A DNA stretch of 64,000 nucleotides. Origin: Actinomycetes bacterium (GTDB lineage: Bacteria; Actinomycetota; Humimicrobiia; Humimicrobiales; Humimicrobiaceae). Position numbers and translations under genes: made by a program. Below the pieces are notes generated by a model, which did not search any database, was not told the DNA's origin, and saw nothing but the letters and a program-made list of their open reading frames with translations. This document shows, piece by piece, positions 1 to 64,000 of the stretch; the first letter of the stretch is position 1, and each line of letters begins with the position of its first letter. Where the stretch lies: positions 1,830 through 65,829 of the forward strand of contig JAIOXO010000008.1 in assembly GCA_022396035.1 (NCBI GenBank), given 5' to 3'.

Positions 1-663
1 GGGTTGCCTACCAGCCATAATTTGGGCCATTCAAATTCGATGACTTTGGATATGGCTGATGAGATCCTTAATGTGGTTAAAGGCACTCCGGTTATATGCG
101 GAATAGAGGCCTGTGATGCTTCCAGCTGGGACCTGGAGTATCTGGTTGATAAATTTATGGATGCCGGTTTTTCAGGTATTATAAATTTTCCCACCATTGG
201 CCTGTTTGAGAACAATACCCTGTGGAGAAATATGAAGGAATCGGTAGGGCTTGGCTTCAGCCGGGAAATTGAGCTGGTAAAAATCGCCAGAAGTAAGGAT
301 ATATTTACCATGGCTTATGTGTTTACTCCCCAGGAGGCTGAAGATATGGCTAATGCAGGCCTGGATTGTTTGGTACCCCATGCGGGTGGAACAGCAGGGG
401 GGCTTCAGGGATTTGCTACAGTAGATTATAATGAGGGAGCCAGGGTAATTCAGGATATGATTTCTGCTGCCCAAAAGATAAATCCCCAAATAATATGTCT
501 GGCCCATGGAGGACCTTTTGCCCAGCCTGAAGACACTGAACATCTTTACCGCCACACAGATGCTGCTGGATTTGTAGGAGCGTCCAGCATTGAAAGGATA
601 CCTATTGAAAATGCAGTAATAGAAGCGGTAAAGAACTTTAAGTCCTATAAGACCGGTAAATAA
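1..663 (+). CDS. Phosphoenolpyruvate hydrolase-like / TIM-barrel signal-transduction family protein (5'-truncated by window edge)
   Basis: Motifs GFSGIINFPTIGL, GxxREIELV, TMAYVFTP, CLAHGGP and GFVGASSIER are typical of this family. The frame is open from base 1. Confidence 0.8.
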   Translation, partial: GLPTSHNLGHSNSMTLDMADEILNVVKGTPVICGIEACDASSWDLEYLVDKFMDAGFSGIINFPTIGLFENNTLWRNMKESVGLGFSREIELVKIARSKDIFTMAYVFTPQEAEDMANAGLDCLVPHAGGTAGGLQGFATVDYNEGARVIQDMISAAQKINPQIICLAHGGPFAQPEDTEHLYRHTDAAGFVGASSIERIPIENAVIEAVKNFKSYKTGK

Positions 664-742
664 AGTTTTAGGTTTGACATACTGACTGTAATACAATATT
701 TTATAAGCAAAACTATTTTGTTAATTCAATTAATTAAGCAAC

Positions 743-1750
743 ATGAATCCTAGAGAAATAGCTCTGAACCAGCTGTGGGGCAATAAGACACCCCGAAAGG
801 CTGTATTTAATCCGGTGTCTTCGATTACTGTAGAACAGATGGAACAGATGGGCTCATTTTTCCCCCAGGCCCATACCCGGGCTAAAGACATGTTTGAACT
901 TTCCCGGGCAAGCTACGAAATCCTTGAGTATGATGCCATAATGCCTTTATTTTCAGTGGTTATTGAATCCTATGCAGTGGGCTGCAAGGTAGACTGGGGG
1001 CAGCTGGATAAGATGCCTACGGTGAAGGGAAAATTATGGAGTGGCTACGGGGATATAGAGTTTGATAAAAGCTTTTTAGACAATCATGCCGTAAAAGCAG
1101 TACTGGAGTGCATATCTATGCTTAAGGAAAAATATCCCCAGGTCCTTATAGTAGGTAAGGTATTCGGGCCCTGGACCTTGAGCTATCATTTTTTTGGTAT
1201 TGAAGATTTTCTTATAAAAACCATAACCGATCCCGGTGAGGTAAAGGATATACTCAATAAATTAACCGATATAACTCTCTGGTTTGCGCAAGCCCAGATA
1301 GAGGCAGGAGCAGATGCTGTTACCATTGCTGATCATGCAACCCGGGATTTATGCAGCCCCCAGTCATACCGGGATTTTTTGATTCCTGTGCACAGTTATC
1401 TGGCTAAAAATATAGAGGTTCCCACTATTCTTCATATTTGCGGAAATACCTCAGACCGCATTGAATATATATGCCAGACCGGTTTAAATTCTTTTCATTT
1501 TGAATCCAAAGTAGATGCCTGCCAGGCAGTAGACCTGGCCGGAGGCAGGATAGTCCTTATAGGTAATATCAATAATCCTCAGACACTGCTGTTTGGAACT
1601 CCCACAGATGTGGCGGAAAAAGTAGAATATGCCATAGGATGTGGTGTGGATATAATTGGGCCTGAATGTGCGGTGCCCCTAAGGACACCGCTGGAAAATC
1701 TAAAGCAAATAGCCAAAACTACCAAGAACCATAAATTAGACTCTAATTAA
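743..1750 (+). CDS. MtaA/CmuA-family methylcobamide:acceptor methyltransferase (uroporphyrinogen decarboxylase superfamily)
   Basis: 335 aa. VFGPWTL, AQIEAGADAVTIAD, zinc-binding LHICG, GNI and C-terminal GPECAVP motifs. Confidence 0.85.
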   Translation: MNPREIALNQLWGNKTPRKAVFNPVSSITVEQMEQMGSFFPQAHTRAKDMFELSRASYEILEYDAIMPLFSVVIESYAVGCKVDWGQLDKMPTVKGKLWSGYGDIEFDKSFLDNHAVKAVLECISMLKEKYPQVLIVGKVFGPWTLSYHFFGIEDFLIKTITDPGEVKDILNKLTDITLWFAQAQIEAGADAVTIADHATRDLCSPQSYRDFLIPVHSYLAKNIEVPTILHICGNTSDRIEYICQTGLNSFHFESKVDACQAVDLAGGRIVLIGNINNPQTLLFGTPTDVAEKVEYAIGCGVDIIGPECAVPLRTPLENLKQIAKTTKNHKLDSN

Positions 1751-3215
1751 AGTCCTGGGTAAAAGAAAGTATGTTTTCAATATTTACATCGCCAAAGTAT
1801 TTTCTAAACAAATTATAGAAATACATCTCTTCCTTATTTCTTAACCTGAACCCGTTATCCAGCTGGCGGTTTTTCTTAAAATCGGCATCACCAATATTTT
1901 CTTCAATCTTTTCAGTTAAGGAATCCTGGATTCCTGAACCCTCCCAAAATTTCTCTTTGCCCCTCCAGGCTATCTGATGGGGCAGATACCTTTCTGCTAC
2001 CTTGCGTAAAACATACTTGGATATGTTTTTAGAGGGCTTAATCTTTTGGTCGGTAGGTATGGTCAGGGCAAAATCTATAAGGCTCTCATCCAACAATGGA
2101 AGCCTTACGTTTACATTATGGGCATTGGCTAGCCGGTCTACCCTCTGCAGGGCAGTGTTATGAAGGCTGTTTATAGCCTTAACCAGCCCTTTCTGTATTT
2201 TATCTGAAGACTTGTAGTCCAAGAAATAATTATATCCGCCAAAGACTTCATCTCCTCCTTCTCCGGAAAATACAATTTCTGCTTCCGATGAAATCCTGGA
2301 GGCTATCATATTGCCCAGCGAGCTTCTGACCAGGGGAGCATCAAAAGATTCCAGATGATATATGACTTCGGGTATAGTATTATAAAGATCATCCAGGTTT
2401 AACTGATGTTCAATATGTTCTGTACCCAGAGCTTTGGCTACCACCCTGGAGGCTTCAAGGTCAGGGGAGCCTTCAAAACCTACGGAAAAGGTATATACCT
2501 TATCCGTAAATTTCTGTACCAGTGCTGCTACCAGACTGGAGTCCACTCCGCCACTTAACCAGACTCCGATTTCTCCCTTATATCCATCTATTCTTTTTTT
2601 TACTGCATCCTGCAGCATACTATCCAGCTTATCTACTATTTCTTTGGTATCAGTCCGGGATAGAAAGTCATAGTCAGCTACTTCTATGCTGTCATATTTC
2701 TGGGGCCTGGAATTATTCTTCATTAAGTGGCCAGGAGGAAATTCATTTATCTGGTCTCCGTATTCCAGCAAAGACTTAATTTCTGAAGCAAAAGTGACAC
2801 TCTGGTCATCATGGACATAATATAATGGTTTTATCCCTATGGTATCACGGGCCAGATAAGTATTATTATCTTCATCTGTAGCCACCAGCGAAAAAGCCCC
2901 TTGAAACTGTTTTATAACCGATGGACCCGTCTTGTTGATCAACTGGCTAATCTTTTCTGAATCCGAAAGACTGTTGCTGTTATCTGTACCATGTTTTCGA
3001 AACAGCTTATCGATATTGTAAATTCTACCGTCTATCAGCACCTGGGGGTTCTTCTGGGTGGAGTAATTGGATATCATACCCAGGCAATGGCCGTCCTGGG
3101 CCAGCAAGGTTTCTTTCCTGACACCCCGGTGGCTGATTTTCTTTAGTAGCTTTTTTACCTGTTCCTGTTGGGGCTTGTGGCCCTCTTTTTTTATTATTCC
3201 TGCTATACCGCTCAT
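1743..3215 (-). CDS. Asparagine synthase-like protein (Ntn domain + ATP pyrophosphatase domain); N-terminal Cys replaced by Ser
   Basis: Starts MSGIAGII. Contains LARDTIGIKPLYY, LSGGVDSS, SGEGGDEVFGGY and RLPLLD. Confidence 0.85.
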   Translation of the reverse strand: MSGIAGIIKKEGHKPQQEQVKKLLKKISHRGVRKETLLAQDGHCLGMISNYSTQKNPQVLIDGRIYNIDKLFRKHGTDNSNSLSDSEKISQLINKTGPSVIKQFQGAFSLVATDEDNNTYLARDTIGIKPLYYVHDDQSVTFASEIKSLLEYGDQINEFPPGHLMKNNSRPQKYDSIEVADYDFLSRTDTKEIVDKLDSMLQDAVKKRIDGYKGEIGVWLSGGVDSSLVAALVQKFTDKVYTFSVGFEGSPDLEASRVVAKALGTEHIEHQLNLDDLYNTIPEVIYHLESFDAPLVRSSLGNMIASRISSEAEIVFSGEGGDEVFGGYNYFLDYKSSDKIQKGLVKAINSLHNTALQRVDRLANAHNVNVRLPLLDESLIDFALTIPTDQKIKPSKNISKYVLRKVAERYLPHQIAWRGKEKFWEGSGIQDSLTEKIEENIGDADFKKNRQLDNGFRLRNKEEMYFYNLFRKYFGDVNIENILSFTQDFN

Positions 3216-3394
3216 TTTTTATTATCACCCTTTTATTTTTTAGGGGTTACCCCCTATATATAGACAAAACTATGTGGCAGTTTACCAAATATAGTGGTTT
3301 ATTACAATTAAGCCAGATTTTGGCCCGGTTTTGCCTTTTTGGATATTTACCCTATAATTCTTAGAAAGTATTGTTAGAGTTAAAATTACAGTTT

Positions 3395-4171
3395 ATGGTA
3401 GAAGTAATTGATTTGAAAAATTACCAGGAGTCAGTAACCCGGTTGCTGGGCCGGCTGGATTTTAGCCGGACCCTGGAACAGGTAGATAAAATCCTTATAA
3501 AACCCAATCTCCTGGAGGATGTCCCGCCTCCCTGTACCACCCACAAAGATTGCGTGGCCGCGATTATCGAGTACATAAGAAACTGCAGGCCGGGCGCAGA
3601 GATAGCGGTAATTGAGGGCTCAGGAGGGTGCGATACGCAAAAAGCATTCAAGGCCCTGGGATATGAGCTGCTTGCAGAAAAGTACGGAATCAGGCTGATA
3701 GATGTGGACCGTTGCCAGCTGGTTAAAAAATTTAATGATAATGCCCTGGCTTACCGGCAGATATACCTTCCCCGGATACTTTTTGAAAATTATTATTTTA
3801 TATCAGTTCCGGTGCTGAAAGCCCATACCATTACCCGGGTAACCTTAAGCTACAAGAATCTGGTAGGCCTGCTTGCCCAAAAACACTATGGGGGCTACTG
3901 GCATTACCGCCGAAGTGATGTTCACCGGGTAGGGGTAGAAAAAGCCATATATGATCTCAGCAATTATGTGCCTATAGACCTGGCAATAATTGATGCGGCT
4001 ACAGGACAGGCAGACAGCCATCTGCGGGGAGGCAAAGCCTGCAGCCCGCCCCACCGGAAGATTGTGGGCGGGCACAGCATTCTGGAAGTGGACCAAGCCG
4101 GCTGCCGGCTTTTGGGGGTAGACCCGGAAACAGTAAAGCACCTGTCCCTTATTGAAAAAACTTTAATATAA
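3395..4171 (+). CDS. DUF362 domain-containing protein
   Basis: ILIKPN, SVPVLKAH and TLSYKNLVG motifs. ATG at 3395 preferred over TTG at 3371. Confidence 0.8.
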   Translation: MVEVIDLKNYQESVTRLLGRLDFSRTLEQVDKILIKPNLLEDVPPPCTTHKDCVAAIIEYIRNCRPGAEIAVIEGSGGCDTQKAFKALGYELLAEKYGIRLIDVDRCQLVKKFNDNALAYRQIYLPRILFENYYFISVPVLKAHTITRVTLSYKNLVGLLAQKHYGGYWHYRRSDVHRVGVEKAIYDLSNYVPIDLAIIDAATGQADSHLRGGKACSPPHRKIVGGHSILEVDQAGCRLLGVDPETVKHLSLIEKTLI

Positions 4172-4266
4172 CTTACATATATTACATATACATGCTTTTT
4201 TAAGTACAGTATAATAACAGGAAATACCCTGGCGTTTATCTGAAAATAGCTGGAAAGAAAGATAAT

Positions 4267-5457
4267 ATGGCTACAGATTTTAAAAAAGTTAGTGCGGTAA
4301 AGTGTGACAGTTATCTAAAAACTGATACGGTGGAAGCTTTAAACAGGGTAGTTGGCATGGTGGGCGGGTTCAAAGACATAAGGCCGGATGACAGGGTCCT
4401 TATAAAGCCCAACCTGCTGCTGGCAGCCGGTCCGGAGAAGGCGGTAACCACACATCCCAAATTTTTAGAAGCTCTGATTGAGATCCTTGCATCATATACA
4501 GATATAAGCAGGATAACTATTGCTGATAGCCCCGGGGCAGGTATCCCTTTTAACCGGGACAACCTGGAGAAAGTGTACCGGATTACGGGGATGATGGAGG
4601 TAGCAAAAAACACAGGCTGCCTGCTTAACTTTGACACCAGTTACAGCAGCTGTACCCTGAAGGACGGAAAAGCTATTAAGAAAGTGGATATATTAAACCC
4701 GCTGCTTAAAGTGGATAAGATAATTAACCTGTGCAAGTTTAAAACCCATAACCTTACTTCTATGACCGGAGCGGTCAAAAACATGTTTGGAGCAGTGCCG
4801 GGCTATACCAAACTGGGCCATCATTTGAGGTTCACACAAATAAAAGCCTTCACCCAGATGCTGGTGGATATTGCCCAATTTTTAAAACCATCCATAAATA
4901 TAATGGACGGAGTTCTGGGAATGGAAGGCGAAGGCCCGGGGGCAAGGGGCACCCCAAGGCATATAGGCCTTATTCTGGCCAGCAGAGATGCAATGGCTCT
5001 GGATGTTATAGCAGCTGGATTTATGGGTCTGAGTCCCGAAACATTTCCCCTGCTCAAACTGGAAGGCATTCCTTCCATACAGGATATTGAAGTTGCAGGT
5101 GATGTCGGTGCAGACTACAGGATAGAGGATTTCAGGCTGCCTAAAAACATTGGCCGGCAACAGCTGGTAGACAGCAGTTTTGCCAACCGGCATCTTATGC
5201 CATTGGCCAGAAACCTGTTTAATCCCTTCCCGGTGACCAACCGGGAGAAATGCACCCTCTGCGAGGTCTGCCAGGATGTCTGTCCCAACAGTGCCATCAC
5301 CATAGCCAAAGGCAGGGTAAACTATGATTACAGTAAATGCATAAGGTGTTTCTGCTGCAGCGAGCTATGTCCAGAAGGAGCCATCGATATAAAATATAAA
5401 TGGCTGGCTGATATCTTAATAAATAAAATAGGCTGGTCAGGAAAATCTGAAAAATAA
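4267..5457 (+). CDS. DUF362 domain protein with C-terminal 2x[4Fe-4S] ferredoxin
   Basis: VLIKPNLL, KFKTH, GAVKNMFG and GMEGEGP, plus CTLCEVCQDVCP and CIRCFCCSELCP. Confidence 0.85.
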   Translation: MATDFKKVSAVKCDSYLKTDTVEALNRVVGMVGGFKDIRPDDRVLIKPNLLLAAGPEKAVTTHPKFLEALIEILASYTDISRITIADSPGAGIPFNRDNLEKVYRITGMMEVAKNTGCLLNFDTSYSSCTLKDGKAIKKVDILNPLLKVDKIINLCKFKTHNLTSMTGAVKNMFGAVPGYTKLGHHLRFTQIKAFTQMLVDIAQFLKPSINIMDGVLGMEGEGPGARGTPRHIGLILASRDAMALDVIAAGFMGLSPETFPLLKLEGIPSIQDIEVAGDVGADYRIEDFRLPKNIGRQQLVDSSFANRHLMPLARNLFNPFPVTNREKCTLCEVCQDVCPNSAITIAKGRVNYDYSKCIRCFCCSELCPEGAIDIKYKWLADILINKIGWSGKSEK

Positions 5458-5458
5458 C

Positions 5459-6436
5459 CTAGGATTTAAAGAAAGAAAATATTTTATTTATAACCCTGCT
5501 GTCGGTAAGAATCTTGCTGGAATGAAAATTGGCCATCCAGTGAATCTCCGGCTGACCTAATTCCTTATGAAGCATTAGGGTAGACTTTCTGGAAAAGTAG
5601 AAATCAAACCTGGCATTAATCATCAGTATCTGTTGGGGATCCAGGCGGTGGGCAAAAGCTAAGGGGTCGCATAAAAAACACATTTTGGCCAAATCAGGAG
5701 AATCCGACTTTAACTTTTCGGTATCAATATCACCATTGCCGGAGGCTTTAAATTGCTTGAGAAAAGCAGGGAAATGACTATAATAGCTGTGGCATTTACT
5801 TCTGTTTATTTTTCCATGATCGGCACAGTTTCCCTTTAGTACAAACCTTAAGATTCCATTCCAGTGAATTTGTTCCCAGTGGGCACCCCCTATCAGCAGA
5901 ACCCCTTTATCTATCCTGGGCTCGTGGGCCATGGTCAAAACCGATACTATACTTCCCATGCTCAGGCCGCATATATGTATTGTGGTAACCGGCCAGTTAT
6001 GCATTATGTCTATAAGGCGCCTGATGTCCACCACGCATTGGTGAAAGTACTCCATGGTGTCCAGGTCATCATAATATATTAACTCCTTTCCGCTTTGAGA
6101 ATCTTCGGGGGCCCGGTTAAGGTGAAGGGGTAGATTAGGAAAAGCGCAGGTGTAGCCATGGTTTACCGCCTGTTTTATAAAATGATAGTAATTATCCATC
6201 TTGTTTTTTCTGGTAGAAAAGCCATGAAGGAATATAAGCAGCCTGGAAGGCTGTTGCAGCCTATCCGGGGAATAGATCTCACAATATACCCTATCATTTA
6301 ATTTGTTTCCGGTCACGTAGGGGGACCGGTATTGTAATTTGTAGGTAAAGGCATCCGGAATACCCGGAGTTGGCCTGGTCTCTTTTAGATCAAAGGTCAG
6401 CCCGCTATCCTGTTGGTTGTAATCATAAAGTTTCAT
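5459..6436 (-). CDS. Alpha/beta hydrolase fold protein
   Basis: FLHGF oxyanion segment, GLSMG nucleophile elbow, later Asp (RFD) and His (NFH). ATG at 6436 preferred as start. Confidence 0.75.
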   Translation of the reverse strand: MKLYDYNQQDSGLTFDLKETRPTPGIPDAFTYKLQYRSPYVTGNKLNDRVYCEIYSPDRLQQPSRLLIFLHGFSTRKNKMDNYYHFIKQAVNHGYTCAFPNLPLHLNRAPEDSQSGKELIYYDDLDTMEYFHQCVVDIRRLIDIMHNWPVTTIHICGLSMGSIVSVLTMAHEPRIDKGVLLIGGAHWEQIHWNGILRFVLKGNCADHGKINRSKCHSYYSHFPAFLKQFKASGNGDIDTEKLKSDSPDLAKMCFLCDPLAFAHRLDPQQILMINARFDFYFSRKSTLMLHKELGQPEIHWMANFHSSKILTDSRVINKIFSFFKS

Positions 6437-6648
6437 AACATTATTAAATACACATACTACCAAAAAAGTGCCAGGGGCAGTATATCTTATTTTTTAGCCG
6501 GCTTAAATTTATAATAGTTTAAAAAATCCATAATTATTGATCCAGCTGCTGTACAGAGTAAAATTTCAAAACATTTATCATTTTAGCCATAGATGTTATT
6601 ATAAATATGCATTTAATATTAAACAAACAATAAATAGGGGATGTTTTT

Positions 6649-6969
6649 ATGAACAATAGCCATAATGATAATGGTGCTTTGACCACATTTTTAGGTTTTA
6701 TGTTAGGCTTTGCCGCCGGGGCGGTAACTGCCATGCTGCTAACCACCAAAACCGGAGAAGAGCTGCGGTCAGATATAAGGAAGATTGCTACAGATATCCG
6801 AGATCAGGTAGAAGATAAGACAGGAAAGGCAAAAAACCTTACCAAGAAAAAGTATGAAGAGATACAGAATAACGTTATTGCCAATTATAAGAAGATAAAA
6901 CAATTAACTGAAAAAGAAGTACAGTTTATTAAGAAACTGATTGCCGAACAGAAGGAAGCTACAAAATAA
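6649..6969 (+). CDS. YtxH domain-containing protein
   Basis: FLGFMLGFAAGAVTAMLLTTKTGEELR followed by a helical coiled-coil-like region. Confidence 0.75.
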   Translation: MNNSHNDNGALTTFLGFMLGFAAGAVTAMLLTTKTGEELRSDIRKIATDIRDQVEDKTGKAKNLTKKKYEEIQNNVIANYKKIKQLTEKEVQFIKKLIAEQKEATK

Positions 6970-6977
6970 TACCCTTT

Positions 6978-7004
6978 AAAAGCCCTGCCAGGCGGGGCTT
7001 TTTT
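6978..7004 (+). terminator. Intrinsic terminator
   Basis: GCCCTGC-CAG-GCGGGGC hairpin followed by T6 and preceded by A4, just after the YtxH stop. Confidence 0.8.
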
Positions 7005-7073
7005 CATGGTTGTAATATTAGATAGTTAATATATAATAATATCAAAATATGGCTGAAAATTAACAGGTACCAT

Positions 7074-7277
7074 ATGAATAAGAAAGTTGCTATTATAAAT
7101 TACTATAAGTGCAGACCGGAGGAATGCGGATCAGTTTGTAAGGCAGTAAAGGCCTGTACTAAAAAGAGTCTGAAGCAGGAACAGGCAGGGCAACCTCCCC
7201 TGATGTGGGGTCTCTGCGGCGGCTGCTTTAAGTGTATAGGTGCCTGCCTGCGGGGGGCTATTGAAAAAAGCAAATAA
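7074..7277 (+). CDS. Small 4Fe-4S ferredoxin-like protein (RLI/ABCE1 N-terminal-like cysteine spacing)
   Basis: 67 aa with 8 Cys: CRPEECGSVCKAVKAC and CGGCFKCIGAC. Confidence 0.7.
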   Translation: MNKKVAIINYYKCRPEECGSVCKAVKACTKKSLKQEQAGQPPLMWGLCGGCFKCIGACLRGAIEKSK

Positions 7278-7287
7278 GGGAGGAAAA

Positions 7288-7503
7288 ATGACAGTAAAAA
7301 AAGACAGTTATCCTTTATTGGGTGTGGAATGTGCATCTTGCGTAAAAAAAATTGAGACAGTATTAAAGAAGCAGGATGGAATCATAGAAGCGGTGGTTAA
7401 TCTGGCTACCGAGAATTTAACTATAGAATATGATGAAGACAAGATAGGCCTTGAAGAGATATCTGAAGTTATAAAAAAAATTGGCTATGAAATGATAACC
7501 TGA
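7288..7503 (+). CDS. Heavy-metal-associated (CopZ-like) chaperone
   Basis: GVECASCV metal-binding motif, 71 aa. SD GGGAGG precedes the ATG at 7288. Confidence 0.85.
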   Translation: MTVKKDSYPLLGVECASCVKKIETVLKKQDGIIEAVVNLATENLTIEYDEDKIGLEEISEVIKKIGYEMIT

Positions 7504-7516
7504 CAGGAGGATTATT

Positions 7517-9178
7517 TTGCCTAAAACCTATGTAATCATCGGGGCTATAGCAGCCGGCACTTCAGCAGCAGCTAAAATAAGGAGATCCGATGAAGATGCA
7601 GAAATTTTGATCTATGATATGGATAAATATATATCCTATGGAACCTGCGGGCTCCCTTATTTTGTATCCGGTACCATAAAGCATATGTCCAGCCTGCTGG
7701 TAAACACAGTAGAAAATTTTGAAAAACGGTTTAATCTGAAGGTCTTCAGCCGGCATAAAGTAACTGCTGTAGACACGGACAAGAAAATTGTAAAAGTAAG
7801 GGAATTAAGCAGCGGCAAGGAATTTGTTCAAAACTGGGACAAGCTCATTATAACTACCGGCTCCAAGCCTGTCACTCTTAATATGCCGGGGATGGATGCT
7901 GAGAATGTCTTTGGATTAAAGACCATTGCAGACAGTCTCAGCTTAAAGAAATACATGGAAAACCTTGATAAGAAAAATCCCCATGCGGTGATAATAGGGG
8001 GTGGATTTATTGGACTGGAACTCTTAGAGGCGTTTTTAAAAAGGCAGATGAAGGTAACTATAGTGGAAAAAACAGAGCAGCTTCTGCCCATGTTTGATAA
8101 ACAGATAATAGAATATCTGCATAATTATCTGGCTGACAGGGGGGTCCGGCTGCTGACTGGTGAGCAGGTGGCAGGGGTGGCCACTAAAGAAGATAAAATT
8201 ATTTCTGTGGATACCGTTAGCGGCAAGAAATTGCCGGCAGACCTTGTGTTTATGGGAATAGGTACCAGGCCCGAGGTTGGTCTGGCCAAACAGGCGGGCA
8301 TAGCCCTGGGAAACAGCGGAGCTGTTGCAGTGAATAAGTATATGCAGACCAATGTGGCAGATGTGTATGCAGCCGGTGACTGCTGTGAATGCCTTAATGA
8401 AATAACCGGGCAGTGGCACCCATATAATTTGGCCTCCATAGCCAACAGGCAGGGCAGGGTGGCCGGATATAATGCAGCAGGCGGAAAAGATACCTTTAAT
8501 GGCAGCAATATAACCTCGATTATAAAAGTACTGGATATAGCTATAGCCAAAACTGGCATCAGCTTAAGCGAAGCAAAATCTGAGGGCATAAATGCCGGTA
8601 ATATAGAGCTGCATTATCTAAACCATGCCGGTTATTACCCGGGAGCCGAGATAATGCATATGATGCTGATCTATGACCGAGACAGCGGCCGTGTGCTGGG
8701 AATGGAAGCTATTGGCAGACAGGGAGTGGACAAGAGGGCAGATGTAGTTTCTGTAGCAATAAAAAATGGTATGAAAGCTTGGGAACTGGATAATCTGGAC
8801 CTGTGCTATCAGCCTGAATACGGTTCAGCCAAGGATCCGATAAATATACTGGGAATGATTGGGGATAATATCAGAAAGAAAGAAGTAGGTTTTATCGACA
8901 GCAGTGAGCTTGAGCAACTGAAAAGCCAGGGGCAGGATTTTATACTGCTGGATGTGCGTACCCCAAAGGAATACGGGAAGGAAAATATAGAGGGATCCGT
9001 AAATATTTATGTAGACCAGCTGCGGGATAATCTGGACAAATTAGACCGGAACAAGCTGATTATCATTTATTGTCTTACCGGATACCGGGCTTATATTGCT
9101 TACCGGATCCTGTACAACAGGGGTTACAGGGTGAAACTGCTGAATGGATCAATTTTAAGCTGGTATAGGAAGATTTAA
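7517..9178 (+). CDS. CoA-disulfide/persulfide reductase with C-terminal rhodanese domain
   Basis: FAD-binding GAIAAG, redox-active SYGTCGLPY, NADH-binding GGGFIGLE, YAAGD, and rhodanese LLDVRTPKEY...YCLTGYRA. TTG start with SD AGGGAGG. Confidence 0.85.
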   Translation: MPKTYVIIGAIAAGTSAAAKIRRSDEDAEILIYDMDKYISYGTCGLPYFVSGTIKHMSSLLVNTVENFEKRFNLKVFSRHKVTAVDTDKKIVKVRELSSGKEFVQNWDKLIITTGSKPVTLNMPGMDAENVFGLKTIADSLSLKKYMENLDKKNPHAVIIGGGFIGLELLEAFLKRQMKVTIVEKTEQLLPMFDKQIIEYLHNYLADRGVRLLTGEQVAGVATKEDKIISVDTVSGKKLPADLVFMGIGTRPEVGLAKQAGIALGNSGAVAVNKYMQTNVADVYAAGDCCECLNEITGQWHPYNLASIANRQGRVAGYNAAGGKDTFNGSNITSIIKVLDIAIAKTGISLSEAKSEGINAGNIELHYLNHAGYYPGAEIMHMMLIYDRDSGRVLGMEAIGRQGVDKRADVVSVAIKNGMKAWELDNLDLCYQPEYGSAKDPINILGMIGDNIRKKEVGFIDSSELEQLKSQGQDFILLDVRTPKEYGKENIEGSVNIYVDQLRDNLDKLDRNKLIIIYCLTGYRAYIAYRILYNRGYRVKLLNGSILSWYRKI

Positions 9179-9195
9179 GAAGGGGTTTTTAACTG

Positions 9196-9873
9196 ATGGT
9201 GGAAATTAATGACAAAAAGGTGGCATTTATTGCCTGTGATGTTGTTTATGACGAAGTAAAGGACAGGATACCGGCGGACTGGAATGTGGTTAACCTGGAA
9301 AAAAAGCTGCATGAGAGAAGTGATGAGCTCAGGAACAGGTTGCAGCAGGAAATAAATAAATTTCAAAAACATGATGTAATAATCCTGGGTTACGGCTTAT
9401 GCGGGAAAGGTGTGGAAGGCCTTACTTCGGAAAATACACACCTAGTAGTTTCCAGGTGTGATGACTGCATAGCCATGCTTCTGGGCTCCATAGAAGAGTA
9501 CAAAAAACAGCATATGCAGGAACCGGGCACCTATTATCTTACCCGCGGCTATTTGGGGGATTCAGATGATTTTTCCATGGAAGGATTCCAGCAGCTCAGA
9601 GAAAAGTATGACCAGCAAACCTGGGATTGGATCAGAGGCCAGCTTTTAAAGAATTATAAAAGACTGGTATTTATAAATACCGGAAATTATAAGCCGGACT
9701 GTTACCGGGATATAGCTAAGAAGGAAGCCGGGAAACTGGGATTAAGGTTTGAAGAAATAAAGGGAAGCAACCATTATTTTAATAAGTTGGTTAAAGGTGA
9801 ATTTGACAGTAATTTTTTAGTGCTTGAGCCAGGCCAGAGGTTAAGTCTGGATATGTTTCTTAATGATAATTAG
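9196..9873 (+). CDS. DUF1638 domain-containing protein
   Basis: IAC, LH, ILGYGLCG, DDCIAMLLGS and GTYYLT motifs. Confidence 0.8.
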   Translation: MVEINDKKVAFIACDVVYDEVKDRIPADWNVVNLEKKLHERSDELRNRLQQEINKFQKHDVIILGYGLCGKGVEGLTSENTHLVVSRCDDCIAMLLGSIEEYKKQHMQEPGTYYLTRGYLGDSDDFSMEGFQQLREKYDQQTWDWIRGQLLKNYKRLVFINTGNYKPDCYRDIAKKEAGKLGLRFEEIKGSNHYFNKLVKGEFDSNFLVLEPGQRLSLDMFLNDN

Positions 9874-10489
9874 AGAAATTATGAAGAAGACAATAGTTGC
9901 TATTTACGGCAGCCCCAGAAAAAGGGGTAATACAGAAAAATTAATGGATAGTTTTTTAGCCGGCACAAAGTCAGGACCGGCAGGGAATAATCTGCATATT
10001 GAAAAGGTGGCTGCAGCCAGGCTTAATATTTCTCCCTGCAGGGGTTGCAGGAACTGCAGCCGTACCGGACAGTGCATAATAGAGGATGATATGCAGGATG
10101 TATACGGTCTATTGGAGAAAGCGGATTTGGTAGCGGTGGCCAGCCCTATTTTTTTTACTACCGTTTCCGGCTATCTTAAGGCAGTAGTAGACCGGTGCCA
10201 GAGGTACTGGTCCTTAAAATATGAACTCAAGCGTCGAATAATACACAAAGAAAGGCAGGGTATATTTTTTTCCTGCGCCGGGTCAGATTCCGATTCAATT
10301 TTTGATTGTGCCAGAAAGGTGATCAGATCCTTTTTTGATGTGCTCTATATAAATTATCACTCGGATTATGTTTTTAATCAGATTGACGAGCTGGGAGATA
10401 TAGACAAACACCCCCGGGCCTTAAACCAGGTCTATGAATGGGGAAAAAGCAAGCAATTTTATGATCTATTAAAGGTTGGTGAAAAATAA
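9863..10489 (+). CDS. Iron-sulfur flavoprotein / NADPH-dependent FMN reductase family
   Basis: GSPRKRGNT, CRGCRNC...C, DDM, SPIFF and LKAVVDR. Confidence 0.85.
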   Translation: MIIREIMKKTIVAIYGSPRKRGNTEKLMDSFLAGTKSGPAGNNLHIEKVAAARLNISPCRGCRNCSRTGQCIIEDDMQDVYGLLEKADLVAVASPIFFTTVSGYLKAVVDRCQRYWSLKYELKRRIIHKERQGIFFSCAGSDSDSIFDCARKVIRSFFDVLYINYHSDYVFNQIDELGDIDKHPRALNQVYEWGKSKQFYDLLKVGEK

Positions 10490-10490
10490 G

Positions 10491-11006
10491 ATGAAAAGAA
10501 TTTTTATGTTATTGGCAATAATATCCATTATGGTACTGGTAGTTGCAGGCTGCAGCAGCCAGCAGGAAACTCAGGCTGAGGCAAGTACCGGTTCCGAAGG
10601 TGGTTATAAGAATAATTTTACTCTCCTCAATCTTGAAGGTGAGGAGGTTTCATTATCGGACTATGAAGGAAAATTAGTAGTCCTTAATTTCTGGGCTACC
10701 TGGTGCCCTCCCTGTAAAGCTGAAATTCCTGATTTTATAGAAGTTTACAGCCAGTATCAGGATAAGGGGGTCCAGTTCGTGGGAGTATCTAATGAGAGCA
10801 AGAGCGAGCTGGTTCCCTTCGTTGAAGACTATGGTATAAATTACCCTATACTCATAGACGGCAGTGTAGATACTATTATGGGAGCATGGGGAATAAGAGC
10901 CATCCCTACAACTTATATTCTGGATACTGACGGGACTGTTCTGGCTGATTTTACAGGGCTGCTAACCAAGCAAAAACTAATTGATGAGATAGAAAAGCGG
11001 CTATAA
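10491..11006 (+). CDS. TlpA/ResA-family thiol-disulfide oxidoreductase lipoprotein
   Basis: Lipobox VVAGC, NFWATWCPPC and cis-Pro motif AIPT. Confidence 0.9.
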   Translation: MKRIFMLLAIISIMVLVVAGCSSQQETQAEASTGSEGGYKNNFTLLNLEGEEVSLSDYEGKLVVLNFWATWCPPCKAEIPDFIEVYSQYQDKGVQFVGVSNESKSELVPFVEDYGINYPILIDGSVDTIMGAWGIRAIPTTYILDTDGTVLADFTGLLTKQKLIDEIEKRL

Positions 11007-11740
11007 TGTTACAGATAAGTATAGTATCAGCATTTGTGGCGGGTATCCTGGCTTTTGTTTCTCCCTGTGTGTTGCCCCTGGTACCTGTTTATATCAGTAT
11101 GATGTCTAATAAGGCAATATATAAGAATAAGAATATAAAGGTATCAGAAAGATTGTACCTGTTTATTAACAGCCTTTTATTTGTAGCCGGGTTCTCGTTG
11201 ATATTTATATTATTGGGATCCACTGCTACTTTCATCGGTCAGGTCCTGAGGGAGTATTCCAGTATTATAGCTAGAGTGGGCGGAGTTTTTCTTATAATAT
11301 TCGGCCTGCATTACATGGGGGTATTTAAATTAAAATTCTTGAATATTGAAAAAAGGATTGAACTGCCAACAAGCCTAAAAAGCGGATACCTTTCCTCTTT
11401 TCTAATAGGCCTGGTATTCTCTTTTGGCTGGGTACCCTGTGTGGGCTTAATATTATCAGGCATACTTCTGTTGGCCAGCCAGCTGGAAACCCTGCTTCAG
11501 GGGATAAGCCTGCTGGCTGCTTTTTCAATAGGGTTGGGTCTCCCCTTTATTTTGGCCTCAATATTTATTGGTTTCTTTTCCCGGATACTTAAAAGGCTTA
11601 ACCGGCATCTAAACCTGGTATCTATAATAAGTGGTGTATTTTTAATTGCTCTGGGGATAGTTCTTGTAGCTGATGCCATGACTTTAGTAATGGGATGGGT
11701 AACCAGGGTATTTCCCTTCTTGAATAGAATTAATTTTTAA
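11006..11740 (+). CDS. ccdA: Cytochrome c biogenesis CcdA / DsbD-like membrane protein
   Basis: FVSPCVLPLVP and GWVPCVG, about 6 TM segments. Start overlaps the TlpA stop. Confidence 0.9.
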   Translation: MLQISIVSAFVAGILAFVSPCVLPLVPVYISMMSNKAIYKNKNIKVSERLYLFINSLLFVAGFSLIFILLGSTATFIGQVLREYSSIIARVGGVFLIIFGLHYMGVFKLKFLNIEKRIELPTSLKSGYLSSFLIGLVFSFGWVPCVGLILSGILLLASQLETLLQGISLLAAFSIGLGLPFILASIFIGFFSRILKRLNRHLNLVSIISGVFLIALGIVLVADAMTLVMGWVTRVFPFLNRINF

Positions 11741-11794
11741 CGGTTTTTATGGTATTATTTCCCAGAAATAAAAATTTATCAGAGGGAGGGCAAA

Positions 11795-12595
11795 GTGTCT
11801 GTTGATCCGGTGGCTTTTTATATAGGAAATCTTCAAATACGCTGGTATGGCATTATAATTGCAGTAGGCCTTTTACTGGGCATACTGGCTGCTTATATGG
11901 TAGCCAGATACCGTAACCGCAAGGAGGAAGAGATTATAAATTTTGCTCCCTTTGCGGTAATTGCTGGAATTATTGGAGCAAGAGTGCTGCATGTGGTTGT
12001 AAATTGGTCCTATTATGCTTCCAACCCCAGCTATATTTTTGCTTTCCGGAGAGGCGGATTGGCTATTCAGGGAGTTATGCTGGGGGGGCTGATAGCCCTG
12101 GCTATTTTCTGCAGGGTTAGGAAGCTAAGTTTCTGGACCTGGGCAGATATTATAGCTCCTGCCCTGGTACTGGGCCAGGCTATAGGCAGATGGGGAAATT
12201 TTTTCAATCAGGAAGCCTTTGGCTTGCCCACCGACCTGCCCTGGGCAATTTATATTGACCCTGCCTACCGTCCTGCCGCATATGCAAGTTCTGAATATTT
12301 CCATCCTACATTTTTATATGAGTCCATTGCCAACTTTATACTTTTTGGCATATTGTTACTGCTGCACCGATACTACAAGAAGAGACCCAACCGTTTACCG
12401 GACGGCTTAATCATATGTGCTTACTTGGCAATTTATGCCCTGTACCGGACCTTCATTGAGGCCTACAGGGTAGACAGTACTTATTTTGGGCCCATAAAGG
12501 TAGTGTATGTATTGAACTTTTTAGCTATTATCGCTGCCATAATAATTGCTAATTACCTGATTACCAGATTTAAGGATAAACAAAAGCAGGAATAG
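11795..12595 (+). CDS. lgt: Prolipoprotein diacylglyceryl transferase
   Basis: IRWYG, GAR, GGLAIQG, LGQAIGRWGNFFNQEAFG and HPTFLYES. Confidence 0.95.
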   Translation: MSVDPVAFYIGNLQIRWYGIIIAVGLLLGILAAYMVARYRNRKEEEIINFAPFAVIAGIIGARVLHVVVNWSYYASNPSYIFAFRRGGLAIQGVMLGGLIALAIFCRVRKLSFWTWADIIAPALVLGQAIGRWGNFFNQEAFGLPTDLPWAIYIDPAYRPAAYASSEYFHPTFLYESIANFILFGILLLLHRYYKKRPNRLPDGLIICAYLAIYALYRTFIEAYRVDSTYFGPIKVVYVLNFLAIIAAIIIANYLITRFKDKQKQE

Positions 12596-12599
12596 AAAT

Positions 12600-13139
12600 T
12601 TATTTCTGGCTGTACAGGCAGCCGCAGTAGTTCTGGCGGTATAAGTTTATTTGCTTGGATAAAAGGATGGTTTTTTTAAAGCCATCCTTTTTTTTAAAGT
12701 CTGCTGTATAGAAATCAATATCAAAAGACCTTGCTTCAGCCTTGCCTAGGTTATTTATGGCTTCAGCATTTTTATGGGGACTTACACTTAAGGTAGTTCC
12801 ATAGATGGTAAAACCAAGCTCCTTTGCTCTACGGGCAGATTCTTTTAACCTCAGCCGGAAACATCTTAGGCACCGGGCCCCACCTTCCGGTTCGTCTTCC
12901 AGGCCTTTAGCCGCTTCAAACCAGCGTTCAGGATCATATTTTCCTATAATCAGCGGTATATCATATTTCTGGCTGATAAACTTTATCCCATCCAGTCGTC
13001 TTTCATACTCTTCTTCCGGGTGAATATTGGGGTTATAATAGTAAAGAGTCAAATCATAATGGGCCGACAAAAACTGAAAGGGATGCATGGCGCATACGGC
13101 GCAGCAAGCATGCATAAGTATTGTTGGTTTGGTAGGCAT
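12600..13139 (-). CDS. queH: Epoxyqueuosine reductase QueH
   Basis: HACCAVC, YNPNIHP, EPEGGARCLRC, TTLSVSPHK and YRQNYCGC. Confidence 0.9.
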   Translation of the reverse strand: MPTKPTILMHACCAVCAMHPFQFLSAHYDLTLYYYNPNIHPEEEYERRLDGIKFISQKYDIPLIIGKYDPERWFEAAKGLEDEPEGGARCLRCFRLRLKESARRAKELGFTIYGTTLSVSPHKNAEAINNLGKAEARSFDIDFYTADFKKKDGFKKTILLSKQINLYRQNYCGCLYSQK

Positions 13140-13209
13140 CTTAATTTATCTTGTATAAATTAACTTTTTTTACTATATTAACAAGAACAAGTTATAAAGG
13201 AAATAGCCC

Positions 13210-14541
13210 ATGGATTTAAGTTTTTTAAAGGTTGAAAGTCTGCAGGACCTGGCTTCTGACAAGGAACCCAAACCCACAGCAGGAATACCATTAGCGGTAG
13301 AGGAAACGGTGAGAAATATTCTTTCCAGCATAAGAAAGAAAGGCCAGGAAGCAATAATTGACTATGTGGGCAAGCTGGATGGATACCAGCCAAGTAAGTG
13401 GTCTGATTTAAAGGTAAACCCTTCCGAAATTGAAGAAGGTTACAAATACACTCAGCAGTATTATCCGGATTTGGTTAAAGCCATGTCAACAGCTGTAGAC
13501 AATATTACTTATTACCACCGTCAACAGCTTAAAAGGGAGCCCAGTACCTGGTTTATCACCCCCGAAGAAGGAAAGAAGCTGGGACAGCTGGTTAAACCTC
13601 TGCGCCGGATAGGCATTTATGTTCCCGGAGGCAGGTACCCTTATCCTTCCTCGGTATTAATGGCGGCCATTCCGGCAAAAATTGCCGGGGTACAGGAAAT
13701 GGTTGTAGCCAGTCCTCCTTCACCCGGCGGGGCGGCCAATCCGGCCTTACTGTATCTTTGCCGTAAACTGGGTATTGATGAAATTTATAAAATAGGAGGT
13801 GCCCAGGCTATTGGACTGTTTGCCTATGGATGTGAAGAGACAGCCAGGGTGGATAAGGTGGTAGGTCCGGGAAATATTTATGTAACCTGCGCCAAGAAAG
13901 AGGTATTTGGAGAGGTAGGCATAGACAGTTTGGCCGGTCCCAGTGAAGTAATCATAATTGCAGATGAAAGTGCAGACCACAGGTTTGTGGCTGCTGATTT
14001 GTTGTCCCAGGCCGAGCATGATCCCCGGGCAGTTTCCATATTACTTACAACCAGCAGAAAACTGGCAAATTCTGTGATAGATTCTCTGGGGGTTCAGATG
14101 GGGCTACTTTCCGAGTATAAGCAGAATTTGGAGACGGCCCATAGTTCACTTAAAAACAACTGTAAAGTTATATTCCACCCGGACATGGACCAACTGATAC
14201 AGGCATCCAACCAGATTGGTCCGGAACATTTAGAGATAATGTGTAAAAAGCCGGAGGATATCCTTAAACAGATAAGTAATGCCGGAGCAATTTTTCTGGG
14301 GAATTATACCCCGGTTGCGGTAGGGGATTATATGGGGGGAACCAATCATATAATACCCACTTCTGCCAATGTCAGGTTTGCTTCTCCCCTGGGAGTTTAT
14401 GATTTTTTAAAAAAGAGCAGTGTACTTTATTATGACCAACATATGCTGGGCAAAGAAGGAAAGTACATACAGGATTTCTCTGCATTTGAGGGACTGTATG
14501 CCCATAACCATTCAGTTAAAATAAGGTTTGAAAAGGATTGA
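13210..14541 (+). CDS. hisD: Histidinol dehydrogenase
   Basis: GIYVPGG, GGAQAI, GPGNIYV, AGPSEV, SQAEH, PEHLE and GDY..GTNH. Confidence 0.95.
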   Translation: MDLSFLKVESLQDLASDKEPKPTAGIPLAVEETVRNILSSIRKKGQEAIIDYVGKLDGYQPSKWSDLKVNPSEIEEGYKYTQQYYPDLVKAMSTAVDNITYYHRQQLKREPSTWFITPEEGKKLGQLVKPLRRIGIYVPGGRYPYPSSVLMAAIPAKIAGVQEMVVASPPSPGGAANPALLYLCRKLGIDEIYKIGGAQAIGLFAYGCEETARVDKVVGPGNIYVTCAKKEVFGEVGIDSLAGPSEVIIIADESADHRFVAADLLSQAEHDPRAVSILLTTSRKLANSVIDSLGVQMGLLSEYKQNLETAHSSLKNNCKVIFHPDMDQLIQASNQIGPEHLEIMCKKPEDILKQISNAGAIFLGNYTPVAVGDYMGGTNHIIPTSANVRFASPLGVYDFLKKSSVLYYDQHMLGKEGKYIQDFSAFEGLYAHNHSVKIRFEKD

Positions 14542-15640
14542 GATGGAAATAAAAAAATGGTTAAAAGATATACCTGATTATGTACCGGGAAGGACCCTGG
14601 AAGAGATAAAGAGCAAATATAATTTAGAGCAAGTGTATAAGCTGGCATCCAATGAAAATATGGAAGGCCCCTCCCAAGAAGTTGTGGAGGCTATATGCCA
14701 GGCTGCCAGCAGGGTTAATTATTATCCTGATGCAAACTGCACCCGGCTGAGAGAAGAGTTGTCCAAAGTACTGAAGGTGGGTAAAGACAACCTTGTTGTG
14801 GGTAACGGCACCGACCAGATAATTGAGATGCTGTGTGATTGCTTTGTGGGTAATGGTGATAATATAGTTATTGCAGACCCTACTTTTTTAATTTATGAAA
14901 AAGCCAGTTTGAAATGCGGGTGCAGGGTAAAAAAAATACCCCTGATCGAGTACCGGCAGGATATACAGGGTATGGTATCTGCCATGAACAGCCATACAAA
15001 AATATTATTTTTAACCAGTCCCCATAATCCAACCGGATCCAATATCAGCAGAGAAGATTTTGAGTATGCGCTTACAGAAGCTTCCAGCCAGACCCTGGTG
15101 GTCATAGATGAAGCCTATTTTGAATATGTGCCGGAACAATTAAGGCTGGATAGTGTTAGTTACCTTGACCGTTTCCCTAATTTGGTGGTACTTAGGACCT
15201 TTTCCAAAATATTTGGGTTAGCCGGGCTGAGGGTGGGCTATGGAGTTGCGAACGAAAATATAATTTCCAGTATGAATAAAATAAGGTTACCTTTTAATGT
15301 AAATTCGCTGGGCCAGGCGGCAGCCATAGCTGCATTGAGAAACTGGGAATCCATAAGCAGCGTAAGAGAACGGGTAGACAAGGAGAAAAACAAGTTTTAT
15401 AAAAGGCTGGGCCAGAATAAAATAAGATATATAGAATCCTGCGCAAATTTTTTACTGATTGAAACTGGCAGCCAGACTTCACAGATTATAGAAGATCTGC
15501 TTGGCAAGGGGTTTATAGTAAGGCCGGGTTATAATTTAGGAGTTGACGGCTACCTAAGAGTAACCATATCGGTTCCCGATATAAATGATAAATTTTTAGA
15601 TCAATTTATTAAAATATATAAAAAATATAATAATCAATAA
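14528..15640 (+). CDS. hisC: Histidinol-phosphate aminotransferase
   Basis: KLASNEN, YPD, PHNPTG, DEAYFEY and the PLP-lysine motif RTFSKIFGLAGLRVGY. Confidence 0.92.
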   Translation: MKRIEMEIKKWLKDIPDYVPGRTLEEIKSKYNLEQVYKLASNENMEGPSQEVVEAICQAASRVNYYPDANCTRLREELSKVLKVGKDNLVVGNGTDQIIEMLCDCFVGNGDNIVIADPTFLIYEKASLKCGCRVKKIPLIEYRQDIQGMVSAMNSHTKILFLTSPHNPTGSNISREDFEYALTEASSQTLVVIDEAYFEYVPEQLRLDSVSYLDRFPNLVVLRTFSKIFGLAGLRVGYGVANENIISSMNKIRLPFNVNSLGQAAAIAALRNWESISSVRERVDKEKNKFYKRLGQNKIRYIESCANFLLIETGSQTSQIIEDLLGKGFIVRPGYNLGVDGYLRVTISVPDINDKFLDQFIKIYKKYNNQ

Positions 15641-15645
15641 ACAAG

Positions 15646-16494
15646 GTGGTGGATATGGAAACCGTTTTAACTGGAAATAAGTGTGAGGTTAAATTTGGGT
15701 TGGATTTGCCTACGATAATAATTGCTGAAAGAATAAACCCTACAGGTAGAAAAGCATTAGCCCAGCAGTTAAAAGAAGGCAAGCTGGATATGGTAAAAGA
15801 GGATGCCAGACAACAAACAGAAGCGGGGGCAGAGGTTATAGATATCAATGTGGGAGCGGTAGGAGTGGATGAAGTTGAGCTTCTTCCCAAAGCGGTAAAG
15901 GCAGTTATGGAAGTAACTGACCGGCCTGTATGCATTGATTCTTCAAATCCCCAGGCCCTTAAGGCAGCCCTGGAGGTATGTCCTTATAAGCTGCTCATAA
16001 ACTCGGTAACCGGAGAAGAAAAATCCATGGAGGAAATATTACCGGTAGTAAAAGAAAGCGGCAGTGCCGTAGTTTGCCTTACCTGTGACGAGAAAGGTAT
16101 ACCAAAGGATACGGAAACCAGATTCAATATAGCAAAGCGGATACTGGAAAAGGCAGAGTCATTAAAGATACCCAGGGAAAACCTGGTTTTTGATTGTCTG
16201 GTTATGACCAATTCTACTGACTCAAATTCAGCCAGAATAACTTTGGAAACTATGAGAAAGGTAACCAGAGAGTTTGGGGTTTCAACTACCATGGGCGCTT
16301 CCAATATAAGTTACGGGATGCCCAACCGGAACCTGTTAAATATTCATTTTATAACCATGTCCATCCTGAACGGCCTTTGTGCTCCTATTGCGGATCCTTT
16401 AACAGAAGGCTTGAAAACAGCAATGAAAGCTGCGGATTTTCTGTCGGGAAGGGATCCCTATGGCATGAATTACATAGCTGATTATAGAAAATAG
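15646..16494 (+). CDS. Methyltetrahydrofolate:corrinoid methyltransferase (pterin-binding MeTr/AcsE-like TIM barrel)
   Basis: IIAERINPTGRK, GAEVIDINVG, CIDSSNP, LINSV and GASNISYGMP. Confidence 0.8.
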   Translation: MVDMETVLTGNKCEVKFGLDLPTIIIAERINPTGRKALAQQLKEGKLDMVKEDARQQTEAGAEVIDINVGAVGVDEVELLPKAVKAVMEVTDRPVCIDSSNPQALKAALEVCPYKLLINSVTGEEKSMEEILPVVKESGSAVVCLTCDEKGIPKDTETRFNIAKRILEKAESLKIPRENLVFDCLVMTNSTDSNSARITLETMRKVTREFGVSTTMGASNISYGMPNRNLLNIHFITMSILNGLCAPIADPLTEGLKTAMKAADFLSGRDPYGMNYIADYRK

Positions 16495-16550
16495 CTTCAT
16501 TTTGGTATATAATCTTTTAGTAATTACTATTCTTTATAAAGGAGACCAAA

Positions 16551-17648
16551 ATGGCCAAGGTTACTCTGAAAAACCTAACCAAGAAATTCGATGATGTAGT
16601 TGCAGTCAACGAAATGAATACAATGGTTGAAGATCAGGAGTTTGTGGTTCTGGTAGGACCTTCTGGATGTGGGAAGACTACCACTCTCCGCATGGTAGCG
16701 GGACTGGAGGAAATAACGGGAGGGGAAATATATATCGGAGACAGATTGGTCAACGATGTCCCTCCCAAAGACCGGGACATCGCCATGGTTTTCCAGAATT
16801 ATGCTCTTTATCCCCATATGAATGTTTATGACAACATGGCCTTTGGGCTAAAACTGAGGAAAACCCCCAAGGCTGAAATAGTCCGGAGAGTTCAGGAGGC
16901 AGCAAATATTTTAAAAATAGAGGAGCTGCTTAAAAGAAAGCCCAAGCAACTATCTGGAGGCCAAAGGCAGAGGGTTGCTCTGGGAAGAGCAATAGTAAGG
17001 AATCCCAAGGTGTTTTTAATGGATGAGCCCCTGTCTAACCTGGATGCCAAATTAAGGGTTCAGATGAGAACAGAGATTGCCAAGCTTCACCAGAGACTCA
17101 GTGCCACCATCATATATGTAACTCACGATCAAACTGAAGCCATGACTATGGCTGACAAGATTATTATCATGAAGGATGGCCTGGTACATCAGATAGGTCC
17201 TCCACAGGAGGTATATGATCATCCCAACAATATGTTTGTTGCTGGATTTATTGGAAGTCCTGCTATGAATTTTGTAGATGTAAAGGTGACCGATGATTTA
17301 AAATTATTCAATAAGAATTTTACTCTGGATACTTCTGAAAAAATAAAGAAGGTCATAAAGAATAATGATCTGGTAGGAAAAGATGTGGTTTTAGGTATAA
17401 GACCTGAAGATCTTGAAGACAGTAACTTTATTTCGGAAGCCGGAGAGGGCAACACCCTGATATCCAGGGTGGAAGTTACGGAGCCCATGGGCGCAGAGAT
17501 CTATGTATATATAGATATTGAAGGGGTATTGATGACTGCCAGGGTATCCCCCAGGTCAAAAGTGAAAGATGGAGAAGATATAAAGTTGTTTGTGGAGATG
17601 AACCAGGTACATTTGTTTGATAGAAAGACTGAAGCAGCATATATATAA
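16551..17648 (+). CDS. MalK/MsmX-type carbohydrate ABC ATPase (stand-alone)
   Basis: GPSGCGKTT, LSGGQRQR, LMDEP, YVTHDQ and C-terminal OB/TOBE domain. No adjacent permeases. Confidence 0.92.
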   Translation: MAKVTLKNLTKKFDDVVAVNEMNTMVEDQEFVVLVGPSGCGKTTTLRMVAGLEEITGGEIYIGDRLVNDVPPKDRDIAMVFQNYALYPHMNVYDNMAFGLKLRKTPKAEIVRRVQEAANILKIEELLKRKPKQLSGGQRQRVALGRAIVRNPKVFLMDEPLSNLDAKLRVQMRTEIAKLHQRLSATIIYVTHDQTEAMTMADKIIIMKDGLVHQIGPPQEVYDHPNNMFVAGFIGSPAMNFVDVKVTDDLKLFNKNFTLDTSEKIKKVIKNNDLVGKDVVLGIRPEDLEDSNFISEAGEGNTLISRVEVTEPMGAEIYVYIDIEGVLMTARVSPRSKVKDGEDIKLFVEMNQVHLFDRKTEAAYI

Positions 17649-17729
17649 TAGAATAAAATAGCCAAATGGAAAGTAAAGCACAATATTTTAATATATTGTG
17701 CTTTACTATATTTTAAGTAAAATAATTAT

Positions 17730-18860
17730 ATGAGCCTTAAATATGATGTAATAATTTCAGGGGCCGGACCTTCTGGAAGTTTGCTTGCCTTCCTGCTGTC
17801 TTCAATCAATATTAAAACCCTGGTGCTGGAGAAAAAATCTTTCCCACGTCCCAAGATCTGTGCCGGGGGTCTGCAGCACAGGGCTGCAAGATTATTGCCC
17901 TTTAGTATTGACCCGGTGGTTGAAAAGATAATTTACGGCGTTTACTTTTCCTATAGATCCAAGCATATCTTTGATAGAACTTACCATGTTCCACTGATAT
18001 ATATGCTGGACCGGGCAAAATTCGACCAATTTTTGGCAGAAAAAGCCAGGCAGGCAGGAAGTGATTACCACTATGAATGTCCGGCTACAGATTACGAAGT
18101 AAGCAATAATTATATTACAGTAAAAACCCCGAAAAAAGTTTTTACCAGCAGGCTGCTGGTGGGAGCTGATGGCGCAAGAGGTATGGTACATAGAAAATTA
18201 GTGTCCAATAAACAGCTGTTTAAGATAATCGGCTACGAGTTTGAGCTAGGCAGAAATAAGGTGAACGGCCATCTGAACCTAAACAGGAATATTGCCATTG
18301 ATATTGGAGGAGTAAAAGGGGGTTATGCGTGGGTATTTCCAAAAAACAAGAATTTATCCATAGGTATTGGAGGGCCACATTATGATGCCAGGCACATAAA
18401 AAAATATTTTAAGAAGTTTCTTTCCCGATACGTCTTGTTTGAAGACATTATTAGCGATGTCAAAATTTATGGCCAATGCATACCAGTTAGAAAAGCAGAT
18501 ACGCCTATTTGTGATTACCGGGTGCTGGCCATAGGGGATGCTGCCGGGCTGGGAGATGCATTTACCGGCGAAGGACTCTTCAATTGTTTTAAGAGTGCTC
18601 TTTTAGCCAGTGAAAGCATAAACAGGGCTTTGACCCAGGGAAATTTTACTTTTGAAGACTATGGCAGAAAAATTGCTGATATAGTTTATGAAGATATAAG
18701 GATCTCCATGCTGTTTTCCAAGCTTTTTTTCCTATTTCCCTTTCTAATATATAATATACTCAAAAAAAATGATAAGATATTTGACGTATGCTGCCAGGTA
18801 CTCCGGGGAGATAAAAGTTATAAACATCTGGCACAAAAATTAAAAATTTTTAAATACTGA
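17730..18860 (+). CDS. Geranylgeranyl reductase family FAD oxidoreductase
   Basis: GAGPSG, KICAGG, DRAKFD, GADG, GYAWVFPK and GDAAG..DAFTGEG. Confidence 0.85.
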   Translation: MSLKYDVIISGAGPSGSLLAFLLSSINIKTLVLEKKSFPRPKICAGGLQHRAARLLPFSIDPVVEKIIYGVYFSYRSKHIFDRTYHVPLIYMLDRAKFDQFLAEKARQAGSDYHYECPATDYEVSNNYITVKTPKKVFTSRLLVGADGARGMVHRKLVSNKQLFKIIGYEFELGRNKVNGHLNLNRNIAIDIGGVKGGYAWVFPKNKNLSIGIGGPHYDARHIKKYFKKFLSRYVLFEDIISDVKIYGQCIPVRKADTPICDYRVLAIGDAAGLGDAFTGEGLFNCFKSALLASESINRALTQGNFTFEDYGRKIADIVYEDIRISMLFSKLFFLFPFLIYNILKKNDKIFDVCCQVLRGDKSYKHLAQKLKIFKY

Positions 18861-18895
18861 GAGGTTGTTTTTAGATATTTTGGAAAGGAAAAGTT

Positions 18896-19702
18896 ATGGA
18901 TGATAAAAATACCGAAACTACCATTATCCAGATTTCGGACCTGCATGTAGGAGAATCTCAATTTGTTCCCAGTCTTCTAACCAGGGCTATTGACGAGATA
19001 AATGAAGTAGACCCTGACATGGTGATAATTACCGGGGACCTTACCGGCAATGGCTTTAGAAGAGAGTATGACACAGTTAAAAACTACCTGGCACCCATAA
19101 AATGCGCCAATATAATAATACAGCCCGGCAACCATGATTCCAGGAATGTTGGCTATATGCATTTTGAGGATATATATGGGGAAAGGTACTTAAGTTTCAG
19201 AGATAGGGGAGTAACTGTGGTAGCTGCTGATTCCAGTGAACCGGATTTGGATAATGGACAGATAGGAAGAGAATATTATAAGTTTATAAGAAATGAATTC
19301 AGTAAATGCCAGCAAAAGGAATATAAAATTTTCAGCATGCACCATCATCTCATACCTATACCCAAGACCGGAAGGGAAAGGAATATCGTAACTGATGCCG
19401 GAGATGTTCTAGAGGTTTTGGCTGAATGCGAGGTTGACCTGGTACTTTGCGGCCACAAGCATGTTCCTTATATCTGGAGCGTGGAGGATATGTATATTCT
19501 TACTGCCGGCACTGTTTCCTGTTTGCGGTTAAGGGGTAGAATTGAACCAAGCTATAATATTATAAAAATAAGAGATGAAGCCATAGACATCTACAGAAGA
19601 TTTCCTTTTGACAAAGTGGAGAAAGTCCTGGGTTTAAAGAGAAGGACTGAAAAGAAAAAAATTAATGATAGATTTGTTAAAGAGAAAAAAGAACTTAAAT
19701 AA
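18896..19702 (+). CDS. Calcineurin-like metallophosphoesterase (CpdA/Icc-like)
   Basis: SDLH, TGDLT, PGNHD, MHHH and GHKH metal-ligand motifs. Confidence 0.9.
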   Translation: MDDKNTETTIIQISDLHVGESQFVPSLLTRAIDEINEVDPDMVIITGDLTGNGFRREYDTVKNYLAPIKCANIIIQPGNHDSRNVGYMHFEDIYGERYLSFRDRGVTVVAADSSEPDLDNGQIGREYYKFIRNEFSKCQQKEYKIFSMHHHLIPIPKTGRERNIVTDAGDVLEVLAECEVDLVLCGHKHVPYIWSVEDMYILTAGTVSCLRLRGRIEPSYNIIKIRDEAIDIYRRFPFDKVEKVLGLKRRTEKKKINDRFVKEKKELK

Positions 19703-21023
19703 GCGTCTGGTAGCGCTTATAGATGGCGAGCATTATCCCGACGTAACTCACGATGCCATACAGAAACTCAGGGACTTATTCCCTGGTGAGGTAGTGGGCA
19801 TTATTTTTCTGGGAGGAACAGAAAAGCTGATTATGGATGACCCGGAAAAATATTTCGGGGAGAAATTATTCGTTATAAAAGATCTTGATTCTGATTTCCG
19901 CAAGGCCCTAAATGTGTTCCACCCGGATATAGCCTATGATCTGAGTGATGAACCGGTAGTAAATTACAGGATTAGAATGAAAATAGCTTCCTACTGTATG
20001 GCTGCTGGTTGCAGTTATATGGGTCCTGATTTCTTGTTTGAATATAGCCCTAAATCATTAAGTATAAGCAAGCCATCTATTTCCATTATCGGCACCGGCA
20101 AAAGGCTGGGCAAAACAGCTATAAGTGGTTATATATCCAAACAGATGGTTAAAAACAATATAGATGTTTGCGTCCTGGCTATGGGAAGGGGCGGCCCGGC
20201 CCAGCCCCAGGTAATTAAGGGAGGCGATGTTAAGATAACCCCGGAATTCCTTTTAGATTTGAGCCACAAGGGGCTCCATGCCAGTTCTGACTATCTTGAA
20301 GATGCTTTAATGAGCAGTATTACTACTGTAGGTTGCAGAAGATGTGGAGGGGGATTTGGCGGTAAGATATTTTTGACCAATATAAAACAGGGTATTAAGA
20401 AAGTGGAACAGATAGATCCTCATCTGGCAATAGTGGAGGGAAGCGGGGCTTCAATACCTGATGTAAAGACCGATGCTGCTATCTGTGTTATGGGGGCTTA
20501 CCAGGACTGGGATAGTATAATTGGATACTTGGGCCTTTATAGAATAATGGTATCGGATATGGTGGTGATAACCATGTGTGAATCACCTTTGGCAGACCAG
20601 AACAAAATAGATTTTCTCAAACAGCAGGTGGCCTTATTAAACCCTTCGGCAAAAGTATTTACTTCTGTGTTCAGGCCCCAGCCCTTACAGGATATAAAGG
20701 GTAGGCAGGTTTTTGTAGCCATGACTGCAAAACATAATATCGAGAAGGAAATTAAAACCTATATAGAAAAACAATTTAGCTGCAGGGTAAAATATATTTC
20801 ATTTAATCTTTCTAACCGAAAACGGCTGAGAAGGGATTTGGAGACTGCTGAGGGGTATGATACTATACTAACTGAACTTAAAGCAGCATCCGTAGATGTA
20901 CTTACTGATTTTGCTTTCAGTAATGAAAAACTTATTGTTTATATGAATAATATCCCCATTATGAATGACTCTATCCAGTTTGAGCAGGAATTGTTAAATA
21001 TTTATGGAAGGATAAACAAATAA
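19665..21023 (+). CDS. cpgS: Cyclic 2,3-diphosphoglycerate synthetase
   Basis: 452 aa. ALIDGEHYP, DLSDEPV, GTGKRLGKT, AMGRGGP, HASSDYLED, GCRRCGGG and TELKAASVD motifs as in archaeal cDPGS. Confidence 0.88.
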   Translation: MIDLLKRKKNLNKRLVALIDGEHYPDVTHDAIQKLRDLFPGEVVGIIFLGGTEKLIMDDPEKYFGEKLFVIKDLDSDFRKALNVFHPDIAYDLSDEPVVNYRIRMKIASYCMAAGCSYMGPDFLFEYSPKSLSISKPSISIIGTGKRLGKTAISGYISKQMVKNNIDVCVLAMGRGGPAQPQVIKGGDVKITPEFLLDLSHKGLHASSDYLEDALMSSITTVGCRRCGGGFGGKIFLTNIKQGIKKVEQIDPHLAIVEGSGASIPDVKTDAAICVMGAYQDWDSIIGYLGLYRIMVSDMVVITMCESPLADQNKIDFLKQQVALLNPSAKVFTSVFRPQPLQDIKGRQVFVAMTAKHNIEKEIKTYIEKQFSCRVKYISFNLSNRKRLRRDLETAEGYDTILTELKAASVDVLTDFAFSNEKLIVYMNNIPIMNDSIQFEQELLNIYGRINK

Positions 21024-21956
21024 ATGCAAAAAAGGTATCCACCGGAACCCAATGTAATAGTAATATCGGACAAAAAAAGCGGTTTGCCTTTTTCCAAGGG
21101 CATACTGGCTTCTTCCATAGCAGTAGCTGGCCTGGATTATGCTACTTCCCACCGGATTGCTTTAGATATTCAGGAATATTTTATAGACAATAAAATAAAT
21201 TCAGTCTCGCTGGAAGAACTTAGATCCCTGGCTTTCAGGTTTATAAAAGAGGAAGTGGGGCTGGAGCAGGCTGAAAAATATCTGTTGTGGCAGTCGGTAG
21301 GCAAACTCAAAAAACCTACCATAATTTTAATAGGCGGAGCCACAGGGGTAGGCAAATCAACTATTGCTACCCTTATTGCCAGCAGGCTCAATATAACCAG
21401 GATTGTATCCACTGACGCTATCAGGGAAGTTATGAGGGCTTCGGTTTCGGATAAATTGATCCGGCCGCTGAGAGGGTCTTCTTATAATGCATATAAAAAC
21501 CTTACTCTGCCGCCTTCAGGAGTGGAACCGGTAATCCTTGGTTTCAGGGAGCAGGTAATGGCTGTAGCGGTGGGAGTAGAGGCAATTATAAGGAGGAGCG
21601 TAGAAGAGAAATCTGACATTGTGATAGAGGGAGCCCATGTAGTCCCTGGTTATTTAGATATTGAGGAGTTTGCCTCCAAAGCCCTTATAATCGAGATTGT
21701 AATTTCAGTTCCAGATAAGGAAGTACATAAGGAGCATTTTACCAAGCGAACCTATGAAACTCAGGGCTCCAGGCCAATGCAAAGGTATATTAAGCATCTG
21801 GACAAGATTCAAAAAATACAGGCATACATTGAAGAATTAGCTTCAAAAAACAGGGTCAAGAAAATTGTTAATTACGACCTGGACAGCACTGTATCTGAGG
21901 TGCTGGAAGTTATATTTGCTATGGTAAAAAAAGAGTTCAGCAAGGTAGGAAATTAG
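21024..21956 (+). CDS. pgk2: 2-phosphoglycerate kinase (ATP-cone + P-loop)
   Basis: N-terminal PFSKGILA ATP-cone, LIGGATGVGKST, STDAIREVMR and IEGAHVVPG. Abuts cpgS. Confidence 0.88.
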   Translation: MQKRYPPEPNVIVISDKKSGLPFSKGILASSIAVAGLDYATSHRIALDIQEYFIDNKINSVSLEELRSLAFRFIKEEVGLEQAEKYLLWQSVGKLKKPTIILIGGATGVGKSTIATLIASRLNITRIVSTDAIREVMRASVSDKLIRPLRGSSYNAYKNLTLPPSGVEPVILGFREQVMAVAVGVEAIIRRSVEEKSDIVIEGAHVVPGYLDIEEFASKALIIEIVISVPDKEVHKEHFTKRTYETQGSRPMQRYIKHLDKIQKIQAYIEELASKNRVKKIVNYDLDSTVSEVLEVIFAMVKKEFSKVGN

Positions 21957-21959
21957 TAT

Positions 21960-22379
21960 TTATTCTATCTCAAATTCAGTGGTTAGGACAGGGTGGTTTA
22001 CAAGGTTGACCGAAACCCTGTATTTTCCCTCCGGCACCAGACCGTTTCTCTTTACCATGGTTATGGTTATTATTCCCGAACCGCTATTTTCTGGATATAT
22101 GGTATCATGCTGCACAGCTATGTAGTCGCCATCTTCATATTTTTTCCAGCTGACCTCTATCATGTTATCTAGTTTCAGGTTTTCTGCTTCGATCAACAGG
22201 AATATATCGGTTATAGAATCAGAAGAGAATAGGGGATCAAGGATGCTGTTTTCAGGCATATTGTTCTGACTGGAAACATAGATGCCTTTAATTTTGGGCT
22301 CTTTGTAGACGGTAGTAACAGAGATGGCAATGAGAATAAATGTACAAACAATAATTATTATGATACTTTTCTTGGTCAT
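21960..22379 (-). CDS. Hypothetical membrane-anchored protein with probable beta-sandwich domain
   Basis: 139 aa. N-terminal TM helix, then a beta-rich segment ending GKYRVSVNL. Confidence 0.55.
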   Translation of the reverse strand: MTKKSIIIIIVCTFILIAISVTTVYKEPKIKGIYVSSQNNMPENSILDPLFSSDSITDIFLLIEAENLKLDNMIEVSWKKYEDGDYIAVQHDTIYPENSGSGIITITMVKRNGLVPEGKYRVSVNLVNHPVLTTEFEIE

Positions 22380-22475
22380 AATTTCCTAGTCTAATTTTTA
22401 GGTTATTATAAGTGGTATTAGTTAATTTTTCTAATGGTGAAATAAAAACTCTATAACAGGCTTATCCTTTTCTAT

Positions 22476-22504
22476 TTGACTTAAACTTTTTTATGGGCTA
22501 TATT
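22476..22504 (+). promoter_or_regulatory. Putative sigma70 promoter
   Basis: TTGACT-17-TATATT upstream of 22531. Confidence 0.5.
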
Positions 22505-22530
22505 TTCTAAATAATTCTTAAGGAGGAATA

Positions 22531-22830
22531 ATGCCCATATATAGTTATAAGTGTACCAGTTGCGGAAAAGTTTTTGATAAATTACAGAAACCTGGTGGAA
22601 ACGGCAAAACTGAATGTGAATTTTGCGAAGGAGAAGCAATTAAGATATTTTCTCCTGTGGGAATAATATTTAAAGGTTCAGGTTTTTATAAAACTGATTA
22701 TGGTTCAAAGTCAAAGACTTCTGCTACCAGCAGCGCCAAGCCTGAAACTGAAACAAAAAGCAAAGATACAAAAAAAGACACTGAAGCTTCTAAAAAAGAA
22801 GCAACCAAATCAGCCAAGTCTTCTGCTTAA
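22531..22830 (+). CDS. FmdB-family zinc-ribbon protein
   Basis: MPIYSYKCTSCG...CEFCEG...IFKGSGFYKTDY with a low-complexity Lys/Ser/Thr tail. Strong SD. Confidence 0.85.
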   Translation: MPIYSYKCTSCGKVFDKLQKPGGNGKTECEFCEGEAIKIFSPVGIIFKGSGFYKTDYGSKSKTSATSSAKPETETKSKDTKKDTEASKKEATKSAKSSA

Positions 22831-22875
22831 GTCTGCTTTTGTAAAAAATTTTTATTCTATTTATAATTACTTCAA

Positions 22876-23343
22876 ATGATTTTTTTATTAATCTTATCCT
22901 TTATATTAATATGGGTTCAGCTGTCCAGCCTGAGATTTCTGGTAGCGGCAAAAAATAATAGCGCAATTCTTGATAATGCTGAAAAGCTTGAACAGGAGAT
23001 GCCTGAGAAGAAGGATATTTCATTAAAGTCATTGCCGGTATTATTTTCCCTGGGAACAGTAATCTCTCTAAACCTAATAGAAATCGCCTATTTTGTGGTA
23101 TGTGTATATGTGTTTGCAGACCTTATTACCAAAATTGGAAGTTCCATAATGGTAGGCTATTCCATTTATTCTCTGATAAAATTTATACCCAGGGTAAAAA
23201 AATTCTTCCAGAAACCGGCCCAATACTTAAGGCAGAAAACACAGGGTTTTGAAAGGAAGCTCAACCTGGTTATGGCTTCTATTGAAATTGTTTTTTGTTC
23301 ATATATACTTATAAAGACATTAATTAAATACAAGGTCTTTTAA
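22876..23343 (+). CDS. Hypothetical membrane protein (about 4 TM)
   Basis: 155-aa hydrophobic ORF with no recognised motif. Confidence 0.55.
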   Translation: MIFLLILSFILIWVQLSSLRFLVAAKNNSAILDNAEKLEQEMPEKKDISLKSLPVLFSLGTVISLNLIEIAYFVVCVYVFADLITKIGSSIMVGYSIYSLIKFIPRVKKFFQKPAQYLRQKTQGFERKLNLVMASIEIVFCSYILIKTLIKYKVF

Positions 23344-23346
23344 CCA

Positions 23347-23907
23347 GTGGCAGAAAAGAAGACAACTAAAAAGCTTCCAGTGATAATAGGGACAGTAATT
23401 AGCGTTGCCTTTATTGTATTACTGATAATATTTATCCCTCAGATACTGGGTAATTTAAATAATCAGGGCGCAACCAGCCAGATTATCGTGCCCGAGAAAC
23501 AGGAAAAAGAAGAAGAGGACGATAACCAGTTATATGACCAGCTGGAGGGCAACCAGGATCTTATTGATACTTTCTCCTGCTTCTATTACCCTGATTCAGA
23601 AATTAAGGCTTTTGAAGTTATTGAACAGGACGAGGACTTGCTGTATTTACAGTTAGAAACTGATGAAGATTTTGGAACAGTTCAGGACTTTTATAAAAGT
23701 AAAAAAGTACAGTCTGTATGGTCCCAGTCCGATATTTTTGAAAGCAGCACACTTTCTTTGGAACAACAATTCTTGGATGGCGAGGCTTCCAGCCTAAGCG
23801 CAAAGTTTACTTATAACAGCAATCAGAGAGATAGAGTGGTAAATATTTTGATTAATTCCATGGCTGAGAACAAAACAGATATTATGATTATCTACTGGAA
23901 TCTTTAG
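23347..23907 (+). CDS. Hypothetical membrane-anchored protein
   Basis: 186 aa. Single N-terminal TM followed by an acidic domain; coupled to its neighbours. Confidence 0.55.
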   Translation: MAEKKTTKKLPVIIGTVISVAFIVLLIIFIPQILGNLNNQGATSQIIVPEKQEKEEEDDNQLYDQLEGNQDLIDTFSCFYYPDSEIKAFEVIEQDEDLLYLQLETDEDFGTVQDFYKSKKVQSVWSQSDIFESSTLSLEQQFLDGEASSLSAKFTYNSNQRDRVVNILINSMAENKTDIMIIYWNL

Positions 23908-23913
23908 GTACCA

Positions 23914-25272
23914 ATGGAAGAAAACAGTATATCCAGGCCCAGAATTTATTCGGTTAGTGAATTAAACTCCAATATAAAAAAATCACTGGAACAATCCTTC
24001 AACAATATATGGGTGGAAGGGGAGGTAAGCAACTTCTATTTCCACAATAACCGTCACATGTATTTTGATTTAAAAGATGAATATTCCAAGATAAAAGTGG
24101 TAATGTTTTATCAGCAAAATAAGAATCTTTTATTTGATATTGCTGATGGATTACATATCCTGGTTAACGGGTATGTTTCCCTTTATGAAAAAAGAGGTGA
24201 ATACCAGGTAATTGCAACTGATGTAAAACCGGTAGGCAAGGGTGCGCTTATTCTGGCTTTTGAGCAACTTAAGGAGAAACTGGAAAAAGGGGGATACTTT
24301 GATCCCGAAATAAAGAAACAGATACCGCTGCTTCCCCAAAAAATAGGATTGGCCACTTCTACCGGCGGGGCAGTTATAAGGGATATAATTTCGGTCCTTA
24401 ACCGCAGATCAGGTAAATATCGCCTGATAATAAGAAATGTAAATGTACAAGGCCCTGCTTCCGCAGAAGATGTATGTGAAGCTATTGACGATTTATCCAA
24501 TTATGGGGTAGATGTAATTATAATTGCCAGGGGTGGGGGATCCCTGGAGGATCTGTGGGGGTTTAATACCGAGATTCTGGCAGATAAGATAATAAGCTGT
24601 AATACCCCCATTATTTCTGCGATTGGACATGAGACTGATTATACTATTTCTGATTTTGTAGCCGATATAAGGGCTGCCACCCCTTCGGTGGCAGCGGAGA
24701 TGGTTACCCTGGATAAAACCAAAGCTATAGAAGATATAGAAAAATTGAAGGCTAAGCTAAACGATATTGCTGGTTCCATAATAAAACAAAATATGAGGGA
24801 ATTACATTACCTTGTAGACCGGAAGGTATTTAGGCAGCCACAATCAATTCTGTCTCAAAGCTGGCAGCTGGTGGACGATTATCACCTGAAGCTGATTACC
24901 CGTACCAGAGAAGTGACAGGTTCCAAGAGCCATAAATTATCAATAGCTGCGGGCAGATTGAGCTATAGGAGTTTGACACAAAAGATTGATAACCTGAATT
25001 TAATTCTAAAAGGTTATCATAACCGTTTAGAATCTTCTATTTCCAGGATAGTCAAAAAGAAAAGAAATCAGGTTGAGCTATTTTTAAAAAGTCTTCAGCA
25101 TAACAGTCCAGCGTATATACTTGGCAAAGGTTTTGGTATAGTATACGATGAAAAGAAAAGAGTTATAAGAAGCATAAATCAGGTGCAGATTGGCCAGAGG
25201 ATTAAAGTTACGCTTAGCGATGGGTCTCTTATATCCAATGTATTGAAAAAACTGAGTGAAGGGCAAGGTTGA
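23914..25272 (+). CDS. xseA: Exodeoxyribonuclease VII large subunit
   Basis: WVEGEVSN, HMYFDLKD, IIARGGGSLEDL, SAIGHETD and AATPS. Confidence 0.95.
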   Translation: MEENSISRPRIYSVSELNSNIKKSLEQSFNNIWVEGEVSNFYFHNNRHMYFDLKDEYSKIKVVMFYQQNKNLLFDIADGLHILVNGYVSLYEKRGEYQVIATDVKPVGKGALILAFEQLKEKLEKGGYFDPEIKKQIPLLPQKIGLATSTGGAVIRDIISVLNRRSGKYRLIIRNVNVQGPASAEDVCEAIDDLSNYGVDVIIIARGGGSLEDLWGFNTEILADKIISCNTPIISAIGHETDYTISDFVADIRAATPSVAAEMVTLDKTKAIEDIEKLKAKLNDIAGSIIKQNMRELHYLVDRKVFRQPQSILSQSWQLVDDYHLKLITRTREVTGSKSHKLSIAAGRLSYRSLTQKIDNLNLILKGYHNRLESSISRIVKKKRNQVELFLKSLQHNSPAYILGKGFGIVYDEKKRVIRSINQVQIGQRIKVTLSDGSLISNVLKKLSEGQG

Positions 25273-25273
25273 T

Positions 25274-25513
25274 ATGGATAAAAAATTTGAAAACATGGAT
25301 TTTGAAAAAGCATTAAAGGAATTAGAAAAAACCGTAAAAGAGCTGGAAGATGAAAACATTTCTTTGGAAAGCGCCATGGAAAAGTTTGAAACAGGCATAA
25401 AACTGTCCTCTCTCTGCTTAAACAAATTAAACCAGGCAGAAAAGAAAATAGAAGAACTCTCCAAATCCGATGACGGAAAGCTGATAACCAGGGAACTCCA
25501 GATAGAGGAATAA
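25274..25513 (+). CDS. xseB: Exodeoxyribonuclease VII small subunit
   Basis: FEKALKELE...LESAMEKFETG. ATG at 25274 follows the xseA stop. Confidence 0.92.
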   Translation: MDKKFENMDFEKALKELEKTVKELEDENISLESAMEKFETGIKLSSLCLNKLNQAEKKIEELSKSDDGKLITRELQIEE

Positions 25514-25587
25514 ATCCTGCACACCAAAAGTAGGAAAAAGTAATAATACTTTCACCACAATAATCTTAAAAAGAAAATAAAAAAAAG

Positions 25588-25643
25588 TAGACAAATATGT
25601 AGTAATGTGGTATCTTTATGGTGTGATGTGGAGGAAAGTGGAG
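25588..25643 (+). promoter_or_regulatory. dcw promoter with MraZ-binding direct repeats
   Basis: TAGACA-17-(TG)TATCTT overlapped by about 10-bp-periodic hexamers: GTGGTA (25607), ATGGTG (25618), GTGGAG (25628) and GTGGAG (25638). Confidence 0.75.
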
Positions 25644-25695
25644 GAAAAGTACATAGAAAAACCTCTATTTAACAAAAAAATGGTGAGGCTGGCCA

Positions 25696-26130
25696 ATGTT
25701 CCTGGGAGAATATAAGAGGGTTATAGATAAAAAAGGAAGAATATTTATCCCTTCCAAGTTCAGGGAAGATTTGTTTAGTGGGGTTATTATTTCAAAAGGC
25801 TTTGATGAGAGATGCCTTTTTTTGTTTTCCAGGGAAGGCTGGACCAAGCTTCGAGATAGAATTATATCCATGCCGGTAACCAAAAAAAATACCCAGAAGT
25901 TTTCAAGATGGTTTTTCTCTTCAGCTACTGAGGAAGGAATGGATCAGCAGGGAAGAGTAAAAATTCCTCAGAGTTTAATAGAATATTCACAGATAAAAAA
26001 AGATATTGTACTGGTCGGGGTTTCAGACAGGGCCGAAATATGGGCAAAAGAGGTATGGGATGAGTACTACAGGCAGGCAGATGACCAGTTTATGGGTAAA
26101 GATACAACTTTTGAAGATTTAGGTTTTTAA
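25696..26130 (+). CDS. mraZ: Division/cell-wall cluster repressor MraZ
   Basis: MFLGEY..IDKKGRIFIP, DQQGRVKIP and GVSDRAEIW. Confidence 0.95.
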   Translation: MFLGEYKRVIDKKGRIFIPSKFREDLFSGVIISKGFDERCLFLFSREGWTKLRDRIISMPVTKKNTQKFSRWFFSSATEEGMDQQGRVKIPQSLIEYSQIKKDIVLVGVSDRAEIWAKEVWDEYYRQADDQFMGKDTTFEDLGF

Positions 26131-26136
26131 AAGGAC

Positions 26137-27075
26137 ATGATAATAAATGAATATCATGAACCGGTTCTTTTACAGGAGGTTTTAAGTTATCTAGATTTAA
26201 AACAAGGCGATACTGTTTTTGATGGAACACTTGGCGGTGCTGGCCATACTATAGCAATAATTAAAGAAATTGCCCCCACAGGCAAAGTAATTGGAGTAGA
26301 TCTAAGTAGCCAGGCCATAAGCACCGCCACCAGAAAACTTGAAAGATTTAAGGACAAAGTAATATTGGTTAATGATAATTTTGCCAATATTAAAAGTATT
26401 CTGGAGGAGCTTGGATTTATCACAGTGGACAAGATATTGCTTGATTTGGGGTTATCTTCCTATCAGATTGAAAAATCAGGCAAAGGTTTTAGTTATATCA
26501 GAGATGAGAAACTGGATATGAGATTCGGATCCCGGGGATTAAGTGCTTATGAAGTGGTAAATCATTACCGGGAAGAAGACCTGAAGAAGATATTTTACCA
26601 GTATGGGGAAGAGAAGTGGGCTAAGATGATAGCAGCTAACATTGTCAGCAAAAGAGAGAAAGAAGAAATCCGGACTACTGGCAGGCTGGCTGAAATTGTA
26701 GCTGAATCGATACCGCGCAGCAGAAAACCAAGAAAGGGTCACCCGGCCAAAAGGGTTTTTCAGGCCATACGTATTGAAGTAAATGAAGAGCTGAAGAACC
26801 TTAGTACTGCAATTGATGATGGATTTGAAGTATTATCCGAAGGCGGAAGAATGGCTATTATATCTTATCATTCATTGGAAGACAGGATAGTCAAGAATAA
26901 GTTTCTGGATTTTAAAGGCAAGTGCACTTGCCCCCCAGATTTTCCTGTATGCAGGTGTGGGGCAGTAAAGAAAGCGAACCTGTTAACTAAAAAAGCGGTA
27001 AAAGCCACCCTACAAGAGGTTGAGAAAAATCCCAGGGCTAGTAGTGCAAAATTAAGGGTAATAGAAAAGATATAG
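26137..27075 (+). CDS. rsmH: 16S rRNA m4C1402 methyltransferase
   Basis: HEPVLL, DGTLGGAGH, DLGLSS, LDMR, FQAIRIEVN, SYHSLEDR and NPRASSAKLR. Confidence 0.95.
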   Translation: MIINEYHEPVLLQEVLSYLDLKQGDTVFDGTLGGAGHTIAIIKEIAPTGKVIGVDLSSQAISTATRKLERFKDKVILVNDNFANIKSILEELGFITVDKILLDLGLSSYQIEKSGKGFSYIRDEKLDMRFGSRGLSAYEVVNHYREEDLKKIFYQYGEEKWAKMIAANIVSKREKEEIRTTGRLAEIVAESIPRSRKPRKGHPAKRVFQAIRIEVNEELKNLSTAIDDGFEVLSEGGRMAIISYHSLEDRIVKNKFLDFKGKCTCPPDFPVCRCGAVKKANLLTKKAVKATLQEVEKNPRASSAKLRVIEKI

Positions 27076-27079
27076 GAAC

Positions 27080-27610
27080 ATGGGTTTAAAATTAGCACAA
27101 AAAGAAAATGTGTACTCTAGGAGGTCTTATCCTCTGCTTTATCTGGTGGATAAAAGCCAGAAAGGTAAGCAAAAAATTGTGTATTCCAACAGCAGTCTGT
27201 TTTATTTGATAGTGGCTGCAGTTATAATGGTTTGTATGGGAGCATTGTTTAATGTTGGTTTAAAAATACAGAACATAAACTACCAGGAAGAGATTCTGAA
27301 TTTAAACCAGATGATCTCCGTCGAAGAAGAAAGACAGGACAGATTACTGCTTAGAGTATCTGAACTCAAGTCTCCAAAAAGAATACTGGATGTAGCTTCC
27401 CAGAGTCTGGGTATGGAAATATCCGAGAATATGGAAGTAATCGAGGTTGCCCAGGCAGATATTGAGACCAATGAACAGATGCAGCAGTATCTGGCTAAGG
27501 GGCCATCGGATGCAGCCGAGCAATACAATAATTTTATGGGCACTATTTATTATGTGCAGGATATAGTAATGGTGGTATCTGAAAGCGTTTTAACATTTTT
27601 TATACCCTGA
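27080..27610 (+). CDS. ftsL: Cell division protein FtsL-like (with C-terminal extension)
   Basis: Lies between rsmH and the PBP gene. One TM, a coiled coil, and the LKSPKRI...LGM motif. Confidence 0.7.
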   Translation: MGLKLAQKENVYSRRSYPLLYLVDKSQKGKQKIVYSNSSLFYLIVAAVIMVCMGALFNVGLKIQNINYQEEILNLNQMISVEEERQDRLLLRVSELKSPKRILDVASQSLGMEISENMEVIEVAQADIETNEQMQQYLAKGPSDAAEQYNNFMGTIYYVQDIVMVVSESVLTFFIP

Positions 27611-27618
27611 TATAAGAT

Positions 27619-29337
27619 GTGAAAAACAAGCAAATGAGAAGGCAAAAGGACCATAAAGTAAGCAGGAAAAGAATTTATTTCCTGTTTATTTTGTTTTTAC
27701 TGGGTTTTTTTATTCTTGCCTATAAACTGGTGGATATACAATATATTAATGCTTCAAAGTACAAGAGTTATGCTGATTACCAGCATACCGATGAATCTAT
27801 TCTAAGTGCCAAAAGAGGCAAGATACTGGATAGAAACGGGATAGAACTGGCAGTAAGTTTGATTGAAAAAACGGTATATGCCAATCCAAAACGGGTAGCA
27901 GATACAGTAACTGAAGCTGCCATTTTATCTGATATTTTGGATTTGGACCAGGAAGAAATTATTCAAAAACTAAGCCAGGATGATCTGGGGTTTGTGTATG
28001 TGCAAAGAAAAGTAGGTACAGAGGTTGCCGAGGAGATAGAACAATTGAATTTACCGGGAATCTATATACAGAATGAAGCTAAAAGATTTTATCCCCAGGA
28101 TACCCTGGGGGCGGCTATAATTGGTTTTACGGGTATTGATAATAACGGTTTATCCGGAATTGAACTTCAATATGAGAAGAATCTCAGGGGCGTGGATGGT
28201 AAATTTATTGCCGAGAAAGATGTATTTGGCAATATTATTCCAGGGGACAAGCAAACCTATATAGAACCCATTAACGGAGACGATATTATGCTTACCATTG
28301 ATTCCCAGATCCAATATTTTGCCGAACAGGAACTTCAAAAAGTAGTAGAAGATTATAGTGCGTTAAGGGGCATGGTAGTTATAATGAATCCGGATAACGG
28401 TGAAGTATATGCTATGGCCAATTATCCGGTTTTTGACCCCAATGATTATGAAGACTATGATCCGGAAACCTATAAACTGCTGGGGACCTCTTATACTTAT
28501 GAGCCCGGCTCTACTTTTAAAATTATAAATATTGCGTCTGCTCTGCAGAATGGGCGCGTGGGAAGTGAGCAGTTATTTAATCTTCCTGCCCAGATACAGG
28601 TTGGAGACAGATTTATTAAAGAAATATTCAGGACAGCTCCTATCGATTACAGCACCAAGGATATAATTAAAAATTCCAGTAATGTAGGGGCAGTAAAAGT
28701 CGCTCTTGCTATGGGCAGACAGTTGTTCTGGGAAAGCGTGAAAGAATTTGGCTTTGGGCAAAAGACAGGAATCGATTATCCCGGGGAAGAATCAGGGTAT
28801 ATGTATGACTACCGTACCTGGCCGGAATCAACCATAGGGGCCATGGCTATTGGTCAGAGTATTACAGTTACCCCTATACAGCTGCTGAGGGCTGCCAGTG
28901 CCATTGCTAATGGTGGTTATCTGGTAACCCCCAACCTGGTGAAAGAAATAAGTAAGAAAGAGGATTTACTGAAAATTGACAATGAAAAAGGTAAGGTAAG
29001 AATTCTTGACCAGGATACCTCCAATCGGGTAAAGGACATGATGCTGGCAGTAGTTGAAGGGGGGACGGGGCAAAATGCAGGGGTGGAAGGAGTAAAGGTA
29101 TGCGGTAAAACCGGTACTGCGGAAAAAGCTAATAAAAATGGAGCAGGTTATGATGAGGGAAGGGTTATAACTTCATTTATAGGGTATGCTCCTTATGAAC
29201 ATCCCCAGGCAGCAATTCTTATAGTAATAGATGAACCCCAGGGAGGAGAAAATGAGATCTGGGGTGGAACGGTTGCAGCACCCCTTTTCAGCAAATTAAT
29301 GAAGTTTTCTCTACAGAGACTAAGCATGATAAATTAG
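27619..29337 (+). CDS. ftsI: Class B penicillin-binding protein (FtsI/PBP3-like)
   Basis: RGKILDRNG, GIELQY, SxxK in EPGSTFK, SSN and KTGTA. Confidence 0.9.
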   Translation: MKNKQMRRQKDHKVSRKRIYFLFILFLLGFFILAYKLVDIQYINASKYKSYADYQHTDESILSAKRGKILDRNGIELAVSLIEKTVYANPKRVADTVTEAAILSDILDLDQEEIIQKLSQDDLGFVYVQRKVGTEVAEEIEQLNLPGIYIQNEAKRFYPQDTLGAAIIGFTGIDNNGLSGIELQYEKNLRGVDGKFIAEKDVFGNIIPGDKQTYIEPINGDDIMLTIDSQIQYFAEQELQKVVEDYSALRGMVVIMNPDNGEVYAMANYPVFDPNDYEDYDPETYKLLGTSYTYEPGSTFKIINIASALQNGRVGSEQLFNLPAQIQVGDRFIKEIFRTAPIDYSTKDIIKNSSNVGAVKVALAMGRQLFWESVKEFGFGQKTGIDYPGEESGYMYDYRTWPESTIGAMAIGQSITVTPIQLLRAASAIANGGYLVTPNLVKEISKKEDLLKIDNEKGKVRILDQDTSNRVKDMMLAVVEGGTGQNAGVEGVKVCGKTGTAEKANKNGAGYDEGRVITSFIGYAPYEHPQAAILIVIDEPQGGENEIWGGTVAAPLFSKLMKFSLQRLSMIN

Positions 29338-29393
29338 GGTTTGGATATTTTGATTTTTATGTTAAACCAAATTATTATAAGTTCAGGAACAAT

Positions 29394-30860
29394 ATGAAGT
29401 TAAAAAAGATACTAGAGGGATTAGATTACCGGCTGCTGAAGGGAAGTTTGGACCAGGATATAAAGGATGTATGTATTAACTCCAAACAGGTTAAAAGCGG
29501 AAGCCTGTTTGTGGCAATCCAGGGATTTAAAACCGACGGGCATAATTTTATAGGACAGGCTGCTGATAATGGGGCTGAAGCTGTGGTTTTGCAGAGAAAA
29601 CCCGCGCAGGATTTACCCCTGTTCCAGGTTTTAGTAAAGGACAGCAGGGCTAGCCTGGCCGGCATAGCTGCTAATTTTTTTAATCACCCCAGCAACAAAA
29701 TGAAGCTGGTGGGAATAACCGGCACTAATGGCAAAACTACTACCTGTTTTTTAATAAATTCAATATTCAGACAGGCTGGCAAAAATTCATCTATGATAAC
29801 TACGGTTAAGTCCTTTATAAAGGATAAAGAAATAAAGTTTGACCGAACCACCCCTGATGCCCTGGAGCTCAACCGTTTTTTTGATGATAGTGTAAAGCAG
29901 GGGGCAGAAGCAGCGGTTATGGAAGTGTCTTCACATTCCCTGGATTTAAAAAGGGTAAATCATATATGCTTTGAAGGTTTTGTATTTACTAATTTATCCC
30001 AGGATCATCTGGATTATCATCACACTATGGATAATTATTTTGAGGCAAAACAAAAATTGTTCAAACCTTTGAATCGAAAACTTTATGGGGGAAAATTTGC
30101 GGTTATAAATATTGACGATGATTACGGTCAAAAGTTATATCAGGCAACTGATTTAGAAACCACCGGTTATTCCCTAAACAATGAATCAGCTGAGCTGAAG
30201 GCAGAAAATATAGAAAACAGCATAGAAGGCTTAAAGTTTGATTTGTATTATAAAGGTAAGAAGTTTCTGGCCATAAATTCCAGGCTTTCCGGCCGGTTTA
30301 ATGTTTACAATATTATGGCGGCAGTAGGGGTTGTTAACAATATGGGAATTGACCGCCAAGTTATAAGACAGGGAGTGGAAGCACTGTCAGGGGTGCCGGG
30401 AAGGTTTGAGAAGATAGATACAGATATGGATTTTACAGTGATTGTTGATTATGCCCATACACCGGATGGCCTTCAGAATGTATTGTCTACCATCCAGCAA
30501 TTAAAAAAGAAAAATAGCCGGGTAATAACTATTTTTGGCTGTGGCGGAGACAGGGATCAGAAAAAAAGGAAAATAATGGGTGCTGCTGCCGGTAAGTATT
30601 CTGATATAAGCATAATTACCTCCGATAACCCACGGTCCGAGGACCCCATGGCTATAATAGCCATGATAGAAAAAGGTTTTACCGGCAGCAATGATTATTT
30701 AGTTATTCCCGACCGGAAAGAAGCGATAGGGGAAGCCCTCCATCTGGCCAAAACCGATGATATAGTCTTAATAGCAGGGAAGGGGCATGAAGATTATCAG
30801 GAATTTGCAGATTACCGGATACATTTTAGTGACCAGGAAATAGTAAGAAATATTTTATAG
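29394..30860 (+). CDS. murE: UDP-MurNAc-dipeptide:meso-DAP ligase
   Basis: GITGTNGKTT, TTPD, MEVSSH, TNLSQDHLDYH, DYAHTPD and the DNPR meso-DAP specificity motif. Confidence 0.95.
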   Translation: MKLKKILEGLDYRLLKGSLDQDIKDVCINSKQVKSGSLFVAIQGFKTDGHNFIGQAADNGAEAVVLQRKPAQDLPLFQVLVKDSRASLAGIAANFFNHPSNKMKLVGITGTNGKTTTCFLINSIFRQAGKNSSMITTVKSFIKDKEIKFDRTTPDALELNRFFDDSVKQGAEAAVMEVSSHSLDLKRVNHICFEGFVFTNLSQDHLDYHHTMDNYFEAKQKLFKPLNRKLYGGKFAVINIDDDYGQKLYQATDLETTGYSLNNESAELKAENIENSIEGLKFDLYYKGKKFLAINSRLSGRFNVYNIMAAVGVVNNMGIDRQVIRQGVEALSGVPGRFEKIDTDMDFTVIVDYAHTPDGLQNVLSTIQQLKKKNSRVITIFGCGGDRDQKKRKIMGAAAGKYSDISIITSDNPRSEDPMAIIAMIEKGFTGSNDYLVIPDRKEAIGEALHLAKTDDIVLIAGKGHEDYQEFADYRIHFSDQEIVRNIL

Positions 30861-30867
30861 TGGTAAT

Positions 30868-32247
30868 ATGGAAAAGATTGAGTTAAACCAGATAATAAAG
30901 TGGACTGGATCCAGGAAATTGGCCGGTGGCGGTAGTGAATTCATTGGTTCAATTTCCACTGACAGCCGAAGCGTTGGAGCCGGTGATTTTTTTATCCCCT
31001 TAAAAGGCCCTAATTTTGATGGCCATAAATTTATACCGGAAGCCATAAAAAAAGGTGCCACTGGATTCGTTATTGAAAACTCATATGCAGCTGGTATAGA
31101 TATTGATTCATATGCCCATAAAATAGTACTGTCGGTGAAAGATACCCTGAAGTTTATGCAGGATGTGGCCTACCATTATATCAGGATGATCAATCCTGTG
31201 GTTATAGGTATTACCGGCAGTGCAGGAAAAACTACTACCAAGGATATGCTGGCAAGCATTCTGGGTGAGAGCCATGATATAGGATTTACTCCTAAAAACT
31301 ATAATAATGAAATAGGTGTGCCTAAAGCTATTTTGAATTTAGGGCAGCATACCGATTTTTTCATAGCGGAAATTGCCATGAGAAAAAAGGGTCAGATAAA
31401 ACAGCTGTCCCGGCTCATAGGGCCGGATATCGGGATTATTACCTCTGTTGGCGAGTCTCATTTGCAATTCTTTGAAAGTGTAGAGGAAATTGCCAGAACC
31501 AAGGCAGAAATTGCTTCTGAGCTATCCGGCAATAAGGGGGTACTGTTCTTAAATCACGATAATCCATGGACTGGCCTGATTAAAGATATATGCGGCTGTA
31601 GAACTAAACAATTCGGCCGCAACCATGACCTGGATTATAATTTTAAGAATGAGAGCATGGATAGCGGAGGTTGCTTTGGTTTTGATTTCTGCAACCGGAA
31701 AAACAGGCTGGCTACAGTACACTTAACCATTGCCGGCTACCATAATATTTATAATGCTTGTGCAGCGGCGGGAGTAAGCCATTATCTCCAGGTTTCTGTA
31801 GAGGATATCCGGAAGGGCCTGGCTGCAGCTGTAATTGAGAAAGACAGGATGCAGGTTTTAAAAAAGGGCAGCATTACTGTTATAGATGACTGCTATAACG
31901 CAAATCCCCTGTCGGTTGCCTGTGCCCTGGAGAGTTTAAGGCAAATTGCTGATATGAAGAAGGCAAGATCAGTAGCCGTACTTGCGGAAATGCTTGAGCT
32001 TGGCCCGGATTCAGACCAACTTCATTATGAAATGGGCAAAAAAATTGCGGAAAACAATATTGACCTGCTTATAACTTTTGGTAAGATAGCCAGAAACATC
32101 AACCAGGGTTACGGGAAGGACAGTTATTATTTTGAAAATAAGCAGGATTGCCTGGAGGCCATAAGAGGCTTGATTAAAGCTGGTGATGTGGTTTTAATTA
32201 AAGGCTCCCGGGCAAACCGGATGGAAGATATCATAGACAAAATTTAG
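30868..32247 (+). CDS. murF: UDP-MurNAc-tripeptide:D-Ala-D-Ala ligase
   Basis: GITGSAGKTTTK, NYNNEIGVP, DDCYNANP and IKGSR. Confidence 0.95.
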   Translation: MEKIELNQIIKWTGSRKLAGGGSEFIGSISTDSRSVGAGDFFIPLKGPNFDGHKFIPEAIKKGATGFVIENSYAAGIDIDSYAHKIVLSVKDTLKFMQDVAYHYIRMINPVVIGITGSAGKTTTKDMLASILGESHDIGFTPKNYNNEIGVPKAILNLGQHTDFFIAEIAMRKKGQIKQLSRLIGPDIGIITSVGESHLQFFESVEEIARTKAEIASELSGNKGVLFLNHDNPWTGLIKDICGCRTKQFGRNHDLDYNFKNESMDSGGCFGFDFCNRKNRLATVHLTIAGYHNIYNACAAAGVSHYLQVSVEDIRKGLAAAVIEKDRMQVLKKGSITVIDDCYNANPLSVACALESLRQIADMKKARSVAVLAEMLELGPDSDQLHYEMGKKIAENNIDLLITFGKIARNINQGYGKDSYYFENKQDCLEAIRGLIKAGDVVLIKGSRANRMEDIIDKI

Positions 32248-32259
32248 ATGGGAACATAG

Positions 32260-33273
32260 ATGAACTGGATTTTTTTATCAATAATAATTGGCGGGCTTAT
32301 ATCGCTGGTGGCAACACCGGTATTCATAAAGTTTCAAAAAAGCAAACAGATTGGTGAAAGTATAAGGGTTGATGGCCCTAAAACCCATTCGGCAAAGGTT
32401 GGCACTCCCACCATGGGAGGGATGGTATTTGTGTTGTCTTCTCTTATCGCTTTTGCTGCAGCCAGCCTTATAAAGTATTTCAGGTACCAGGAGTTCAGTT
32501 ATGAAGGTATCTTTGTGTTTTCAGTATTTATAATGTGTTCACTGATAGGTTTTATTGATGATTATATTTCTCTGAAAAAAAAGAGATCACTGGGCTTGCG
32601 GGGCTGGGTTAAGATATTTTTGCTGGTCCTGGTCTGCCTCTATTTTGTGATTGTCGGGATATGGGTACTGAACTTGGACACTACTATTGGTCTGCCTTCG
32701 ACCTCTATAGTATGGGATATGGGAAACTGGTACTATGTCCTGGTGGTAATTATCATAATAAGTGCTACCAATGCAGTAAATTTAACCGATGGCCTGGACG
32801 GACTGGCTGCAGGAACTTCTTCTATTGTGTTAGGTATGTTTTTATTTATAGCTTTTCTGGAATGGTCCATCTTTGATATAAGTTACGGAATCGATATTGC
32901 GGTCATTTGCGGGGGCACTATTGCTGCCTGTATCGGGTTTTTATGGTGGAATACTGCGCCGGCAGAGATATTTATGGGTGATACTGGTTCCTTTGGGCTG
33001 GGAGGGTTGATAGCTGCTGTGGCTATTATCTTAAAACAGGAATTATTGCTGCTGGTTATAGGAGGAATTTTTGTAATAGAAACCCTTTCGGTAATTATAC
33101 AGGTGCTCTGGTTTAAAATGTTTAAAAAGAGGGTATTCAAAATGGCTCCCATACACCATCATTTTGAGGTAATGGGCTGGCCGGAAATAAAGGTGATCAT
33201 AAGGTTCTGGATAGTGGGAGCTCTGCTAGCAGGGCTGGGATTCTTTATGTATTATGTAAAATTTATAGACTAG
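32260..33273 (+). CDS. mraY: Phospho-N-acetylmuramoyl-pentapeptide transferase
   Basis: KVGTPTMGG, GFIDDY, NAVNLTDGLDGLA, FMGDTGS and MAPIHHHFE. Confidence 0.96.
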   Translation: MNWIFLSIIIGGLISLVATPVFIKFQKSKQIGESIRVDGPKTHSAKVGTPTMGGMVFVLSSLIAFAAASLIKYFRYQEFSYEGIFVFSVFIMCSLIGFIDDYISLKKKRSLGLRGWVKIFLLVLVCLYFVIVGIWVLNLDTTIGLPSTSIVWDMGNWYYVLVVIIIISATNAVNLTDGLDGLAAGTSSIVLGMFLFIAFLEWSIFDISYGIDIAVICGGTIAACIGFLWWNTAPAEIFMGDTGSFGLGGLIAAVAIILKQELLLLVIGGIFVIETLSVIIQVLWFKMFKKRVFKMAPIHHHFEVMGWPEIKVIIRFWIVGALLAGLGFFMYYVKFID

Positions 33274-33282
33274 CAGGCATTT

Positions 33283-34656
33283 ATGTTTTTAGAAGGCAAA
33301 AATTTGCTGGTGTTGGGCCTGGGTAAAACCGGCCTTGCGGTAATAGATAGAATGCACAAGTTGGCAGATACCATAATTGCTGTTGATGACAATCCCATGG
33401 CTGAAACTGGAAACATAAAAGAGAAGGGTATAAGGATTGTGCTGGGCAATGATGCAAGTAATAAAGAGGTCTTGGATGATGTCGATATCATTATTACCAG
33501 CCCGGGGATCCCGGGGAGCCATCCCCTAATACAATATGCCCAGGAAATAAATATTCCCATTTGGAGTGAGCTGGAGCTGGGCTGGAGCTTGCTACCTCTG
33601 CAAGAAAAAAAGAAGGCCATAGCGGTAACTGGTACCAATGGTAAAACTACGGCTGTAAATCTTCTGGGACGTATGCTGTCAGTAAATAACTTGAAGGTTA
33701 AGGTATGTGGAAATGTTGGTGATCCGATTATTAATACAGTGGATGAAAAGGGAATTTTTAGGGTAATAGAGGTTAGCAGTTTTCAACTGGAACGGTCAAA
33801 CAGCTTTGCTCCTTTTGTTGGCATTCTGCTTAATATCAGCAGCGATCATATAGACAGGCATGGAACTATAGAACAATATGCTGAAACCAAGTTTAAATTA
33901 TTTTCGCATCAGACTAGGTCAGATTTTTCTATTTTAAACAGAGATGATCCCATAATTACCCAGACAGTATCCGGAATTAACCTTAGATCCAGAGTTATAA
34001 CCTATGGGCTCAAGCAAGATAAGAGTCTTAACCTACGGTATGACCGGCCTTATGTAGTTTATAAAATTGGCCAGAAACAAGGACGTATCAGCATAGAGAA
34101 GGCCAATCTGGGGGGCAAACATAATATTTTAAATATTATGTCCTGCGTAGCGGCAGCAGTAATTCTTGGGATTGAAGATAATATAATAGAAAAAGCTGTC
34201 AGTGATTTTATGCCCCTCAAGCATCGTTTGGAGTACCTGGGAAATTGCCGGGGGATTGATTGCTATAATGATTCTAAAGCAACCAATCCTCATGCCACAA
34301 TTGCTGCTCTTGATAATTTCAGCAAACCCCTGACCCTTATTCTGGGAGGCAAAGACAAGGGAATGGATTTAGATGATTTGTTTGAGGCTATAGATAAAAA
34401 GGTTTCCCATCTTATTCTTTTGGGGGAGTCCAGAAAGAAAATACAGCAAGTTTTAGATAAAAGACAAAGCACTTTTAATGTGCATATGGCAAAATCTCTG
34501 AAGCAGGCGGTGGATACAGGCCTGTCACTAACGCCAAGCGGCGGAATATTGCTATTGTCCCCGGCATTTGCAAGTATGGATATGTTTAAAGATTATAAAG
34601 ATAGGGGAAATCAGTACAGGGCCATGATAGAGGAAAGAATAAATGACCGTAGATAG
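33283..34656 (+). CDS. murD: UDP-MurNAc-L-Ala:D-Glu ligase
   Basis: GLGKTG, SPG, TGTNGKTT, EVSSFQL, DHIDRH, NDSKATN and SPAFASMDMF. Confidence 0.95.
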   Translation: MFLEGKNLLVLGLGKTGLAVIDRMHKLADTIIAVDDNPMAETGNIKEKGIRIVLGNDASNKEVLDDVDIIITSPGIPGSHPLIQYAQEINIPIWSELELGWSLLPLQEKKKAIAVTGTNGKTTAVNLLGRMLSVNNLKVKVCGNVGDPIINTVDEKGIFRVIEVSSFQLERSNSFAPFVGILLNISSDHIDRHGTIEQYAETKFKLFSHQTRSDFSILNRDDPIITQTVSGINLRSRVITYGLKQDKSLNLRYDRPYVVYKIGQKQGRISIEKANLGGKHNILNIMSCVAAAVILGIEDNIIEKAVSDFMPLKHRLEYLGNCRGIDCYNDSKATNPHATIAALDNFSKPLTLILGGKDKGMDLDDLFEAIDKKVSHLILLGESRKKIQQVLDKRQSTFNVHMAKSLKQAVDTGLSLTPSGGILLLSPAFASMDMFKDYKDRGNQYRAMIEERINDRR

Positions 34657-35797
34657 AAGAAATATACTAAAGATAAATGTAGATTTTTATATACTGTTTG
34701 TGCTGGTATTTATGCTTTCAGTACTGGGAATAATTATGATATCCAGTGCTTCCACGGTTATTGCTGAGAGGTATTTTGGTGATCCCTACTGGTATTTCAG
34801 GCGACAGATTATGTGGTGGGTTCTTTCCATGATTGCCATGATAATAGTGTCCAAAATAAACTACAGGATTTACAGCAGGATATCGGGGCTATTGGTTCTT
34901 ATTTCCATAGCCTTACTGGCCCTGGTGCTGATACCCGGTGTAGGGGAAGAAATAGGGGGTGCCAAGAGATGGATAAATTTATGGTTTTTTAATATCCAGC
35001 CATCGGAGATTGCCAAGGTTGCCCTGGTATTGTTTTTTGCAGATACCTTGAGCCGAAAATATATAAAGACTTTCAGGGCGAAACACTTGTTCTTGCCGGG
35101 GTTTCTGGTTTTACTGGTTATCACCTTTTTGATATTTTTGGAGCCGGACCTGGGAACGGTAGTGGTTATATGGATTCTGGTATTTACGGTGTTGTTTGTA
35201 GGCGGGGTTAAATTTGGTCATCTTGTAGGCATAACTTTTACCGGCGCCCTGCTTACTGTGGGGTATATGTTTTTAGAGGAGTACCGGAGGGAGAGGTTGT
35301 TTGCATTTCTTAACCGTTCCAGTGAATTGGATGCCGCCAATTTTCAGGTAAACCAGTCCCTTATTGCCCTTGGTTCGGGCAACATAATTGGTCTGGGGCT
35401 GGGTAACAGCGTACAGAAATATTCATATCTGCCGGAAGCCCATACCGATTTCATATTTGCTATTATTGGCGAAGAACTGGGTCTGATGGGTACATTACTG
35501 GTTATAGCTATGTTTATATTGTTTACTTTTTTTGGAATCAGGGTTTGTGTAAGAACCAGGGATTATTTTGGCAGGACTCTGGCTGCCGGTTTGACCGCTA
35601 TTATATCTATTCCTGCCCTTATAAATATTGGAGTGGTGGTAGGAGTATTGCCGGTAACCGGATTGACTCTTCCCTTTATAAGTTCAGGCGGTTCTTCATT
35701 GTTGATATCCATGGTCAGTGTAGGAGTTTTACTTAATATTTCCAGACAAAATATGATAGTAGGAGAGACAGAGGATGAAGAGCAGCCAGACCAGTAA
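34643..35797 (+). CDS. ftsW: Lipid II polymerase FtsW (SEDS)
   Basis: GAKRWI, QPSEIAK, EPDLG, LPEAHTDFIF..IGEELG and LPFISSGGSS. Confidence 0.93.
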   Translation: MTVDRRNILKINVDFYILFVLVFMLSVLGIIMISSASTVIAERYFGDPYWYFRRQIMWWVLSMIAMIIVSKINYRIYSRISGLLVLISIALLALVLIPGVGEEIGGAKRWINLWFFNIQPSEIAKVALVLFFADTLSRKYIKTFRAKHLFLPGFLVLLVITFLIFLEPDLGTVVVIWILVFTVLFVGGVKFGHLVGITFTGALLTVGYMFLEEYRRERLFAFLNRSSELDAANFQVNQSLIALGSGNIIGLGLGNSVQKYSYLPEAHTDFIFAIIGEELGLMGTLLVIAMFILFTFFGIRVCVRTRDYFGRTLAAGLTAIISIPALINIGVVVGVLPVTGLTLPFISSGGSSLLISMVSVGVLLNISRQNMIVGETEDEEQPDQ

Positions 35798-36917
35798 AAG
35801 ATTAATTATTTGCGGGGGAGGAACTGCAGGCCATGTGTATCCGGCTATAGCAGTAATTGAGGAAATAAAAGAGAGCTACCCCCGGACAGAGATGCTTTTT
35901 GTGGGCACCAGTAAAGGAATGGAGAAAAAGTTTATACCGCCTCTGGGTATAAATTTTAAGAGTGTAAGAGCCAGCGGCCTTTCTGCGGCTGATAATTATT
36001 TTAAAAAGGTATTGGTGATAACCAGATTTCTGGTTTCTACATTTATAGGTTTTTTTGCCAGCTTAAGACTACTGATGGAGTTTAAGCCCCACATAATTTT
36101 GGGCATGGGCGGATATGTGTGTGCCCCGGTATTGTTGGCAGCCATGGTGTTGAGAAAAAAATTTATGCTTCATGAACAAAATTATATACCGGGGAGGCTA
36201 AACCGGTTTTTTTCCAGATATGCCCGAAAGGTTTTTATCAGTTTCAGGGATACTAAAAAATACTTTCCTTCCTCATGCAGCACAGTTTATAGTGGTAATC
36301 CGGTAAGAAAAATGATTAGAAACTGTGACAGGATAGAAGAAAATTACAGTAAATGGGGACTAAGGGAAGGCAGGTTTACCATTGTTGCTTTCGGGGGAAG
36401 CCTGGGCGCCGGTAAATTAAACAGCATAATAATAGATTTATATAATTATTTTAAGGACCATGATGGCCTGCAAATCCTTTTGATAACCGGCAAAAGATTC
36501 TATGAGGACTTTGGCAAGGTAAGAGAAAAATCGGCAAAAAATGGCCATAAGATAGTATTAAGTATTCTTCCATACATACAGCAGATGGACCAGATTTATC
36601 GAATTGCGGATCTGGTTATATCCAGGGCAGGAGCCAATACCATTGCTGAGCTTATTACTACCGGTATACCGGCAATACTGATCCCGTATCCTTATGCAGT
36701 GGAAAACCATCAGTATTTCAATGCAAAATTTATGGCAGACAATGGAAAAGCAATACTTATAACTGAAAAGGAGTTAAGTTCTGATTTATTGATTGACAAT
36801 ATCCGCGGTTTGATTGAACATAATAAACAAAATTATAATCAGCTGTTGTCCAGGAGAATAAACATAGACAGGATTGATAGCCATAAAGTTATAGCAGAAG
36901 GTTTGGTGGGAAGTTAA
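35775..36917 (+). CDS. murG: Lipid I N-acetylglucosaminyl transferase
   Basis: GGGTAGHVYP, GMGGYV, HEQNYIPG, GNPVR, GGSLGA and SRAGA. Confidence 0.95.
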   Translation: MKSSQTSKRLIICGGGTAGHVYPAIAVIEEIKESYPRTEMLFVGTSKGMEKKFIPPLGINFKSVRASGLSAADNYFKKVLVITRFLVSTFIGFFASLRLLMEFKPHIILGMGGYVCAPVLLAAMVLRKKFMLHEQNYIPGRLNRFFSRYARKVFISFRDTKKYFPSSCSTVYSGNPVRKMIRNCDRIEENYSKWGLREGRFTIVAFGGSLGAGKLNSIIIDLYNYFKDHDGLQILLITGKRFYEDFGKVREKSAKNGHKIVLSILPYIQQMDQIYRIADLVISRAGANTIAELITTGIPAILIPYPYAVENHQYFNAKFMADNGKAILITEKELSSDLLIDNIRGLIEHNKQNYNQLLSRRINIDRIDSHKVIAEGLVGS

Positions 36918-36918
36918 A

Positions 36919-38292
36919 TTGGATAGAAAAAAATATTTTTTAATTGGAATAGGAGGGGCAGGCATGAGTGCCATTGCCCTGGTCCTTAAAGGGACGGGCC
37001 ATCAGGTCAGGGGTTCAGATATGAAAGAATCAAGGTATACCCATCTTTTAAGGAATGAAGGGGTAGAAGTAATAATAGGTCATAAAAGCAGTAACCTAAA
37101 GCAAGATGAAATAGTGGTCTATTCTGCAGCAATACCTGAGGATAATGTGGAACTGGCTGAAGCCAGGAAAGAAAAGTTTGAGGTGATTGCCCGTTCAGAT
37201 GCATTGGCCCAGATACTTAACAGCAAAAACGGTATTGCCATAAGCGGAACTCATGGTAAAACCACTACTACTTCCATGGTGGGCCTGCTGCTCAGGGGTC
37301 TAAGTCTTGATCCTACCATAATTATAGGGGGAGAGTTAAATGAGCTGGGGTCCAATGCCAGATATGGTGAGGGCAAGTATGTAGTGGCAGAAGCATGTGA
37401 GAGTGATGGCTCTTTTTTAAAGTATAACCCTTATATATCTGTAGTAACCAATATAGAGGATGATCATATAGACCATTACAAAAATTACAAAGCTCTTGAG
37501 GACAGTTTTTACCGATTTATGAAAAACACCCATAAGGATGGTTTTATCATAGCTGACGGTGACTGCCTGGAACTAAAGGATAGGAAATTAGGAAAAAATA
37601 TCTGGCTGTATGGCATCAGCAAAGAGAATGATATGTATGCAGAAAATATAAAATACAAGAATTTTGGAAGCTCTTACCAGCTGGTGTTCAAACGGGATGG
37701 AAATTTACAGAGGTTGAATGTAAAACTGAGTGTACCCGGGATACATAATGTCAGAAACAGCCTTGCGGCCCTTTCTGTCTGCTGCTGTCTGGGCCTGGAT
37801 ATGGGCAAGTCGGTGGAGATATTGCAGTACTTTACCGGTGCTAAAAGACGGTTTGAAAAGAAAGGTGAAAAGAGGGGAGCATTAATCTTTGATGATTATG
37901 CTCATCATCCTTCAGAGGTTTCCGCTACGCTGGAAGCTGCTTTCCAGGATAAAAAAAACAGGATGATAACCGTTTTTCAGCCTCACCGCTACAGCAGGCT
38001 TTCCAATTTGCTGGGTAAATTTGGAACCTGTTTTAAGCACAGTGATATTTTAATAATAACTGATGTATATGGGGCCGGTGAGCAGCCATTACCGGGAATT
38101 ACCGGCAAAGCTTTGGTGGATGAAATAATAGAGTCCGGTTATGCCAAACGTTTAGCTTATTTTCCCCAGCTGGACCAGATAAGTGCATATCTTGATATAA
38201 ATATTGAAAAGGATGACATGGTTTTACTCATGGGTGCAGGGGATATAACCAGAGTTACCGAAGATCTGCTGAAAGGCAGTAAAATTGAATAG
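36919..38292 (+). CDS. murC: UDP-MurNAc:L-Ala ligase
   Basis: GIGGAGMS, GTHGKTTT, EACESD and DDYAHHP. Confidence 0.95.
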   Translation: MDRKKYFLIGIGGAGMSAIALVLKGTGHQVRGSDMKESRYTHLLRNEGVEVIIGHKSSNLKQDEIVVYSAAIPEDNVELAEARKEKFEVIARSDALAQILNSKNGIAISGTHGKTTTTSMVGLLLRGLSLDPTIIIGGELNELGSNARYGEGKYVVAEACESDGSFLKYNPYISVVTNIEDDHIDHYKNYKALEDSFYRFMKNTHKDGFIIADGDCLELKDRKLGKNIWLYGISKENDMYAENIKYKNFGSSYQLVFKRDGNLQRLNVKLSVPGIHNVRNSLAALSVCCCLGLDMGKSVEILQYFTGAKRRFEKKGEKRGALIFDDYAHHPSEVSATLEAAFQDKKNRMITVFQPHRYSRLSNLLGKFGTCFKHSDILIITDVYGAGEQPLPGITGKALVDEIIESGYAKRLAYFPQLDQISAYLDINIEKDDMVLLMGAGDITRVTEDLLKGSKIE

Positions 38293-39160
38293 TACTACTG
38301 TTGAGAAGAGAACTGAAGACATAATGTTTAATTATGACCTGTCGGAACAATGTTCGTTTAAAGCGGGAGGCAGGGTTTTTGCTTTTACTGTAGCAGACAG
38401 TATGGACAGGTTAATGGAAGCATATGATTTTTTTACCAGCCACCAGACAGAGATGATGTTTCTGGGAGATGGAACCAATATTCTTTTTAAGCAGAATTTT
38501 ACTAATGCGGCAGTTATCAAGCTGGGCAGGGATTTTAAATATATTAATCTGGATAACAGCAGAGTAGTGACAGGAGCAGCTACCAGATTGAATACGGTGG
38601 TGGTGAAATGCGCAAAACATGGATTGGATTTATCAGATTTGGCGGGCATACCTGGAACCATGGGCGGCGCTCTGTGGGGTAACAGCGGCGATATCTGTAA
38701 GTTTGTTGACAGTATCCAGTATCTATCTAAAGATGGACAGGTAGATAGTTTAAAATTGGACCCGGCCAGTTATGGGTACCGGCAGTTTAATACTGACAGG
38801 GTGCTTGCTGTTTTATCTCTGGAGCTTAGGCTTCCCGGGACTGATAAAGGCGAGGTTATGGAAAAAATCAGGAATACAATAAAGCAAAAAAAACAAACTC
38901 AACCTGTGGGCACTAAAAATGCAGGATGTTTTTTTAAGAATCCTGCAGGTTATTCGGCGGGCAAGCTTATTGAGGATGCGGGTCTCAAGGGAGTAAGATA
39001 CGGGGATGCGATGGTCTCTACCAAACATGCCAATTTTTTAATAAATCAGAACCAGGCTACTGCAGAGGATATTTATGTTTTATCCAGGATAGTAAGTGAA
39101 ATAGTATTCTTGAAATATGATATAAGATTGGAAAACGAAGTAAAGGTAATAGGGTTCTAG
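38285..39160 (+). CDS. murB: UDP-N-acetylenolpyruvoylglucosamine reductase
   Basis: GIPGTMGG, YRQ, AGCFFKNP (Cys-type proton donor), HANF and C-terminal ENE. Confidence 0.9.
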   Translation: MNSTTVEKRTEDIMFNYDLSEQCSFKAGGRVFAFTVADSMDRLMEAYDFFTSHQTEMMFLGDGTNILFKQNFTNAAVIKLGRDFKYINLDNSRVVTGAATRLNTVVVKCAKHGLDLSDLAGIPGTMGGALWGNSGDICKFVDSIQYLSKDGQVDSLKLDPASYGYRQFNTDRVLAVLSLELRLPGTDKGEVMEKIRNTIKQKKQTQPVGTKNAGCFFKNPAGYSAGKLIEDAGLKGVRYGDAMVSTKHANFLINQNQATAEDIYVLSRIVSEIVFLKYDIRLENEVKVIGF

Positions 39161-39161
39161 C

Positions 39162-40136
39162 ATGAAACCATTAGATCATTTCAAGCATCTGACTATTGAA
39201 GAGAAAAAAGGCCATATAACCGTGGGAGTAATTGCCGGGGGAGTTTCTGCAGAGAGAGAAGTTTCACTGAAAACCGGAACCAAAATATTTGAAGCTCTTA
39301 AAAAAATGGGTTACCGGTCCGTATTTATAGATTTTAAAAATGATTTTACCCGTCAACTGGACCATATAGATATTGCATTTCTGGCCCTTCACGGAAGATA
39401 TGGAGAAGATGGAACGGTACAGGGGGCACTGGAGCTTCTGGGTATCCCTTATACTGGATCAGGCGTGCTTTCCAGTGCAATAGTTATCGATAAGGTGTTA
39501 ACTAAAAGATTATTGCAGTGTGAAAATATTCCAACTCCGCCCTATATTGCGGTGGACCGTTCCGGCCTTGAGCATATGGATCAGATAGATACAACCATCA
39601 AATCCAGAATAGGTTATCCGGTGGTAATCAAGCCTAACCGTGAGGGTTCAACCATAGGTATTACCATAGCTGAAGACCGGAAGGGGGCAGCTATGGGTAT
39701 AAAAGAAGCAGCAAAACATGATAAGGTTGTGCTGATAGAAAAATTTATATCTGGCAGGGAGCTTACGGTCAGTATACTGGGTGATCAGCCGGTTGCTTTG
39801 CCCATAATAGAGATAAAACCTAAAAGCGGGTTTTATGATTACCAGTCAAAATATACGGTTAATATGACCGAGTATCTGGTTCCTGCACGGCTGGAGGATA
39901 GTTTAACTGAAGGAATAAATGAGTATGCCTTAAAAAGCCATCGATTGCTGGGGTGCACCGGAATATCCCGGGTAGATTTTATACTGGACGATCAGAACAT
40001 CCCTTATATTCTTGAAGTTAATACTATGCCGGGCATGACGCCCACCAGCCTGGTTCCCAAGGCAGCTGCAGCAGCCGGCATTAGTTTTGAGAGACTGGTG
40101 GAAATTATCCTAAACTTTGCTGATTTGAAAATATAA
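39162..40136 (+). CDS. ddl: D-alanine:D-alanine ligase
   Basis: GGVSAEREVS, LHGRYGEDG, omega-loop YDYQSKY (Tyr, D-Ala-D-Ala type) and LEVNTMPGMT. Confidence 0.93.
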   Translation: MKPLDHFKHLTIEEKKGHITVGVIAGGVSAEREVSLKTGTKIFEALKKMGYRSVFIDFKNDFTRQLDHIDIAFLALHGRYGEDGTVQGALELLGIPYTGSGVLSSAIVIDKVLTKRLLQCENIPTPPYIAVDRSGLEHMDQIDTTIKSRIGYPVVIKPNREGSTIGITIAEDRKGAAMGIKEAAKHDKVVLIEKFISGRELTVSILGDQPVALPIIEIKPKSGFYDYQSKYTVNMTEYLVPARLEDSLTEGINEYALKSHRLLGCTGISRVDFILDDQNIPYILEVNTMPGMTPTSLVPKAAAAAGISFERLVEIILNFADLKI

Positions 40137-40913
40137 ATGCCTAATAGCAGGAAAGAAAACAAAAAAATAGCAGCACGCAGAAGGAAAGTTGTATTAAGAC
40201 GATTCTGGTATTTTTTTAGATTTTTTCTATTACTGGTTTTTTTGGCAGCAGCTGTATATGGATTGAATTATTTTTATAACAGTGAATATTTTAAATTAAA
40301 AGAAATAGAAATTGAGGGGTATCAGCATTACAGCCAGGAAGAATTGAGGTCTTACTTGAATGAATTTAAGGGCAAAAATATTTTTGAAATAGATAAAAAA
40401 ATGGTAGAACAGGTTTTATTTCAAAACTGCAGCTGGATAAAGGAGGTTGATTTCAGTAAGGTGTTTCCGGATAAAATGAAAGTGTTAGTTGTTGAAAGAA
40501 AACCATTTATCTTAACTAAATACCGGAGTAACTTTTTTTTACTGGATAGTGAGGGAATAGTTCTCGAACATTTCCAGAACGAAAAACCCGAACAGCATGA
40601 TAACCTGATTCTGGTAACCAATGCCCTGGACTTCAAACCGGAAATAGGGGATAAGGTGGCAAAAAAGAATGCTTTAAGCTGTGGTGATATATTCATGAGC
40701 ATGGATAATGAACTAAAATCAATATTCAGGCAGGCCCAGCTGGGAGATAATTTTGGGGAAATAGTTTTTATAACTACCGAAGACAAACGGATTGTCTTTG
40801 GCAGCAGCGACGATACTGCTCAAAAATTAAGCATATTAAAAGAATTATTAAAAGATGATGTAAATTATAATATAATAGATTTAACTAATTTTGAGAATCC
40901 GGTAATAAACTGA
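40137..40913 (+). CDS. ftsQ: Cell division protein FtsQ/DivIB
   Basis: Basic N-terminus, one TM, POTRA domain ending VERKP; lies before ftsA. Confidence 0.8.
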   Translation: MPNSRKENKKIAARRRKVVLRRFWYFFRFFLLLVFLAAAVYGLNYFYNSEYFKLKEIEIEGYQHYSQEELRSYLNEFKGKNIFEIDKKMVEQVLFQNCSWIKEVDFSKVFPDKMKVLVVERKPFILTKYRSNFFLLDSEGIVLEHFQNEKPEQHDNLILVTNALDFKPEIGDKVAKKNALSCGDIFMSMDNELKSIFRQAQLGDNFGEIVFITTEDKRIVFGSSDDTAQKLSILKELLKDDVNYNIIDLTNFENPVIN

Positions 40914-40927
40914 TTTGGAGGTTTGAT

Positions 40928-42172
40928 TTGCCTGTTAAGGACGATTATATTGCGGCTATAGATATAGGTACCACCAAGGTGGTTACTCTGATAGGAAGGT
41001 TGAGGAAGAATAATATACTTGAGATAAAAGGTTACGGGACTTCGGCCTGTAAGGGAATTAAAAAAGGGATAGTTGTAGATATTACTGAAGCTACTAAATC
41101 TATTCTGAATTCAATCGAGGCGGCTGAAAAAAATACTAAATTATTTATAGATGCTGCTTATATAGGAGTTACCGGAAAACACATCTCTGTGGTCAACAAC
41201 TGGAGTGAAACCAATATCAATTCGCCCAATAAGATAGTAAGAAAATCAGACCTGGATCGTTTGCTGGGCCATGCTAATAAAATCAGTCTTCCTTCACAGA
41301 ACGAGATCATCCACACCCTTATTAAGCAGTTTGTGGTAGATGATGAAAAAGGAATAGTGGATCCGGTGGGGCTGGCTACTGACAAGCTGGCAGTTGAGCT
41401 CCTGGTAGTATATGGTTCCGGGACCCTTATAAAGAATACGGTAAACAGTATCAGGGCAGCCAATATTGAGGTAGAGGACATAATACTGGAAGCACTGGCT
41501 TCCAGTGAAGCAGTATTGACTGCCGATGAAAAGGAAAGTGGGGCAATACTTCTGGACATAGGTGGGGGAACCACCGATGTGGCGGTATACAAAGACAATA
41601 AGATGGTGTTTACCTATTGCCTGCCGGTAGGAGGAGACCTCATAACTAATGATATATCCATAGGGCTTAACATACCTTTTTCCAAGGCTGAAGAGATAAA
41701 GAAAAAATTTGCTAATGTTGATTATAATTTCTATGAATCTTTAAATCGGGTAAATATGAGTGATATAAAAATTGACAGGAACAAGGCAACCCTGAATATA
41801 AGGTTATACACCATTGTAAATTCAAGGGTAAAAGAGTTGCTCCGGCTGATTAAAGAAAAAATTGAAAGCTACGGATTTATGTATTCCATACCTTGCGGGG
41901 TGATTATTACCGGCGGTGTCTCCCAGATGAAAGGAATAGCTGCTATGGCTAATTCAGTATTTAATCTTCCGGTAAGGGTGGGGATACCCTGTGATGTTGA
42001 GGGTCCTTCAAATATTGTAAATGATCCAATATATTCTACCAGTGTGGGGCTGCTGAAATATGCCTTTCAGTTAAAGAATTTTGCCAGCGCAGAATCTTTT
42101 GATGACAGAAGGTCCAATGGCAATTTTCTTTCCAGGTTCAGGGAATTTATATATAAGATATTAAAAAGCTGA
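40928..42172 (+). CDS. ftsA: Cell division protein FtsA
   Basis: AIDIGTTKV, GIKKG.VVD, LDIGGGTTD, GGDLITND and ITGG. Confidence 0.93.
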   Translation: MPVKDDYIAAIDIGTTKVVTLIGRLRKNNILEIKGYGTSACKGIKKGIVVDITEATKSILNSIEAAEKNTKLFIDAAYIGVTGKHISVVNNWSETNINSPNKIVRKSDLDRLLGHANKISLPSQNEIIHTLIKQFVVDDEKGIVDPVGLATDKLAVELLVVYGSGTLIKNTVNSIRAANIEVEDIILEALASSEAVLTADEKESGAILLDIGGGTTDVAVYKDNKMVFTYCLPVGGDLITNDISIGLNIPFSKAEEIKKKFANVDYNFYESLNRVNMSDIKIDRNKATLNIRLYTIVNSRVKELLRLIKEKIESYGFMYSIPCGVIITGGVSQMKGIAAMANSVFNLPVRVGIPCDVEGPSNIVNDPIYSTSVGLLKYAFQLKNFASAESFDDRRSNGNFLSRFREFIYKILKS

Positions 42173-42189
42173 TTTTAGGAGGGAATAAG

Positions 42190-43338
42190 GTGAATCTTGA
42201 GTTCGATAAGAATTACTATGCAGTTATAAGAGTAATCGGTATCGGTGGTGGAGGAAGTAATGCAGTTAACCGAATGATGGAGGATAACATAAATGGTTGT
42301 GAATTTATTGCTATAAATACTGATGCCCAGGCATTGATGATGTCTAATGCTGATAAAAAGATACTTATAGGAGGTTCCGGTCTGGGGGCTGGTTCAAATC
42401 CGGAAATAGGAAGAGTATCGGCAGAAAAATCCATAGACTCTATAAAAGAGGCGGTAAAGGATGCGGATATGGTATTTATAACCTGCGGAGAAGGTGGGGG
42501 AACAGGTACCGGAGCAGCACCGGTTATCGCTTCTGTAGCTAAGGAGATGGGATGCCTGACCGTAGCAGTAGTAACCAAGCCTTTTACTTTTGAAGGCGGC
42601 AAGAGAATGGTTACTGCTGAAGAGGGAATCAAGGAATTAAGCGGCAAGGTGGATACCCTGATAATCATCCCTAACGACAAGCTGCTGGAGATATCTGATG
42701 AAAATACTACTTTGCTAAATGCTTTTAAGCTGGCTGATGATGTCCTTAAAGCAGGTATAAGGGGAGTTACTGACCTGATAACTCTGCCCGGCCTTATAAA
42801 TCTGGATTTTGCGGATGTGAAAGCAGTCATAAAGGATGCTGGAAATGCATTGCTGGGCGATGGTGTGGCATCCGGTGAGAACAGGGCAATAAAAGCTGCA
42901 CAGAAAGCGATAAACAGTCCCCTGATAGAGGCTTCCATAGAAGGTGCCAAGGGCATATTGCTAAATATTTCTGGTGGCCCGGACCTTAAGCTGTTTGAAG
43001 TAAATGAAGCTGCTGAGATTATCAGGAATGCTTCCAGTTCGGATTCCAATATCATTTTTGGAGCGGTTATTGATGAAAACATGAATGAACAGATAAAGGT
43101 AACCATTATCGCTACCGGTTTCAGTGACAAAATAATTGAAACTGTGGGTAAGGGAAAGAAGGAAAAGGAAGAGAAAGAAAAGGAAGATACGGAAAAGGCT
43201 TTTGAAAAGGAATTTGTTTCTGAAGAGAAGAAACCCAGAGAGGAGAAAGAGGAGAAACCGGAAGCTGATGAATTTGAATCACTGAGTGATGATTATCTGG
43301 ATATACCAACATTTTTAAGAAAAGAAAAAGAAAAATAG
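42190..43338 (+). CDS. ftsZ: Cell division protein FtsZ
   Basis: GGGGSNA, NTD, GGGTGTG, NLDFAD and C-terminal LDIPTFLR. Confidence 0.98.
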   Translation: MNLEFDKNYYAVIRVIGIGGGGSNAVNRMMEDNINGCEFIAINTDAQALMMSNADKKILIGGSGLGAGSNPEIGRVSAEKSIDSIKEAVKDADMVFITCGEGGGTGTGAAPVIASVAKEMGCLTVAVVTKPFTFEGGKRMVTAEEGIKELSGKVDTLIIIPNDKLLEISDENTTLLNAFKLADDVLKAGIRGVTDLITLPGLINLDFADVKAVIKDAGNALLGDGVASGENRAIKAAQKAINSPLIEASIEGAKGILLNISGGPDLKLFEVNEAAEIIRNASSSDSNIIFGAVIDENMNEQIKVTIIATGFSDKIIETVGKGKKEKEEKEKEDTEKAFEKEFVSEEKKPREEKEEKPEADEFESLSDDYLDIPTFLRKEKEK

Positions 43339-43339
43339 A

Positions 43340-44134
43340 ATGTGCCATATCCGGGAGATAAAATTTGGAGATATGTTGATGTACAGTCCATTCAGACTAA
43401 AAGAAAAATATGGTATTGACCTGTATTTTACTTCCAGGCTGGGAGGCACCAGCAGCAGCCCGTACCACTCTTTAAATCTTGCCTATCATGTGGGAGATGA
43501 TTATGGCGATGTGTCCGCAAACCGCCGGACGGTTTTAGAAGAGCTGAAATTAGGCCAGCAGATTTATGATATAAAGCAGGTCCATTCAGATAAAATAGTA
43601 GATCTGGGCCGGGAGAATTATCAGCATGCTGGGCAGTCAAAGATACAGGCAGATGCCCTGGTTACCGGTCTTGATCAGAGAGCGGTTATGGTTATGGGCG
43701 CTGATTGTAATTTAATGATGGTAGTTGATACCAAAAATAGAGTTATTGCTGCTGTTCATTCTGGTTGGAAGGGTACCTTAAAAAAAATACTGCAAAAAAC
43801 TATTGGTCATCTAGAACAGTCATATGACAGTTTTGCCGGGAATCTATTGCTATACCTGGGCCCCAGCATAAGAAAATGCTGTTATCAAGTTAAAGAAGAT
43901 CTGGTGGAAAGGTTTGTCAAGAATTTCGGGGAAGGCAATTATTATTACCGGAAAAACAATAATATTTATCTGGATTTAACGGGATTAAATATTCAGCAGG
44001 CCCGGGATGCAGGTCTGATAGATAATAATATATTTGATTCAGGGATATGTACGTTTTGTGATGAAAGATTTTTTTCTTACCGGAGGAATAAAGTTACCGG
44101 CAGGCAGGCTGCAATAGGGATGATAAGGGGATAG
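43340..44134 (+). CDS. pgeF: Purine nucleoside phosphorylase / peptidoglycan editing factor PgeF (YfiH/YlmD)
   Basis: SLNL, QVHS, ADC, HSGWKG, LGPSI..CCY and FFSYRR. Confidence 0.9.
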   Translation: MCHIREIKFGDMLMYSPFRLKEKYGIDLYFTSRLGGTSSSPYHSLNLAYHVGDDYGDVSANRRTVLEELKLGQQIYDIKQVHSDKIVDLGRENYQHAGQSKIQADALVTGLDQRAVMVMGADCNLMMVVDTKNRVIAAVHSGWKGTLKKILQKTIGHLEQSYDSFAGNLLLYLGPSIRKCCYQVKEDLVERFVKNFGEGNYYYRKNNNIYLDLTGLNIQQARDAGLIDNNIFDSGICTFCDERFFSYRRNKVTGRQAAIGMIRG

Positions 44135-44136
44135 CA

Positions 44137-44811
44137 ATGGATTATAAACTCAGGGTAACTCAGCTCAAACAGAAGGTTGAAGAAGCCTGTCTGAGAGCGG
44201 GCAGAAAACCCGGGGAAGTAACTATTATTGCTGCTGCCAAATATGCACCTGCAGAAATAGTACAGAAGGTGGTAGATTGCGGAATTACACATCTGGGTGA
44301 AAACAGGGCACAGGACCTGATGGAAAAGAAAAATAAGGTAAAAAATAATCTAACCTGGCATTTTATCGGCCATCTGCAAAGCAGGAAAGCAAAAACAGTA
44401 GTTCCGGCAGTAGAGTATATACATTCAATTGATAAATTAAGCACTCTGCAGAAAGTGAATAAAGTTGCAGACAAAATAAATAAAAAACAGAAGGTTCTCA
44501 TTGAAGTAAATGTTTCAGGAGAAGAATCAAAGTATGGTATGGATTGCAAACAGCTAGAGGATTTTTTAATTCAATCGACTACTCTGGAGCATGTGGATAT
44601 AAGGGGCTTTATGACTATGGCTCCATTAACTAAAGATTGGGAAATGATAAGGGCTATTTTTAAAAAATTAAGGGACGTAAGAGATGATTTAAATGAAAGG
44701 TTTAAGCAGTATTCCTTAACTGAGTTATCTATGGGCATGAGCAATGATTATAGCATAGCTGTAGAAGAAGGGGCCACCATGATAAGGGTGGGCTCTGTAT
44801 TATTTAAGTAG
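44137..44811 (+). CDS. yggS: PLP homeostasis protein YggS/PipY
   Basis: GENRAQ, WHFIGHLQS, EESKYG, GFMTM, LSMGMSND and RVG. Confidence 0.93.
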   Translation: MDYKLRVTQLKQKVEEACLRAGRKPGEVTIIAAAKYAPAEIVQKVVDCGITHLGENRAQDLMEKKNKVKNNLTWHFIGHLQSRKAKTVVPAVEYIHSIDKLSTLQKVNKVADKINKKQKVLIEVNVSGEESKYGMDCKQLEDFLIQSTTLEHVDIRGFMTMAPLTKDWEMIRAIFKKLRDVRDDLNERFKQYSLTELSMGMSNDYSIAVEEGATMIRVGSVLFK

Positions 44812-44824
44812 CAAAGGAGTAATA

Positions 44825-45295
44825 ATGAGTGGTATATTAAGAAAAACATTTGCTTTCTTGGGTTTTTCTGATCCGGACGAGTATGAAGGGGAACATAGCC
44901 TAGACGAAGAAAATAACGATGAATATGATGTAAAAGAGAAGTACTATGGCAGCCGTATTGGTTCCAGCAGGGCCAAAAGAAAAGTATCCTTTTTAACCGG
45001 TGTGAAGCCGGAACCAAAGTCCAGGGTATTTATTGCCGAACCCCATAATTTTGAAGATATGCAGGTTATTGGACAGAATTTTAAATCCACTATTCCGGTT
45101 ATTATTAATTTACAGAATACCAATACAGAACTGTCCAAAAGAATTATTGATTTTTGCAGCGGACTGTCTTTTGCCCTGGAGGGAAACATTCAAAAGGTTG
45201 CAGATCGGGTATTCCTTATAACTCCCTACAATGTAGAGGTTACCTCGGAGGACAGGGAGCTGCTAAAAGAAAAAGGGTTGTTTAATCAATTTTAG
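44825..45295 (+). CDS. sepF: Cell division protein SepF
   Basis: EP..FED, VIINL, KRIIDFCSG and VFLITP. Confidence 0.9.
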   Translation: MSGILRKTFAFLGFSDPDEYEGEHSLDEENNDEYDVKEKYYGSRIGSSRAKRKVSFLTGVKPEPKSRVFIAEPHNFEDMQVIGQNFKSTIPVIINLQNTNTELSKRIIDFCSGLSFALEGNIQKVADRVFLITPYNVEVTSEDRELLKEKGLFNQF

Positions 45296-45310
45296 GAGGA
45301 TTTTTTAGTT

Positions 45311-46129
45311 GTGACTTATAGACTGGGAATAATTGGCTGTGGAAATATGGGGGAAGCCCTGTTAAAAGGAATTATTGACTCGGATGCAGTTGGTTTAGAA
45401 GAAATTATAATTTATGACAAAGACTCAGACAGGCGAAGTTATTTAAAATCCCAATACTCTATTAACCTATCAGATAATTTAAAGGATACTTTGGACTCTG
45501 AGAATATACTTCTGGCTATCAAGCCCCAGAACTTGCATGAATTTATAGAGCAGGTTAAAGAGATTAAGCTGGAGGGGAAAAATATTATAAGTATCCTGGC
45601 GGGCATACCTACCGGATACTTTGAAAAAAAGCTTGGCCGGCTTTCAGTTATTAGGATTATGCCCAATACGCCAGCTCTGGTTAAACAAGGTATGCTGGTT
45701 ATCAGCAGGGGCGAGTATGCTTCTCAACGGGATCTTGATTTTGCTAGGATGATAACTTCCAATCTGGGAGAGGCAGTGGTGGTAGAAGAAAAATTTCAAA
45801 ATCTGGCTACAGCCTTAAGCGGCAGTGGTCCGGCTTACTATTTCCTTTTTTGTAAATGTTTAATAGATGCCGCCGAAAAAAAGGGCATGGACAGGCAGGT
45901 AGCCAAAAAGTTAGTGGTGGAAACCATGGCTGGTTCTGCAGCTTTGATTAAAGAAAGCGGCCGGGAACTGGACCAGCTGATAGACATGGTAACTTCACCG
46001 GGGGGCACAACAGAGAAAGCGCTGGAGCAATTTAGGGCATGGAATATTGAAGAAATGGTAAGAAGCGCTATAGAGAGCGCTATTGGCAGAGCACATGAAT
46101 TGGAAAGATTACAGGACAGTGAGGAGTAA
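45311..46129 (+). CDS. proC: Pyrroline-5-carboxylate reductase
   Basis: GCGNMG, AIKPQ, SILAG, RIMPNTP, SGSGPAY and VTSPGGTT. Confidence 0.95.
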   Translation: MTYRLGIIGCGNMGEALLKGIIDSDAVGLEEIIIYDKDSDRRSYLKSQYSINLSDNLKDTLDSENILLAIKPQNLHEFIEQVKEIKLEGKNIISILAGIPTGYFEKKLGRLSVIRIMPNTPALVKQGMLVISRGEYASQRDLDFARMITSNLGEAVVVEEKFQNLATALSGSGPAYYFLFCKCLIDAAEKKGMDRQVAKKLVVETMAGSAALIKESGRELDQLIDMVTSPGGTTEKALEQFRAWNIEEMVRSAIESAIGRAHELERLQDSEE

Positions 46130-46132
46130 AGT

Positions 46133-46420
46133 ATGAGGCTTGCCTTTGATTTGGTGATTTATTTTTTGCAAATCTATGTATGGATTATTATATTAAGAGC
46201 TATACTTAGCTGGTTTAATATCAGACCCAGGGGTGTATGGCTTACTGTGTATAGATTTATTGCAGAAATAACCGATCCTTTTTTGAAGATTTTTAAAAGA
46301 ATAATTCCATCTATAAGGGTAGGAAGGGCTTATCTGGATTTATCTTTTATAGTAGCAGTTTTAGCCATACAGTTTATAATATTTTTATTGAGAATAATTA
46401 TGTATAGGGTAATAATTTGA
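46133..46420 (+). CDS. yggT: YggT/YlmG family membrane protein
   Basis: RAILSWF, TDPFL and LDLS. Confidence 0.9.
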   Translation: MRLAFDLVIYFLQIYVWIIILRAILSWFNIRPRGVWLTVYRFIAEITDPFLKIFKRIIPSIRVGRAYLDLSFIVAVLAIQFIIFLLRIIMYRVII

Positions 46421-46434
46421 CAGGAGGAAATGCT

Positions 46435-47193
46435 ATGCCAATAAGTTCAGGAGATATTCAAAAGAAAGAATTTCATATTGCATTCAAAGGTTATAAGCCG
46501 GAAGAAGTAGATAAGTTTTTAGACATGATATCTATAGAATTTGACCGAATGGCCAAGAAGAATGAGGAATTACAGGAATCTATAGATAAGCTCAAGTATG
46601 AAAGAACCAATGAGTCTGACGAGATGAAGCAGGTTTTGCAGGACGCTCTGGTATCTGCGCATAAGGTTGCAGAGGATATCAAACAAAAAGCCAAGGCAGA
46701 GGCTGAAAATATTTATAATCAGCGTAAAGTAGAAGCAGAAGATAAATTGAAAGAACTGGAATTAAAGAAGCAAAATATAGAACAGGGTATGTTGAGAGTA
46801 AAAGAAAAATACCTGAACCTGAAGAAGTACTTGCAGGATGCACTGCAAAACATAGAGGGGTTTGAGGAGAAAAGTGAAAACCAGTCCCCACCAGAACCAA
46901 TGCAGGAAGAGGTAGTATCAGAAACCGAAAGCCAGGAACAAACAATAGATGATGAAAAGAATTTGCAACAAGATAATATGCAGGACCAGGAAAAGAGTGA
47001 AGGCAGCCAAAACTCTCAGCCCGGCCAGGAAGAAAAAGAAGAAGAACCTGAAAAAGAGGATCATGATGAGGCAGAACAAGAGGAAGAAGAGGAAGATGAC
47101 GAAGATGAAGATTTTAATATCGGGAAGAAGGGCAAGGGCCTTGATATAGCTAATCCTGATATAATTGATGACTTTTTCAAGACGGATGAATGA
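46435..47193 (+). CDS. divIVA: DivIVA domain protein with long acidic C-terminal tail
   Basis: KEFHIAFKGYKPEEVDKFLD then coiled coils. SD AGGAGG precedes the ATG at 46435. Confidence 0.88.
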   Translation: MPISSGDIQKKEFHIAFKGYKPEEVDKFLDMISIEFDRMAKKNEELQESIDKLKYERTNESDEMKQVLQDALVSAHKVAEDIKQKAKAEAENIYNQRKVEAEDKLKELELKKQNIEQGMLRVKEKYLNLKKYLQDALQNIEGFEEKSENQSPPEPMQEEVVSETESQEQTIDDEKNLQQDNMQDQEKSEGSQNSQPGQEEKEEEPEKEDHDEAEQEEEEEDDEDEDFNIGKKGKGLDIANPDIIDDFFKTDE

Positions 47194-47455
47194 CCAAGTT
47201 ATTAAAGTTTATGTCCGGCCCGGTTCCTCCGTAGACTGTGTTGATGGATGGTATGGGGAACATATAAAAATAAGATTATCTAAACCACCACAAAAAGGTA
47301 AGGCCAATCAGGCATTAATAGGCCTTATTGCTTCAAAATTAAATTTACCTACCCAGAATGTTGCCATAATATCTGGTAATAAATCAAATTATAAAAAGAT
47401 ACTGATTAAAACCCCCCATAGATCTGACATTATAAGTAAATTACTTAATAGTTAG
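47186..47455 (+). CDS. DUF167 (YggU-like) protein
   Basis: VYVRPGSS, PPQKGKAN and SGNKSNYK. Confidence 0.85.
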   Translation: MNDQVIKVYVRPGSSVDCVDGWYGEHIKIRLSKPPQKGKANQALIGLIASKLNLPTQNVAIISGNKSNYKKILIKTPHRSDIISKLLNS

Positions 47456-47592
47456 TTCAAAAATTTAATGAATTTCTAATTTTATTCAATCTTTGTATCT
47501 TTAAACCATATTATAGCTGATATTATAGTAATAAAAATATATTATAATATATAAAACCAAAAATATATAATAATATAAAAAATTAATCAAAA

Positions 47593-47621
47593 TTGACAAA
47601 TATTAGCTAACTATATATTAT
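47593..47621 (+). promoter_or_regulatory. Putative sigma70 promoter of the accessory islet
   Basis: TTGACA-17-TATTAT in an extremely AT-rich spacer. Confidence 0.55.
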
Positions 47622-47688
47622 AATAACAATAAACTAGTATTAAAAAGTAAGAATTAAATCAATATAAACCATAATATACTATAATAAA

Positions 47689-48717
47689 ATGTACTTTATT
47701 TTATTAATAACCAAAAATAAAGAAGTAGCAAAGAAAGCTAAAAATAGGCATATAAAAAACTTTAATATAATTATTAAAACAGATCAAAACAACATTGAAG
47801 CAATAATACAGGAATATATGCCGAAATATATTATAATAGCTGAAGATTTGCAGAATTTAGATGATTTAAGAGATTATATATCCGATAATACAGATAGTGA
47901 ATTAATAATTGCCGGGAAGAACAAAACACGGTCCGGCTGTATTCAGGTCCAAGAGTTACAGTGTATAGAAGATCTGGACCAGATATTGAATATAATAAGC
48001 AAGCTGGAACAAGAAAAATCGGAATATAAGGTAATTAACCAGCAGGTAACTTCATTATTTTCTGTTCAGGGCGGGGTAGGCAGAACCAATATTGCTTTTA
48101 ATATGGCATACTATCTGGGCAAAGCAAAAAAGCTTGATGTTTTACTGATTGATTTAAATTGCTGCGAAGGTCAAACAGATCTAGCCTATGATTTAAATAT
48201 ACCCAAATACCCCAATATGGGTAAATTTTTACAGGAAACAGAAAATAGTCCACAATCATTATGGGATTCCATAATACCGGTAAAGAAGTTAGGCACAGAT
48301 ATACTTCAGGCGCCTCTAACTATCGAGCAGAGTGACAATATTTCCATAGATATAATTGATGAAATTATTTATAGTGCCAGAAAAAGATATGATTATATAC
48401 TGGTAGATCTACCCCATAATTACCAAAATTATGTATTTGAAATGCTAAATCTTTCCACCAAGATTATCTTCATCTTTACTCCAACCATGGTGGCAACTCA
48501 TAGAATAAATAAATTTTTAAAATTTCTATCCGGACACCAGGATAGAGAGGCTTTATTGAATCAAGCCAATGAGGATGAGGAACAAATAGAATTATTCCAA
48601 CAGCAACTTAATATAAATCTGGCAGGATCAATTCCTAGTATGGAAAAAAGCCATAAGATTAATGGTTTTTTGGATATGCAGCCTCAGTTATCCTGCTTAG
48701 AAAAGATGATTATTTAA
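47689..48717 (+). CDS. CpaE/TadZ/MinD-like ATPase with degenerate Walker A and a receiver-like N-terminus
   Basis: FSVQGGVGRT..AFNMA, VLLIDLN and YDYILVDLP. Confidence 0.7.
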   Translation: MYFILLITKNKEVAKKAKNRHIKNFNIIIKTDQNNIEAIIQEYMPKYIIIAEDLQNLDDLRDYISDNTDSELIIAGKNKTRSGCIQVQELQCIEDLDQILNIISKLEQEKSEYKVINQQVTSLFSVQGGVGRTNIAFNMAYYLGKAKKLDVLLIDLNCCEGQTDLAYDLNIPKYPNMGKFLQETENSPQSLWDSIIPVKKLGTDILQAPLTIEQSDNISIDIIDEIIYSARKRYDYILVDLPHNYQNYVFEMLNLSTKIIFIFTPTMVATHRINKFLKFLSGHQDREALLNQANEDEEQIELFQQQLNINLAGSIPSMEKSHKINGFLDMQPQLSCLEKMII

Positions 48718-48718
48718 T

Positions 48719-49111
48719 ATGGAACAGGAAAAAAAATTATACACCATTAAGGAAGTTTCAGAACTGGTGGGTATAAGTGAATCCGAGATAATAAGGATGG
48801 TAATGTTAAAAAAATTACCAGCTATAAGGCTGGGTAAGGCAATAAGAATAAATGAAAATGATCTGGAGGAGTTCTTAAATAATTTTATAGGCAAAGAGGA
48901 GCTTGCCGGTAAATCTGAAGAGGAGGCTCCAGTACTATATACTGCAGAACAGGTAGCAAAAATATTGAAATTGTCGGTGGATAATATATGGAATCTTTTA
49001 AAAACCGGAGAATTAAAGGGATTTAAAATCAGAGAAGGAAGAAGCTCCTGGAGGATTCCACAGGGCAGTATTGAAGAGTTCATTGAGAGAAGAACCCAGA
49101 AGAGCGTATAG
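48719..49111 (+). CDS. Tandem HTH_17 (excisionase/BldC-like) DNA-binding protein
   Basis: Two repeats: LYTIKEVSELVGIS...LPAIRLGKAIRI and LYTAEQVAKILKLS...LKGFKI...WRIP. Confidence 0.8.
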   Translation: MEQEKKLYTIKEVSELVGISESEIIRMVMLKKLPAIRLGKAIRINENDLEEFLNNFIGKEELAGKSEEEAPVLYTAEQVAKILKLSVDNIWNLLKTGELKGFKIREGRSSWRIPQGSIEEFIERRTQKSV

Positions 49112-49118
49112 GGGAAAA

Positions 49119-49277
49119 ATGAAGGGGGAAGGACAGAAAAAAAAGAGCCTTACTTTTTGGGAGAAGGCATCAATTCTAATAATAATTTTTTTAATAATTG
49201 TGATACTGGTACTGATTTTTTACCAACAATTAATGGAGTATCTTGAAATTTTAAAAGCCTGGTATGAGAGTGGTTAG
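49119..49277 (+). CDS. 52-aa single-TM protein with type IV/Flp prepilin-like N-terminus
   Basis: SD GGGG/AGGGG. Basic leader MKGEGQKKKS, then LTFWE (Glu at +5) and a long hydrophobic helix. Confidence 0.55.
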   Translation: MKGEGQKKKSLTFWEKASILIIIFLIIVILVLIFYQQLMEYLEILKAWYESG

Positions 49278-49313
49278 CAAGAAGATAAAGTTTTTAAGAG
49301 GAGGTGAAATAAA

Positions 49314-49385
49314 GTGAAAAAGTTAATGAGAGTATTGATCGCGCTAGGTTCATTAGTAGGTATTTGCTCTACAGTAAGATGGTAG
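49314..49385 (+). CDS. 23-aa peptide MKKLMRVLIALGSLVGICSTVRW (copy 1)
   Basis: SD GGAGGTG 7 nt before the GTG start; TAG stop. Basic-hydrophobic-Trp architecture. Below the ORF-track cutoff. Confidence 0.65.
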   Translation: MKKLMRVLIALGSLVGICSTVRW

Positions 49386-49427
49386 AAAAAAGAAGAAAGT
49401 TCTATTAAGAAAGGAAGGTGAAATAAA

Positions 49428-49499
49428 GTGAAAAAGTTAATGAGAGTATTGATCGCGCTAGGTTCATTAGTAGGTATTTGCTCTACAGTAAGATGGTAG
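49428..49499 (+). CDS. 23-aa peptide MKKLMRVLIALGSLVGICSTVRW (copy 2)
   Basis: Own SD (AAGGAAGGTG) and a coding sequence identical to copy 1. Confidence 0.65.
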   Translation: MKKLMRVLIALGSLVGICSTVRW

Positions 49500-49525
49500 A
49501 AAAATTATATTAAATCGCCTTGTTT

Positions 49526-49534
49526 TGGTATAAT
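49526..49534 (+). promoter_or_regulatory. Extended -10 promoter (TGgTATAAT) upstream of the HD-GYP gene
   Basis: Perfect TGnTATAAT about 30 nt before the GTG at 49564. Confidence 0.55.
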
Positions 49535-49563
49535 TTTTTATATTTGAACTAAAAGGGAAATTA

Positions 49564-50802
49564 GTGAGCAATACTAAAAAGTTGATTTTACAGGTTTATG
49601 TTCATGCTGTCTTTATAATTGGCATATTCTTGCTATCATTGGTGATTATAAAGTATAGCAATGTTTCCTTGGTGGGAGTGGTGCTGTTCGGGTTTCTGGT
49701 ATTTGCATCAGACAATCTATCATCACCACTCCCCAAAACTGGCAGTGTATCAGTTAATTTTGGTATAACTATGGCCAGCTTAATTCTATTTGGTCCAGCT
49801 ACTGCCAGTATAGTTACCATAATATCTGTGTTCAATATTAAGGAATTTTTAAAGAAGGTTCCCTACTATAAACATCTCTTCAATGCGGGTCAGTACCTTA
49901 TATCCATAGGGGTGGCCAGCATAGTTTTTGAAGCTTTATTCAACCGGTCTGTTGGTAATTTTCTTTCTTTAAATAATATTGGAGTAATTTTTCTTTCTGC
50001 CATTATTTTCTTTTTTTTAAATACTACTTTGACTACAGGTGCTATAACCCTGAGTGAATCGGCAGGATTTTTAAATATCTGGGTTTTCAATTTTGCCTGG
50101 CTTACTCCTTTTCATATATTCTTAACTCTAATGGCGGTTGCCATATCTTTCCTATATTCTACTTATGGGCCTTTTACCCTGCTTTTTACATCATTGCCCT
50201 TGATAATAGCCCAGTATACTTATCTTTTAAGGATAAAAGAGAGAAAAGCCCTGTTAAGCAGTATTTTACAGATAGTAAAGATAATGGAGGCCAAAGATGT
50301 TTATACTGCCAGCCATTCCATGAGAGTGGCTACTTATAGTGAAGAGATAGCCAGGGAAATGAAATTAAATGAATACGATGTTGAAATAATTAGAAACCTC
50401 GCCAATCTGCATGATATAGGAAAGATTCAGGTTGATTTGTCTATATTAAATAAACCAGCTGAATTAAGCCGGCAGGATTGGGAAGAGGTTAAAAAACATC
50501 CAGAAGTGGGTTATGAGATAGTAAAAGAGATAACCTTTTTAAAAGATGCTGCTTCTGGAATACTTTATCACCATGAAAAAGTTGACGGCAGTGGGTATCC
50601 GAGAGGATTAACGGGAGACCAGATACCTTTATTTGCTAAAATTTTGTGTGTAGCAGATTCCTATGATGCTATGACTACTGACCGGCCCTATACCAGGGCA
50701 TTGACCAAACAAGAGGCCATAGGGGAATTAAGGAGAAACTCGGGGACTCAGTTTGATGGAGAAGTTACCGAGGCTATGGTAAAGGTATTAGCCAGGCAAT
50801 AA
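49564..50802 (+). CDS. Membrane-integral HD-GYP domain protein (putative c-di-GMP phosphodiesterase with a multi-TM sensor)
   Basis: About 7 TM helices in the first ~220 aa, then HSMRV, LHDIGKI, HPEVG, HHEKVDGSGYP and ADSYDAMTTDRPY. Confidence 0.88.
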   Translation: MSNTKKLILQVYVHAVFIIGIFLLSLVIIKYSNVSLVGVVLFGFLVFASDNLSSPLPKTGSVSVNFGITMASLILFGPATASIVTIISVFNIKEFLKKVPYYKHLFNAGQYLISIGVASIVFEALFNRSVGNFLSLNNIGVIFLSAIIFFFLNTTLTTGAITLSESAGFLNIWVFNFAWLTPFHIFLTLMAVAISFLYSTYGPFTLLFTSLPLIIAQYTYLLRIKERKALLSSILQIVKIMEAKDVYTASHSMRVATYSEEIAREMKLNEYDVEIIRNLANLHDIGKIQVDLSILNKPAELSRQDWEEVKKHPEVGYEIVKEITFLKDAASGILYHHEKVDGSGYPRGLTGDQIPLFAKILCVADSYDAMTTDRPYTRALTKQEAIGELRRNSGTQFDGEVTEAMVKVLARQ

Positions 50803-50804
50803 GC

Positions 50805-51326
50805 ATGGATAGAGGTTACTATAAAATATTAGGTTTAACCATTGCCCTGCTGGCAGCAGGAGCTGTTGTGGGTTATCTGTTCTTTTATTTTTTAAAAGAA
50901 CCTTCTGTGTTTATTATTGATAAATTTAAAGTATTGCAGGGCTTCTTCGGTATCCGGGAATATGATCAGGACATGACTCTGGTTTATACACTGATTATTA
51001 TTTTTTTTGGAAACCTTTTGTCTACTCTTGGCTACCTGGGTTTGGGTTACCTGAAAGCCAGCCTTCCCCTAGCTTTTATTACCGGATTCTTTATTATAAT
51101 ATTTCTGTTCTCTGGTACAATCCGGCATGCACAGAGCATTCCTGCAGATGTTATTTTGCTGGTTTCAGTAGAAACTGTTTACAGAATGCTTATGCTAAGT
51201 TATGGAGAGTACTGGGCAACCTATAAAAATAGAAATAAACCGCTGGCTTATGCTTTAATATCCATTACAGCGGTTTTATTTCTATTTGGAATTGGTTTCG
51301 AGGTTTACTCTATTTTTTACTTATAA
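50805..51326 (+). CDS. Membrane protein, distantly SpoIIM/DUF95-like
   Basis: 173 aa, 4-5 TM. IIIFFGNL and a Glu inside a TM helix (SVETVY). Starts 2 nt after the HD-GYP stop. Confidence 0.55.
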   Translation: MDRGYYKILGLTIALLAAGAVVGYLFFYFLKEPSVFIIDKFKVLQGFFGIREYDQDMTLVYTLIIIFFGNLLSTLGYLGLGYLKASLPLAFITGFFIIIFLFSGTIRHAQSIPADVILLVSVETVYRMLMLSYGEYWATYKNRNKPLAYALISITAVLFLFGIGFEVYSIFYL

Positions 51327-51330
51327 TATA

Positions 51331-51359
51331 ACAGGCCACTAGTAATATTAGCGGCCTGT
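51331..51359. terminator. Hairpin between convergent genes (probable bidirectional terminator)
   Basis: ACAGGCCACTA-GTAATAT-TAGCGGCCTGT: 11-bp stem, fully paired with a G-U on the minus strand. Confidence 0.75.
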
Positions 51360-51367
51360 CTGAGTAT

Positions 51368-52909
51368 TTATATTTCAGCCAACTTATCAAAAGTTGGTTT
51401 AAGGGTCGGGTACAGGCTCTTGTAAACCTCAAATAACCCTTCATAGATTTTTTTATTGGATTTGTCGGGAAGAAGTTCGGTTTCTGTTTTTATGACTTCA
51501 GTAGCCTGTTCAACAGTGTCCCAGATACCACATCCGGTTCCGGCAACCAGGGCTGCACCATAAGCACCGCCTTCCTTGCTTCCGCTAACTGTTTTTACCG
51601 GGAGCTGGAATATGTCTGCCAGCATCTGTCTCCACAGCTTGCTTGACGATCCTCCCCCGGATACCCTGATTTCTTTAGCTTTTAAATTGGTATCCATTTC
51701 TGTCATCAGTTCATAAATCTGCTTCTGGCTGAAAGTAACTCCTTCCATAACGCTCCTGGCAAAATCTTCATGGTTATGTCTAAGGGTAACTCCAATGAAC
51801 ACTCCTGAAGCATTAGGATCAGGGTAGGGACATCTTTCACCTATAAGGTAGGGCAGGAAAACCAATCCTTTACTACCAGGTTCAGATTCTTTTTCCACCG
51901 CTTCATCAATTATTTTGTAAACATCCTGATCTGTTTCTTGGGCAATTTTATTTTCAAATCTACACAACTTATTCTTAAACCACTGGAATGATCCTCCTGC
52001 AGCCAGGGTTACGCCCATAATATTCCACTTATTAGGAGCATTACTGCAGAACACCTGGAAATTACCGGTATGGTTAAAAGTATAATTATTAAGCCCCATG
52101 GAAGTGACCCCGGCTGTACCCAGGGTAATTCCCAGTATACCTTCAATTATCAGGCCGGTACCTGTAGTCTGGATAACCGCATCTCCTCCGCCACCGGCGA
52201 CCGGTACTGATTTGGGGAGGCCGGTCTGTTCAGAGGCTTCTCCGGTTAAGTGTCCGGTAATTTCGGGAGATTCATAAGCCTGGGGGAGCAGCTCCAGCGG
52301 TATATCCAGTATCTCTAACAGTTCCTGGCTCCACTTTCTGTTCTTAACATCAAATAAGCCGGTTCCAGAAGCATCAGATACTTCGGTGGCAAATTCGCCG
52401 GTAAGCCTGAATCTGATATAATCTTTAGGATTTAAGAATATTACTGATTGTTTGTAGTGCTGGGGCTCTTCTTGCTTCAGCCATAAGATTTTCCCCCCGG
52501 TATATCCAGGCAGCATGCTATTGTTAGTGTATTTCAGCAGCTCCTTTTTGCCCCCTACTGCTTTATAGATATCCTGGCATTGCTTATGTGATCGTTGATC
52601 ATTCCACAGGTAAGCGGGCCTTACTACCTGATGGCCTTTGTCCAGGGCTACCAGGCCATGCATTTGGCCGGATAAACCAATGCCCTTTACTGCCTGGGGG
52701 TTTACCCCGCTTTTTTCCATTATTATTCGTATGGTTTTTGCAGTAGCTTTCCACCAGTCATCCGGGTTTTGCTCTGCCCATCCCGGCTTGGGGGTATAAA
52801 GGGGATATTCTTCCATAGCCGAGGCAATAACCTTTCCGGTGCTGTCTATTAAAATAGACTTACAGCCTGAGGTCCCGATATCGGTACCGATAATATATTG
52901 TTCTTGCAT
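51368..52909 (-). CDS. xylB: Xylulokinase-type FGGY carbohydrate kinase
   Basis: GTDIGTSG, GWAEQNP, GLSGQMHG, LWND, DASGT, GGGD, PYLIGERCP and SGGG. Confidence 0.8.
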   Translation of the reverse strand: MQEQYIIGTDIGTSGCKSILIDSTGKVIASAMEEYPLYTPKPGWAEQNPDDWWKATAKTIRIIMEKSGVNPQAVKGIGLSGQMHGLVALDKGHQVVRPAYLWNDQRSHKQCQDIYKAVGGKKELLKYTNNSMLPGYTGGKILWLKQEEPQHYKQSVIFLNPKDYIRFRLTGEFATEVSDASGTGLFDVKNRKWSQELLEILDIPLELLPQAYESPEITGHLTGEASEQTGLPKSVPVAGGGGDAVIQTTGTGLIIEGILGITLGTAGVTSMGLNNYTFNHTGNFQVFCSNAPNKWNIMGVTLAAGGSFQWFKNKLCRFENKIAQETDQDVYKIIDEAVEKESEPGSKGLVFLPYLIGERCPYPDPNASGVFIGVTLRHNHEDFARSVMEGVTFSQKQIYELMTEMDTNLKAKEIRVSGGGSSSKLWRQMLADIFQLPVKTVSGSKEGGAYGAALVAGTGCGIWDTVEQATEVIKTETELLPDKSNKKIYEGLFEVYKSLYPTLKPTFDKLAEI

Positions 52910-52923
52910 TTTTCTCCCCTCGT

Positions 52924-54366
52924 TTAAAGGTATTTTACTCTTATATGTTTAATTAAAAGATATTCGTATAAGCCTTCAGGTCCATGTTCATGTCCGAAAC
53001 CACTGTCTTTCCAGCCGCCGTAGGGAGCATAAAGAACTCCAGCGTCTACATTGTTTATGGCTACATTTCCGGAATCAATTTCTTTGGATAACTTATTGGC
53101 CAGGCTCAGGCTTTCCGTAAATACTATTGCTGCCAGCCCATAAACCGAATCATTTGCCAGCTTCACTGCTTCTTCAACAGATTTAAATGGCATTACACCA
53201 ACTACCGGCCCGAAGGTTTCTTCCTGCATAACCAGCATGCCGTGGTTAACGTCACGCAATATGGTGGGTTCAAAATAGTAGCCTTTCTGATATTTTTCAC
53301 CTTCAGGTTTATTACCGCCGCAGGCCAGCTTAGCTCCCTTGGATAAAGCATCTTCTATATGCTGTCTGGCCGTATCAATTCCGCCCAGCGTACACATGGG
53401 ACCTAAGTTGATATCTTCTTTTAGGCCATCTCCTATACTCAACTTCCTGGTTTCTTCTACAAATTTCTCTAAAAATTGTTCATAGATACTTTCATCAACA
53501 TATATTCGGTTAATTGCAATACAGATCTGGCCCATATTCCTAAACGATCTTCTTACTGCTCCTTTTACTGCCTGATCAAGATTGCAGTCCTTGCATATCA
53601 CTGTAGGAAGGCTTCCGCCCAACTCCAGGGATACTTTTTTAAAAGTATCAATGCATCCTTTTAAAACCTGCCTGCCGGTACTGGTGGATCCGGTAAAGGC
53701 AACTTTTTTAACTATCTTGCTGTCGAATAGAACTGGTCCCACTTCTGAACCGGAACCGGTTATGGCATTTATCACTCCGGTGGGAACCCCTGCGTCCTGA
53801 ACGCATTTTACAAAAGCAAGCGGGGATAAAGGGGTTTCGGAAGGCAATTTAGCAATAATGGTGCAACCTGAAGCCAGGGCACCTCCAACTTTCCATGCCA
53901 GAAGTTCGATAGGATAGTTCCAGGGAGATATGGCCGCAGCTACTCCTATAGGCTGATAGATAACCCTGCTTTCCATATCCTGTTCCTCATTAGGCACAAT
54001 TCTTCCATAAACCCTTTCTCCTTCTTCGGCGTAGTAGCTTAATATGTTGACGCCTTTTTCCACTTCACCAAGGGCTTCTTTAAAAGGTTTTCCCTGTTCC
54101 TGAGTCATAAGTCTGGCAATTTCCTCTTTTCTCTCTTCTACCAGCTTGCTTGCTTTTCTCAGATATCTACCTCTGGTAAAAGGCGATAAAGAAGACCAGC
54201 CTTTAAATGCGGAATTTGCAGCTTCTATAGCCTTTTCAACATCTGGTTTATGAGCTTTAGGAACCTGAGCAAAGACTTCACCTGTAGCTGGATTGGTAAC
54301 TTCTATTTTGTCTCCATCCAGGGAATCAACCCATTCGCCTCCGATTAACATTTGTTTTTTTAGCAT
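52924..54366 (-). CDS. NAD(P)-dependent aldehyde dehydrogenase (succinate-semialdehyde dehydrogenase-like)
   Basis: SPWNYP, FTGST, SLELGG, catalytic GQICIA, EETFGP and PYGGWKDSG. Confidence 0.9.
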   Translation of the reverse strand: MLKKQMLIGGEWVDSLDGDKIEVTNPATGEVFAQVPKAHKPDVEKAIEAANSAFKGWSSLSPFTRGRYLRKASKLVEERKEEIARLMTQEQGKPFKEALGEVEKGVNILSYYAEEGERVYGRIVPNEEQDMESRVIYQPIGVAAAISPWNYPIELLAWKVGGALASGCTIIAKLPSETPLSPLAFVKCVQDAGVPTGVINAITGSGSEVGPVLFDSKIVKKVAFTGSTSTGRQVLKGCIDTFKKVSLELGGSLPTVICKDCNLDQAVKGAVRRSFRNMGQICIAINRIYVDESIYEQFLEKFVEETRKLSIGDGLKEDINLGPMCTLGGIDTARQHIEDALSKGAKLACGGNKPEGEKYQKGYYFEPTILRDVNHGMLVMQEETFGPVVGVMPFKSVEEAVKLANDSVYGLAAIVFTESLSLANKLSKEIDSGNVAINNVDAGVLYAPYGGWKDSGFGHEHGPEGLYEYLLIKHIRVKYL

Positions 54367-54401
54367 ATTACTATACTCCCTATAGATATTTTAAATTTAA
54401 C

Positions 54402-54797
54402 TTATTGTTCTGAGGGATCAATTTTGCAGGTTACCCATACTACTATCAGTGGTAAGTTACCTGACTGTTTGGTGGTATGAAAAACTCCAGGTGGAACATA
54501 CAGAGCGTCACCCTGTTCTACTTCATATTCGTCTTCGCCTACTACCATGGTTCCTTTTCCCATAACTACATAATATACTTCTTCCATGTCATCATGGGAA
54601 TGTCCGGTAGTAGTTCCAGTAGGGTAGATAGTGGTGTGGCCAAGGGTTAATCTTCTGGATTGGCAACCTTCGTCTTGGGGATTGATTAAATAATAGGTGT
54701 CTCTTAGAACTACCTTGTCCCGGTTTTTTACTCTGTCTCTTAACGATCTGGGATCAATATCAGCAGCTGCATCCTGGATATTTTTTACATATTTCAT
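54402..54797 (-). CDS. Cupin domain protein
   Basis: GHSHDDMEEVYYV and GDALYVPPGVFH metal-binding motifs. SD GGGAGG precedes the ATG at 54797. Confidence 0.85.
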   Translation of the reverse strand: MKYVKNIQDAAADIDPRSLRDRVKNRDKVVLRDTYYLINPQDEGCQSRRLTLGHTTIYPTGTTTGHSHDDMEEVYYVVMGKGTMVVGEDEYEVEQGDALYVPPGVFHTTKQSGNLPLIVVWVTCKIDPSEQ

Positions 54798-55456
54798 TAC
54801 TTTTCCTCCCTGACAAGTCATATAATTATTAAAAGGTCCGGCAACTGTATTATACTAATAACCCAAGTTATTTTTAAGCTGCCTGGTTCAGAATAAGATT
54901 TTACACAAATTTTGTCTGATATCAATTGGTTTATTTGATTTATTGGAGTTCTTTGCCTGAAACCAAGATTCCATATATCCTAAACCTTTCCTAAATTGGC
55001 ATTATTATAGCAGTATATTTTTCATATTCAAATTAACAAAATATTCTGACCATAGCGCATGTTTAGCCAGTATACATGGGTCAGTAAGCGGTTGCAATGT
55101 TGTTATGTAGGGTAATTGAGTCCATTTATTGGTAAGAATTATGCATTAGTGCAATAAAATTTGATTTATTCTTTTAATGTTTTCCAAAAGGGCTTATAAT
55201 ATTCATGTATTTATCAGCACCGGGCAGCGCTCCTGTTTTGGTATAGCTTGATGGTTTTGAGGCCAAATGGGGTTGAGTAGTAGAAGCTCATTAAAGGTTG
55301 CAGGTTAGAAATTAATTTTGACTATATTCAAAAAATATGGTAAAAGTTATGAGTCATAAAGTTTGCTGCAGGGTTGACTTGGTAAAGGTCAGGTAGCCTA
55401 TGAAAGATTTTGCAGAGCATGGTCAGAATCAAGGGAAATTGGGTCTGAAATAAAAA

Positions 55457-55486
55457 TTGACAAATAATTAAAATTTGGATTAGAAT
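55457..55486 (+). promoter_or_regulatory. Putative sigma70 promoter immediately left of the IS
   Basis: TTGACA-18-TAGAAT; the predicted start site falls near the IS left end. Confidence 0.45.
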
Positions 55487-55541
55487 TATTAAACCTTTCT
55501 TTCCGCAGGTTAAAAACCCATTTTTTCCGAATTAATTTCAG

Positions 55542-57218
55542 CTACATCTCACTGAAAACCCTCCCCCAATACTGGTCCTCATCCATATCAAGAAGCCCAA
55601 GTATCATCTTCTGAATAGAGGAGAGGCTGTCTTTAAACTCTTTTACAACTTTACCATTTTTTAAGATTTTATACGAAGATATGCCGTCAAAATTATAGAA
55701 TATCCTGGAGGTAGTAGGATAGAATGATTTACGGTATTCAGGATAGATGGGCAAGGACTTAATGCCTTTTTCCTTCATGGCCATCCTTACCTTTCTCTCA
55801 ATTATACCCTGGATTATCAGTGCTACAAAGAACAGAAACATTATCCCTTCAACCCTTTCAATGTTTTTAAACAGTACGGGAGCAGCCTCATGCACACTTT
55901 TAAACTGGTTAAACCTTTTTTCCAGCCGGGGCTGGTATTTGTAGTAGTTTAGCACCTCCCTGGGGCCAATTGAGGTATCAGTAGATAGCAGGGGAAATAT
56001 CCCGTCAACCCTCCTCTGGCGGGCCAGCCTTTCTTTATCCTGCTCCCAGTATAGGGAGTAGTGGGTTAATGTCTCTATCCTGTATTCTGCAGCCGGCCCA
56101 GGCCTGCCCCTGCCCACCTTTTTGCTTTTCTTTTTTATCTTCCTTATGATATCTACATTGATAAAATCCCTGCACCTGTACCTTTTTAGGATGCTTTCTA
56201 CTGCTTTTCTTATCTGCTCTTTTTCTTTAAGCTCTCTTTTGTTCAGTCTGGGAGAAAGGCGGGTAAGTTCTTTTTCTGCCTTTTTTATCCTTTCCTGTCT
56301 CAGGACCCGGTCAAGTTTTCTCTTCTGGCTGGACAGGTACCAGTAGATCCTGTAGCCGCCCTCTTTAGTCCTATAGTCTCCTAAAAGAAGGCTGTAATAC
56401 TCATAACTGCCGGCAATTTGTTTCCTTAGGATCTGCTTCTTTTCCACCTTTTCTGCCAGCAGTTTTTCTTTAAAGGCCTTTGCCTCATTCCATGTATCGG
56501 GCATGGTGGTAATCACCCTGCCTCCGCCTGAGACTATGGCCGATAGATTCTTTTGGGTGCATACCTTGCAGTCTGCCACATAGATAAAGTCAGCCCTTCC
56601 AATAATACTCCTCAGGCACCTCCAGGTCTCTATGTGGGTAGTGTCATCAGTACGGTTTCCGGGGTATGTCTTGTAGTGAACCGGTACCGCCCCGTCTGAG
56701 GAGACAGTCAGGCTAAATACCAGCTGGGCTAAGTCAGGCCTATGGTCCTTGCTTACCCCCCTGGCCATCTTCAGCCCTGTCTTTGTTGTCCCCGGTATCT
56801 TTCCATAAGCCTTTACCGTGGTGGAATCATTGTGGACCCTTCCCGTATCCAGACCCACTTTTTTTATCATCCCTACCACAATCTCGGTCATAAGGGTTGC
56901 CCGGTCTGCGCTATACAGCTTATCCAGGGCTCTTGCGAACCTGTCGTCATTGAAGGCTCCTACCGTATCCTTATCCATACCGTGGCAGCCGGGGTCTATG
57001 TCTTTGACCCACCCGCCAAGCTCATATAAGGGTTGTCTTCCCAGGGTTATGTTCCATACCAGGAGCATAAGTGCATCTTCTGCAGAAGCTTTTTCATTTC
57101 CGTAAGAAGGGATGTGCTTTCCAAAAAGAAACTTAAGCCCTAAGAGATCCGAGGCCTGCTTGACGAGAGGAATACCGGATATATTATATCTTTTTAACTT
57201 TTCGGCATCCCTTGACAT
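55542..57218 (-). CDS. IS1634-family DDE transposase (intact)
   Basis: 558 aa. FNDDRFARALDKL, HNDSTT, GVSKDHRPDL.Q, YPGNRTD, VADCK and YKYQPRLEKRF. Confidence 0.92.
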   Translation of the reverse strand: MSRDAEKLKRYNISGIPLVKQASDLLGLKFLFGKHIPSYGNEKASAEDALMLLVWNITLGRQPLYELGGWVKDIDPGCHGMDKDTVGAFNDDRFARALDKLYSADRATLMTEIVVGMIKKVGLDTGRVHNDSTTVKAYGKIPGTTKTGLKMARGVSKDHRPDLAQLVFSLTVSSDGAVPVHYKTYPGNRTDDTTHIETWRCLRSIIGRADFIYVADCKVCTQKNLSAIVSGGGRVITTMPDTWNEAKAFKEKLLAEKVEKKQILRKQIAGSYEYYSLLLGDYRTKEGGYRIYWYLSSQKRKLDRVLRQERIKKAEKELTRLSPRLNKRELKEKEQIRKAVESILKRYRCRDFINVDIIRKIKKKSKKVGRGRPGPAAEYRIETLTHYSLYWEQDKERLARQRRVDGIFPLLSTDTSIGPREVLNYYKYQPRLEKRFNQFKSVHEAAPVLFKNIERVEGIMFLFFVALIIQGIIERKVRMAMKEKGIKSLPIYPEYRKSFYPTTSRIFYNFDGISSYKILKNGKVVKEFKDSLSSIQKMILGLLDMDEDQYWGRVFSEM

Positions 57219-57256
57219 CTTAACCTATATTATATATTATTGCGTTAAGATGTCAA
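57212..57256. promoter_or_regulatory. 13-bp perfect inverted repeat forming two overlapping divergent sigma70 promoters
   Basis: TTGACATCTTAAC-19-GTTAAGATGTCAA. Plus strand reads TTGACA-17-TATTAT; minus strand reads TTGACA-16-TATAAT. Confidence 0.8.
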
Positions 57257-57624
57257 CCTTAGATGAGATCAAAAAATTAGAAGATAAAAGGTCCAGGGCT
57301 TTGGACAGGATTCTCTCCATAAAGCTTATGGTGCCCGGCTCATATAATGAGGTGTACTGCAGGTGCGGTAAGAAAAACTGCTGGTGCAGTAGCGGCAAGG
57401 GGCACCCCTTTAGGCGCATAACCTTTTCTGAGGACGGAAAGCCCAAAACTAAGTCCATCTGTAAGGAAAATGTAGGATGGATAAAAAAAGTTACCCACAA
57501 TTACCGTCAGTTCAGAAAAGGCCAAAGAAAGATCAGGGAATATGAGAAGCGCTTAGCAAAGCTTTTGGATAAGTATTTAAAGGAAATTATAGTAAAAACC
57601 AGGAAGAAAAAAGAGTATAATTAA
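57250..57624 (+). CDS. DUF6788-like IS accessory protein (Cys/His zinc-binding)
   Basis: PGSYNEVYCRCGKKNCWC...GHP with a basic helical tail. Lies inside the TIRs; ATG at 57250. Confidence 0.75.
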   Translation: MSTLDEIKKLEDKRSRALDRILSIKLMVPGSYNEVYCRCGKKNCWCSSGKGHPFRRITFSEDGKPKTKSICKENVGWIKKVTHNYRQFRKGQRKIREYEKRLAKLLDKYLKEIIVKTRKKKEYN

Positions 57625-58080
57625 TTCAAGATTTTTGTGTTTTTAACCTGCGGAATGAAAGATAAACTATAAATTTAACAGTTAATTAGCAAATCTACAT
57701 TCTGTTTAGAAAGATATAAAACACTTGTAAAACAATTTTAAATTCTGTGTATCATAAAATTAGAGAAGTTCATTTTTATTTATTTGGTTGTTTCCTTTTA
57801 GTTCTTTGAAAAAATTATTATTTGCTATCAAAAATTAGCTTTTATAATAGCTTTATATATTTATTTCCCTCCAGGGGAAATATAAATAAAAAATTTATTT
57901 ATAACCTAGGCTATTAGGAGGTGGGTTTTAAAAGGTGTAGATTATCAAGTTGCAGTTGTAAAAGGAGGTGATCCGGCAAATAAATTATAGAGTTGTAATT
58001 TATAAATACCAATATATAGATATTATTTAACTGATGTTAATGATTTATTATTGTAAAAAGTAAGAAAGAGGTAATGAGCT

Positions 58081-59667
58081 ATGAAGAGATTTCTAATTCT
58101 CTTACTTGTAGTTGCAATAGCAATTACATTCTCATTCGTAGGCTGTGCTGCTGAAGAGCCTGCTGCTGAAGAACCAGCAGAAGAAGCTCCAGCTGAAGAG
58201 CCCGCTGAAGAAGCTGCTGAAGAGCCTGCTGCTGAAGAACCAGCAGAAGAAGCTCCAGCTGAAGAAGCAGCTGAAGGTGAAGTTTTCAGTCTTGAGGATA
58301 TACCAGAGATTGAAAACAAGTCTACTTTAAACACTATTGTAGAAACTGGATCCATTTTTGACGAAACACTTCCATATATAGAGAAGTTCACCGAAAAAAC
58401 AGGGGTAGAGGTTAATATAGAAAGAATCGCTACTCCAGTAGTCTACTCTAAAGAAAACGTAGAGCTAGTTGCAGGTACAGGTGTATATGATGTAGTTTAT
58501 GTTGAAACTGCCTGGACCGATGAATGGGCTAAGTATATGGTACCTTTAGCAGACTTAGCTGCTGAATATGGTTCAGTAGAAGAGTTTGAGATGGATGCTG
58601 CTTATCATTCACCAGTAATAATGGAAACCTGTAAAACTGATGGGGCAATAATGACCCTTCCATTTTACAGCTATCACACTGGCATGTTCTTAAGGGATGA
58701 CATTTATGAGGATCCTACAGAGCAGGCTAACTTTTTGGAAGAGTATGGCTATGAGCTGGCTCCTCCTGTAAATAACGAGCAGCTTACTGACCAGGCTGAA
58801 TTCTTTACCAGATCAGCTGGTGAAGAACTGAAAGGCGTGCCATTAGAGAAAGATATGAATGGTATAACCATGCAGGCCAGTGCATATCAGGCGAATGATG
58901 AGTTCTCAACCTACCTCTGGGGTAATGGTGGAGACTATGTAGATGTAATAAAAGATGATTCTGGTGCTGTAACTGAGTATGTTATCACCAAAGAAAATAC
59001 TGACCTGATGGTTCAAACCATGGAAGAATATGTAGGCAGGGTACAGTATGCTTCACCCGGTGTTTTAACTGCTAACTTTGACTTTGTTATAGCTGCTGTT
59101 AGCCAGGGCGATACACCTATAGTTGGTATGATGTATGGTAACTGTTTCGCCTGGGCCGTAGATGAGCTAAACCAGAACGTAGTACCCAATGATCCTGATG
59201 CCAGATTAGGAATCTATCCTCCCATCGGTAAAGGTCCCTATACCGGGGCTTGGTCATTTGGTGTAGCTGCAGCATCTGATAATCAGGAAGCTGCTTACTG
59301 GCTGGTAAGATACCTTGCTTCTCTGGAAGCACAGACTGCAGTTATGAAAGAAGCAGGACAGTTGGCTACCAGGTCTGACGTATTAGATGACCCTATCTGG
59401 TATACAGAAGAAAACCAGTATCCGTTGGGAATGTTGGTTGATTACCTGAATGACATCTGGAACAACCAGGACTATATTGATACTATAGCTAATGCTTACT
59501 ACTTTAATTCAGAATCAGCTGGTAAAGTAACTGAAATGCACATGAACACTCTGTCCAAAGGATTCAGCGGCGAGCTGTCACCAGAGGCTTGTATTGAATC
59601 TGTAAACAGACAGATGCTTGATTTGGTTGAAAGACATGACTCTATACCAATTAGAGTTGAAGAATAG
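58081..59667 (+). CDS. Carbohydrate/polyol ABC transporter solute-binding lipoprotein with acidic AEEP-repeat linker
   Basis: Lipobox FVGC, AEEP repeats, then a class-1 SBP fold (FTEKTGVEV, YDVV, GAWSFGV). Confidence 0.88.
   Translation: MKRFLILLLVVAIAITFSFVGCAAEEPAAEEPAEEAPAEEPAEEAAEEPAAEEPAEEAPAEEAAEGEVFSLEDIPEIENKSTLNTIVETGSIFDETLPYIEKFTEKTGVEVNIERIATPVVYSKENVELVAGTGVYDVVYVETAWTDEWAKYMVPLADLAAEYGSVEEFEMDAAYHSPVIMETCKTDGAIMTLPFYSYHTGMFLRDDIYEDPTEQANFLEEYGYELAPPVNNEQLTDQAEFFTRSAGEELKGVPLEKDMNGITMQASAYQANDEFSTYLWGNGGDYVDVIKDDSGAVTEYVITKENTDLMVQTMEEYVGRVQYASPGVLTANFDFVIAAVSQGDTPIVGMMYGNCFAWAVDELNQNVVPNDPDARLGIYPPIGKGPYTGAWSFGVAAASDNQEAAYWLVRYLASLEAQTAVMKEAGQLATRSDVLDDPIWYTEENQYPLGMLVDYLNDIWNNQDYIDTIANAYYFNSESAGKVTEMHMNTLSKGFSGELSPEACIESVNRQMLDLVERHDSIPIRVEE
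58147..58265 (+). repeat. Two identical 53-bp direct repeats (58147-58199 and 58213-58265) encoding the AEEP linker
   Basis: Direct sequence comparison; period 66 bp. Confidence 0.9.
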
Positions 59668-59721
59668 TAATACAGGCTCTATGGAACAAAATTATACCTA
59701 GTGTGATTTAATCTTTAGAGT

Positions 59722-59759
59722 AAGGGGAGGGGATGAGATAAATCTTATTCCTTCCCCTT
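59722..59759 (+). terminator. 17-bp stem-loop after the SBP gene (partial terminator or 3' mRNA stabiliser)
   Basis: AAGGGGAGGGGATGAGA-TAAA-TCTTATTCCTTCCCCTT with G-U pairs. Confidence 0.75.
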
Positions 59760-59827
59760 TGCAAGTACTAATTTTAATATGAAAGAATGATGTTTAGGAT
59801 TAGGAAAAGAGGGAGGAAGTAGATAAT

Positions 59828-60760
59828 ATGTCGACTACAAAAAATGATGATGTTACCATTAATAATGTGGATTTAGGAAGGAAGCCCTCAGTCTGGGAAG
59901 TTCTTTCAAGTGAGAAATATTTTAAATGGATGTTAATTATACCGCTTCTGCTAGTACTTCTGGTATTCATGATATACCCGTTAATCTACAGTATTTTTAA
60001 TTCTTTTTTTGATGCTGATTTATCAGGCAGAGTCGCAGTTGGATTAAAGAACTACAAAGATATGTTAAGAGATACCGATTTCTGGATACCTCTGAGGAGA
60101 ACCGCAGTAGTGACAGTGGTTTGTATCGTAAGCGAAATTCTTATAGGACTGGGTATAGCAACTTTATGGAATAGAAACTTTAAAGGAGAAAATGTTATTC
60201 GTGGCCTTATACTCTTACCACTGCTGGTTGCACCTCTAATTTTGTCCATTGTTTGGAATTTCTTGCTTGAGTATGATATTGGTTTTATTAACCAGTTCCT
60301 GGCCGCAATAGGCATAGGAAGGGTAAAATGGTGGGCTCCCAGCGGAGCTTTATTTACAATCTGTGGTATTACTGTATGGCAATGGTTCCCGTTTTCAGCC
60401 TCAGTATTACTGGCTGGTTTGAAGAGTCTTCCCAAAGATACATTTGAAGCTGCCCAGGTTGATGGAGCAAAAGGCTGGCAGGTATTTCGAAAATTAACTC
60501 TGCCCATGTTAACTCCTTTGATTATGATCATAGTGTTATTGAGGACTATGTGGCTTATAAGGTTGTTTGATCCTCTATACGGTACAACTCGTGGAGCCGT
60601 AAACACAGAGCTATTAGACTGGATGGTATACAGGACTTCTTTTGTATATTTTGATGTCGGTTATGGTTCAACACTGGCAATAATGAGCTTATACTTAACT
60701 ATTATTATTGCCGCACTTATGTATAGACAATTGATTAAAGCGTTAGACGCGTCAAAATAA
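59828..60760 (+). CDS. Carbohydrate ABC permease
   Basis: VGLKNY, WQWFPF, the EAA loop EAAQVDGA and PML.P. Confidence 0.92.
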   Translation: MSTTKNDDVTINNVDLGRKPSVWEVLSSEKYFKWMLIIPLLLVLLVFMIYPLIYSIFNSFFDADLSGRVAVGLKNYKDMLRDTDFWIPLRRTAVVTVVCIVSEILIGLGIATLWNRNFKGENVIRGLILLPLLVAPLILSIVWNFLLEYDIGFINQFLAAIGIGRVKWWAPSGALFTICGITVWQWFPFSASVLLAGLKSLPKDTFEAAQVDGAKGWQVFRKLTLPMLTPLIMIIVLLRTMWLIRLFDPLYGTTRGAVNTELLDWMVYRTSFVYFDVGYGSTLAIMSLYLTIIIAALMYRQLIKALDASK

Positions 60761-60778
60761 TGATAAGGATGGTGTGTA

Positions 60779-61612
60779 ATGTATAATAAAGATTCAATAG
60801 GGAAAAGAATAGCTTTTTGGATAATTACGGCGATTATATTATTGGTAGTATTGGGTCCTCTACTATGGGTTTATTTAACTGCATTTAAGCCGGCCCAAGA
60901 TATTTTTACTGGCCAATTAAGCCAACAATTTATGTTTACTCCTACTTTGGAAAATTTTGATAGGCTATTCAATCAGTTTCCATTTTTTCAAAATTTACTA
61001 AATACACTTATTGTTAGTGTGGTCAGCACTATATTTGTAATGATTATTGCCGTACCTGCGGCGTACAGTTTTGCACGTTGGAATACTGGAGGCGGACATT
61101 TGCTGTTTGTTACCATTTCCACCAGGATGTTTCCAGCCGTAGTTGCAGCATTGCCATTTTTTATCGTATTCCGTAATTTAGGTTTATTAGATACCCGAAC
61201 AGCATTAGTTTTACTATATATGTACTTTAATGTTTCATTTGCCACTTTCTTGCTGTATGGATTCTTTAGAGATGTACCGGCAGAGCTGGAGCAGGCAGCC
61301 TTGATAGATGGCTATGGACGATTTAATATCTTTAGAAGGATAGTTATCCCGTTAATACTTCCAGGTATTGCTACCACTTCTGTTTTTTGTCTGATCTGGT
61401 CCTGGAACGAATTCTTATTCGCTTTCTTGTTTACAAGGAATGCAGCAAAGACAGTTACTGTTCTCATATCCTCTTTCTGGGGATCTATAGATATACAATA
61501 TGGAACTATGGCTGCTGGCGCAGCAATAAGCATACTGCCTACATTGATAGCAGCCTGGTTTATGCAGAGGTATATTGTTAGAGGCCTAACCTTTGGTGCA
61601 GTAAAAGGATAA
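60779..61612 (+). CDS. Carbohydrate ABC permease
   Basis: PTLENF, PAAYSFAR, ELEQAALIDG and WNEFLFA. Confidence 0.92.
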   Translation: MYNKDSIGKRIAFWIITAIILLVVLGPLLWVYLTAFKPAQDIFTGQLSQQFMFTPTLENFDRLFNQFPFFQNLLNTLIVSVVSTIFVMIIAVPAAYSFARWNTGGGHLLFVTISTRMFPAVVAALPFFIVFRNLGLLDTRTALVLLYMYFNVSFATFLLYGFFRDVPAELEQAALIDGYGRFNIFRRIVIPLILPGIATTSVFCLIWSWNEFLFAFLFTRNAAKTVTVLISSFWGSIDIQYGTMAAGAAISILPTLIAAWFMQRYIVRGLTFGAVKG

Positions 61613-61676
61613 AGTTAAAAATAAAAAATAAGACTAATAAAATAGTTATAGACGCTAGTTGGGGGGTTTGTAATAA

Positions 61677-61868
61677 ATGAAATTAAGAATGACGATGGGG
61701 AACTGGATATTCTGGTCAGTGCTGGTATGGATTGGTGTTATGTTTCTGTGGATGGGAATTTTTCCTGAAATATCAGCCTGGTTTGGGTTCATTATAGCTA
61801 CAATACTGGCAGCTATAGTATTTAAATTTGGTCCTCGACCTAAATATGAGGAAGATGAGGAGGAGTAA
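61677..61868 (+). CDS. Small 2-TM ABC accessory protein (DUF2160/GlpU-like)
   Basis: 63 aa, two Trp-rich helices, located between the permeases and the ATPases. Confidence 0.55.
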   Translation: MKLRMTMGNWIFWSVLVWIGVMFLWMGIFPEISAWFGFIIATILAAIVFKFGPRPKYEEDEEE

Positions 61869-61871
61869 AAA

Positions 61872-62999
61872 ATGGCAGAAGTAAAATTTGAAAATGTGAC
61901 CAAATATTATGGAAAGAAATTGGCTATAGAAAATTTGAGTTTTACATGTAAAGAGGGTGAATTTGTTTCCATTTTAGGCCCAACCGGTGCAGGTAAGAGC
62001 ACCATTCTAAAAATGGTTGCCGGAATCGAAACTATTACCTCAGGTACAATATATTTTAATGGCCACCCGGTAAATAAATTACCGCCTCATGCCAGAAATG
62101 TATCTATGGCTTTTGAGACCTATAATCTATACCCGCATTTCAAAGTATATGATAATATTGCCTTTCCTTTGAGGGCGCCAAAATGGAATTATAGGTTAAC
62201 CAAGGAACAGGAAAAGGAAAAGGTAGTAGAAATTGCTAAATTCCTGGGTATAGATGTTTTGCTGGATAGAAAGCCACAGGCGCTTAGTGGCGGACAAAAA
62301 CAGAGGGTTTCATTGGCCAGAGCTTTGGTCAGAAAGCCCGAGGTTTATCTCTTGGATGAACCTATAGCCCACCTTGATGCTAAGCTGAAGTTTTCAACCC
62401 AAACCCTGTTAAGGGAATTTGCGGTGGAGTACGGCAGTACCATTATTTATGTTACTCATGACTACAGAGAGGCTTTAGCTTTATCTGACAGGATGATAGT
62501 TCTAAGGCAGGGTAAGATAGAACAGATGGATACTCCAGAGGAGATCTATGAAAATCCATTGACAGATTTTGTAGGGATTTCAGTAGGTGAGCCTCCAATG
62601 AATCTGGTAGATGGAAATTTAGTAGATAGGGATGGAAAAACTTTCTTTAAAGCGGGAGAATCCTTTGATCTAGAACTGTCGGGAGATGCTGCGGTTGAAG
62701 CCAAAAAAACAGCTAAGACTGTAAGCCAGGAACTAGATATAAGAATAGGTATAAGAAGTGAATACATAAAGCTTAGCAAGGAAAAACAATCCGATAGAGC
62801 CTTCCAGTTACCGGTTTATGCAGTAACCCATGAAGCTGAAAGTACTTTGGTTTACTTTGAACTGGAAAACACTTTTCTCCACGCAAGAATTAGAGGCGGC
62901 AAGGAAAGTAAACAGTTTAGAATTGGAGATAAGGTATGGATTGAGCTTCCTATAGAGCATACTTTCTTTTATGTACCAACTGTAAAATTGACTAAGTAA
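61872..62999 (+). CDS. Carbohydrate ABC ATPase
   Basis: GPTGAGKST, LSGGQKQR, LLDEP and YVTHD. Confidence 0.92.
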   Translation: MAEVKFENVTKYYGKKLAIENLSFTCKEGEFVSILGPTGAGKSTILKMVAGIETITSGTIYFNGHPVNKLPPHARNVSMAFETYNLYPHFKVYDNIAFPLRAPKWNYRLTKEQEKEKVVEIAKFLGIDVLLDRKPQALSGGQKQRVSLARALVRKPEVYLLDEPIAHLDAKLKFSTQTLLREFAVEYGSTIIYVTHDYREALALSDRMIVLRQGKIEQMDTPEEIYENPLTDFVGISVGEPPMNLVDGNLVDRDGKTFFKAGESFDLELSGDAAVEAKKTAKTVSQELDIRIGIRSEYIKLSKEKQSDRAFQLPVYAVTHEAESTLVYFELENTFLHARIRGGKESKQFRIGDKVWIELPIEHTFFYVPTVKLTK

Positions 63000-63013
63000 T
63001 AGGTGAGGTGAAA

Positions 63014-64000
63014 ATGAGTAGGATAGATTGCAAAAATGTTTGGAAGATTTATCAAGGAGATGTAGTAGGAGTTAAGGACTTAAATTTTACCTGTAATGAT
63101 AAAGAATTCCTTGCAATACTGGGTCCCTCAGGAAGTGGTAAAAGCTCTACATTACGAATGCTGGCAGGACTGGAGGAAATCAGTAAAGGTGATGTACTGT
63201 TTGATGGAGAGAGGGTAAATGAAAAAGGTCCCGCTGATAGAAATATAGCACTGGCTTTTGAGTCTTATGCTCTTTATTATTCCATGAATGTTTATGAGAA
63301 TATAGCATTCCCGCTGAGGGCAAAGGGCATAAAAGGTAAGCAACTTGACGATATGGTTATGGAAATTACTGAAGCTCTCAACCTTAAAACCATCCTGAAA
63401 AAGAAACCTGGATCATTGGCAGGGGGTTATCAGCAGAGAGTTTCTCTGGCCAGAGCCCTGGTTAGAAAACCCAAGCTTACACTTTTAGATGAGCCCCTAT
63501 CACATATGGATCAGCGTATAAGAGGTGAAATAAGGGCCCAGATCAGCAGGATACATGAAGAGTTGAGCAATACCACCATTTACGTCACCCATGACCAGGC
63601 AGAAGCTATTGCCCTTTGTGACAGGATGCTGGTAATGCATGAGGCTAAAAAGCAGCAAATTGGTACTGTGGATGAAATTTACAATCAGCCAACCAATAAA
63701 TTTGTGGCTAACTTCATTGGCCAGCCCGGTATGAATTTCGTTAATTGTACTGTTGAATCTACCAACAAAGTATTTATAAAAACCGAAAAAGGCAAACAAG
63801 TATTTGCCATCAAGGATTCAATTGATGAAAAGTATGTAGGCAAACAGGTAGTTATGGGGGTTAGGCCTCAGCAGATAAAATTGGTTGATAAAGACGACAG
63901 GGAATCAGTAATAGGTGGAACTGTAAGGATAGTAGAGTTCCAGGGTGACAGTACAGTTATAACTGTAGAGATAAGCGATGAGGACAAATCACAAATACAG
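63014..64000 (+). CDS. Second carbohydrate ABC ATPase (3'-truncated by window edge)
   Basis: Hand-translated: MSRIDCKNVWK...GPSGSGKSS...LAGGYQQR...LLDEP...YVTHDQ. SD GAGGTG. Missing from the ORF track because there is no stop in the window. Confidence 0.9.
   Translation, partial: MSRIDCKNVWKIYQGDVVGVKDLNFTCNDKEFLAILGPSGSGKSSTLRMLAGLEEISKGDVLFDGERVNEKGPADRNIALAFESYALYYSMNVYENIAFPLRAKGIKGKQLDDMVMEITEALNLKTILKKKPGSLAGGYQQRVSLARALVRKPKLTLLDEPLSHMDQRIRGEIRAQISRIHEELSNTTIYVTHDQAEAIALCDRMLVMHEAKKQQIGTVDEIYNQPTNKFVANFIGQPGMNFVNCTVESTNKVFIKTEKGKQVFAIKDSIDEKYVGKQVVMGVRPQQIKLVDKDDRESVIGGTVRIVEFQGDSTVITVEISDEDKSQIQ

Follow-up and report, generated by a model that had tools for sequence, protein, structure and literature searches.

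Positions 18896–21956 of the window (the whole 64,000-nucleotide stretch of DNA that was analysed) probably form, at an estimated probability of about 0.65 derived from sequence and gene context, a three-gene module for the metabolism of cyclic 2,3-diphosphoglycerate (cDPG) in an early-branching, Humimicrobiia-like actinobacterium. The module consists of the following genes:

18896–19702, + strand: metallophosphoesterase (MPE, P0123), 268 aa, Icc/CpdA/GpdQ/Rv0805 class, first gene of the module
19665–21023, + strand: cpgS, cDPG synthetase homologue (P0001), 452 aa
21024–21956, + strand: pgk2, 2-phosphoglycerate kinase family protein (P0002), 310 aa

Gene organisation and integrity of the locus

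The initial annotation had described cpgS and pgk2 as intact and directly abutting genes of a bacterial host, and these points were confirmed. Both open reading frames begin with ATG and contain no internal stop, and the TAA stop of cpgS (21021–21023) is immediately followed by the ATG of pgk2 at 21024, with a Shine–Dalgarno-like GGAAGGA placed 10 nt 5′ of this ATG. Homologues of 66–78% identity share the N-terminus MIDLLKRKKN..., in support of the start assigned to cpgS. Further, dcw genes encoding MraZ, RsmH, a PBP transpeptidase, MurE, MurF, MraY, MurD and FtsA lie downstream of the locus at 25696–42172, indicating that the host, an uncultured organism of saline lakes, is bacterial. The unit is, however, not the two-gene one that had been proposed, as the co-oriented MPE gene, which runs 38 nt into cpgS, had been overlooked.

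To assess the assembly, independent sequences were compared. Positions 17700–22500 are contained within an independent 28.7 kb Logan contig with 0 differences, and the gene order around cpgS-pgk2 was found again in over 30 MAGs obtained by separate studies, so that a chimera is ruled out. Neither Rfam nor tRNA searches gave a match in the window. The GGR-family gene at 17730–18860 was considered as a further member of the module and rejected, because it is absent at several syntenic loci (L003, L004 and L005). A hairpin at 17672–17707 suggests that this gene may share a transcript with the module here.

The cDPG synthetase and 2-phosphoglycerate kinase homologues

P0001 is clearly, as judged by alignment, a full-length cDPG synthetase orthologue with an intact predicted active site, in agreement with the initial assignment. 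It matched the Methanothermus fervidus cDPG synthetase structures 8ORK (apo) and 8ORU (with ADP, Mg and 2,3-DPG; PMC10690619) at about 390 bits over the full length, N-terminal domain included (8ORK, 389.9 bits, E = 1.5e-115, residues 12–436 vs. 4–436), and 9SXB at 348 bits. The two proteins are 45% identical over their full lengths, are of similar size (452 vs. 460 aa) and have a two-domain layout in common, including the family-specific N-terminal domain, which in M. fervidus comprises about 127 aa and is without other structural relatives. Homologues of P0001 carry this region as Pfam PF27272 (CpgS_N), while a Pfam search with P0001 itself gave no match in a Pfam copy that lacks PF27272.

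The ligand residues reported for the solved complex (PMC10690619) correspond to E53, K54, K146, R147, K150, T151, D209, E306, T354, E404 and K406 of P0001, and those equivalent to the 2,3-DPG, Mg2+ and ATP ligands were invariant in an alignment of 14 sequences. In detail, the P-loop GTGKRLGKT spans residues 143–151 and differs by one residue from that of M. fervidus (IIGTGKRLGKTA vs. IIGTGKRIGKTA); the Mg2+ ligands are K150, T151 and D209 (K149, T150 and D208 in M. fervidus), and the 2,3-DPG-binding residues are K146 and R147 (K145 and R146). E53 and K54 are equivalent to E45 and K46, which are supplied by the partner subunit of the dimer, and the adenosine and ribose contacts E306, T354, E404 and K406 are equivalent to E305, T353, E404 and K406. 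The exact place of M. fervidus P335 was not fixed by residue count, although FRPxP is conserved. Three N-terminal motifs, DGEHY, GGTEK and DLSDEP, are retained as well. Unlike the M. fervidus enzyme, P0001 belongs to a bacterium of saline, non-hot habitats, and its gene is joined in an operon with pgk2 and the phosphoesterase gene, whereas cpgS has neither partner within 6 kb in Methanobacteriales (27 loci).

The kinase identity proposed for P0002 held at the family level. P0002 matched NCBIfam NF003259 over nearly the whole profile (residues 11–304 vs. 5–295 of 306 positions) at 300 bits, below the curated equivalog cut-off of 343 bits, and it also scored below the cut-off of NF008994 (286 vs. 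603 bits). The sister-kinase models NF008995 and NF008996 (mevalonate-3-phosphate 5-kinase) reached 154 and 93 bits, so P0002 is nearer to the 2-phosphoglycerate kinase models than to the sister kinases. Since these are by far the best matches and coverage is full-length, membership of P0002 in the 2-phosphoglycerate kinase family is clear, with equivalog status not granted. P0002 shares with the methanogen 2-phosphoglycerate kinase (NF003259/PRK04220) the full-length profile match, the Walker A motif (GATGVGKS, residues 105–112) and the N-terminal extra domain of about 90 residues that precedes the P-loop kinase core, and departs from it by the sub-cut-off score. The conserved adjacency to cpgS points to phosphorylation of 2-phosphoglycerate at O3 as the candidate function. 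The family also includes kinases for other substrates, for example mevalonate-3-phosphate 5-kinase, and neither a solved 2-phosphoglycerate kinase structure nor published specificity determinants were found in the material searched.

Linkage and candidate role of the metallophosphoesterase

MPE, cpgS and pgk2 are tightly packed, co-oriented and co-evolving genes under strong purifying selection. Among the 47 Actinomycetota loci examined, MPE lies directly upstream of cpgS-pgk2 in 44 (MPE identity 53–86%), and pgk2 follows cpgS at every locus with enough downstream flank. MPE is also upstream of cpgS at L081 and L084, while the Cloacimonadota locus L083 shows another order, cpgS-pgk2-CBS-MPE. 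The class-wide gene order is hisD-hisC-methyltransferase-ABC-(GGR)-MPE-cpgS-pgk2-...-xseA-mraZ-rsmH, and the MPE-cpgS-pgk2 block is kept despite different flanks, namely thrC/GHMP kinase ... transaldolase/rho in Aquicultor and glpX in a high-GC contig. Median identities to the window were 71% for MPE, 59% for cpgS and 75% for pgk2, compared with 52% for xseA and 50% for hisC, and pairwise identities of the three module genes correlated at r 0.92–0.96 (window plus 41 loci). This co-evolution and the conserved synteny indicate that the cluster was vertically inherited in the Humimicrobiia-like class, without recent transfer. A recently acquired island was likewise rejected, as GC stays at about 0.40 throughout the region and the gene order is common to the class.

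P0123 matched Pfam Metallophos (PF00149, E = 6.5e-18) and reached none of the NCBIfam models. Its nearest solved folds are class III phosphodiesterases, to which the similarity is weak (the GpdQ-type phosphohydrolase 2ZO9/2DXL and Rv0805, E = 4e-5 to 5e-3). All metal ligands are present, in the five motifs of calcineurin-like metallophosphoesterases, D-x-H, G-D, G-N-H-[DE], H and G-H-x-H (here DLH15–17, GD47–48, GNHD78–81, HHH149–151 and GHKH186–189), which are invariant in 49 sequences, and four further residues, R83, R160, R162 and R213, are invariant as well; these arginines would fit a polyanionic substrate. Metallophosphoesterases can hydrolyse phosphoanhydrides or phosphodiesters with neighbouring phosphates, which is the chemistry that a cDPG hydrolase would need.

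On the genomic linkage, P0123 may be a cDPG (or 2,3-DPG) hydrolase. Such an activity is known biochemically, with no gene named in a review (PMC1224877), and the methanogen enzyme is membrane-bound and inhibited by K+ and Pi (PMC1224877). P0123 differs from the membrane-bound activity of Methanothermobacter thermautotrophicus in that it looks soluble, since no hydrophobic segment was seen by eye.

Alternatively, the phosphoesterase could be merely a syntenic neighbour, such as a cyclic-nucleotide phosphodiesterase (its JGI name), leaving the cpgS-pgk2 pair as the functional unit. The closest solved and named relatives of P0123, which are cAMP and glycerophosphodiester phosphodiesterases, fit this reading, and so do L042, which carries cpgS-pgk2 and no phosphoesterase in 6 kb of upstream flank, and the archaeal loci without a phosphoesterase nearby. 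At L043 the phosphoesterase was not seen either, but merely about 200 nt are available upstream of cpgS. Inspection of the 27 Methanobacteriales loci to a distance of 6 kb from cpgS showed no orthologous phosphoesterase or pgk2, and the linkage is therefore not tied to a proven cDPG producer. Against a mere neighbour, the adjacency outlasts a full change of flanks and a change in GC content, and in Cloacimonadota even a different gene order; the phosphoesterase gene ends within the start of cpgS; its pairwise identities rise and fall with those of cpgS and pgk2 (r 0.93–0.96); and between distant lineages it is better conserved than either partner (54% vs. 37% and 33% at L081). Taken with these observations, the neighbour reading appears rather unlikely, though it keeps a substantial share of the probability.

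Proposed cDPG metabolism, distribution and habitat

In the three-gene module proposed here, Pgk2 would convert glycolytic 2-phosphoglycerate with ATP to 2,3-diphosphoglycerate (2,3-DPG), and CpgS would spend another ATP on forming the intramolecular pyrophosphate ring, releasing cDPG, ADP and Pi, by the mechanism that has been proposed for the M. fervidus enzyme. The host cell would by this route produce cDPG, and the trianionic compound would build up together with K+, serving as compatible solute and as a reserve of phosphate, carbon and energy. The phosphoesterase would open the ring (cDPG to 2,3-DPG) or strip phosphate from 2,3-DPG and so draw down the pool, a role that is plausible at somewhat less than even odds. 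As a cDPG/2,3-DPG hydrolase, it would mean that making and breaking are encoded together, for which the ppk-ppx operon of E. coli is a parallel. A wider proposal can be put forward only tentatively: instead of being a speciality of hot-living methanogens, cDPG might be widespread as a phosphate-rich solute among early-branching and soil Actinomycetota and in several further bacterial phyla, the phosphoesterase family travelling with cpgS-pgk2 being the cDPG hydrolase and the three genes a self-contained cycle that makes and releases a phosphate, energy and osmotic store.

It is improbable that the module handles 2,3-DPG and cDPG mainly for catabolism and energy yield, or as a small regulatory pool, with cDPG not a bulk solute. 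CpgS would then run in reverse (cDPG + ADP + Pi to 2,3-DPG + ATP), or the phosphoesterase would hold levels low. The M. fervidus synthetase reportedly works in both directions (PMC1224877), the module also encodes a hydrolase-like protein, and in Bacillota and Bipolaricaulota cpgS is accompanied by an ABC importer and a regulator of the GntR type (in Bipolaricaulota by iPGM also), with no pgk2 nearby, an arrangement that looks like uptake and breakdown. In the window, by contrast, cpgS is tied to pgk2, the supplier of its substrate from 2-phosphoglycerate, which is sensible only for synthesis, and the conserved Actinomycetota module has no transporter. Equally improbable is a drift of substrate, in which the kinase acts on another hydroxy-acid phosphate, the CpgS-like enzyme makes another cyclic or linear pyrophosphate and the phosphoesterase serves that pathway: the sub-cut-off score of Pgk2 and the high diversity of the family (169 clusters at E ≤ 1e-30, some members at 30–37% identity) would allow it, while the 45% full-length identity to the characterised enzyme and the retention of every 2,3-DPG and Mg2+ ligand of the solved complex, E53/K54 included, and of the three N-terminal motifs argue against it.

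Synthesis of cDPG had been regarded as not known to be demonstrated in this lineage, and no paper reporting cDPG in any bacterium was found, with some literature queries swamped by unrelated matches. As recently as 2023 and 2025, papers still confined cDPG to hyperthermophilic methanogens and saw its value in biotechnological use as an extremolyte (PMC10690619, PMC12136491), and its enzymatic production is now possible (PMC12136491). The claim can be tested at low cost, both substrates being accessible by now through enzymatic synthesis, and the M. fervidus enzyme pair has already been expressed in E. coli. Production of cDPG by bacteria of moderate, saline habitats would change the picture of the ecology and evolution of this solute and make mesophilic, easier-to-express enzymes available, and the phosphoesterase offers at last a candidate gene for the degradation step.

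The genes are not an isolated case. At least 550 species genomes, which represent four or more bacterial phyla and several groups of archaea, encode relatives, and NCBI and JGI use the name 2,3-diphosphoglycerate synthetase for these in Actinomycetota, Bacillota, Cloacimonadota and Bipolaricaulota. The same genes are thus already auto-annotated in many bacterial MAGs, which limits the value of the window itself. The implied transfer from archaea to bacteria was not shown, given the class-wide synteny and two trees without an outgroup, in which the backbone was unresolved and bacterial and archaeal clades interleaved.

The organism of the window and its close relatives were sampled in metagenomes of lakes, sediment, microbialites, hypersaline lakes and salt pans, and a rough estimate from sequence composition places optimal growth at about 49 °C. 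In such saline, non-hot habitats, osmotic balance or phosphate storage is likelier than heat protection, which is an improbable role here. In favour of transcription of the module, contigs of a salt-lake metatranscriptome, which are assembled, come from a relative and may include DNA, were 93–96% identical to the window over MPE, cpgS, the cpgS/pgk2 junction and pgk2, and 16 of their 18 listed differences in cpgS fell at third codon positions.

Gene products at the cpgS–pgk2 locus

The initial annotation described a complete two-gene pathway for cyclic 2,3-diphosphoglycerate (cDPG), cpgS plus pgk2. The two genes were confirmed as intact and directly abutting, the TAA stop of cpgS being followed by the pgk2 ATG with zero spacing, but a third gene at 18896–19702 had been overlooked:

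18896–19702, + strand: metallophosphoesterase (MPE) P0123, in the same orientation as cpgS and overlapping its start by 38 nt
19665–21023, + strand: cpgS (product P0001), intact ORF, 452 aa
21024–21956, + strand: pgk2 (product P0002), intact ORF, 310 aa

The annotated cpgS start is supported, because the N-terminus MIDLLKRKKN is kept in homologues at 66–78% identity. A separately assembled 28.7-kb contig, taken from a public sequencing run, matched 17700–22500 with 0 differences, and the GC content across the region was even at ~0.40. The cell-wall/division cluster downstream (MraZ, RsmH, PBP, MurE, MurF, MraY, MurD ... FtsA) bore out the bacterial nature of the host.

P0001 matched the two M. 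fervidus cDPG synthetase (cDPGS) structures with 390 bits (E 1.5e-115, residues 12–436) and a third cDPGS structure, 9SXB, with 348 bits. In the M. fervidus enzyme, 2,3-DPG is bound by E45/K46 of the partner subunit, K145 and R146, Mg2+ by T150 and D208, and ATP by K149, E305, T353, E404 and K406 (PMC10690619). The P0001 counterparts E53, K54, K146, R147, K150, T151, D209, E306, T354, E404 and K406 were all present, and none of the 11 varied when the window protein was aligned with 12 bacterial homologues and the M. fervidus enzyme. With cDPGS rather than unrelated P-loop proteins as best structures and the ligand residues kept, membership of the first ORF in the cDPGS family was upheld; PF27272 (CpgS_N) is listed for cpgS homologues in the protein database. 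The assignment of the second ORF to the 2-phosphoglycerate kinase (2PGK) family also held: P0002 matched the NCBIfam equivalog NF003259 over its full length, at 300 bits, below the curated cut-off of 343. Scores against a second 2PGK model and against the sister model for mevalonate-3-phosphate 5-kinase were 286 bits and only 93 bits, respectively; no solved 2PGK structure was found. P0123 is a calcineurin-like metallophosphoesterase carrying all five metal motifs and reached no NCBIfam model, its nearest relatives, by weak matches, being GpdQ, Rv0805 and CpdA-type phosphodiesterases. The three gene products have intact catalytic motifs and are encoded by linked genes.

Other neighbours were also recorded. 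A geranylgeranyl-reductase (GGR)-family flavoprotein (TIGR02032, 192 bits; 17672–18860 region) is encoded 35 nt upstream of the MPE gene and, since a strong 15-bp hairpin (17672–17707) precedes it, may be co-transcribed with the cDPG genes in the window; many, not all, syntenic relatives have a copy. The gene at 15646–16494, for an AcsE-like methyltetrahydrofolate:corrinoid/iron-sulfur protein methyltransferase (NF005719, 287 bits), is flanked by hisC and a lone MalK-type ABC ATPase in an order kept class-wide, and may be related to Wood-Ljungdahl-type C1 metabolism in early-branching Actinomycetota. Three conserved ORFs, 21960–22379 (−, convergent to pgk2 with a 3-nt gap), 22876–23343 (+) and 23347–23907 (+), lie in the pgk2–xseA interval; most Humimicrobiia-type loci keep them in synteny, at 25–56% identity, and they matched no Pfam or NCBIfam family.

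Linkage and inheritance of the three genes

When the window genes were searched by tblastn against 80 species-representative loci, the order MPE–cpgS–pgk2 was found in 44 of 47 Actinomycetota loci. Among the exceptions, one contig ended inside cpgS (L051), one held only ~200 nt upstream of cpgS (L043), and L042 had no phosphoesterase in its 6 kb upstream flank. The Humimicrobiia-type order is hisD–hisC–methyltransferase–ABC–(GGR)–MPE–cpgS–pgk2–<orf139–Zn ribbon–orf155–orf186–xseA–mraZ–rsmH, while Aquicultor-type genomes keep the triad within quite different flanks (thrC, GHMP kinase, transaldolase, rho). On a 3.3-Mb high-GC contig (L081) the triad lies beside glpX, and the phosphoesterase, at 54% identity, is the most conserved of the three (vs. 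37% and 33%). Triad neighbours at L081:8989–9837 and L084:577–1752, a glpX fructose-1,6-bisphosphatase and an archaeal-type phosphoglycerate mutase (ApgM), fit a tie of the triad to the phosphoglycerate pool. A Cloacimonadota MAG (L083:3260–9232) showed another order, cpgS–2PGK-like–CBS-domain protein–MPE, in which the 2PGK-like protein shares 35% identity with P0002 and the 499-aa phosphoesterase is orthologous to P0123 (317 bits to an HMM built in this analysis). Its CBS protein may be a regulator; a second Metallophos/5′-nucleotidase gene lies upstream.

Across the window and 41 loci, pairwise identities of the three proteins correlated (r 0.92–0.96), and the neighbouring genes xseA and hisC were less conserved than any of the three. 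Salt-lake metatranscriptome contigs that match the phosphoesterase, cpgS, pgk2 and the cpgS/pgk2 junction at 93–96% identity gave weak evidence that a relative transcribes the cluster; 16 of the 18 cpgS differences listed fell at third codon positions, and there was evidence of purifying selection on the cluster. The conserved unit is a triad, not a pair, and is inherited vertically in this class.

Proposed pathway and role

By analogy with the characterised archaeal pathway (PMC10690619, PMC1224877), Pgk2 would convert 2-PG and ATP to 2,3-DPG, and CpgS would convert 2,3-DPG and ATP to cDPG, ADP and Pi. We consider it probable (roughly 0.65–0.7) that the cpgS–pgk2 pair makes cDPG. The phosphoesterase might then mobilise the pool, by opening the cyclic pyrophosphate or dephosphorylating 2,3-DPG. 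Four arginines of P0123, invariant in addition to the metal ligands, are compatible with a polyanionic substrate. However, the cDPG hydrolase activity of M. thermautotrophicus, for which a review names no gene, is described there as bound to the membrane and subject to inhibition by K+ and Pi (PMC1224877), whereas P0123 looks soluble; the phosphoesterase is missing from L042 despite its 6 kb of upstream flank, and a check of 27 Methanobacteriales loci found no orthologue up to 6 kb from cpgS. Action of P0123 on cDPG or 2,3-DPG is tentatively proposed, as somewhat less likely than not, and among the new features of the locus this gene lends itself best to testing.

A thermoprotectant role is unlikely. 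DNA near-identical to the window came from lake-water, sediment, microbialite, hypersaline-lake, salt-pan and salt-lake metagenomes, and 56 window proteins gave a rough optimal growth temperature, estimated from amino-acid composition, of ~49 °C and a non-acidic proteome (median pI 7.7); the host is not a hyperthermophile. In such a habitat, cDPG would more plausibly serve osmotic balance with K+ and the storage of phosphate and energy than protect against heat.

Distribution of cpgS and its other operons

Papers of 2023 and 2025 describe cDPG as exclusive to hyperthermophilic methanogens (PMC10690619, PMC12136491). No report of cDPG or its two enzymes in a bacterium was found in the literature searched. 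31P-NMR work of the 1980s reportedly detected cDPG also in mesophilic Methanobacteriales. Relatives of cpgS are encoded in at least 550 species genomes, and an exhaustive search gave 169 clusters (50% identity) at E≤1e-30. Named members belong to Actinomycetota (Acidimicrobiales and several classes in all), Bacillota, Cloacimonadota, Bipolaricaulota/Acetothermia, Methanobacteriales, Thermococcus and Asgard archaea. Automatic annotation calls nearly all of them (cyclic) 2,3-diphosphoglycerate synthetase, and NCBI gives the name 2,3-diphosphoglycerate synthetase to a 95%-identical partial protein from an Actinomycetota MAG; bacterial cpgS genes are already named in databases, and the window extends the range by lineage and habitat, to Humimicrobiia and saline lakes. 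The closest relatives among the matches listed were Actinomycetota MAGs (53–78% identity), including Ca. Humimicrobium oleiphilum, Ca. Hydromicrobium, Ca. Calidifonticultor and Humimicrobiales. Humimicrobiia, a class within Actinomycetota, has been described as one of that phylum's basal branches (PMC10746217).

Both trees united the Humimicrobiia sequences in a single clade with full support, in which the window sequence was sister to MAG T3Sed10_139, and bacteria were not found nested within the sampled methanogens. Bacterial and archaeal clades interleaved on a backbone without resolution, so the trees give no direction for the archaea-to-bacteria transfer raised initially; a recent acquisition in Humimicrobiia is excluded by the class synteny. 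In one of the two trees the 9SXB protein (436 aa) paired, at support 100, with a protein of Thermococcus paralvinellae, and this pair was sister to the Bacillota clade (support 92), a possible archaeal–bacterial exchange apart from the Actinomycetota lineage.

In a Bacillota MAG (L048:5041–11219) and a Bipolaricaulota MAG (L082:1–7908), no pgk2 or phosphoesterase lay near cpgS, which instead belongs to a GntR-regulated operon that also encodes an ABC importer (binding protein, fused permease, ATPase with TOBE domain) and is directly followed in L082 by an iPGM phosphoglycerate mutase. These operons resemble systems that import and degrade an anionic phospho-compound, and may scavenge methanogen-released cDPG or 2,3-DPG via the reverse reaction; the M. 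fervidus cDPGS is reported to be reversible (PMC1224877).

Follow-up and report, generated by a model that had tools for sequence, protein, structure and literature searches.

A two-unit gene block behind divIVA in an uncultured class of Actinomycetota, with a TadZ-like ATPase trio and a micro-protein gene linked to a MASE9-HD-GYP phosphodiesterase gene

Comparison across relatives shows that a block of seven genes in an uncultured class of Actinomycetota was inherited vertically as an appendix to the dcw/divIVA cluster and is confined to this lineage. Our literature search found no published description of it. The block was analysed in a 64,000-nucleotide stretch of a Humimicrobiaceae genome (hereafter the window). 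A first-pass annotation of this DNA had read the genes as a single regulatory system leading from a peptide through c-di-GMP to a pilus, in a combination without a name. That they form a conserved and unnamed block, and not a chance juxtaposition, holds, but they make up two units and not one obligate pathway. With modest confidence, we lean towards an explanation in which the appendix combines a DivIVA-associated positioning trio (unit A) with an intramembrane micro-protein that would tune c-di-GMP hydrolysis (unit B).

All seven open reading frames lie on the forward strand across 47689-51326, as originally annotated. The gene order is ftsZ-sepF-yggT-divIVA-DUF167, followed by the ATPase, the tandem HTH protein, a small membrane protein, the peptide gene(s), the HD-GYP protein and a further membrane protein, with gaps of only 1-2 nt at the ATPase/HTH and HD-GYP/membrane protein junctions. 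Synteny downstream of divIVA-DUF167, which the first-pass annotation had proposed to compare, is shared by over 45 species-level MAGs from an actinobacterial lineage that resembles Humimicrobiia. For example, the full order is kept in six relatives with ATPase identity as low as 34%, and it recurs in 45 GTDB species when loci are reached via the HTH protein and in all 10 informative metagenome loci reached via the 173-aa membrane protein; the location after divIVA-DUF167 is invariant across all loci compared. The block is indeed AT-rich relative to the dcw genes. Its GC content is 0.335, compared with 0.394 in the dcw stretch and 0.401 over the whole window, and ranks among the lowest 2% of segments of the same size, and the 233-nt gap at 47456-47688 has a GC content of only 0.129. 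The term islet is nevertheless misleading. Horizontal acquisition was considered and rejected in view of the fixed context in all loci and of GC3 values (0.31-0.37 for the block genes) that overlap those of the neighbouring yggT (0.27) and DUF167 (0.27), with which the low GC is shared.

Three proteins make up unit A: a TadZ-like ATPase with two domains, a tandem HTH_17 protein, and a protein of 52 aa that spans the membrane once. The unit is complete in every genome compared except MAG L024, which is without the ATPase. Unit B (49314-51326) consists of one to three copies of the micro-protein gene, the MASE9-HD-GYP gene and the gene for the 173-aa membrane protein. It is cleanly absent from the locus in nine genomes, where a convergent GT2 gene directly adjoins the trio, and the tree demands at least 4-5 independent losses. 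Because the trio persists in these nine genomes and the losses are recurrent, the locus is two units. The presence and absence of the HD-GYP and peptide genes match across relatives, no peptide gene occurs without an HD-GYP gene among the loci compared, and in a clade that lacks the 173-aa protein the peptide still stands alongside HD-GYP. Independent occurrence of the trio and the peptide/HD-GYP genes, raised earlier as a sign of chance juxtaposition, is thus seen for the trio, and the peptide and HD-GYP genes remain tightly linked to each other. Given that the ATPase is missing in L024 and that the peptide copy in L027 has decayed while HD-GYP is kept, neither pairing is absolute.

The first gene of unit A (47689-48717) encodes an orphan ATPase with a pseudo-receiver and a ParA/MinD domain (Pfam AAA_31, E = 3e-10). 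Its AF2 model (pLDDT 85) has as top Foldseek match 3FKQ, the TadZ of E. rectale, over both domains (376 columns, E = 4.7e-13), followed by 3EA0, MinD and FlhG, and the modelled fold has the two-domain arrangement of TadZ, an atypical receiver joined to a MinD/ParA-like ATPase. Beyond the lineage, the proteins closest to it in sequence are true TadZ proteins encoded in real tad loci. There is no match to TadZ_N (PF16968) at E<=0.1, and the score against the Ssd model TIGR03815 is 23.1 bits, so far below the cut-off of 154.45 that the protein is not a member of the Ssd family. The acidic residues of the pseudo-receiver are not conserved in the alignment of relatives. In the P-loop, the window protein reads QGGVGRT and therefore departs from the KGGxGK[ST] pattern at both the signature and the Walker lysine; this form is shared with a 96% relative (L001), most relatives have QGGVGKT, and the canonical KGGTGKT is found only in the basal clade L047/L048/L050. 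The earlier label of pseudo-ATPase consequently suits the window and its close relative but not the other members of the lineage.

The HTH gene (48719-49111) starts 1 nt past the ATPase stop and encodes a 130-aa excisionase/MerR-like DNA-binding protein. The double HTH of the first-pass annotation is borne out by HTH_17 matches in two stretches (Pfam, E = 9e-28) and by two matches to TIGR01764. This protein is 75-83% identical in relatives whose ATPases share only 34-56%. The third member (49119-49277) is a 52-aa protein with a basic N-terminus, a WEK motif, one transmembrane helix and a conserved C-terminal ...K.WY, and a 50-54-aa ORF is kept at the same position in relatives. It had been called pilin-like, an assignment that we reject for Flp and type IV pilins alike: neither Flp_Fap nor N_methyl matches it in Pfam/NCBIfam, the residue at position -1 before the helix is L, F or P in relatives and not Gly, and the locus has no Peptidase_A24 gene. 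The remaining tad genes were looked for as well: flp, tadV, tadA, tadB and tadC are absent from the +/-10 kb around the block in the window and in L001-L007, and over the same distance none of the more than 40 loci has a tad, flp or prepilin-peptidase gene. Taken with the ATPase scores below the TadZ_N and Ssd cut-offs, these results leave the proposed pilus link unsupported.

Unit A has its own promoter, TTGACA-17-TATTAT at 47593-47621 on the forward strand, which lies within the AT-rich 233-nt gap and, at 11 of 12 consensus positions, is the best match in the region. A TTGACA -35 element with a TATTAT or TATCAT -10 is kept in 26 relatives at the same place ahead of the ATPase gene, and the promoter originally annotated here therefore stands. 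Upstream of the -35 element, relatives carry direct repeats of TAAC spaced 10 or 20 bp apart (41 observed, against 11.9 +/- 3.3 in shuffles); these were not found in the promoter region of the window, which has 26-nt direct repeats upstream of the operon. BldC, an HTH_17 protein, binds direct repeats head-to-tail (PMC5859096), and by analogy the TAAC repeats fit this binding mode.

In unit B, two identical 23-aa micro-protein genes are found at 49314-49385 and 49428-49499, within two 100% identical 89-nt copies spaced by 114 nt. Each encodes MKKLMRVLIALGSLVGICSTVRW from a GTG start behind the Shine-Dalgarno sequence GGAGGTGA, and a strong, exposed Shine-Dalgarno sequence is conserved ahead of these genes in all loci. 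There are 38 distinct variants in more than 40 loci. Codon differences number 450 synonymous against 339 non-synonymous, a pattern that indicates coding constraint on the micro-protein. Residue 20 is hypervariable and the remainder conserved, including a small-residue face (G/A12-S13...G16); the Cys position is either C or A. RNA data come from four salt-lake metatranscriptomes placed on the relative L002, and thus represent relatives and not the window organism. In these data no other part of the locus comes close to the peptide array in RNA abundance as judged by contig depth, which is a poor measure of expression (57-76 for the array, 2.6-5 for the flanking genes; X13). The remainder of the 6.4 kb is almost without coverage, which argues against DNA carry-over. 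One contig of depth 73 covers the interval between the last peptide stop and the HD-GYP ORF of L002 and continues into that ORF. Metatranscriptomes had been suggested as a check on operon structure, and in these the RNA is continuous from the peptide array into the HD-GYP gene.

The HD-GYP gene (49564-50802) encodes a 412-aa membrane protein with MASE9 (PF20972; 37.0 bits, cut-off 24.3) at residues 31-218, N-terminal to an HD_5 output domain (126 bits, cut-off 27.2; E = 1.4e-36). LHDIGK and HHEKVDGSGYP are intact in the window and conserved in all relatives aligned, and on the domain score and these motifs we assign the protein as a predicted c-di-GMP phosphodiesterase. The MASE9 half is 59-97% identical among the 120 homologues listed, and the description of MASE9 by Galperin predicts that the domain binds ligands within the membrane. 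Upstream of the gene on the forward strand, at 49526-49545, lies an extended -10 promoter (TGgTATAAT) with a TATATTT box; across 25 aligned loci the arrangement TGnTATAAT-N4-5-TATATTT hardly varies, and RNA contigs from the peptide array read through it. The 173-aa polytopic membrane protein (50805-51326), whose gene starts 2 nt past the HD-GYP stop, is an orphan. It has no Pfam/NCBIfam match even at E<=10, forms 20 clusters among 5.8 billion proteins, and gave only 11 matches, every one from this orphan family, when a profile was searched exhaustively against 1.84 billion representatives; its AF2 model has five predicted TM helices at a pLDDT of only 62. A SpoIIM-like identity was rejected, since six members gave no PF01944 match at E<=10 and the profile search returned the orphan family only. 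The hairpin placed by the first-pass annotation after this gene, at 51331-51359 between the convergent membrane-protein and xylulokinase-like genes, is confirmed (-18.8 kcal/mol, z = -3.6; equalled in stability by 1 of 200 shuffles). It is probably a bidirectional terminator, although a strict terminator scan did not pick it up.

Several other explanations can be set against the two-unit reading. The original proposal, in which a secreted peptide acts as a density signal through the membrane HD-GYP protein and c-di-GMP on a Tad/Flp pilus via the CpaE-like ATPase and the pilin-like protein, draws on the resemblance of the peptide to SHP/XIP-type precursors (basic N-terminus, hydrophobic body, 20-24 aa), on a hypervariable residue that recalls pherotype residues, on the variable copy number, and on the TadZ-like fold with its homologues in real tad loci. 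It is very doubtful, however, as pilin features and tad, flp and prepilin-peptidase genes are missing as described above, and no exporter, processing protease, RRNPP or histidine kinase receptor is encoded in the conserved block. The Cys that Agr-type cyclisation would use is not conserved, and SHP/Rgg, Agr and ComX-type systems were rejected on these grounds. The trio also outlives the loss of peptide and HD-GYP, and hence no obligate chain joins the two halves. It is more improbable still that the peptides are type I toxin-like or autonomous membrane peptides lying upstream of HD-GYP by chance. Small, hydrophobic, tandem peptides with variable copy number and abundant RNA are known from ibs/ldr-type loci, but strict co-occurrence with HD-GYP, joint loss at least four independent times, fixed position and orientation inside the operon, the conserved Shine-Dalgarno sequence and RNA continuous into the HD-GYP gene all argue otherwise, and comparison with Rfam gave no hit to an antisense RNA or any other family.

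For unit A, the ATPase and HTH protein could be a detached TadZ and its DNA-binding companion that serve or regulate a Tad locus elsewhere in the genome, the position behind divIVA being meaningless. The modelled fold favours this, and we regard it as unlikely, given the invariant place behind divIVA-DUF167 across a class-level lineage, the conserved promoter of its own, the failure to match TadZ_N or to reach the Ssd cut-off, and the fact that the true TadZ loci inspected for contrast have no HTH_17 partner. A chromosomal ParA/centromere-binding partition pair, with the upstream AT-rich repeats as a centromere-like site and the c-di-GMP link incidental, would account for the translational coupling of a ParA-fold ATPase to a small DNA-binding protein and for the direct repeats (26-nt in the window, TAAC in relatives), as in type Ib par loci. 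Yet the N-terminal domain is a TadZ-type pseudo-receiver and not the HTH of type Ia ParA, and a membrane protein is the invariant third member of the trio. Moreover, most of the lineage no longer has the signature lysine and the window genome has lost the Walker lysine as well, residues that a partition motor cycling ATP would hardly be expected to do without; we consider this pair quite unlikely.

Returning to the two-unit reading, we infer the following protein-protein and protein-DNA contacts, direction of regulation and cellular output. Unit A, from the promoter at 47593 to 49277, would serve for positioning or scaffolding, together with DivIVA, at poles or septa. The HTH protein would bind DNA and probably regulate its own operon at the direct repeats, the 52-aa protein may tether the ATPase/HTH complex to the membrane, and the QGGVGRT ATPase of the window genome could act as a scaffold that stays bound to nucleotide and hydrolyses it little or not at all. 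In unit B, the 23-aa micro-protein is predicted to insert into the membrane, where its G/A12-S13...G16 face would pack on the MASE9 transmembrane bundle and set the c-di-GMP phosphodiesterase activity by a MgrB-PhoQ-type logic, with the 173-aa protein as a putative accessory partner. A bolder extension is that the peptide is the native intramembrane ligand of MASE9, either as a micro-protein in cis or as a released hydrophobic signal in trans with residue 20 conferring strain specificity, and that it couples envelope state or cell density, via the TadZ-derived ATPase/HTH trio, to c-di-GMP and division-site control throughout an actinobacterial class. We think this a long shot; if true, the peptide would give MASE-type sensors their first known ligand.

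Each part of the block has relatives among known systems. The ATPase shares with TadZ/CpaE (3FKQ; Xu et al. 2012, PMC3272108, cited through PMC10499894) the combination of an atypical receiver and a MinD/ParA-like ATPase with a deviant Walker A, but it lies outside a tad locus, has no TadZ_N match and an identity of ~28% or lower, and is always paired, behind divIVA, with the tandem HTH_17 protein and the membrane protein of 52 aa. The CpaE homologue of actinobacteria known as septum site-determining protein, Ssd (Rv3660c), has an experimental link to septation (PMC3095998) and a similar TadZ/CpaE-like fold, and offers a precedent for a division role, although it is encoded in a mycobacterial tad-like locus and the ATPase here is not. 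BldC/Xis-type HTH_17 proteins have the same small MerR-like/excisionase wHTH module as the HTH protein, which differs in carrying two modules in one chain and in its genomic partners, and for which no PDB sequence match to BldC was found at E<=1. The MASE9-HD-GYP architecture is that of T. maritima TM1467 and S. venezuelae HdgA (10.1101/2021.11.05.467447). No partner micro-protein or adjacent orphan membrane protein is described for proteins of that type, whereas both are conserved neighbours here, and the gene sits in a division-cluster appendix, unlike those of described MASE9-HD-GYP proteins. In the literature searched, no small-protein regulator of this kind is described for a c-di-GMP phosphodiesterase. 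The closest parallels for the micro-protein are small membrane proteins that tune membrane sensors or recruit ATPases, namely MgrB-PhoQ and, in Streptomyces, SmeA-SffA (cited in PMC6428758), where a one-helix peptide of ~20-50 aa is encoded beside, and co-inherited with, a membrane sensor or ATPase, as is the case here; the micro-protein has no sequence relationship to MgrB or SmeA, and its putative target is a c-di-GMP phosphodiesterase.

The seven ORFs of the block follow a division cluster of the standard Gram-positive type (ylmD, yggS, sepF, proC, yggT, divIVA and DUF167), from which they are separated by a 233-nt gap with a GC content of 12.9%. All lie on the + strand. Unit A, hereafter the trio, encodes a ParA/MinD-like protein with a Pfam AAA_31 match (47689-48717, 342 aa), a protein with two tandem HTH_17 domains (48719-49111, 130 aa) and a single-pass membrane protein (49119-49277, 52 aa), whose start at 49119 agrees with the 50-54-aa genes called there in relatives. 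Unit B encodes two identical micro-proteins of 23 aa each (49314-49385 and 49428-49499; MKKLMRVLIALGSLVGICSTVRW), both preceded by the Shine-Dalgarno sequence GGAGGTGA, a MASE9-HD-GYP protein with intact HD and HHEKVDGSGYP motifs (49564-50802, 412 aa) and a polytopic membrane protein without a family match (50805-51326, 173 aa). Both peptide ORFs fall within a perfect 89-nt duplication, found by a repeat search (Tandem Repeats Finder missed this two-copy duplication), and the ATPase/HTH and HD-GYP/membrane-protein junctions have a spacing of 1-2 nt. The co-oriented ORFs, the AT-rich composition, the promoter at 47593 and the hairpin at 51331 had been described in the first-pass annotation and were all confirmed on re-analysis. 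The block has a GC of 0.335 versus 0.401 for the window, in the lowest 2% among equal-sized windows; the promoter, TTGACA-17-TATTAT, is the region's best consensus match, and the hairpin (51331-51359) is stable (-18.8 kcal/mol, z -3.6). An Rfam scan of 47300-51500 returned nothing relevant, and motif regexes found neither a GGDEF protein nor a prepilin among all window ORFs.

The block is conserved in position and order across relatives. In six contigs, with ATPase identities from 96% down to 34%, the dcw cluster is followed by the same genes in the same order. A scan with the HTH alignment, covering one genome per GTDB species, matched 45 genomes titled 'Candidatus Humimicrobiaceae' or unclassified Actinomycetota, and the HTH gene stands behind sepF...divIVA-DUF167 in every genome with enough upstream sequence. 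A second, independent scan of metagenome contigs, with the 173-aa protein as probe, recovered the full block in 10/10 informative loci. Among 5.8 billion proteins, no more than 18 clusters are strong homologues of the ATPase, and those few with a named source come from Actinomycetota MAGs. Two distant genome matches (L053 and L054) have unrelated contexts, and tblastn of the HTH protein against a plasmid collection gave unrelated single-HTH matches only. Horizontal transfer of an imported islet was considered and rejected: the order behind the dcw cluster is fixed, and low GC is common to yggT (0.295) and DUF167 (0.337), so that composition is no sign of import. The comparison of synteny across relatives places the block behind divIVA-DUF167 and removes the first-pass annotation's description of 47455-51359 as an islet. 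It should be noted that in the assembly of the 96% relative (L001, GCA_034520345.1) many genes (murB, ddl, ylmD and the aldehyde dehydrogenase) are each called as two pieces, divIVA is uncalled and a shortened A-run disrupts the 52-aa gene; all this looks like homopolymer sequencing errors of that assembly rather than biology.

Within this conserved setting the trio is the constant core, and the peptide and HD-GYP genes, with the 173-aa gene, form an optional unit that is lost in one piece. Nine genomes (L031-L033, L035, L036, L038, L040-L042) carry the trio without the peptide, HD-GYP and 173-aa genes, and in these the convergent glycosyltransferase gene that normally stands after the 173-aa gene directly follows the trio. 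On a tree built from SepF, DivIVA, DUF167, the ATPase and the HTH protein, the trio-only state must have arisen independently at least 4-5 times within a clade that otherwise has the full block; one of these losses of unit B, in L031, is very recent. The first-pass annotation had held that independent occurrence of the two gene sets would indicate chance juxtaposition; the trio does occur alone, but the pattern of loss speaks for a modular locus and against chance. In the basal clade (L047:6910-8004, L048:6907-7998 and L050:6910-8004) the trio is accompanied by the HD-GYP gene and a peptide of 20 aa (MARFFKLIFSLVGLGSTVRW), and the 173-aa protein is absent. The fate of the peptide thus tracks that of the HD-GYP protein, and neither the trio nor the 173-aa protein. 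The sole case seen of a decayed peptide gene, with the start and several codons gone, is L027:8560-8650, where the HD-GYP and 173-aa genes are intact. In one MAG (L024:7632-8001) the ATPase gene is missing from its place between DUF167 and the HTH gene, but the rest of the block is present, from the promoter and the HTH gene through the small-protein and peptide genes to those of HD-GYP and the membrane protein; the ATPase gene was either truly deleted or lost in assembly.

The 23-aa peptide is a real, expressed gene. The 38 distinct variants collected follow the consensus M-[KR]-K-(hydrophobic)2-[RK]-[IV]-L-(hydrophobic)2-L-[GA]-S-L-[IV]-G-I-[CA]-x-x-[VI]-[RK]-W, with residue 20 hypervariable and many variants carrying Ala in place of Cys. 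Among relatives, 57% of the codon differences are synonymous (450 versus 339 non-synonymous), and a strong Shine-Dalgarno sequence precedes every copy. The search for RNA runs gave none of this exact organism; the RNA evidence comes from four salt-lake metatranscriptomes containing a close relative of L002, mapped to the L002 reference at >=95% identity. Of the 6.4-kb L002 locus, almost only the peptide array and the stretch into the start of the HD-GYP gene are covered by RNA. In run X13 the peptide array is covered to a depth of 72-76, yggT to 5.2 and the ATPase/HTH junction to 2.6. One contig of depth 73, unique and free of repeats, extends from the stop codon of the last peptide gene and reaches 74 nt into the HD-GYP ORF. 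Uniform DNA carry-over as the source of this signal would not produce such uneven coverage. Peptide RNA in these relatives is therefore abundant, as far as the crude measure of contig depth can tell, and continuous with the HD-GYP 5' end. At L002:3555-3730 (equivalent to window 49500-49680), the abundant RNA contigs of these runs leave the last peptide stop, cross the HD-GYP promoter and end 75-110 nt inside the ORF, which may reflect attenuation there or a transcript that is short and stable. Two familiar identities for the peptide were rejected: the lipobox criterion of a lipoprotein signal peptide fails because Cys is not conserved, and an Agr-type cyclic peptide needs the same Cys.

Downstream of the peptides, an extended -10 (TGnTATAAT) and a TATATTT box precede the HD-GYP gene in all 25 aligned loci, and HD-GYP therefore probably has its own promoter in addition to read-through from upstream. 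Homologues of the HD-GYP protein were same-lineage proteins only among the 120 matches listed. The 173-aa protein is an orphan: a large database contains 20 clusters of it, and an exhaustive profile search gave 11 matches; neither that search nor relaxed Pfam (E<=10) linked it to SpoIIM or any named family, so the earlier 'SpoIIM-like' label is dropped. Its AF2 model (pLDDT 62) is too weak for a fold search. Two distant homologues on short contigs (L072:128-691 and L073:1050-1709) have the GN.LST...G and RHG...E..YR motifs in common with it and stand after an MFS-like transporter gene, not HD-GYP; this neighbourhood says little.

The ATPase is most similar in structure to TadZ. Its AF2 model (pLDDT 85) best matches Eubacterium rectale TadZ (3FKQ; PMC10499894) over both domains, followed by 3EA0, MinD and FlhG. 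Acidic residues are not conserved in its receiver-like domain, and neither the TadZ_N model nor the Ssd model (23 bits versus a cut-off of 154) fits. Its next-nearest sequence homologues, at 28% identity, are genuine TadZ proteins in complete tad loci with no HTH partner. The P-loop decays stepwise, from KGGTGKT in the basal clade to QGGVGKT in most genomes and QGGVGRT only in the window and its 96% relative. The 'pseudo-ATPase' of the first reading is therefore a recent, local state and not a family trait, and comparison of the main clade with the basal clade (L047, L048 and L050, with canonical KGGTGKT) could date the loss of ATPase activity. The ATPase gene has a 5' leader of about 70 nt and, at 47670-47691 (ACTATAATAAAATG), no recognisable Shine-Dalgarno sequence, unlike the peptide genes with their very strong ones, and its translation is likely low. 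The tandem HTH_17 protein retains 75-83% identity across genomes in which ATPase identity is 34-56%, which implies several constrained surfaces. Sixty nt upstream of the TTGACA -35 of unit A, relatives (L014, L029, L034, L036, L041, L006 and others) carry (T)TAAC(C) direct repeats with 10- or 20-bp spacing, 41 in 26 loci, where shuffles give 11.9 +/- 3.3 and a downstream control gives 10. As a candidate operator of the tandem HTH protein they are only a lead, since the sequences are related; they are of the direct-repeat type to which BldC, an HTH_17 protein, binds head-to-tail (PMC5859096). The window's own promoter upstream region contains no TAAC and carries a 26-nt tandem repeat at 47524-47582 in its place. 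The 52-aa protein failed every pilin criterion, and its 'pilin-like' label and pilin identity are rejected.

Alongside the observed synteny, co-loss, expression and intact motifs, we infer a mechanism for each unit. The unit A protein would be a TadZ-derived scaffold or positioning ATPase, held at the membrane by the small protein, linked by the tandem HTH protein to DNA or its own promoter, and working in the neighbourhood of DivIVA. In unit B, the abundant micro-protein would use its face of small residues to pack against the transmembrane bundle of MASE9, a domain for which Galperin and Chou predicted intramembrane ligand binding, and so set HD-GYP activity. Of the pathway from peptide to c-di-GMP to pilus originally proposed, the peptide-HD-GYP link holds, while the pilus and islet parts fail.

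If true, this would give a MASE-type membrane sensor, of a class whose ligands are, to our knowledge, not known, a concrete partner that can be tested, and c-di-GMP control would gain a further layer made of micro-proteins. It would also mean that a pilus-localisation ATPase (TadZ) was recruited next to the division genes of an actinobacterial class that branches deeply and, as far as we know, appears to be without obvious Min components; the DNA-binding protein that accompanies the ATPase is by far the more conserved of the two, which suggests a positioning system not yet described. The peptide genes are without annotation in all public records inspected, and the locus is a clear example of missed micro-protein genes.

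The literature searched describes no such locus, no HD-GYP micro-protein partner and nothing on this in Humimicrobiia; the first-pass annotation did not recognise the combination as a named system either. New here are the loss mapping on a tree, the scan with the 173-aa probe, the RNA evidence and the P-loop decay series. The role proposed for unit A has precedents in Ssd of mycobacteria (PMC3095998) and, as cited in PMC6428758, in SmeA-SffA of Streptomyces; all parts of the locus are of known kinds, and it is their conserved assembly that is new.

Follow-up and report, generated by a model that had tools for sequence, protein, structure and literature searches.

Tandem micro-genes for a predicted single-helix membrane protein linked to a MASE9-HD-GYP gene in Humimicrobiia

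The repeat array and its neighbors

The window, by which we mean the whole 64-kb stretch of DNA that was analyzed, contains a perfect direct repeat just upstream of a gene for a membrane HD-GYP protein. A repeat search over that length aligns 89 nt at 49302-49390 with 49416-49504 at 100% identity and a spacing of 114 nt, and a perfect match of this size in 64 kb excludes a chance origin. The duplication described in the first-pass annotation is therefore there in full, and so are the features it gave to the two reading frames, namely an SD for each, a GTG start, 23 codons, a Cys at residue 18 and an Arg-Trp end, with the DNA further 5' differing between the copies. The features of the region are the following.

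47689-48717, forward strand: MinD/ParA/CpaE-like protein, 342 aa, with QGGVGRT in place of Walker A (Pfam AAA_31)
48719-49111, forward strand: protein with two HTH_17 (excisionase-type) domains, 130 aa (Pfam, NCBIfam), 59-83% identity in relatives
49119-49277, forward strand: unannotated single-TM protein, 52 aa (...WEK-TM-...AWYESG), found by motif scan in 43 loci
49300-49307, forward strand: SD of copy 1, GGAGGTGA, read from the sequence, 6 nt ahead of GTG
49302-49390, forward strand: repeat unit 1, comprising SD, 23-codon gene and 5 nt past the stop, 100% identical to 49416-49504
49314-49385, forward strand: micro-protein gene copy 1, product MKKLMRVLIALGSLVGICSTVRW, 23 aa, GTG start (ORF listing; family HMM E = 1.5e-14; purifying selection)
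49391-49415, forward strand: inter-copy spacer, different from the DNA 5' of copy 1, its homolog being the corresponding spacer in relative L145
49413-49421, forward strand: SD of copy 2, GGAAGGTGA, read from the sequence
49428-49499, forward strand: micro-protein gene copy 2, same product MKKLMRVLIALGSLVGICSTVRW, GTG start (ORF listing, repeat search, family HMM)
49526-49534, forward strand: extended -10-like motif TGGTATAAT, a putative promoter element, 3' of the last peptide gene and ahead of the gene for HD-GYP (sequence and locus comparison), kept as TTTTTGNTATAAT in context-A relatives
49564-50802, forward strand: MASE9 (about 8 TM) plus HD-GYP protein of c-di-GMP phosphodiesterase type, 412 aa (Pfam MASE9, HD_5, HD; HHEKVDGSGYP), starting 64 nt past the array
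50805-51326, forward strand: polytopic membrane protein, 173 aa, third of a conserved trio in most loci, with the HD-GYP gene ahead of it in both context A and context B

The 412-aa protein has the N-terminal MASE9 and the HD-GYP output of the MASE9-HD-GYP class, scoring 37.0 bits against MASE9 PF20972 (cut-off 24.3) and 126 bits against HD_5 PF13487, and HHEKVDGSGYP fits the HHExxDGxGYP pattern. It has more than 100 orthologs at 59-96% identity. Two gene orders recur upstream of it, one with MinD-like, 2xHTH_17 and 52-aa TM genes (context A, as in the window) and one with divergent BlaI/BlaR1-like genes (context B). The context-A operon probably begins with the 342-aa MinD-like gene; the best promoter-like site 5' of it is at 47593-47621, with 11 of 12 matches. 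The 52-aa TM protein is beside the array in context A only, is absent from context B, and is uncalled in L145. Conservation of the promoter-like motif that separates array and HD-GYP gene suggests separate transcription units, with the TGNTATAAT motif as a candidate start of a separate HD-GYP transcript. Downstream, AF2 predicts six helices for the 173-aa protein at pLDDT 85, for which Pfam has no relative, the PDB no similar fold (best E = 1.2), and 32 members give one weak SpoIIM match.

The 23-mer is made of a basic N-terminus, MKKLMR, a short hydrophobic stretch, VLIALGSLVGICSTV, and a C-terminal Arg-Trp, with Cys18 sixth from the end. Its best 15-residue Kyte-Doolittle window is 2.28, preceded by K2, K3, and R6. 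In size and shape it fits the small membrane-protein regulators, being under 50 aa with one hydrophobic helix and a positive-inside N-terminus.

Coding selection and copy number

Both 23-codon reading frames are genuine, never-annotated genes for a tiny protein predicted to span the membrane. Among 37 distinct 23-codon genes of the family, substitutions are mostly synonymous (pS 0.735 versus pN 0.201), and variability is 0.445 at third codon positions, 0.19 at first, and 0.11 at second. Paralogs linked to the HD-GYP gene and those standing alone differ at 8-14 of 69 nt with zero amino-acid change. A strong SD precedes every copy, and nearly all orthologous copies have an equivalent of GGAGGTG. 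The micro-gene is real and under purifying selection, and the first-pass view of the frames as genuine, translated-looking genes is sustained by this selection and by the SD at every copy.

The micro-gene is also transcribed in relatives. Salt-lake metatranscriptome contigs of relatives 90-97% identical have word depths of 20-64 on the array versus 0-12 on neighboring genes, although copy number raises the depth of repeated words and some DNA may have been carried over into the RNA runs. Exact matching of eight family members against a collection of about 15 billion predicted proteins retrieves none, the micro-genes are not called in the deposited genome of a close relative, and we found no description of the family in the literature searched. 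It shows how genes under the usual 30-codon cut-off escape annotation.

How many copies the array has was a point on which the first-pass annotation advised a check across the junction. The stretch from copy 1 through the spacer to copy 2 (49361-49445) is a separate unitig in independent Logan assemblies from two runs of lake-water DNA, and contigs from metatranscriptomes and from a related strain (X3) span it as well. In run X1 the unitig depth is 14.8 on both flanks, 47.2 (3.2x) on the repeat, and 34.2 (2.3x) on the junction; in run X2 the flanks are at 4.5 and 6.1, the repeat at 13, and the junction at 10.3. Because repeat and junction exceed the flanks in this way, the true array of the window probably has three copies rather than two, the assembly having collapsed one.

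Relatives have 1-4 tandem copies, which fits the dosage role that had been proposed for the duplication. In L145 both copies share three substitutions relative to both copies of the window, with a homologous spacer between them, which is a pattern of concerted evolution. The array thus documents concerted evolution together with copy-number variation, in a kind of locus that short-read assembly tends to collapse.

Linkage to MASE9-HD-GYP genes and stand-alone copies

Locus comparison ties the micro-gene to the sensor gene, the tie being one of conserved gene neighborhood. An ORF of 20-24 aa, in 1-4 tandem copies, lies 5' of the orthologous MASE9-HD-GYP gene in 45 of the 46 Humimicrobiia loci that include upstream DNA, 41 of them complete and 4 interrupted by a frameshift, an N-gap, or the end of the contig. 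In the remaining locus, L013, the peptide gene is decayed and the HD-GYP gene is retained. The adjacency is kept in three neighborhoods: context A, context B, and L127, where the HD-GYP protein is only 45% identical and the place of the 173-aa gene is taken by an MFS gene. Anchoring on the peptide, a metagenome scan with a 7-sequence peptide alignment as query finds the HD-GYP gene in 37 of the 53 loci that extend 400 nt or more downstream. Peptide variants track the HD-GYP tree, and mutual information between peptide and MASE9 is only marginally above that between peptide and HD domain, at low to medium entropy and confounded by phylogeny.

A search for short ORFs ending in Trp 5' of homologous membrane HD-GYP genes had been set as a test of the first-pass annotation, and with ORFs of 20-26 aa having Trp at the C-terminus or at most 3 residues from it, the outcome is positive both class-wide and in distant MASE9 lineages. 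Among single-output relatives of 417-478 aa (MASE9 part 24-33% identical, G+C 44-68%), a micro-ORF is at the same place in 6 of 7 distinct loci with upstream DNA, the exception, L150, being without a MASE9 Pfam match on record. Five of these ORFs are complete, at 24-26 aa with an SD, as in MAKVIRIFIALGALVLAGGASYTWR and MKTIAKVVMALVTLVLAGGAYARW; L149 has a C-terminal fragment only, cut by the contig start. Ends with Trp are ...YARW, ...HWRW, and ...SVQWSG, while the L146/147 ORF ends in FQFG, without Trp. An HMM from the Humimicrobiia peptides alone matches the L151 ORF with E = 2.7e-4. The long multidomain relatives are two, L152, whose 33-aa ORF ends in IWW, and L153, which lacks one. No family member is present at the distant HD-GYP loci L057-L079, whose N-terminal architectures are of other kinds and which are uninformative on MASE9. 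The pairing spans a whole class of uncultured Actinomycetota and extends to distant lineages.

The third gene deserves consideration as the one whose product is the direct partner, with the alternative that the peptide assembles a complex of MASE9 and a membrane protein without signaling. In contexts A and B a small polytopic membrane protein is indeed encoded next after the HD-GYP protein, and in the distant lineages that place is taken by DUF5317 proteins. L127, however, keeps the peptide and the HD-GYP gene with the MFS gene as replacement, and hhalign detects no relation between the 173-aa family and DUF5317 (probability 0.2%), so that the constant elements are the peptide and MASE9, and a role centered on the third gene is highly unlikely.

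A second part of the family is far from any HD-GYP gene, in 16 of the 53 peptide-anchored loci, so that the tie between the product and the sensor gene is not a strict one. These stand-alone copies end in intrinsic terminators, and the genes downstream of them vary. In 10 of 11 loci their leaders bury the SD and AUG in a long-range helix (z -2.0 to -4.7; single-sequence folds), and the masking helices have different but complementary sequences in two groups. RNAalifold gives no consensus structure for these leaders, the two groups being aligned out of register. Copies linked to the HD-GYP gene have an exposed, strong SD and no structure, and the array region of the window has no significant RNA structure (z = -0.69). 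Rfam finds no family in the window array and five related loci, the exception being an unrelated c-di-GMP-II riboswitch in L022.

These data bear on whether the ORF could act in cis, as a leader whose translation or nascent-chain stalling controls the HD-GYP gene, the peptide having no function in trans. TnaC and Erm are leader peptides of comparable size, the micro-gene shares its strand with the HD-GYP gene and lies immediately 5' of it, and the distant-lineage ORF sits in a leader with repeated AGCG-type motifs. Against a leader function, a single ORF would be expected, whereas the tandem copies number 1-4 and every one of them has an SD; the -10-like motif is conserved 3' of the array; the window array is without a significant fold; and the stand-alone copies are terminated ahead of varied genes. 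Conservation follows a membrane helix, with I/V/L/M exchanges and a face of small residues, rather than a few tunnel-contact residues. We rate this explanation as very improbable.

The same stand-alone copies raise the question of a small membrane protein or type I toxin unrelated to HD-GYP function, for which adjacency would be inherited gene order. The type I toxin mRNAs hok, aapA1, and tisB mask their SD by folding back, and the stand-alone leader resembles these translationally inert messages in pairing with its SD and AUG and in having an intrinsic terminator. Tandem repetition and a very short, hydrophobic product agree with such a reading, as does GxxxGxxxT in the product, which we take to be a glycine-zipper-like motif. 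The linked copies differ in being unmasked and unstructured, with exposed SDs; the gene is inherited vertically and in synteny over the whole class, in contrast to a patchy, mobile distribution; and tblastn of the peptide against 72,556 plasmid and 50,697 phage records gives no match. Moreover, the adjacency to MASE9-HD-GYP genes is kept over three neighborhoods and down to about 30% MASE9 identity, which makes an unrelated toxin or membrane protein unlikely.

Candidate roles for the micro-protein

Across the 37 distinct 23-mers, K3, L8, S13, G16, and W23 are invariant and L11, L14, I17, V21, and R22 nearly so. V21, R22, and W23 are each found in 35-37 of the 37 and T20 in 28, so the [SAG]-T-V-R-W end is among the best-conserved parts of the peptide across the class. 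The invariant core residues L8, S13, and G16 are on defined helix faces, and the small residues cluster on one face, at 0-120 degrees. Position 18 has changed at least four times independently, to Ala in 10 of the 37 and to Gly in a 20-aa subfamily, whose hydrophobic stretch, at only about 12-15 residues, is on the short side for crossing a membrane. Searched as a profile against the PDB, the peptide alignment has no match.

The first-pass annotation read the peptides as pheromone precursors, possibly with a Cys thiolactone of the Agr kind and with CSTVRW as the ligand. The real, linked ORFs and their variable copy number stand. An AgrD peptide needs a conserved Cys (or Ser), at five residues' distance from the end of the AIP, to close the thiolactone ring; the thiolactone fails with the replacement of Cys18 by Ala or Gly, and AgrD identity is further contradicted by the lack of any AgrB-type protease or AgrC kinase in context A, context B, or L127. 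SHP/Rgg, ComS/XIP, and the enterococcal iCF10 (PrgQ, about 23 aa) are signal-peptide-like pheromone precursors, and the micro-protein resembles them in length, basic N-terminus, hydrophobic core, often aromatic C-terminus, and adjoining signaling gene. SHP and ComS are encoded beside a cytoplasmic Rgg/TPR receptor, pass through PptAB and Eep for export and processing, and return to the cell through Opp. The micro-protein differs in that no RRNPP receptor (no Rgg or TPR match in the flanking proteins) or dedicated exporter is nearby, in that core and C-terminus are conserved, and in that the neighbor is an integral membrane enzyme. A class-wide [SAG]TVRW end, with V21, R22, and W23 nearly invariable between lineages, is the opposite of pherotype diversification, and neither CSTVRW as a pheromone nor SHP/ComS identity is upheld.

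Other known classes were compared. A lipoprotein signal peptide is rejected since Ile precedes Cys, contrary to the lipobox [LVI][ASTVI][GAS]C, and the Cys is not conserved. Flp/Tad pilins are about 50-80 aa with a tad locus; the 23-mer is without G/XXXXEY, and no tadA/B/C is in the window neighborhood. A RiPP is rejected because conservation of motifs or Cys is lacking and every neighborhood is without maturation enzymes.

A secreted signal could still be made from the 23-mer if it were a signal peptide with cargo, having MKKLMR as n-region, VLIALGSLV as h-region, and G-I-[CAG] as c-region, with [SAG]TVRW freed by signal peptidase or a site-2 protease and then sensed outside or re-imported. 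Signal-like precursors of 21-23 aa have precedents in enterococcal inhibitor peptides and streptococcal SHPs. G16 at -3 with C/A/G18 at -1, or I17 with S/A/G19, fits the signal peptidase I rule, and the Trp-bearing tail is conserved and recurs in distant lineages. That same tail shows no diversification over the class, invariant, face-specific L8, S13, and G16 are unexpected of a disposable signal sequence, and RRNPP/Rgg, Opp, PptAB, and AgrB-type genes are absent from all three neighborhoods. A chain of 23 aa would be complete before leaving the ribosome, so that classical co-translational Sec export is unlikely. The candidate receptor also speaks against secretion, since MASE9 has short, poorly conserved outer loops, with polar residues in the membrane core, and its definers proposed ligand binding within the membrane (bioRxiv 10.1101/2021.11.05.467447). 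These properties favor a membrane-embedded ligand, so that from the first-pass choice of a secreted or membrane-embedded ligand the second half is kept, and a secreted signal is improbable.

We put at about even chances that the micro-protein acts whole, as a membrane partner of MASE9 with one helix or as its self-made ligand within the membrane, and that gene dosage sets its level. It would most likely be inserted intact into the membrane, MKKLMR toward the cytoplasm, VLIALGSLVGICSTV spanning, and Arg-Trp at the outer interface. A small-residue face of G12/S13/G16/[SAG]19/T20/W23 would pack on the MASE9 transmembrane bundle, and the micro-protein could then tune c-di-GMP hydrolysis as a regulatory subunit or in-membrane ligand. 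The variable would be the cellular level of the micro-protein and not its sequence, set by the number of tandem genes (1-4), with gene conversion keeping the copies of one genome identical, and in some lineages by additional stand-alone copies whose ribosome-binding site would be masked by a conserved leader helix.

Such a partner has parallels. MgrB and SafA, which modulate PhoQ in E. coli and Salmonella, are small single-pass membrane proteins acting on a membrane sensor, and the micro-protein is like them in being very small, predicted to be N-in, and a single helix with a basic N-terminus, its action on the transmembrane or periplasmic portion of a signaling enzyme and control by abundance being proposed. 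MgrB is different in having 47 aa, a periplasmic Cys-containing tail, and a gene not beside phoQ, whereas the micro-protein has 20-24 aa and is predicted to have almost no extramembrane part, its genes are adjacent and tandemly amplified, and the candidate partner is a c-di-GMP phosphodiesterase, not a kinase. Sarcolipin and phospholamban with SERCA, KdpF with KdpABC, and AcrZ with AcrB are micropeptide subunits in transmembrane grooves; the likeness would be one helix of at most about 30 residues packed on a polytopic partner, with a C-terminal tail that is short but functional and sits at the interface on the far side. Their partners are pumps, not sensors, and the micro-protein is shorter. 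The CD1980.2 family of Clostridioides difficile, 58 aa and confined to that species, is encoded 3' of c-di-GMP-I riboswitches and acts on sporulation; it has no sequence similarity to the micro-protein and no HD-GYP link (PMC13724677).

Enzymes of c-di-GMP commonly have a membrane domain of the MASE type as their input, and the natural signal of MASE9 is not yet known, so a conserved, co-located, predicted membrane helix of 20-26 residues is a concrete and testable candidate for it. The further step, that the micro-protein is itself the signal read by MASE9, its level being converted directly into c-di-GMP hydrolysis, is one we hold tentatively and with some doubt. If true, MASE-type domains would gain their first identified natural input, and cyclic-dinucleotide phosphodiesterases their first case of control by a micropeptide, with conservation over several bacterial lineages. 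In several lineages a stand-alone copy lies just 5' of an hspR-dnaK-type operon, and with its masked ribosome-binding site the control there could be stress- or temperature-gated.

The tandem peptide genes and their neighbourhood

Between a division cluster and a gene for a membrane HD-GYP protein, a repeat search of the window finds an 89-nt sequence present twice with 100% identity at 114-nt spacing. An ORF search finds in each copy the same 23-codon, GTG-start ORF with product MKKLMRVLIALGSLVGICSTVRW, and each is preceded by a Shine-Dalgarno (SD) core. These searches confirm the perfect duplication with two identical peptide genes described in the first-pass annotation. The features discussed here are as follows.

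Features around the peptide genes (window positions)
47689-49111, + strand: genes for a MinD/CpaE-like protein (Walker A QGGVGRT, both lysines replaced) and a protein with two HTH_17 (excisionase-type) domains
49119-49277, + strand: unannotated 52-aa ORF with a single transmembrane (TM) segment, MKGEGQKKKSLTFWEK...AWYESG
49300-49307: SD core of copy 1, GGAGGTGA
49302-49390: repeat copy 1, 89 nt
49314-49385: peptide ORF 1
49413-49421: SD core of copy 2, GGAAGGTGA
49416-49504: repeat copy 2, 89 nt
49428-49499: peptide ORF 2
49526-49534: TTTTTGNTATAAT, an extended -10-like motif
49564-50802: MASE9-HD-GYP protein of 412 aa, starting 64 nt past the second peptide stop; Pfam MASE9 37 bits (cut-off 24.3), HD_5 126 bits, HHEKVDGSGYP
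55542-57218, - strand: transposase-like ORF (IS element), 558 aa, ~5 kb downstream of the module

The division cluster ends with ftsA, ftsZ, sepF, yggT and divIVA homologues, and is followed by DUF167, the MinD/CpaE-like gene, the two-HTH_17 gene, the 52-aa ORF, the peptide genes, the MASE9-HD-GYP gene and a gene for a 173-aa membrane protein. No tad genes lie near the MinD/CpaE-like gene in this neighbourhood. The two-HTH_17 protein is 59-83% identical class-wide, which equals or exceeds the conservation of the HD-GYP enzyme. The 52-aa ORF keeps a WEK-TM-...W[YF]xxx motif in 43 loci, in this gene arrangement (context A) only, alongside the MinD-like and HTH genes; it is uncalled in L145, the locus of a close relative.

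The duplication is not an assembly artefact. Two lake-water DNA runs, X1 and X2, were assembled independently in Logan, and in both the junction from copy through spacer to copy (49361-49445) forms a unitig of its own; related-strain contigs and metatranscriptome contigs span it as well. Unitig depth in X1 is 14.8 on both flanks, 47.2 in the repeat and 34.2 at the junction; in X2 it is 4.5 and 6.1 on the flanks, 13 in the repeat and 10.3 at the junction. These ratios match three copies with two identical spacers, so the two copies in the window are probably a collapsed assembly of a true array of three. N runs or contig ends also lie inside the arrays of L003, L009, L018, L045 and L055. Because assemblers evidently break or collapse at tandem micro-genes, copy numbers in metagenome-assembled genomes (MAGs) are lower bounds.

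In L145, whose HD-GYP protein is 96% identical to that of the window, both copies carry three substitutions in common relative to both window copies, the spacer is homologous to the window's, and the start codons are ATG in one copy and GTG in the other; the duplication is an old one under concerted evolution and not fresh. Copies in other genomes diverge by one or two conservative residues, and every copy is open. At L119 (1084-1210) a peptide copy is followed by the usual inter-copy spacer and SD, and there a 213-aa secreted-looking protein begins in place of a further copy; possible explanations are a chimeric contig and co-option of the array spacer as a translation start region.

Distribution, selection and transcription

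Fifty-six orthologous HD-GYP loci were taken from one-genome-per-species contigs and their upstream DNA was scanned, 46 of them having usable upstream sequence. All these relatives come from MAGs labelled Actinomycetota or Candidatus Humimicrobiia/-ales/-aceae. The first-pass annotation proposed looking for short ORFs upstream of homologous membrane HD-GYP genes, and they are there: 41 of the 46 loci have complete 20-24-aa ORFs, behind a strong SD and present as one, two or three tandem copies, and four more (L012, L015, L055, L048) have an ORF interrupted by a contig end, N-gap or long-read frameshift. The sole decayed copy, at L013 (3330-3425), reads IKKL*RILRIMDLLAEICSIARR*: it has acquired a stop codon and numerous non-synonymous substitutions. 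The HD-GYP and 173-aa genes of that locus are intact.

Over 37 distinct 23-codon sequences, synonymous difference is 0.735 per site versus 0.201 for non-synonymous, and variability by codon position is 0.445 at the third, 0.19 at the first and 0.11 at the second. Paralogues of related organisms encode the identical peptide despite 8-14 base differences in 69. This codon pattern shows the ORFs to be real genes of the translated type under purifying selection. As a candidate RNA element the array was ruled out by an insignificant fold (z = -0.69) and the absence of an Rfam match.

Several salt-lake metatranscriptome contigs, 90-97% identical to the window, span the array at a word depth of 20-64, with neighbouring genes absent or at depth 8-12. 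These are assembled contigs of relatives, in which array depth is inflated by copy number and DNA carry-over is possible; they show that the peptide gene is transcribed in relatives. The genes are invisible to annotation: a relative with 96% identity has a deposited genome in which they are uncalled, and none of eight family members is found in a 15-billion-protein collection.

A membrane-helix candidate and its putative partner enzyme

The family consensus is M-[KS]-K-[LI]-x-[RK]-[IV]-L-x-x-L-G-S-L-[IV]-G-I-[CA]-[SAG]-T-V-R-W. K3, L8, S13, G16 and W23 are invariant among the 37 distinct 23-mers, and L11, L14, I17, V21 and R22 nearly so. A 20-aa form, MARFFKLIFSLVGLGSTVRW, characterises one clade, and the ending ...VRWG another. 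At position 18 ten of the 37 have Ala and the 20-mers have Gly, the residue having changed at least four independent times on the HD-GYP tree. Since Cys18 is not conserved, the Agr-like Cys thiolactone suggested in the first-pass annotation falls away, as does a lipoprotein lipobox. A secreted C-terminal oligopeptide is an unlikely product.

On a helical wheel G12, S13, G16, [SAG]19, T20 and W23 fall within 0-120 degrees, with the conserved Leu/Ile/Val on the opposite side; G12xxxG16xxxT20 fits the glycine-zipper pattern. The best-scoring 15-residue window has a Kyte-Doolittle hydrophobicity of 2.28. With the basic N-terminus and terminal Arg-Trp, these features fit a minimal N-in/C-out helix.

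The peptide stays next to the HD-GYP gene across three gene neighbourhoods, and peptide variants track the HD-GYP tree. Context B, which has two divergently oriented BlaI/BlaR1-like genes on its upstream side and cobalamin genes on the other, retains the peptide, the HD-GYP gene and a 173-190-aa membrane protein without the MinD-like, HTH and 52-aa genes. L127, the third neighbourhood, has the peptide and a 45% identical HD-GYP protein without the 173-aa gene. That the peptide is instead the partner of a third gene's product we regard as very unlikely. In three of the four entropy bins, peptide columns share slightly more normalised mutual information with MASE9 than with the HD domain, a comparison confounded by phylogeny.

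Positional coupling extends across deep divergence. When the MASE9 portion of the window's enzyme was used as query in a full HMMER search, representatives 24-33% identical were obtained, and ten loci were fetched for nine of them (G+C 44-70%). A micro-ORF is at the equivalent place in six of the seven distinct loci holding 417-478-aa single-output relatives with upstream DNA. Five are complete, 24-26 aa with an SD (MAKVIRIFIALGALVLAGGASYTWR, MKTIAKVVMALVTLVLAGGAYARW, MKARITILLTTLAALLLSGGAHWRW, MSKLMKVLFALLTLLLAGGASVQWSG and MSKIIKAVVVLFALLLAGGAMFQFG), and L149 gives only a C-terminal fragment (...LAGGADYWW) cut at the contig start. The exception, L150, has no MASE9 Pfam match on record. Two long multidomain relatives differ, L152 having a 33-aa ORF ending IWW and L153 none. 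When 1,336 small frames were searched with a Humimicrobiia-only peptide HMM, the L151 ORF was recovered (E = 2.7e-4); the other distant ORFs are marginal. This recurrence indicates that the pairing of micro-helix and MASE9 gene is ancient or repeatedly selected. A DUF5317 membrane protein gene follows the enzyme in the distant lineages; no relation to DUF5317 was detected for the window's 173-aa protein in the same position. The order in L146-L151, L154 and L155 is hpf (S30AE), a ~220-aa protein without a Pfam match, micro-ORF, MASE9-HD-GYP, DUF5317 and secA, sometimes with a second HD-GYP gene, and the micro-ORF leader has repeated CGAGCGGAGCG-like motifs.

In function the peptide would most resemble the small membrane proteins known to tune sensors or pumps (MgrB and SafA/PhoQ, sarcolipin/SERCA, KdpF, AcrZ). 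By the favoured model, to which we would give an even chance, the peptide would insert into the membrane as an intact helix, its small-residue face would pack against the MASE9 bundle, and the packing would change phosphodiesterase output. The group that defined the MASE9 domain proposed an in-membrane ligand site from poorly conserved outer loops and polar membrane-core residues (bioRxiv 10.1101/2021.11.05.467447). Within c-di-GMP signalling, a loose parallel is offered by the CD1980.2 proteins of C. difficile, a multicopy family of 58 aa that is unrelated to the peptide (PMC13724677). Full-text literature on MASE9, on HD-GYP with small proteins and on DUF5317 yielded no account that pairs an HD-GYP or MASE9 protein with a micro-ORF; the pairing is a putative new case, a micropeptide partner for a second-messenger phosphodiesterase, small-membrane-protein modulators themselves being already known.

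Stand-alone copies and possible separate expression

A peptide-anchored metagenome scan gave 65 loci, 53 with at least 400 nt downstream, and the HD-GYP gene is present in 37 of the 53 and absent from 16. These 16 unlinked loci are not noise, having their own SD, a ~140-nt conserved upstream region and an intrinsic-terminator hairpin. Since such copies are separately located, the product should act in trans and could be supplied from a separately regulated gene, which weakens a purely cis-acting leader, a reading we find highly improbable. In 10 of 11 stand-alone loci the SD and AUG are sequestered by a long-range helix of the minimum-energy structure (z -2.0 to -4.7), with different complementary sequences in two locus groups (CACAAYCUC with GAGGUUGUG; AAUACCUCC with GGAGGAAU). 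In the conserved leader (L083, L084, L095, L097, L099, L107, L110, L128, L130 and L141), UUCAUAGCACAAYCUC pairs with GAGGUUGUGAUGAA as an anti-SD/anti-AUG helix, with a compensating variant in the second group and a terminator after. The leader may function as an RNA thermometer or as masking of the toxin type. Several of the copies are found immediately before a 75-88-aa ORF, an HspR-like MerR gene and dnaK. The masking leaves room for a toxin-like reading of the stand-alone copies; that the family as a whole is an unrelated small membrane protein or toxin seems improbable.

Promoter-like motifs lie between peptide and enzyme in both main contexts. In context A the TTTTTGNTATAAT motif is conserved in the gap that separates the HD-GYP start from the last peptide gene (L004, L008, L018, L051 and others), and an RNA contig from run X20 stops at 49523, just short of it. 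In context B (L022, L024, L043) a palindrome, GAATTAT-N12-14-ATAATTC, is immediately followed by TATATT or TATAAT between the peptide stop and the HD-GYP start, and may represent an operator overlying a promoter, or else a weak hairpin. Together the motifs suggest separate transcription of the enzyme from a promoter of its own, which could allow the peptide-to-enzyme ratio to be regulated. Some 1.2 kb past its HD-GYP module, and before a 191-aa ORF, the context-B genome of L022 also has a c-di-GMP-II riboswitch (5949-6035, + strand; 56.6 bits, gathering score 53.5).
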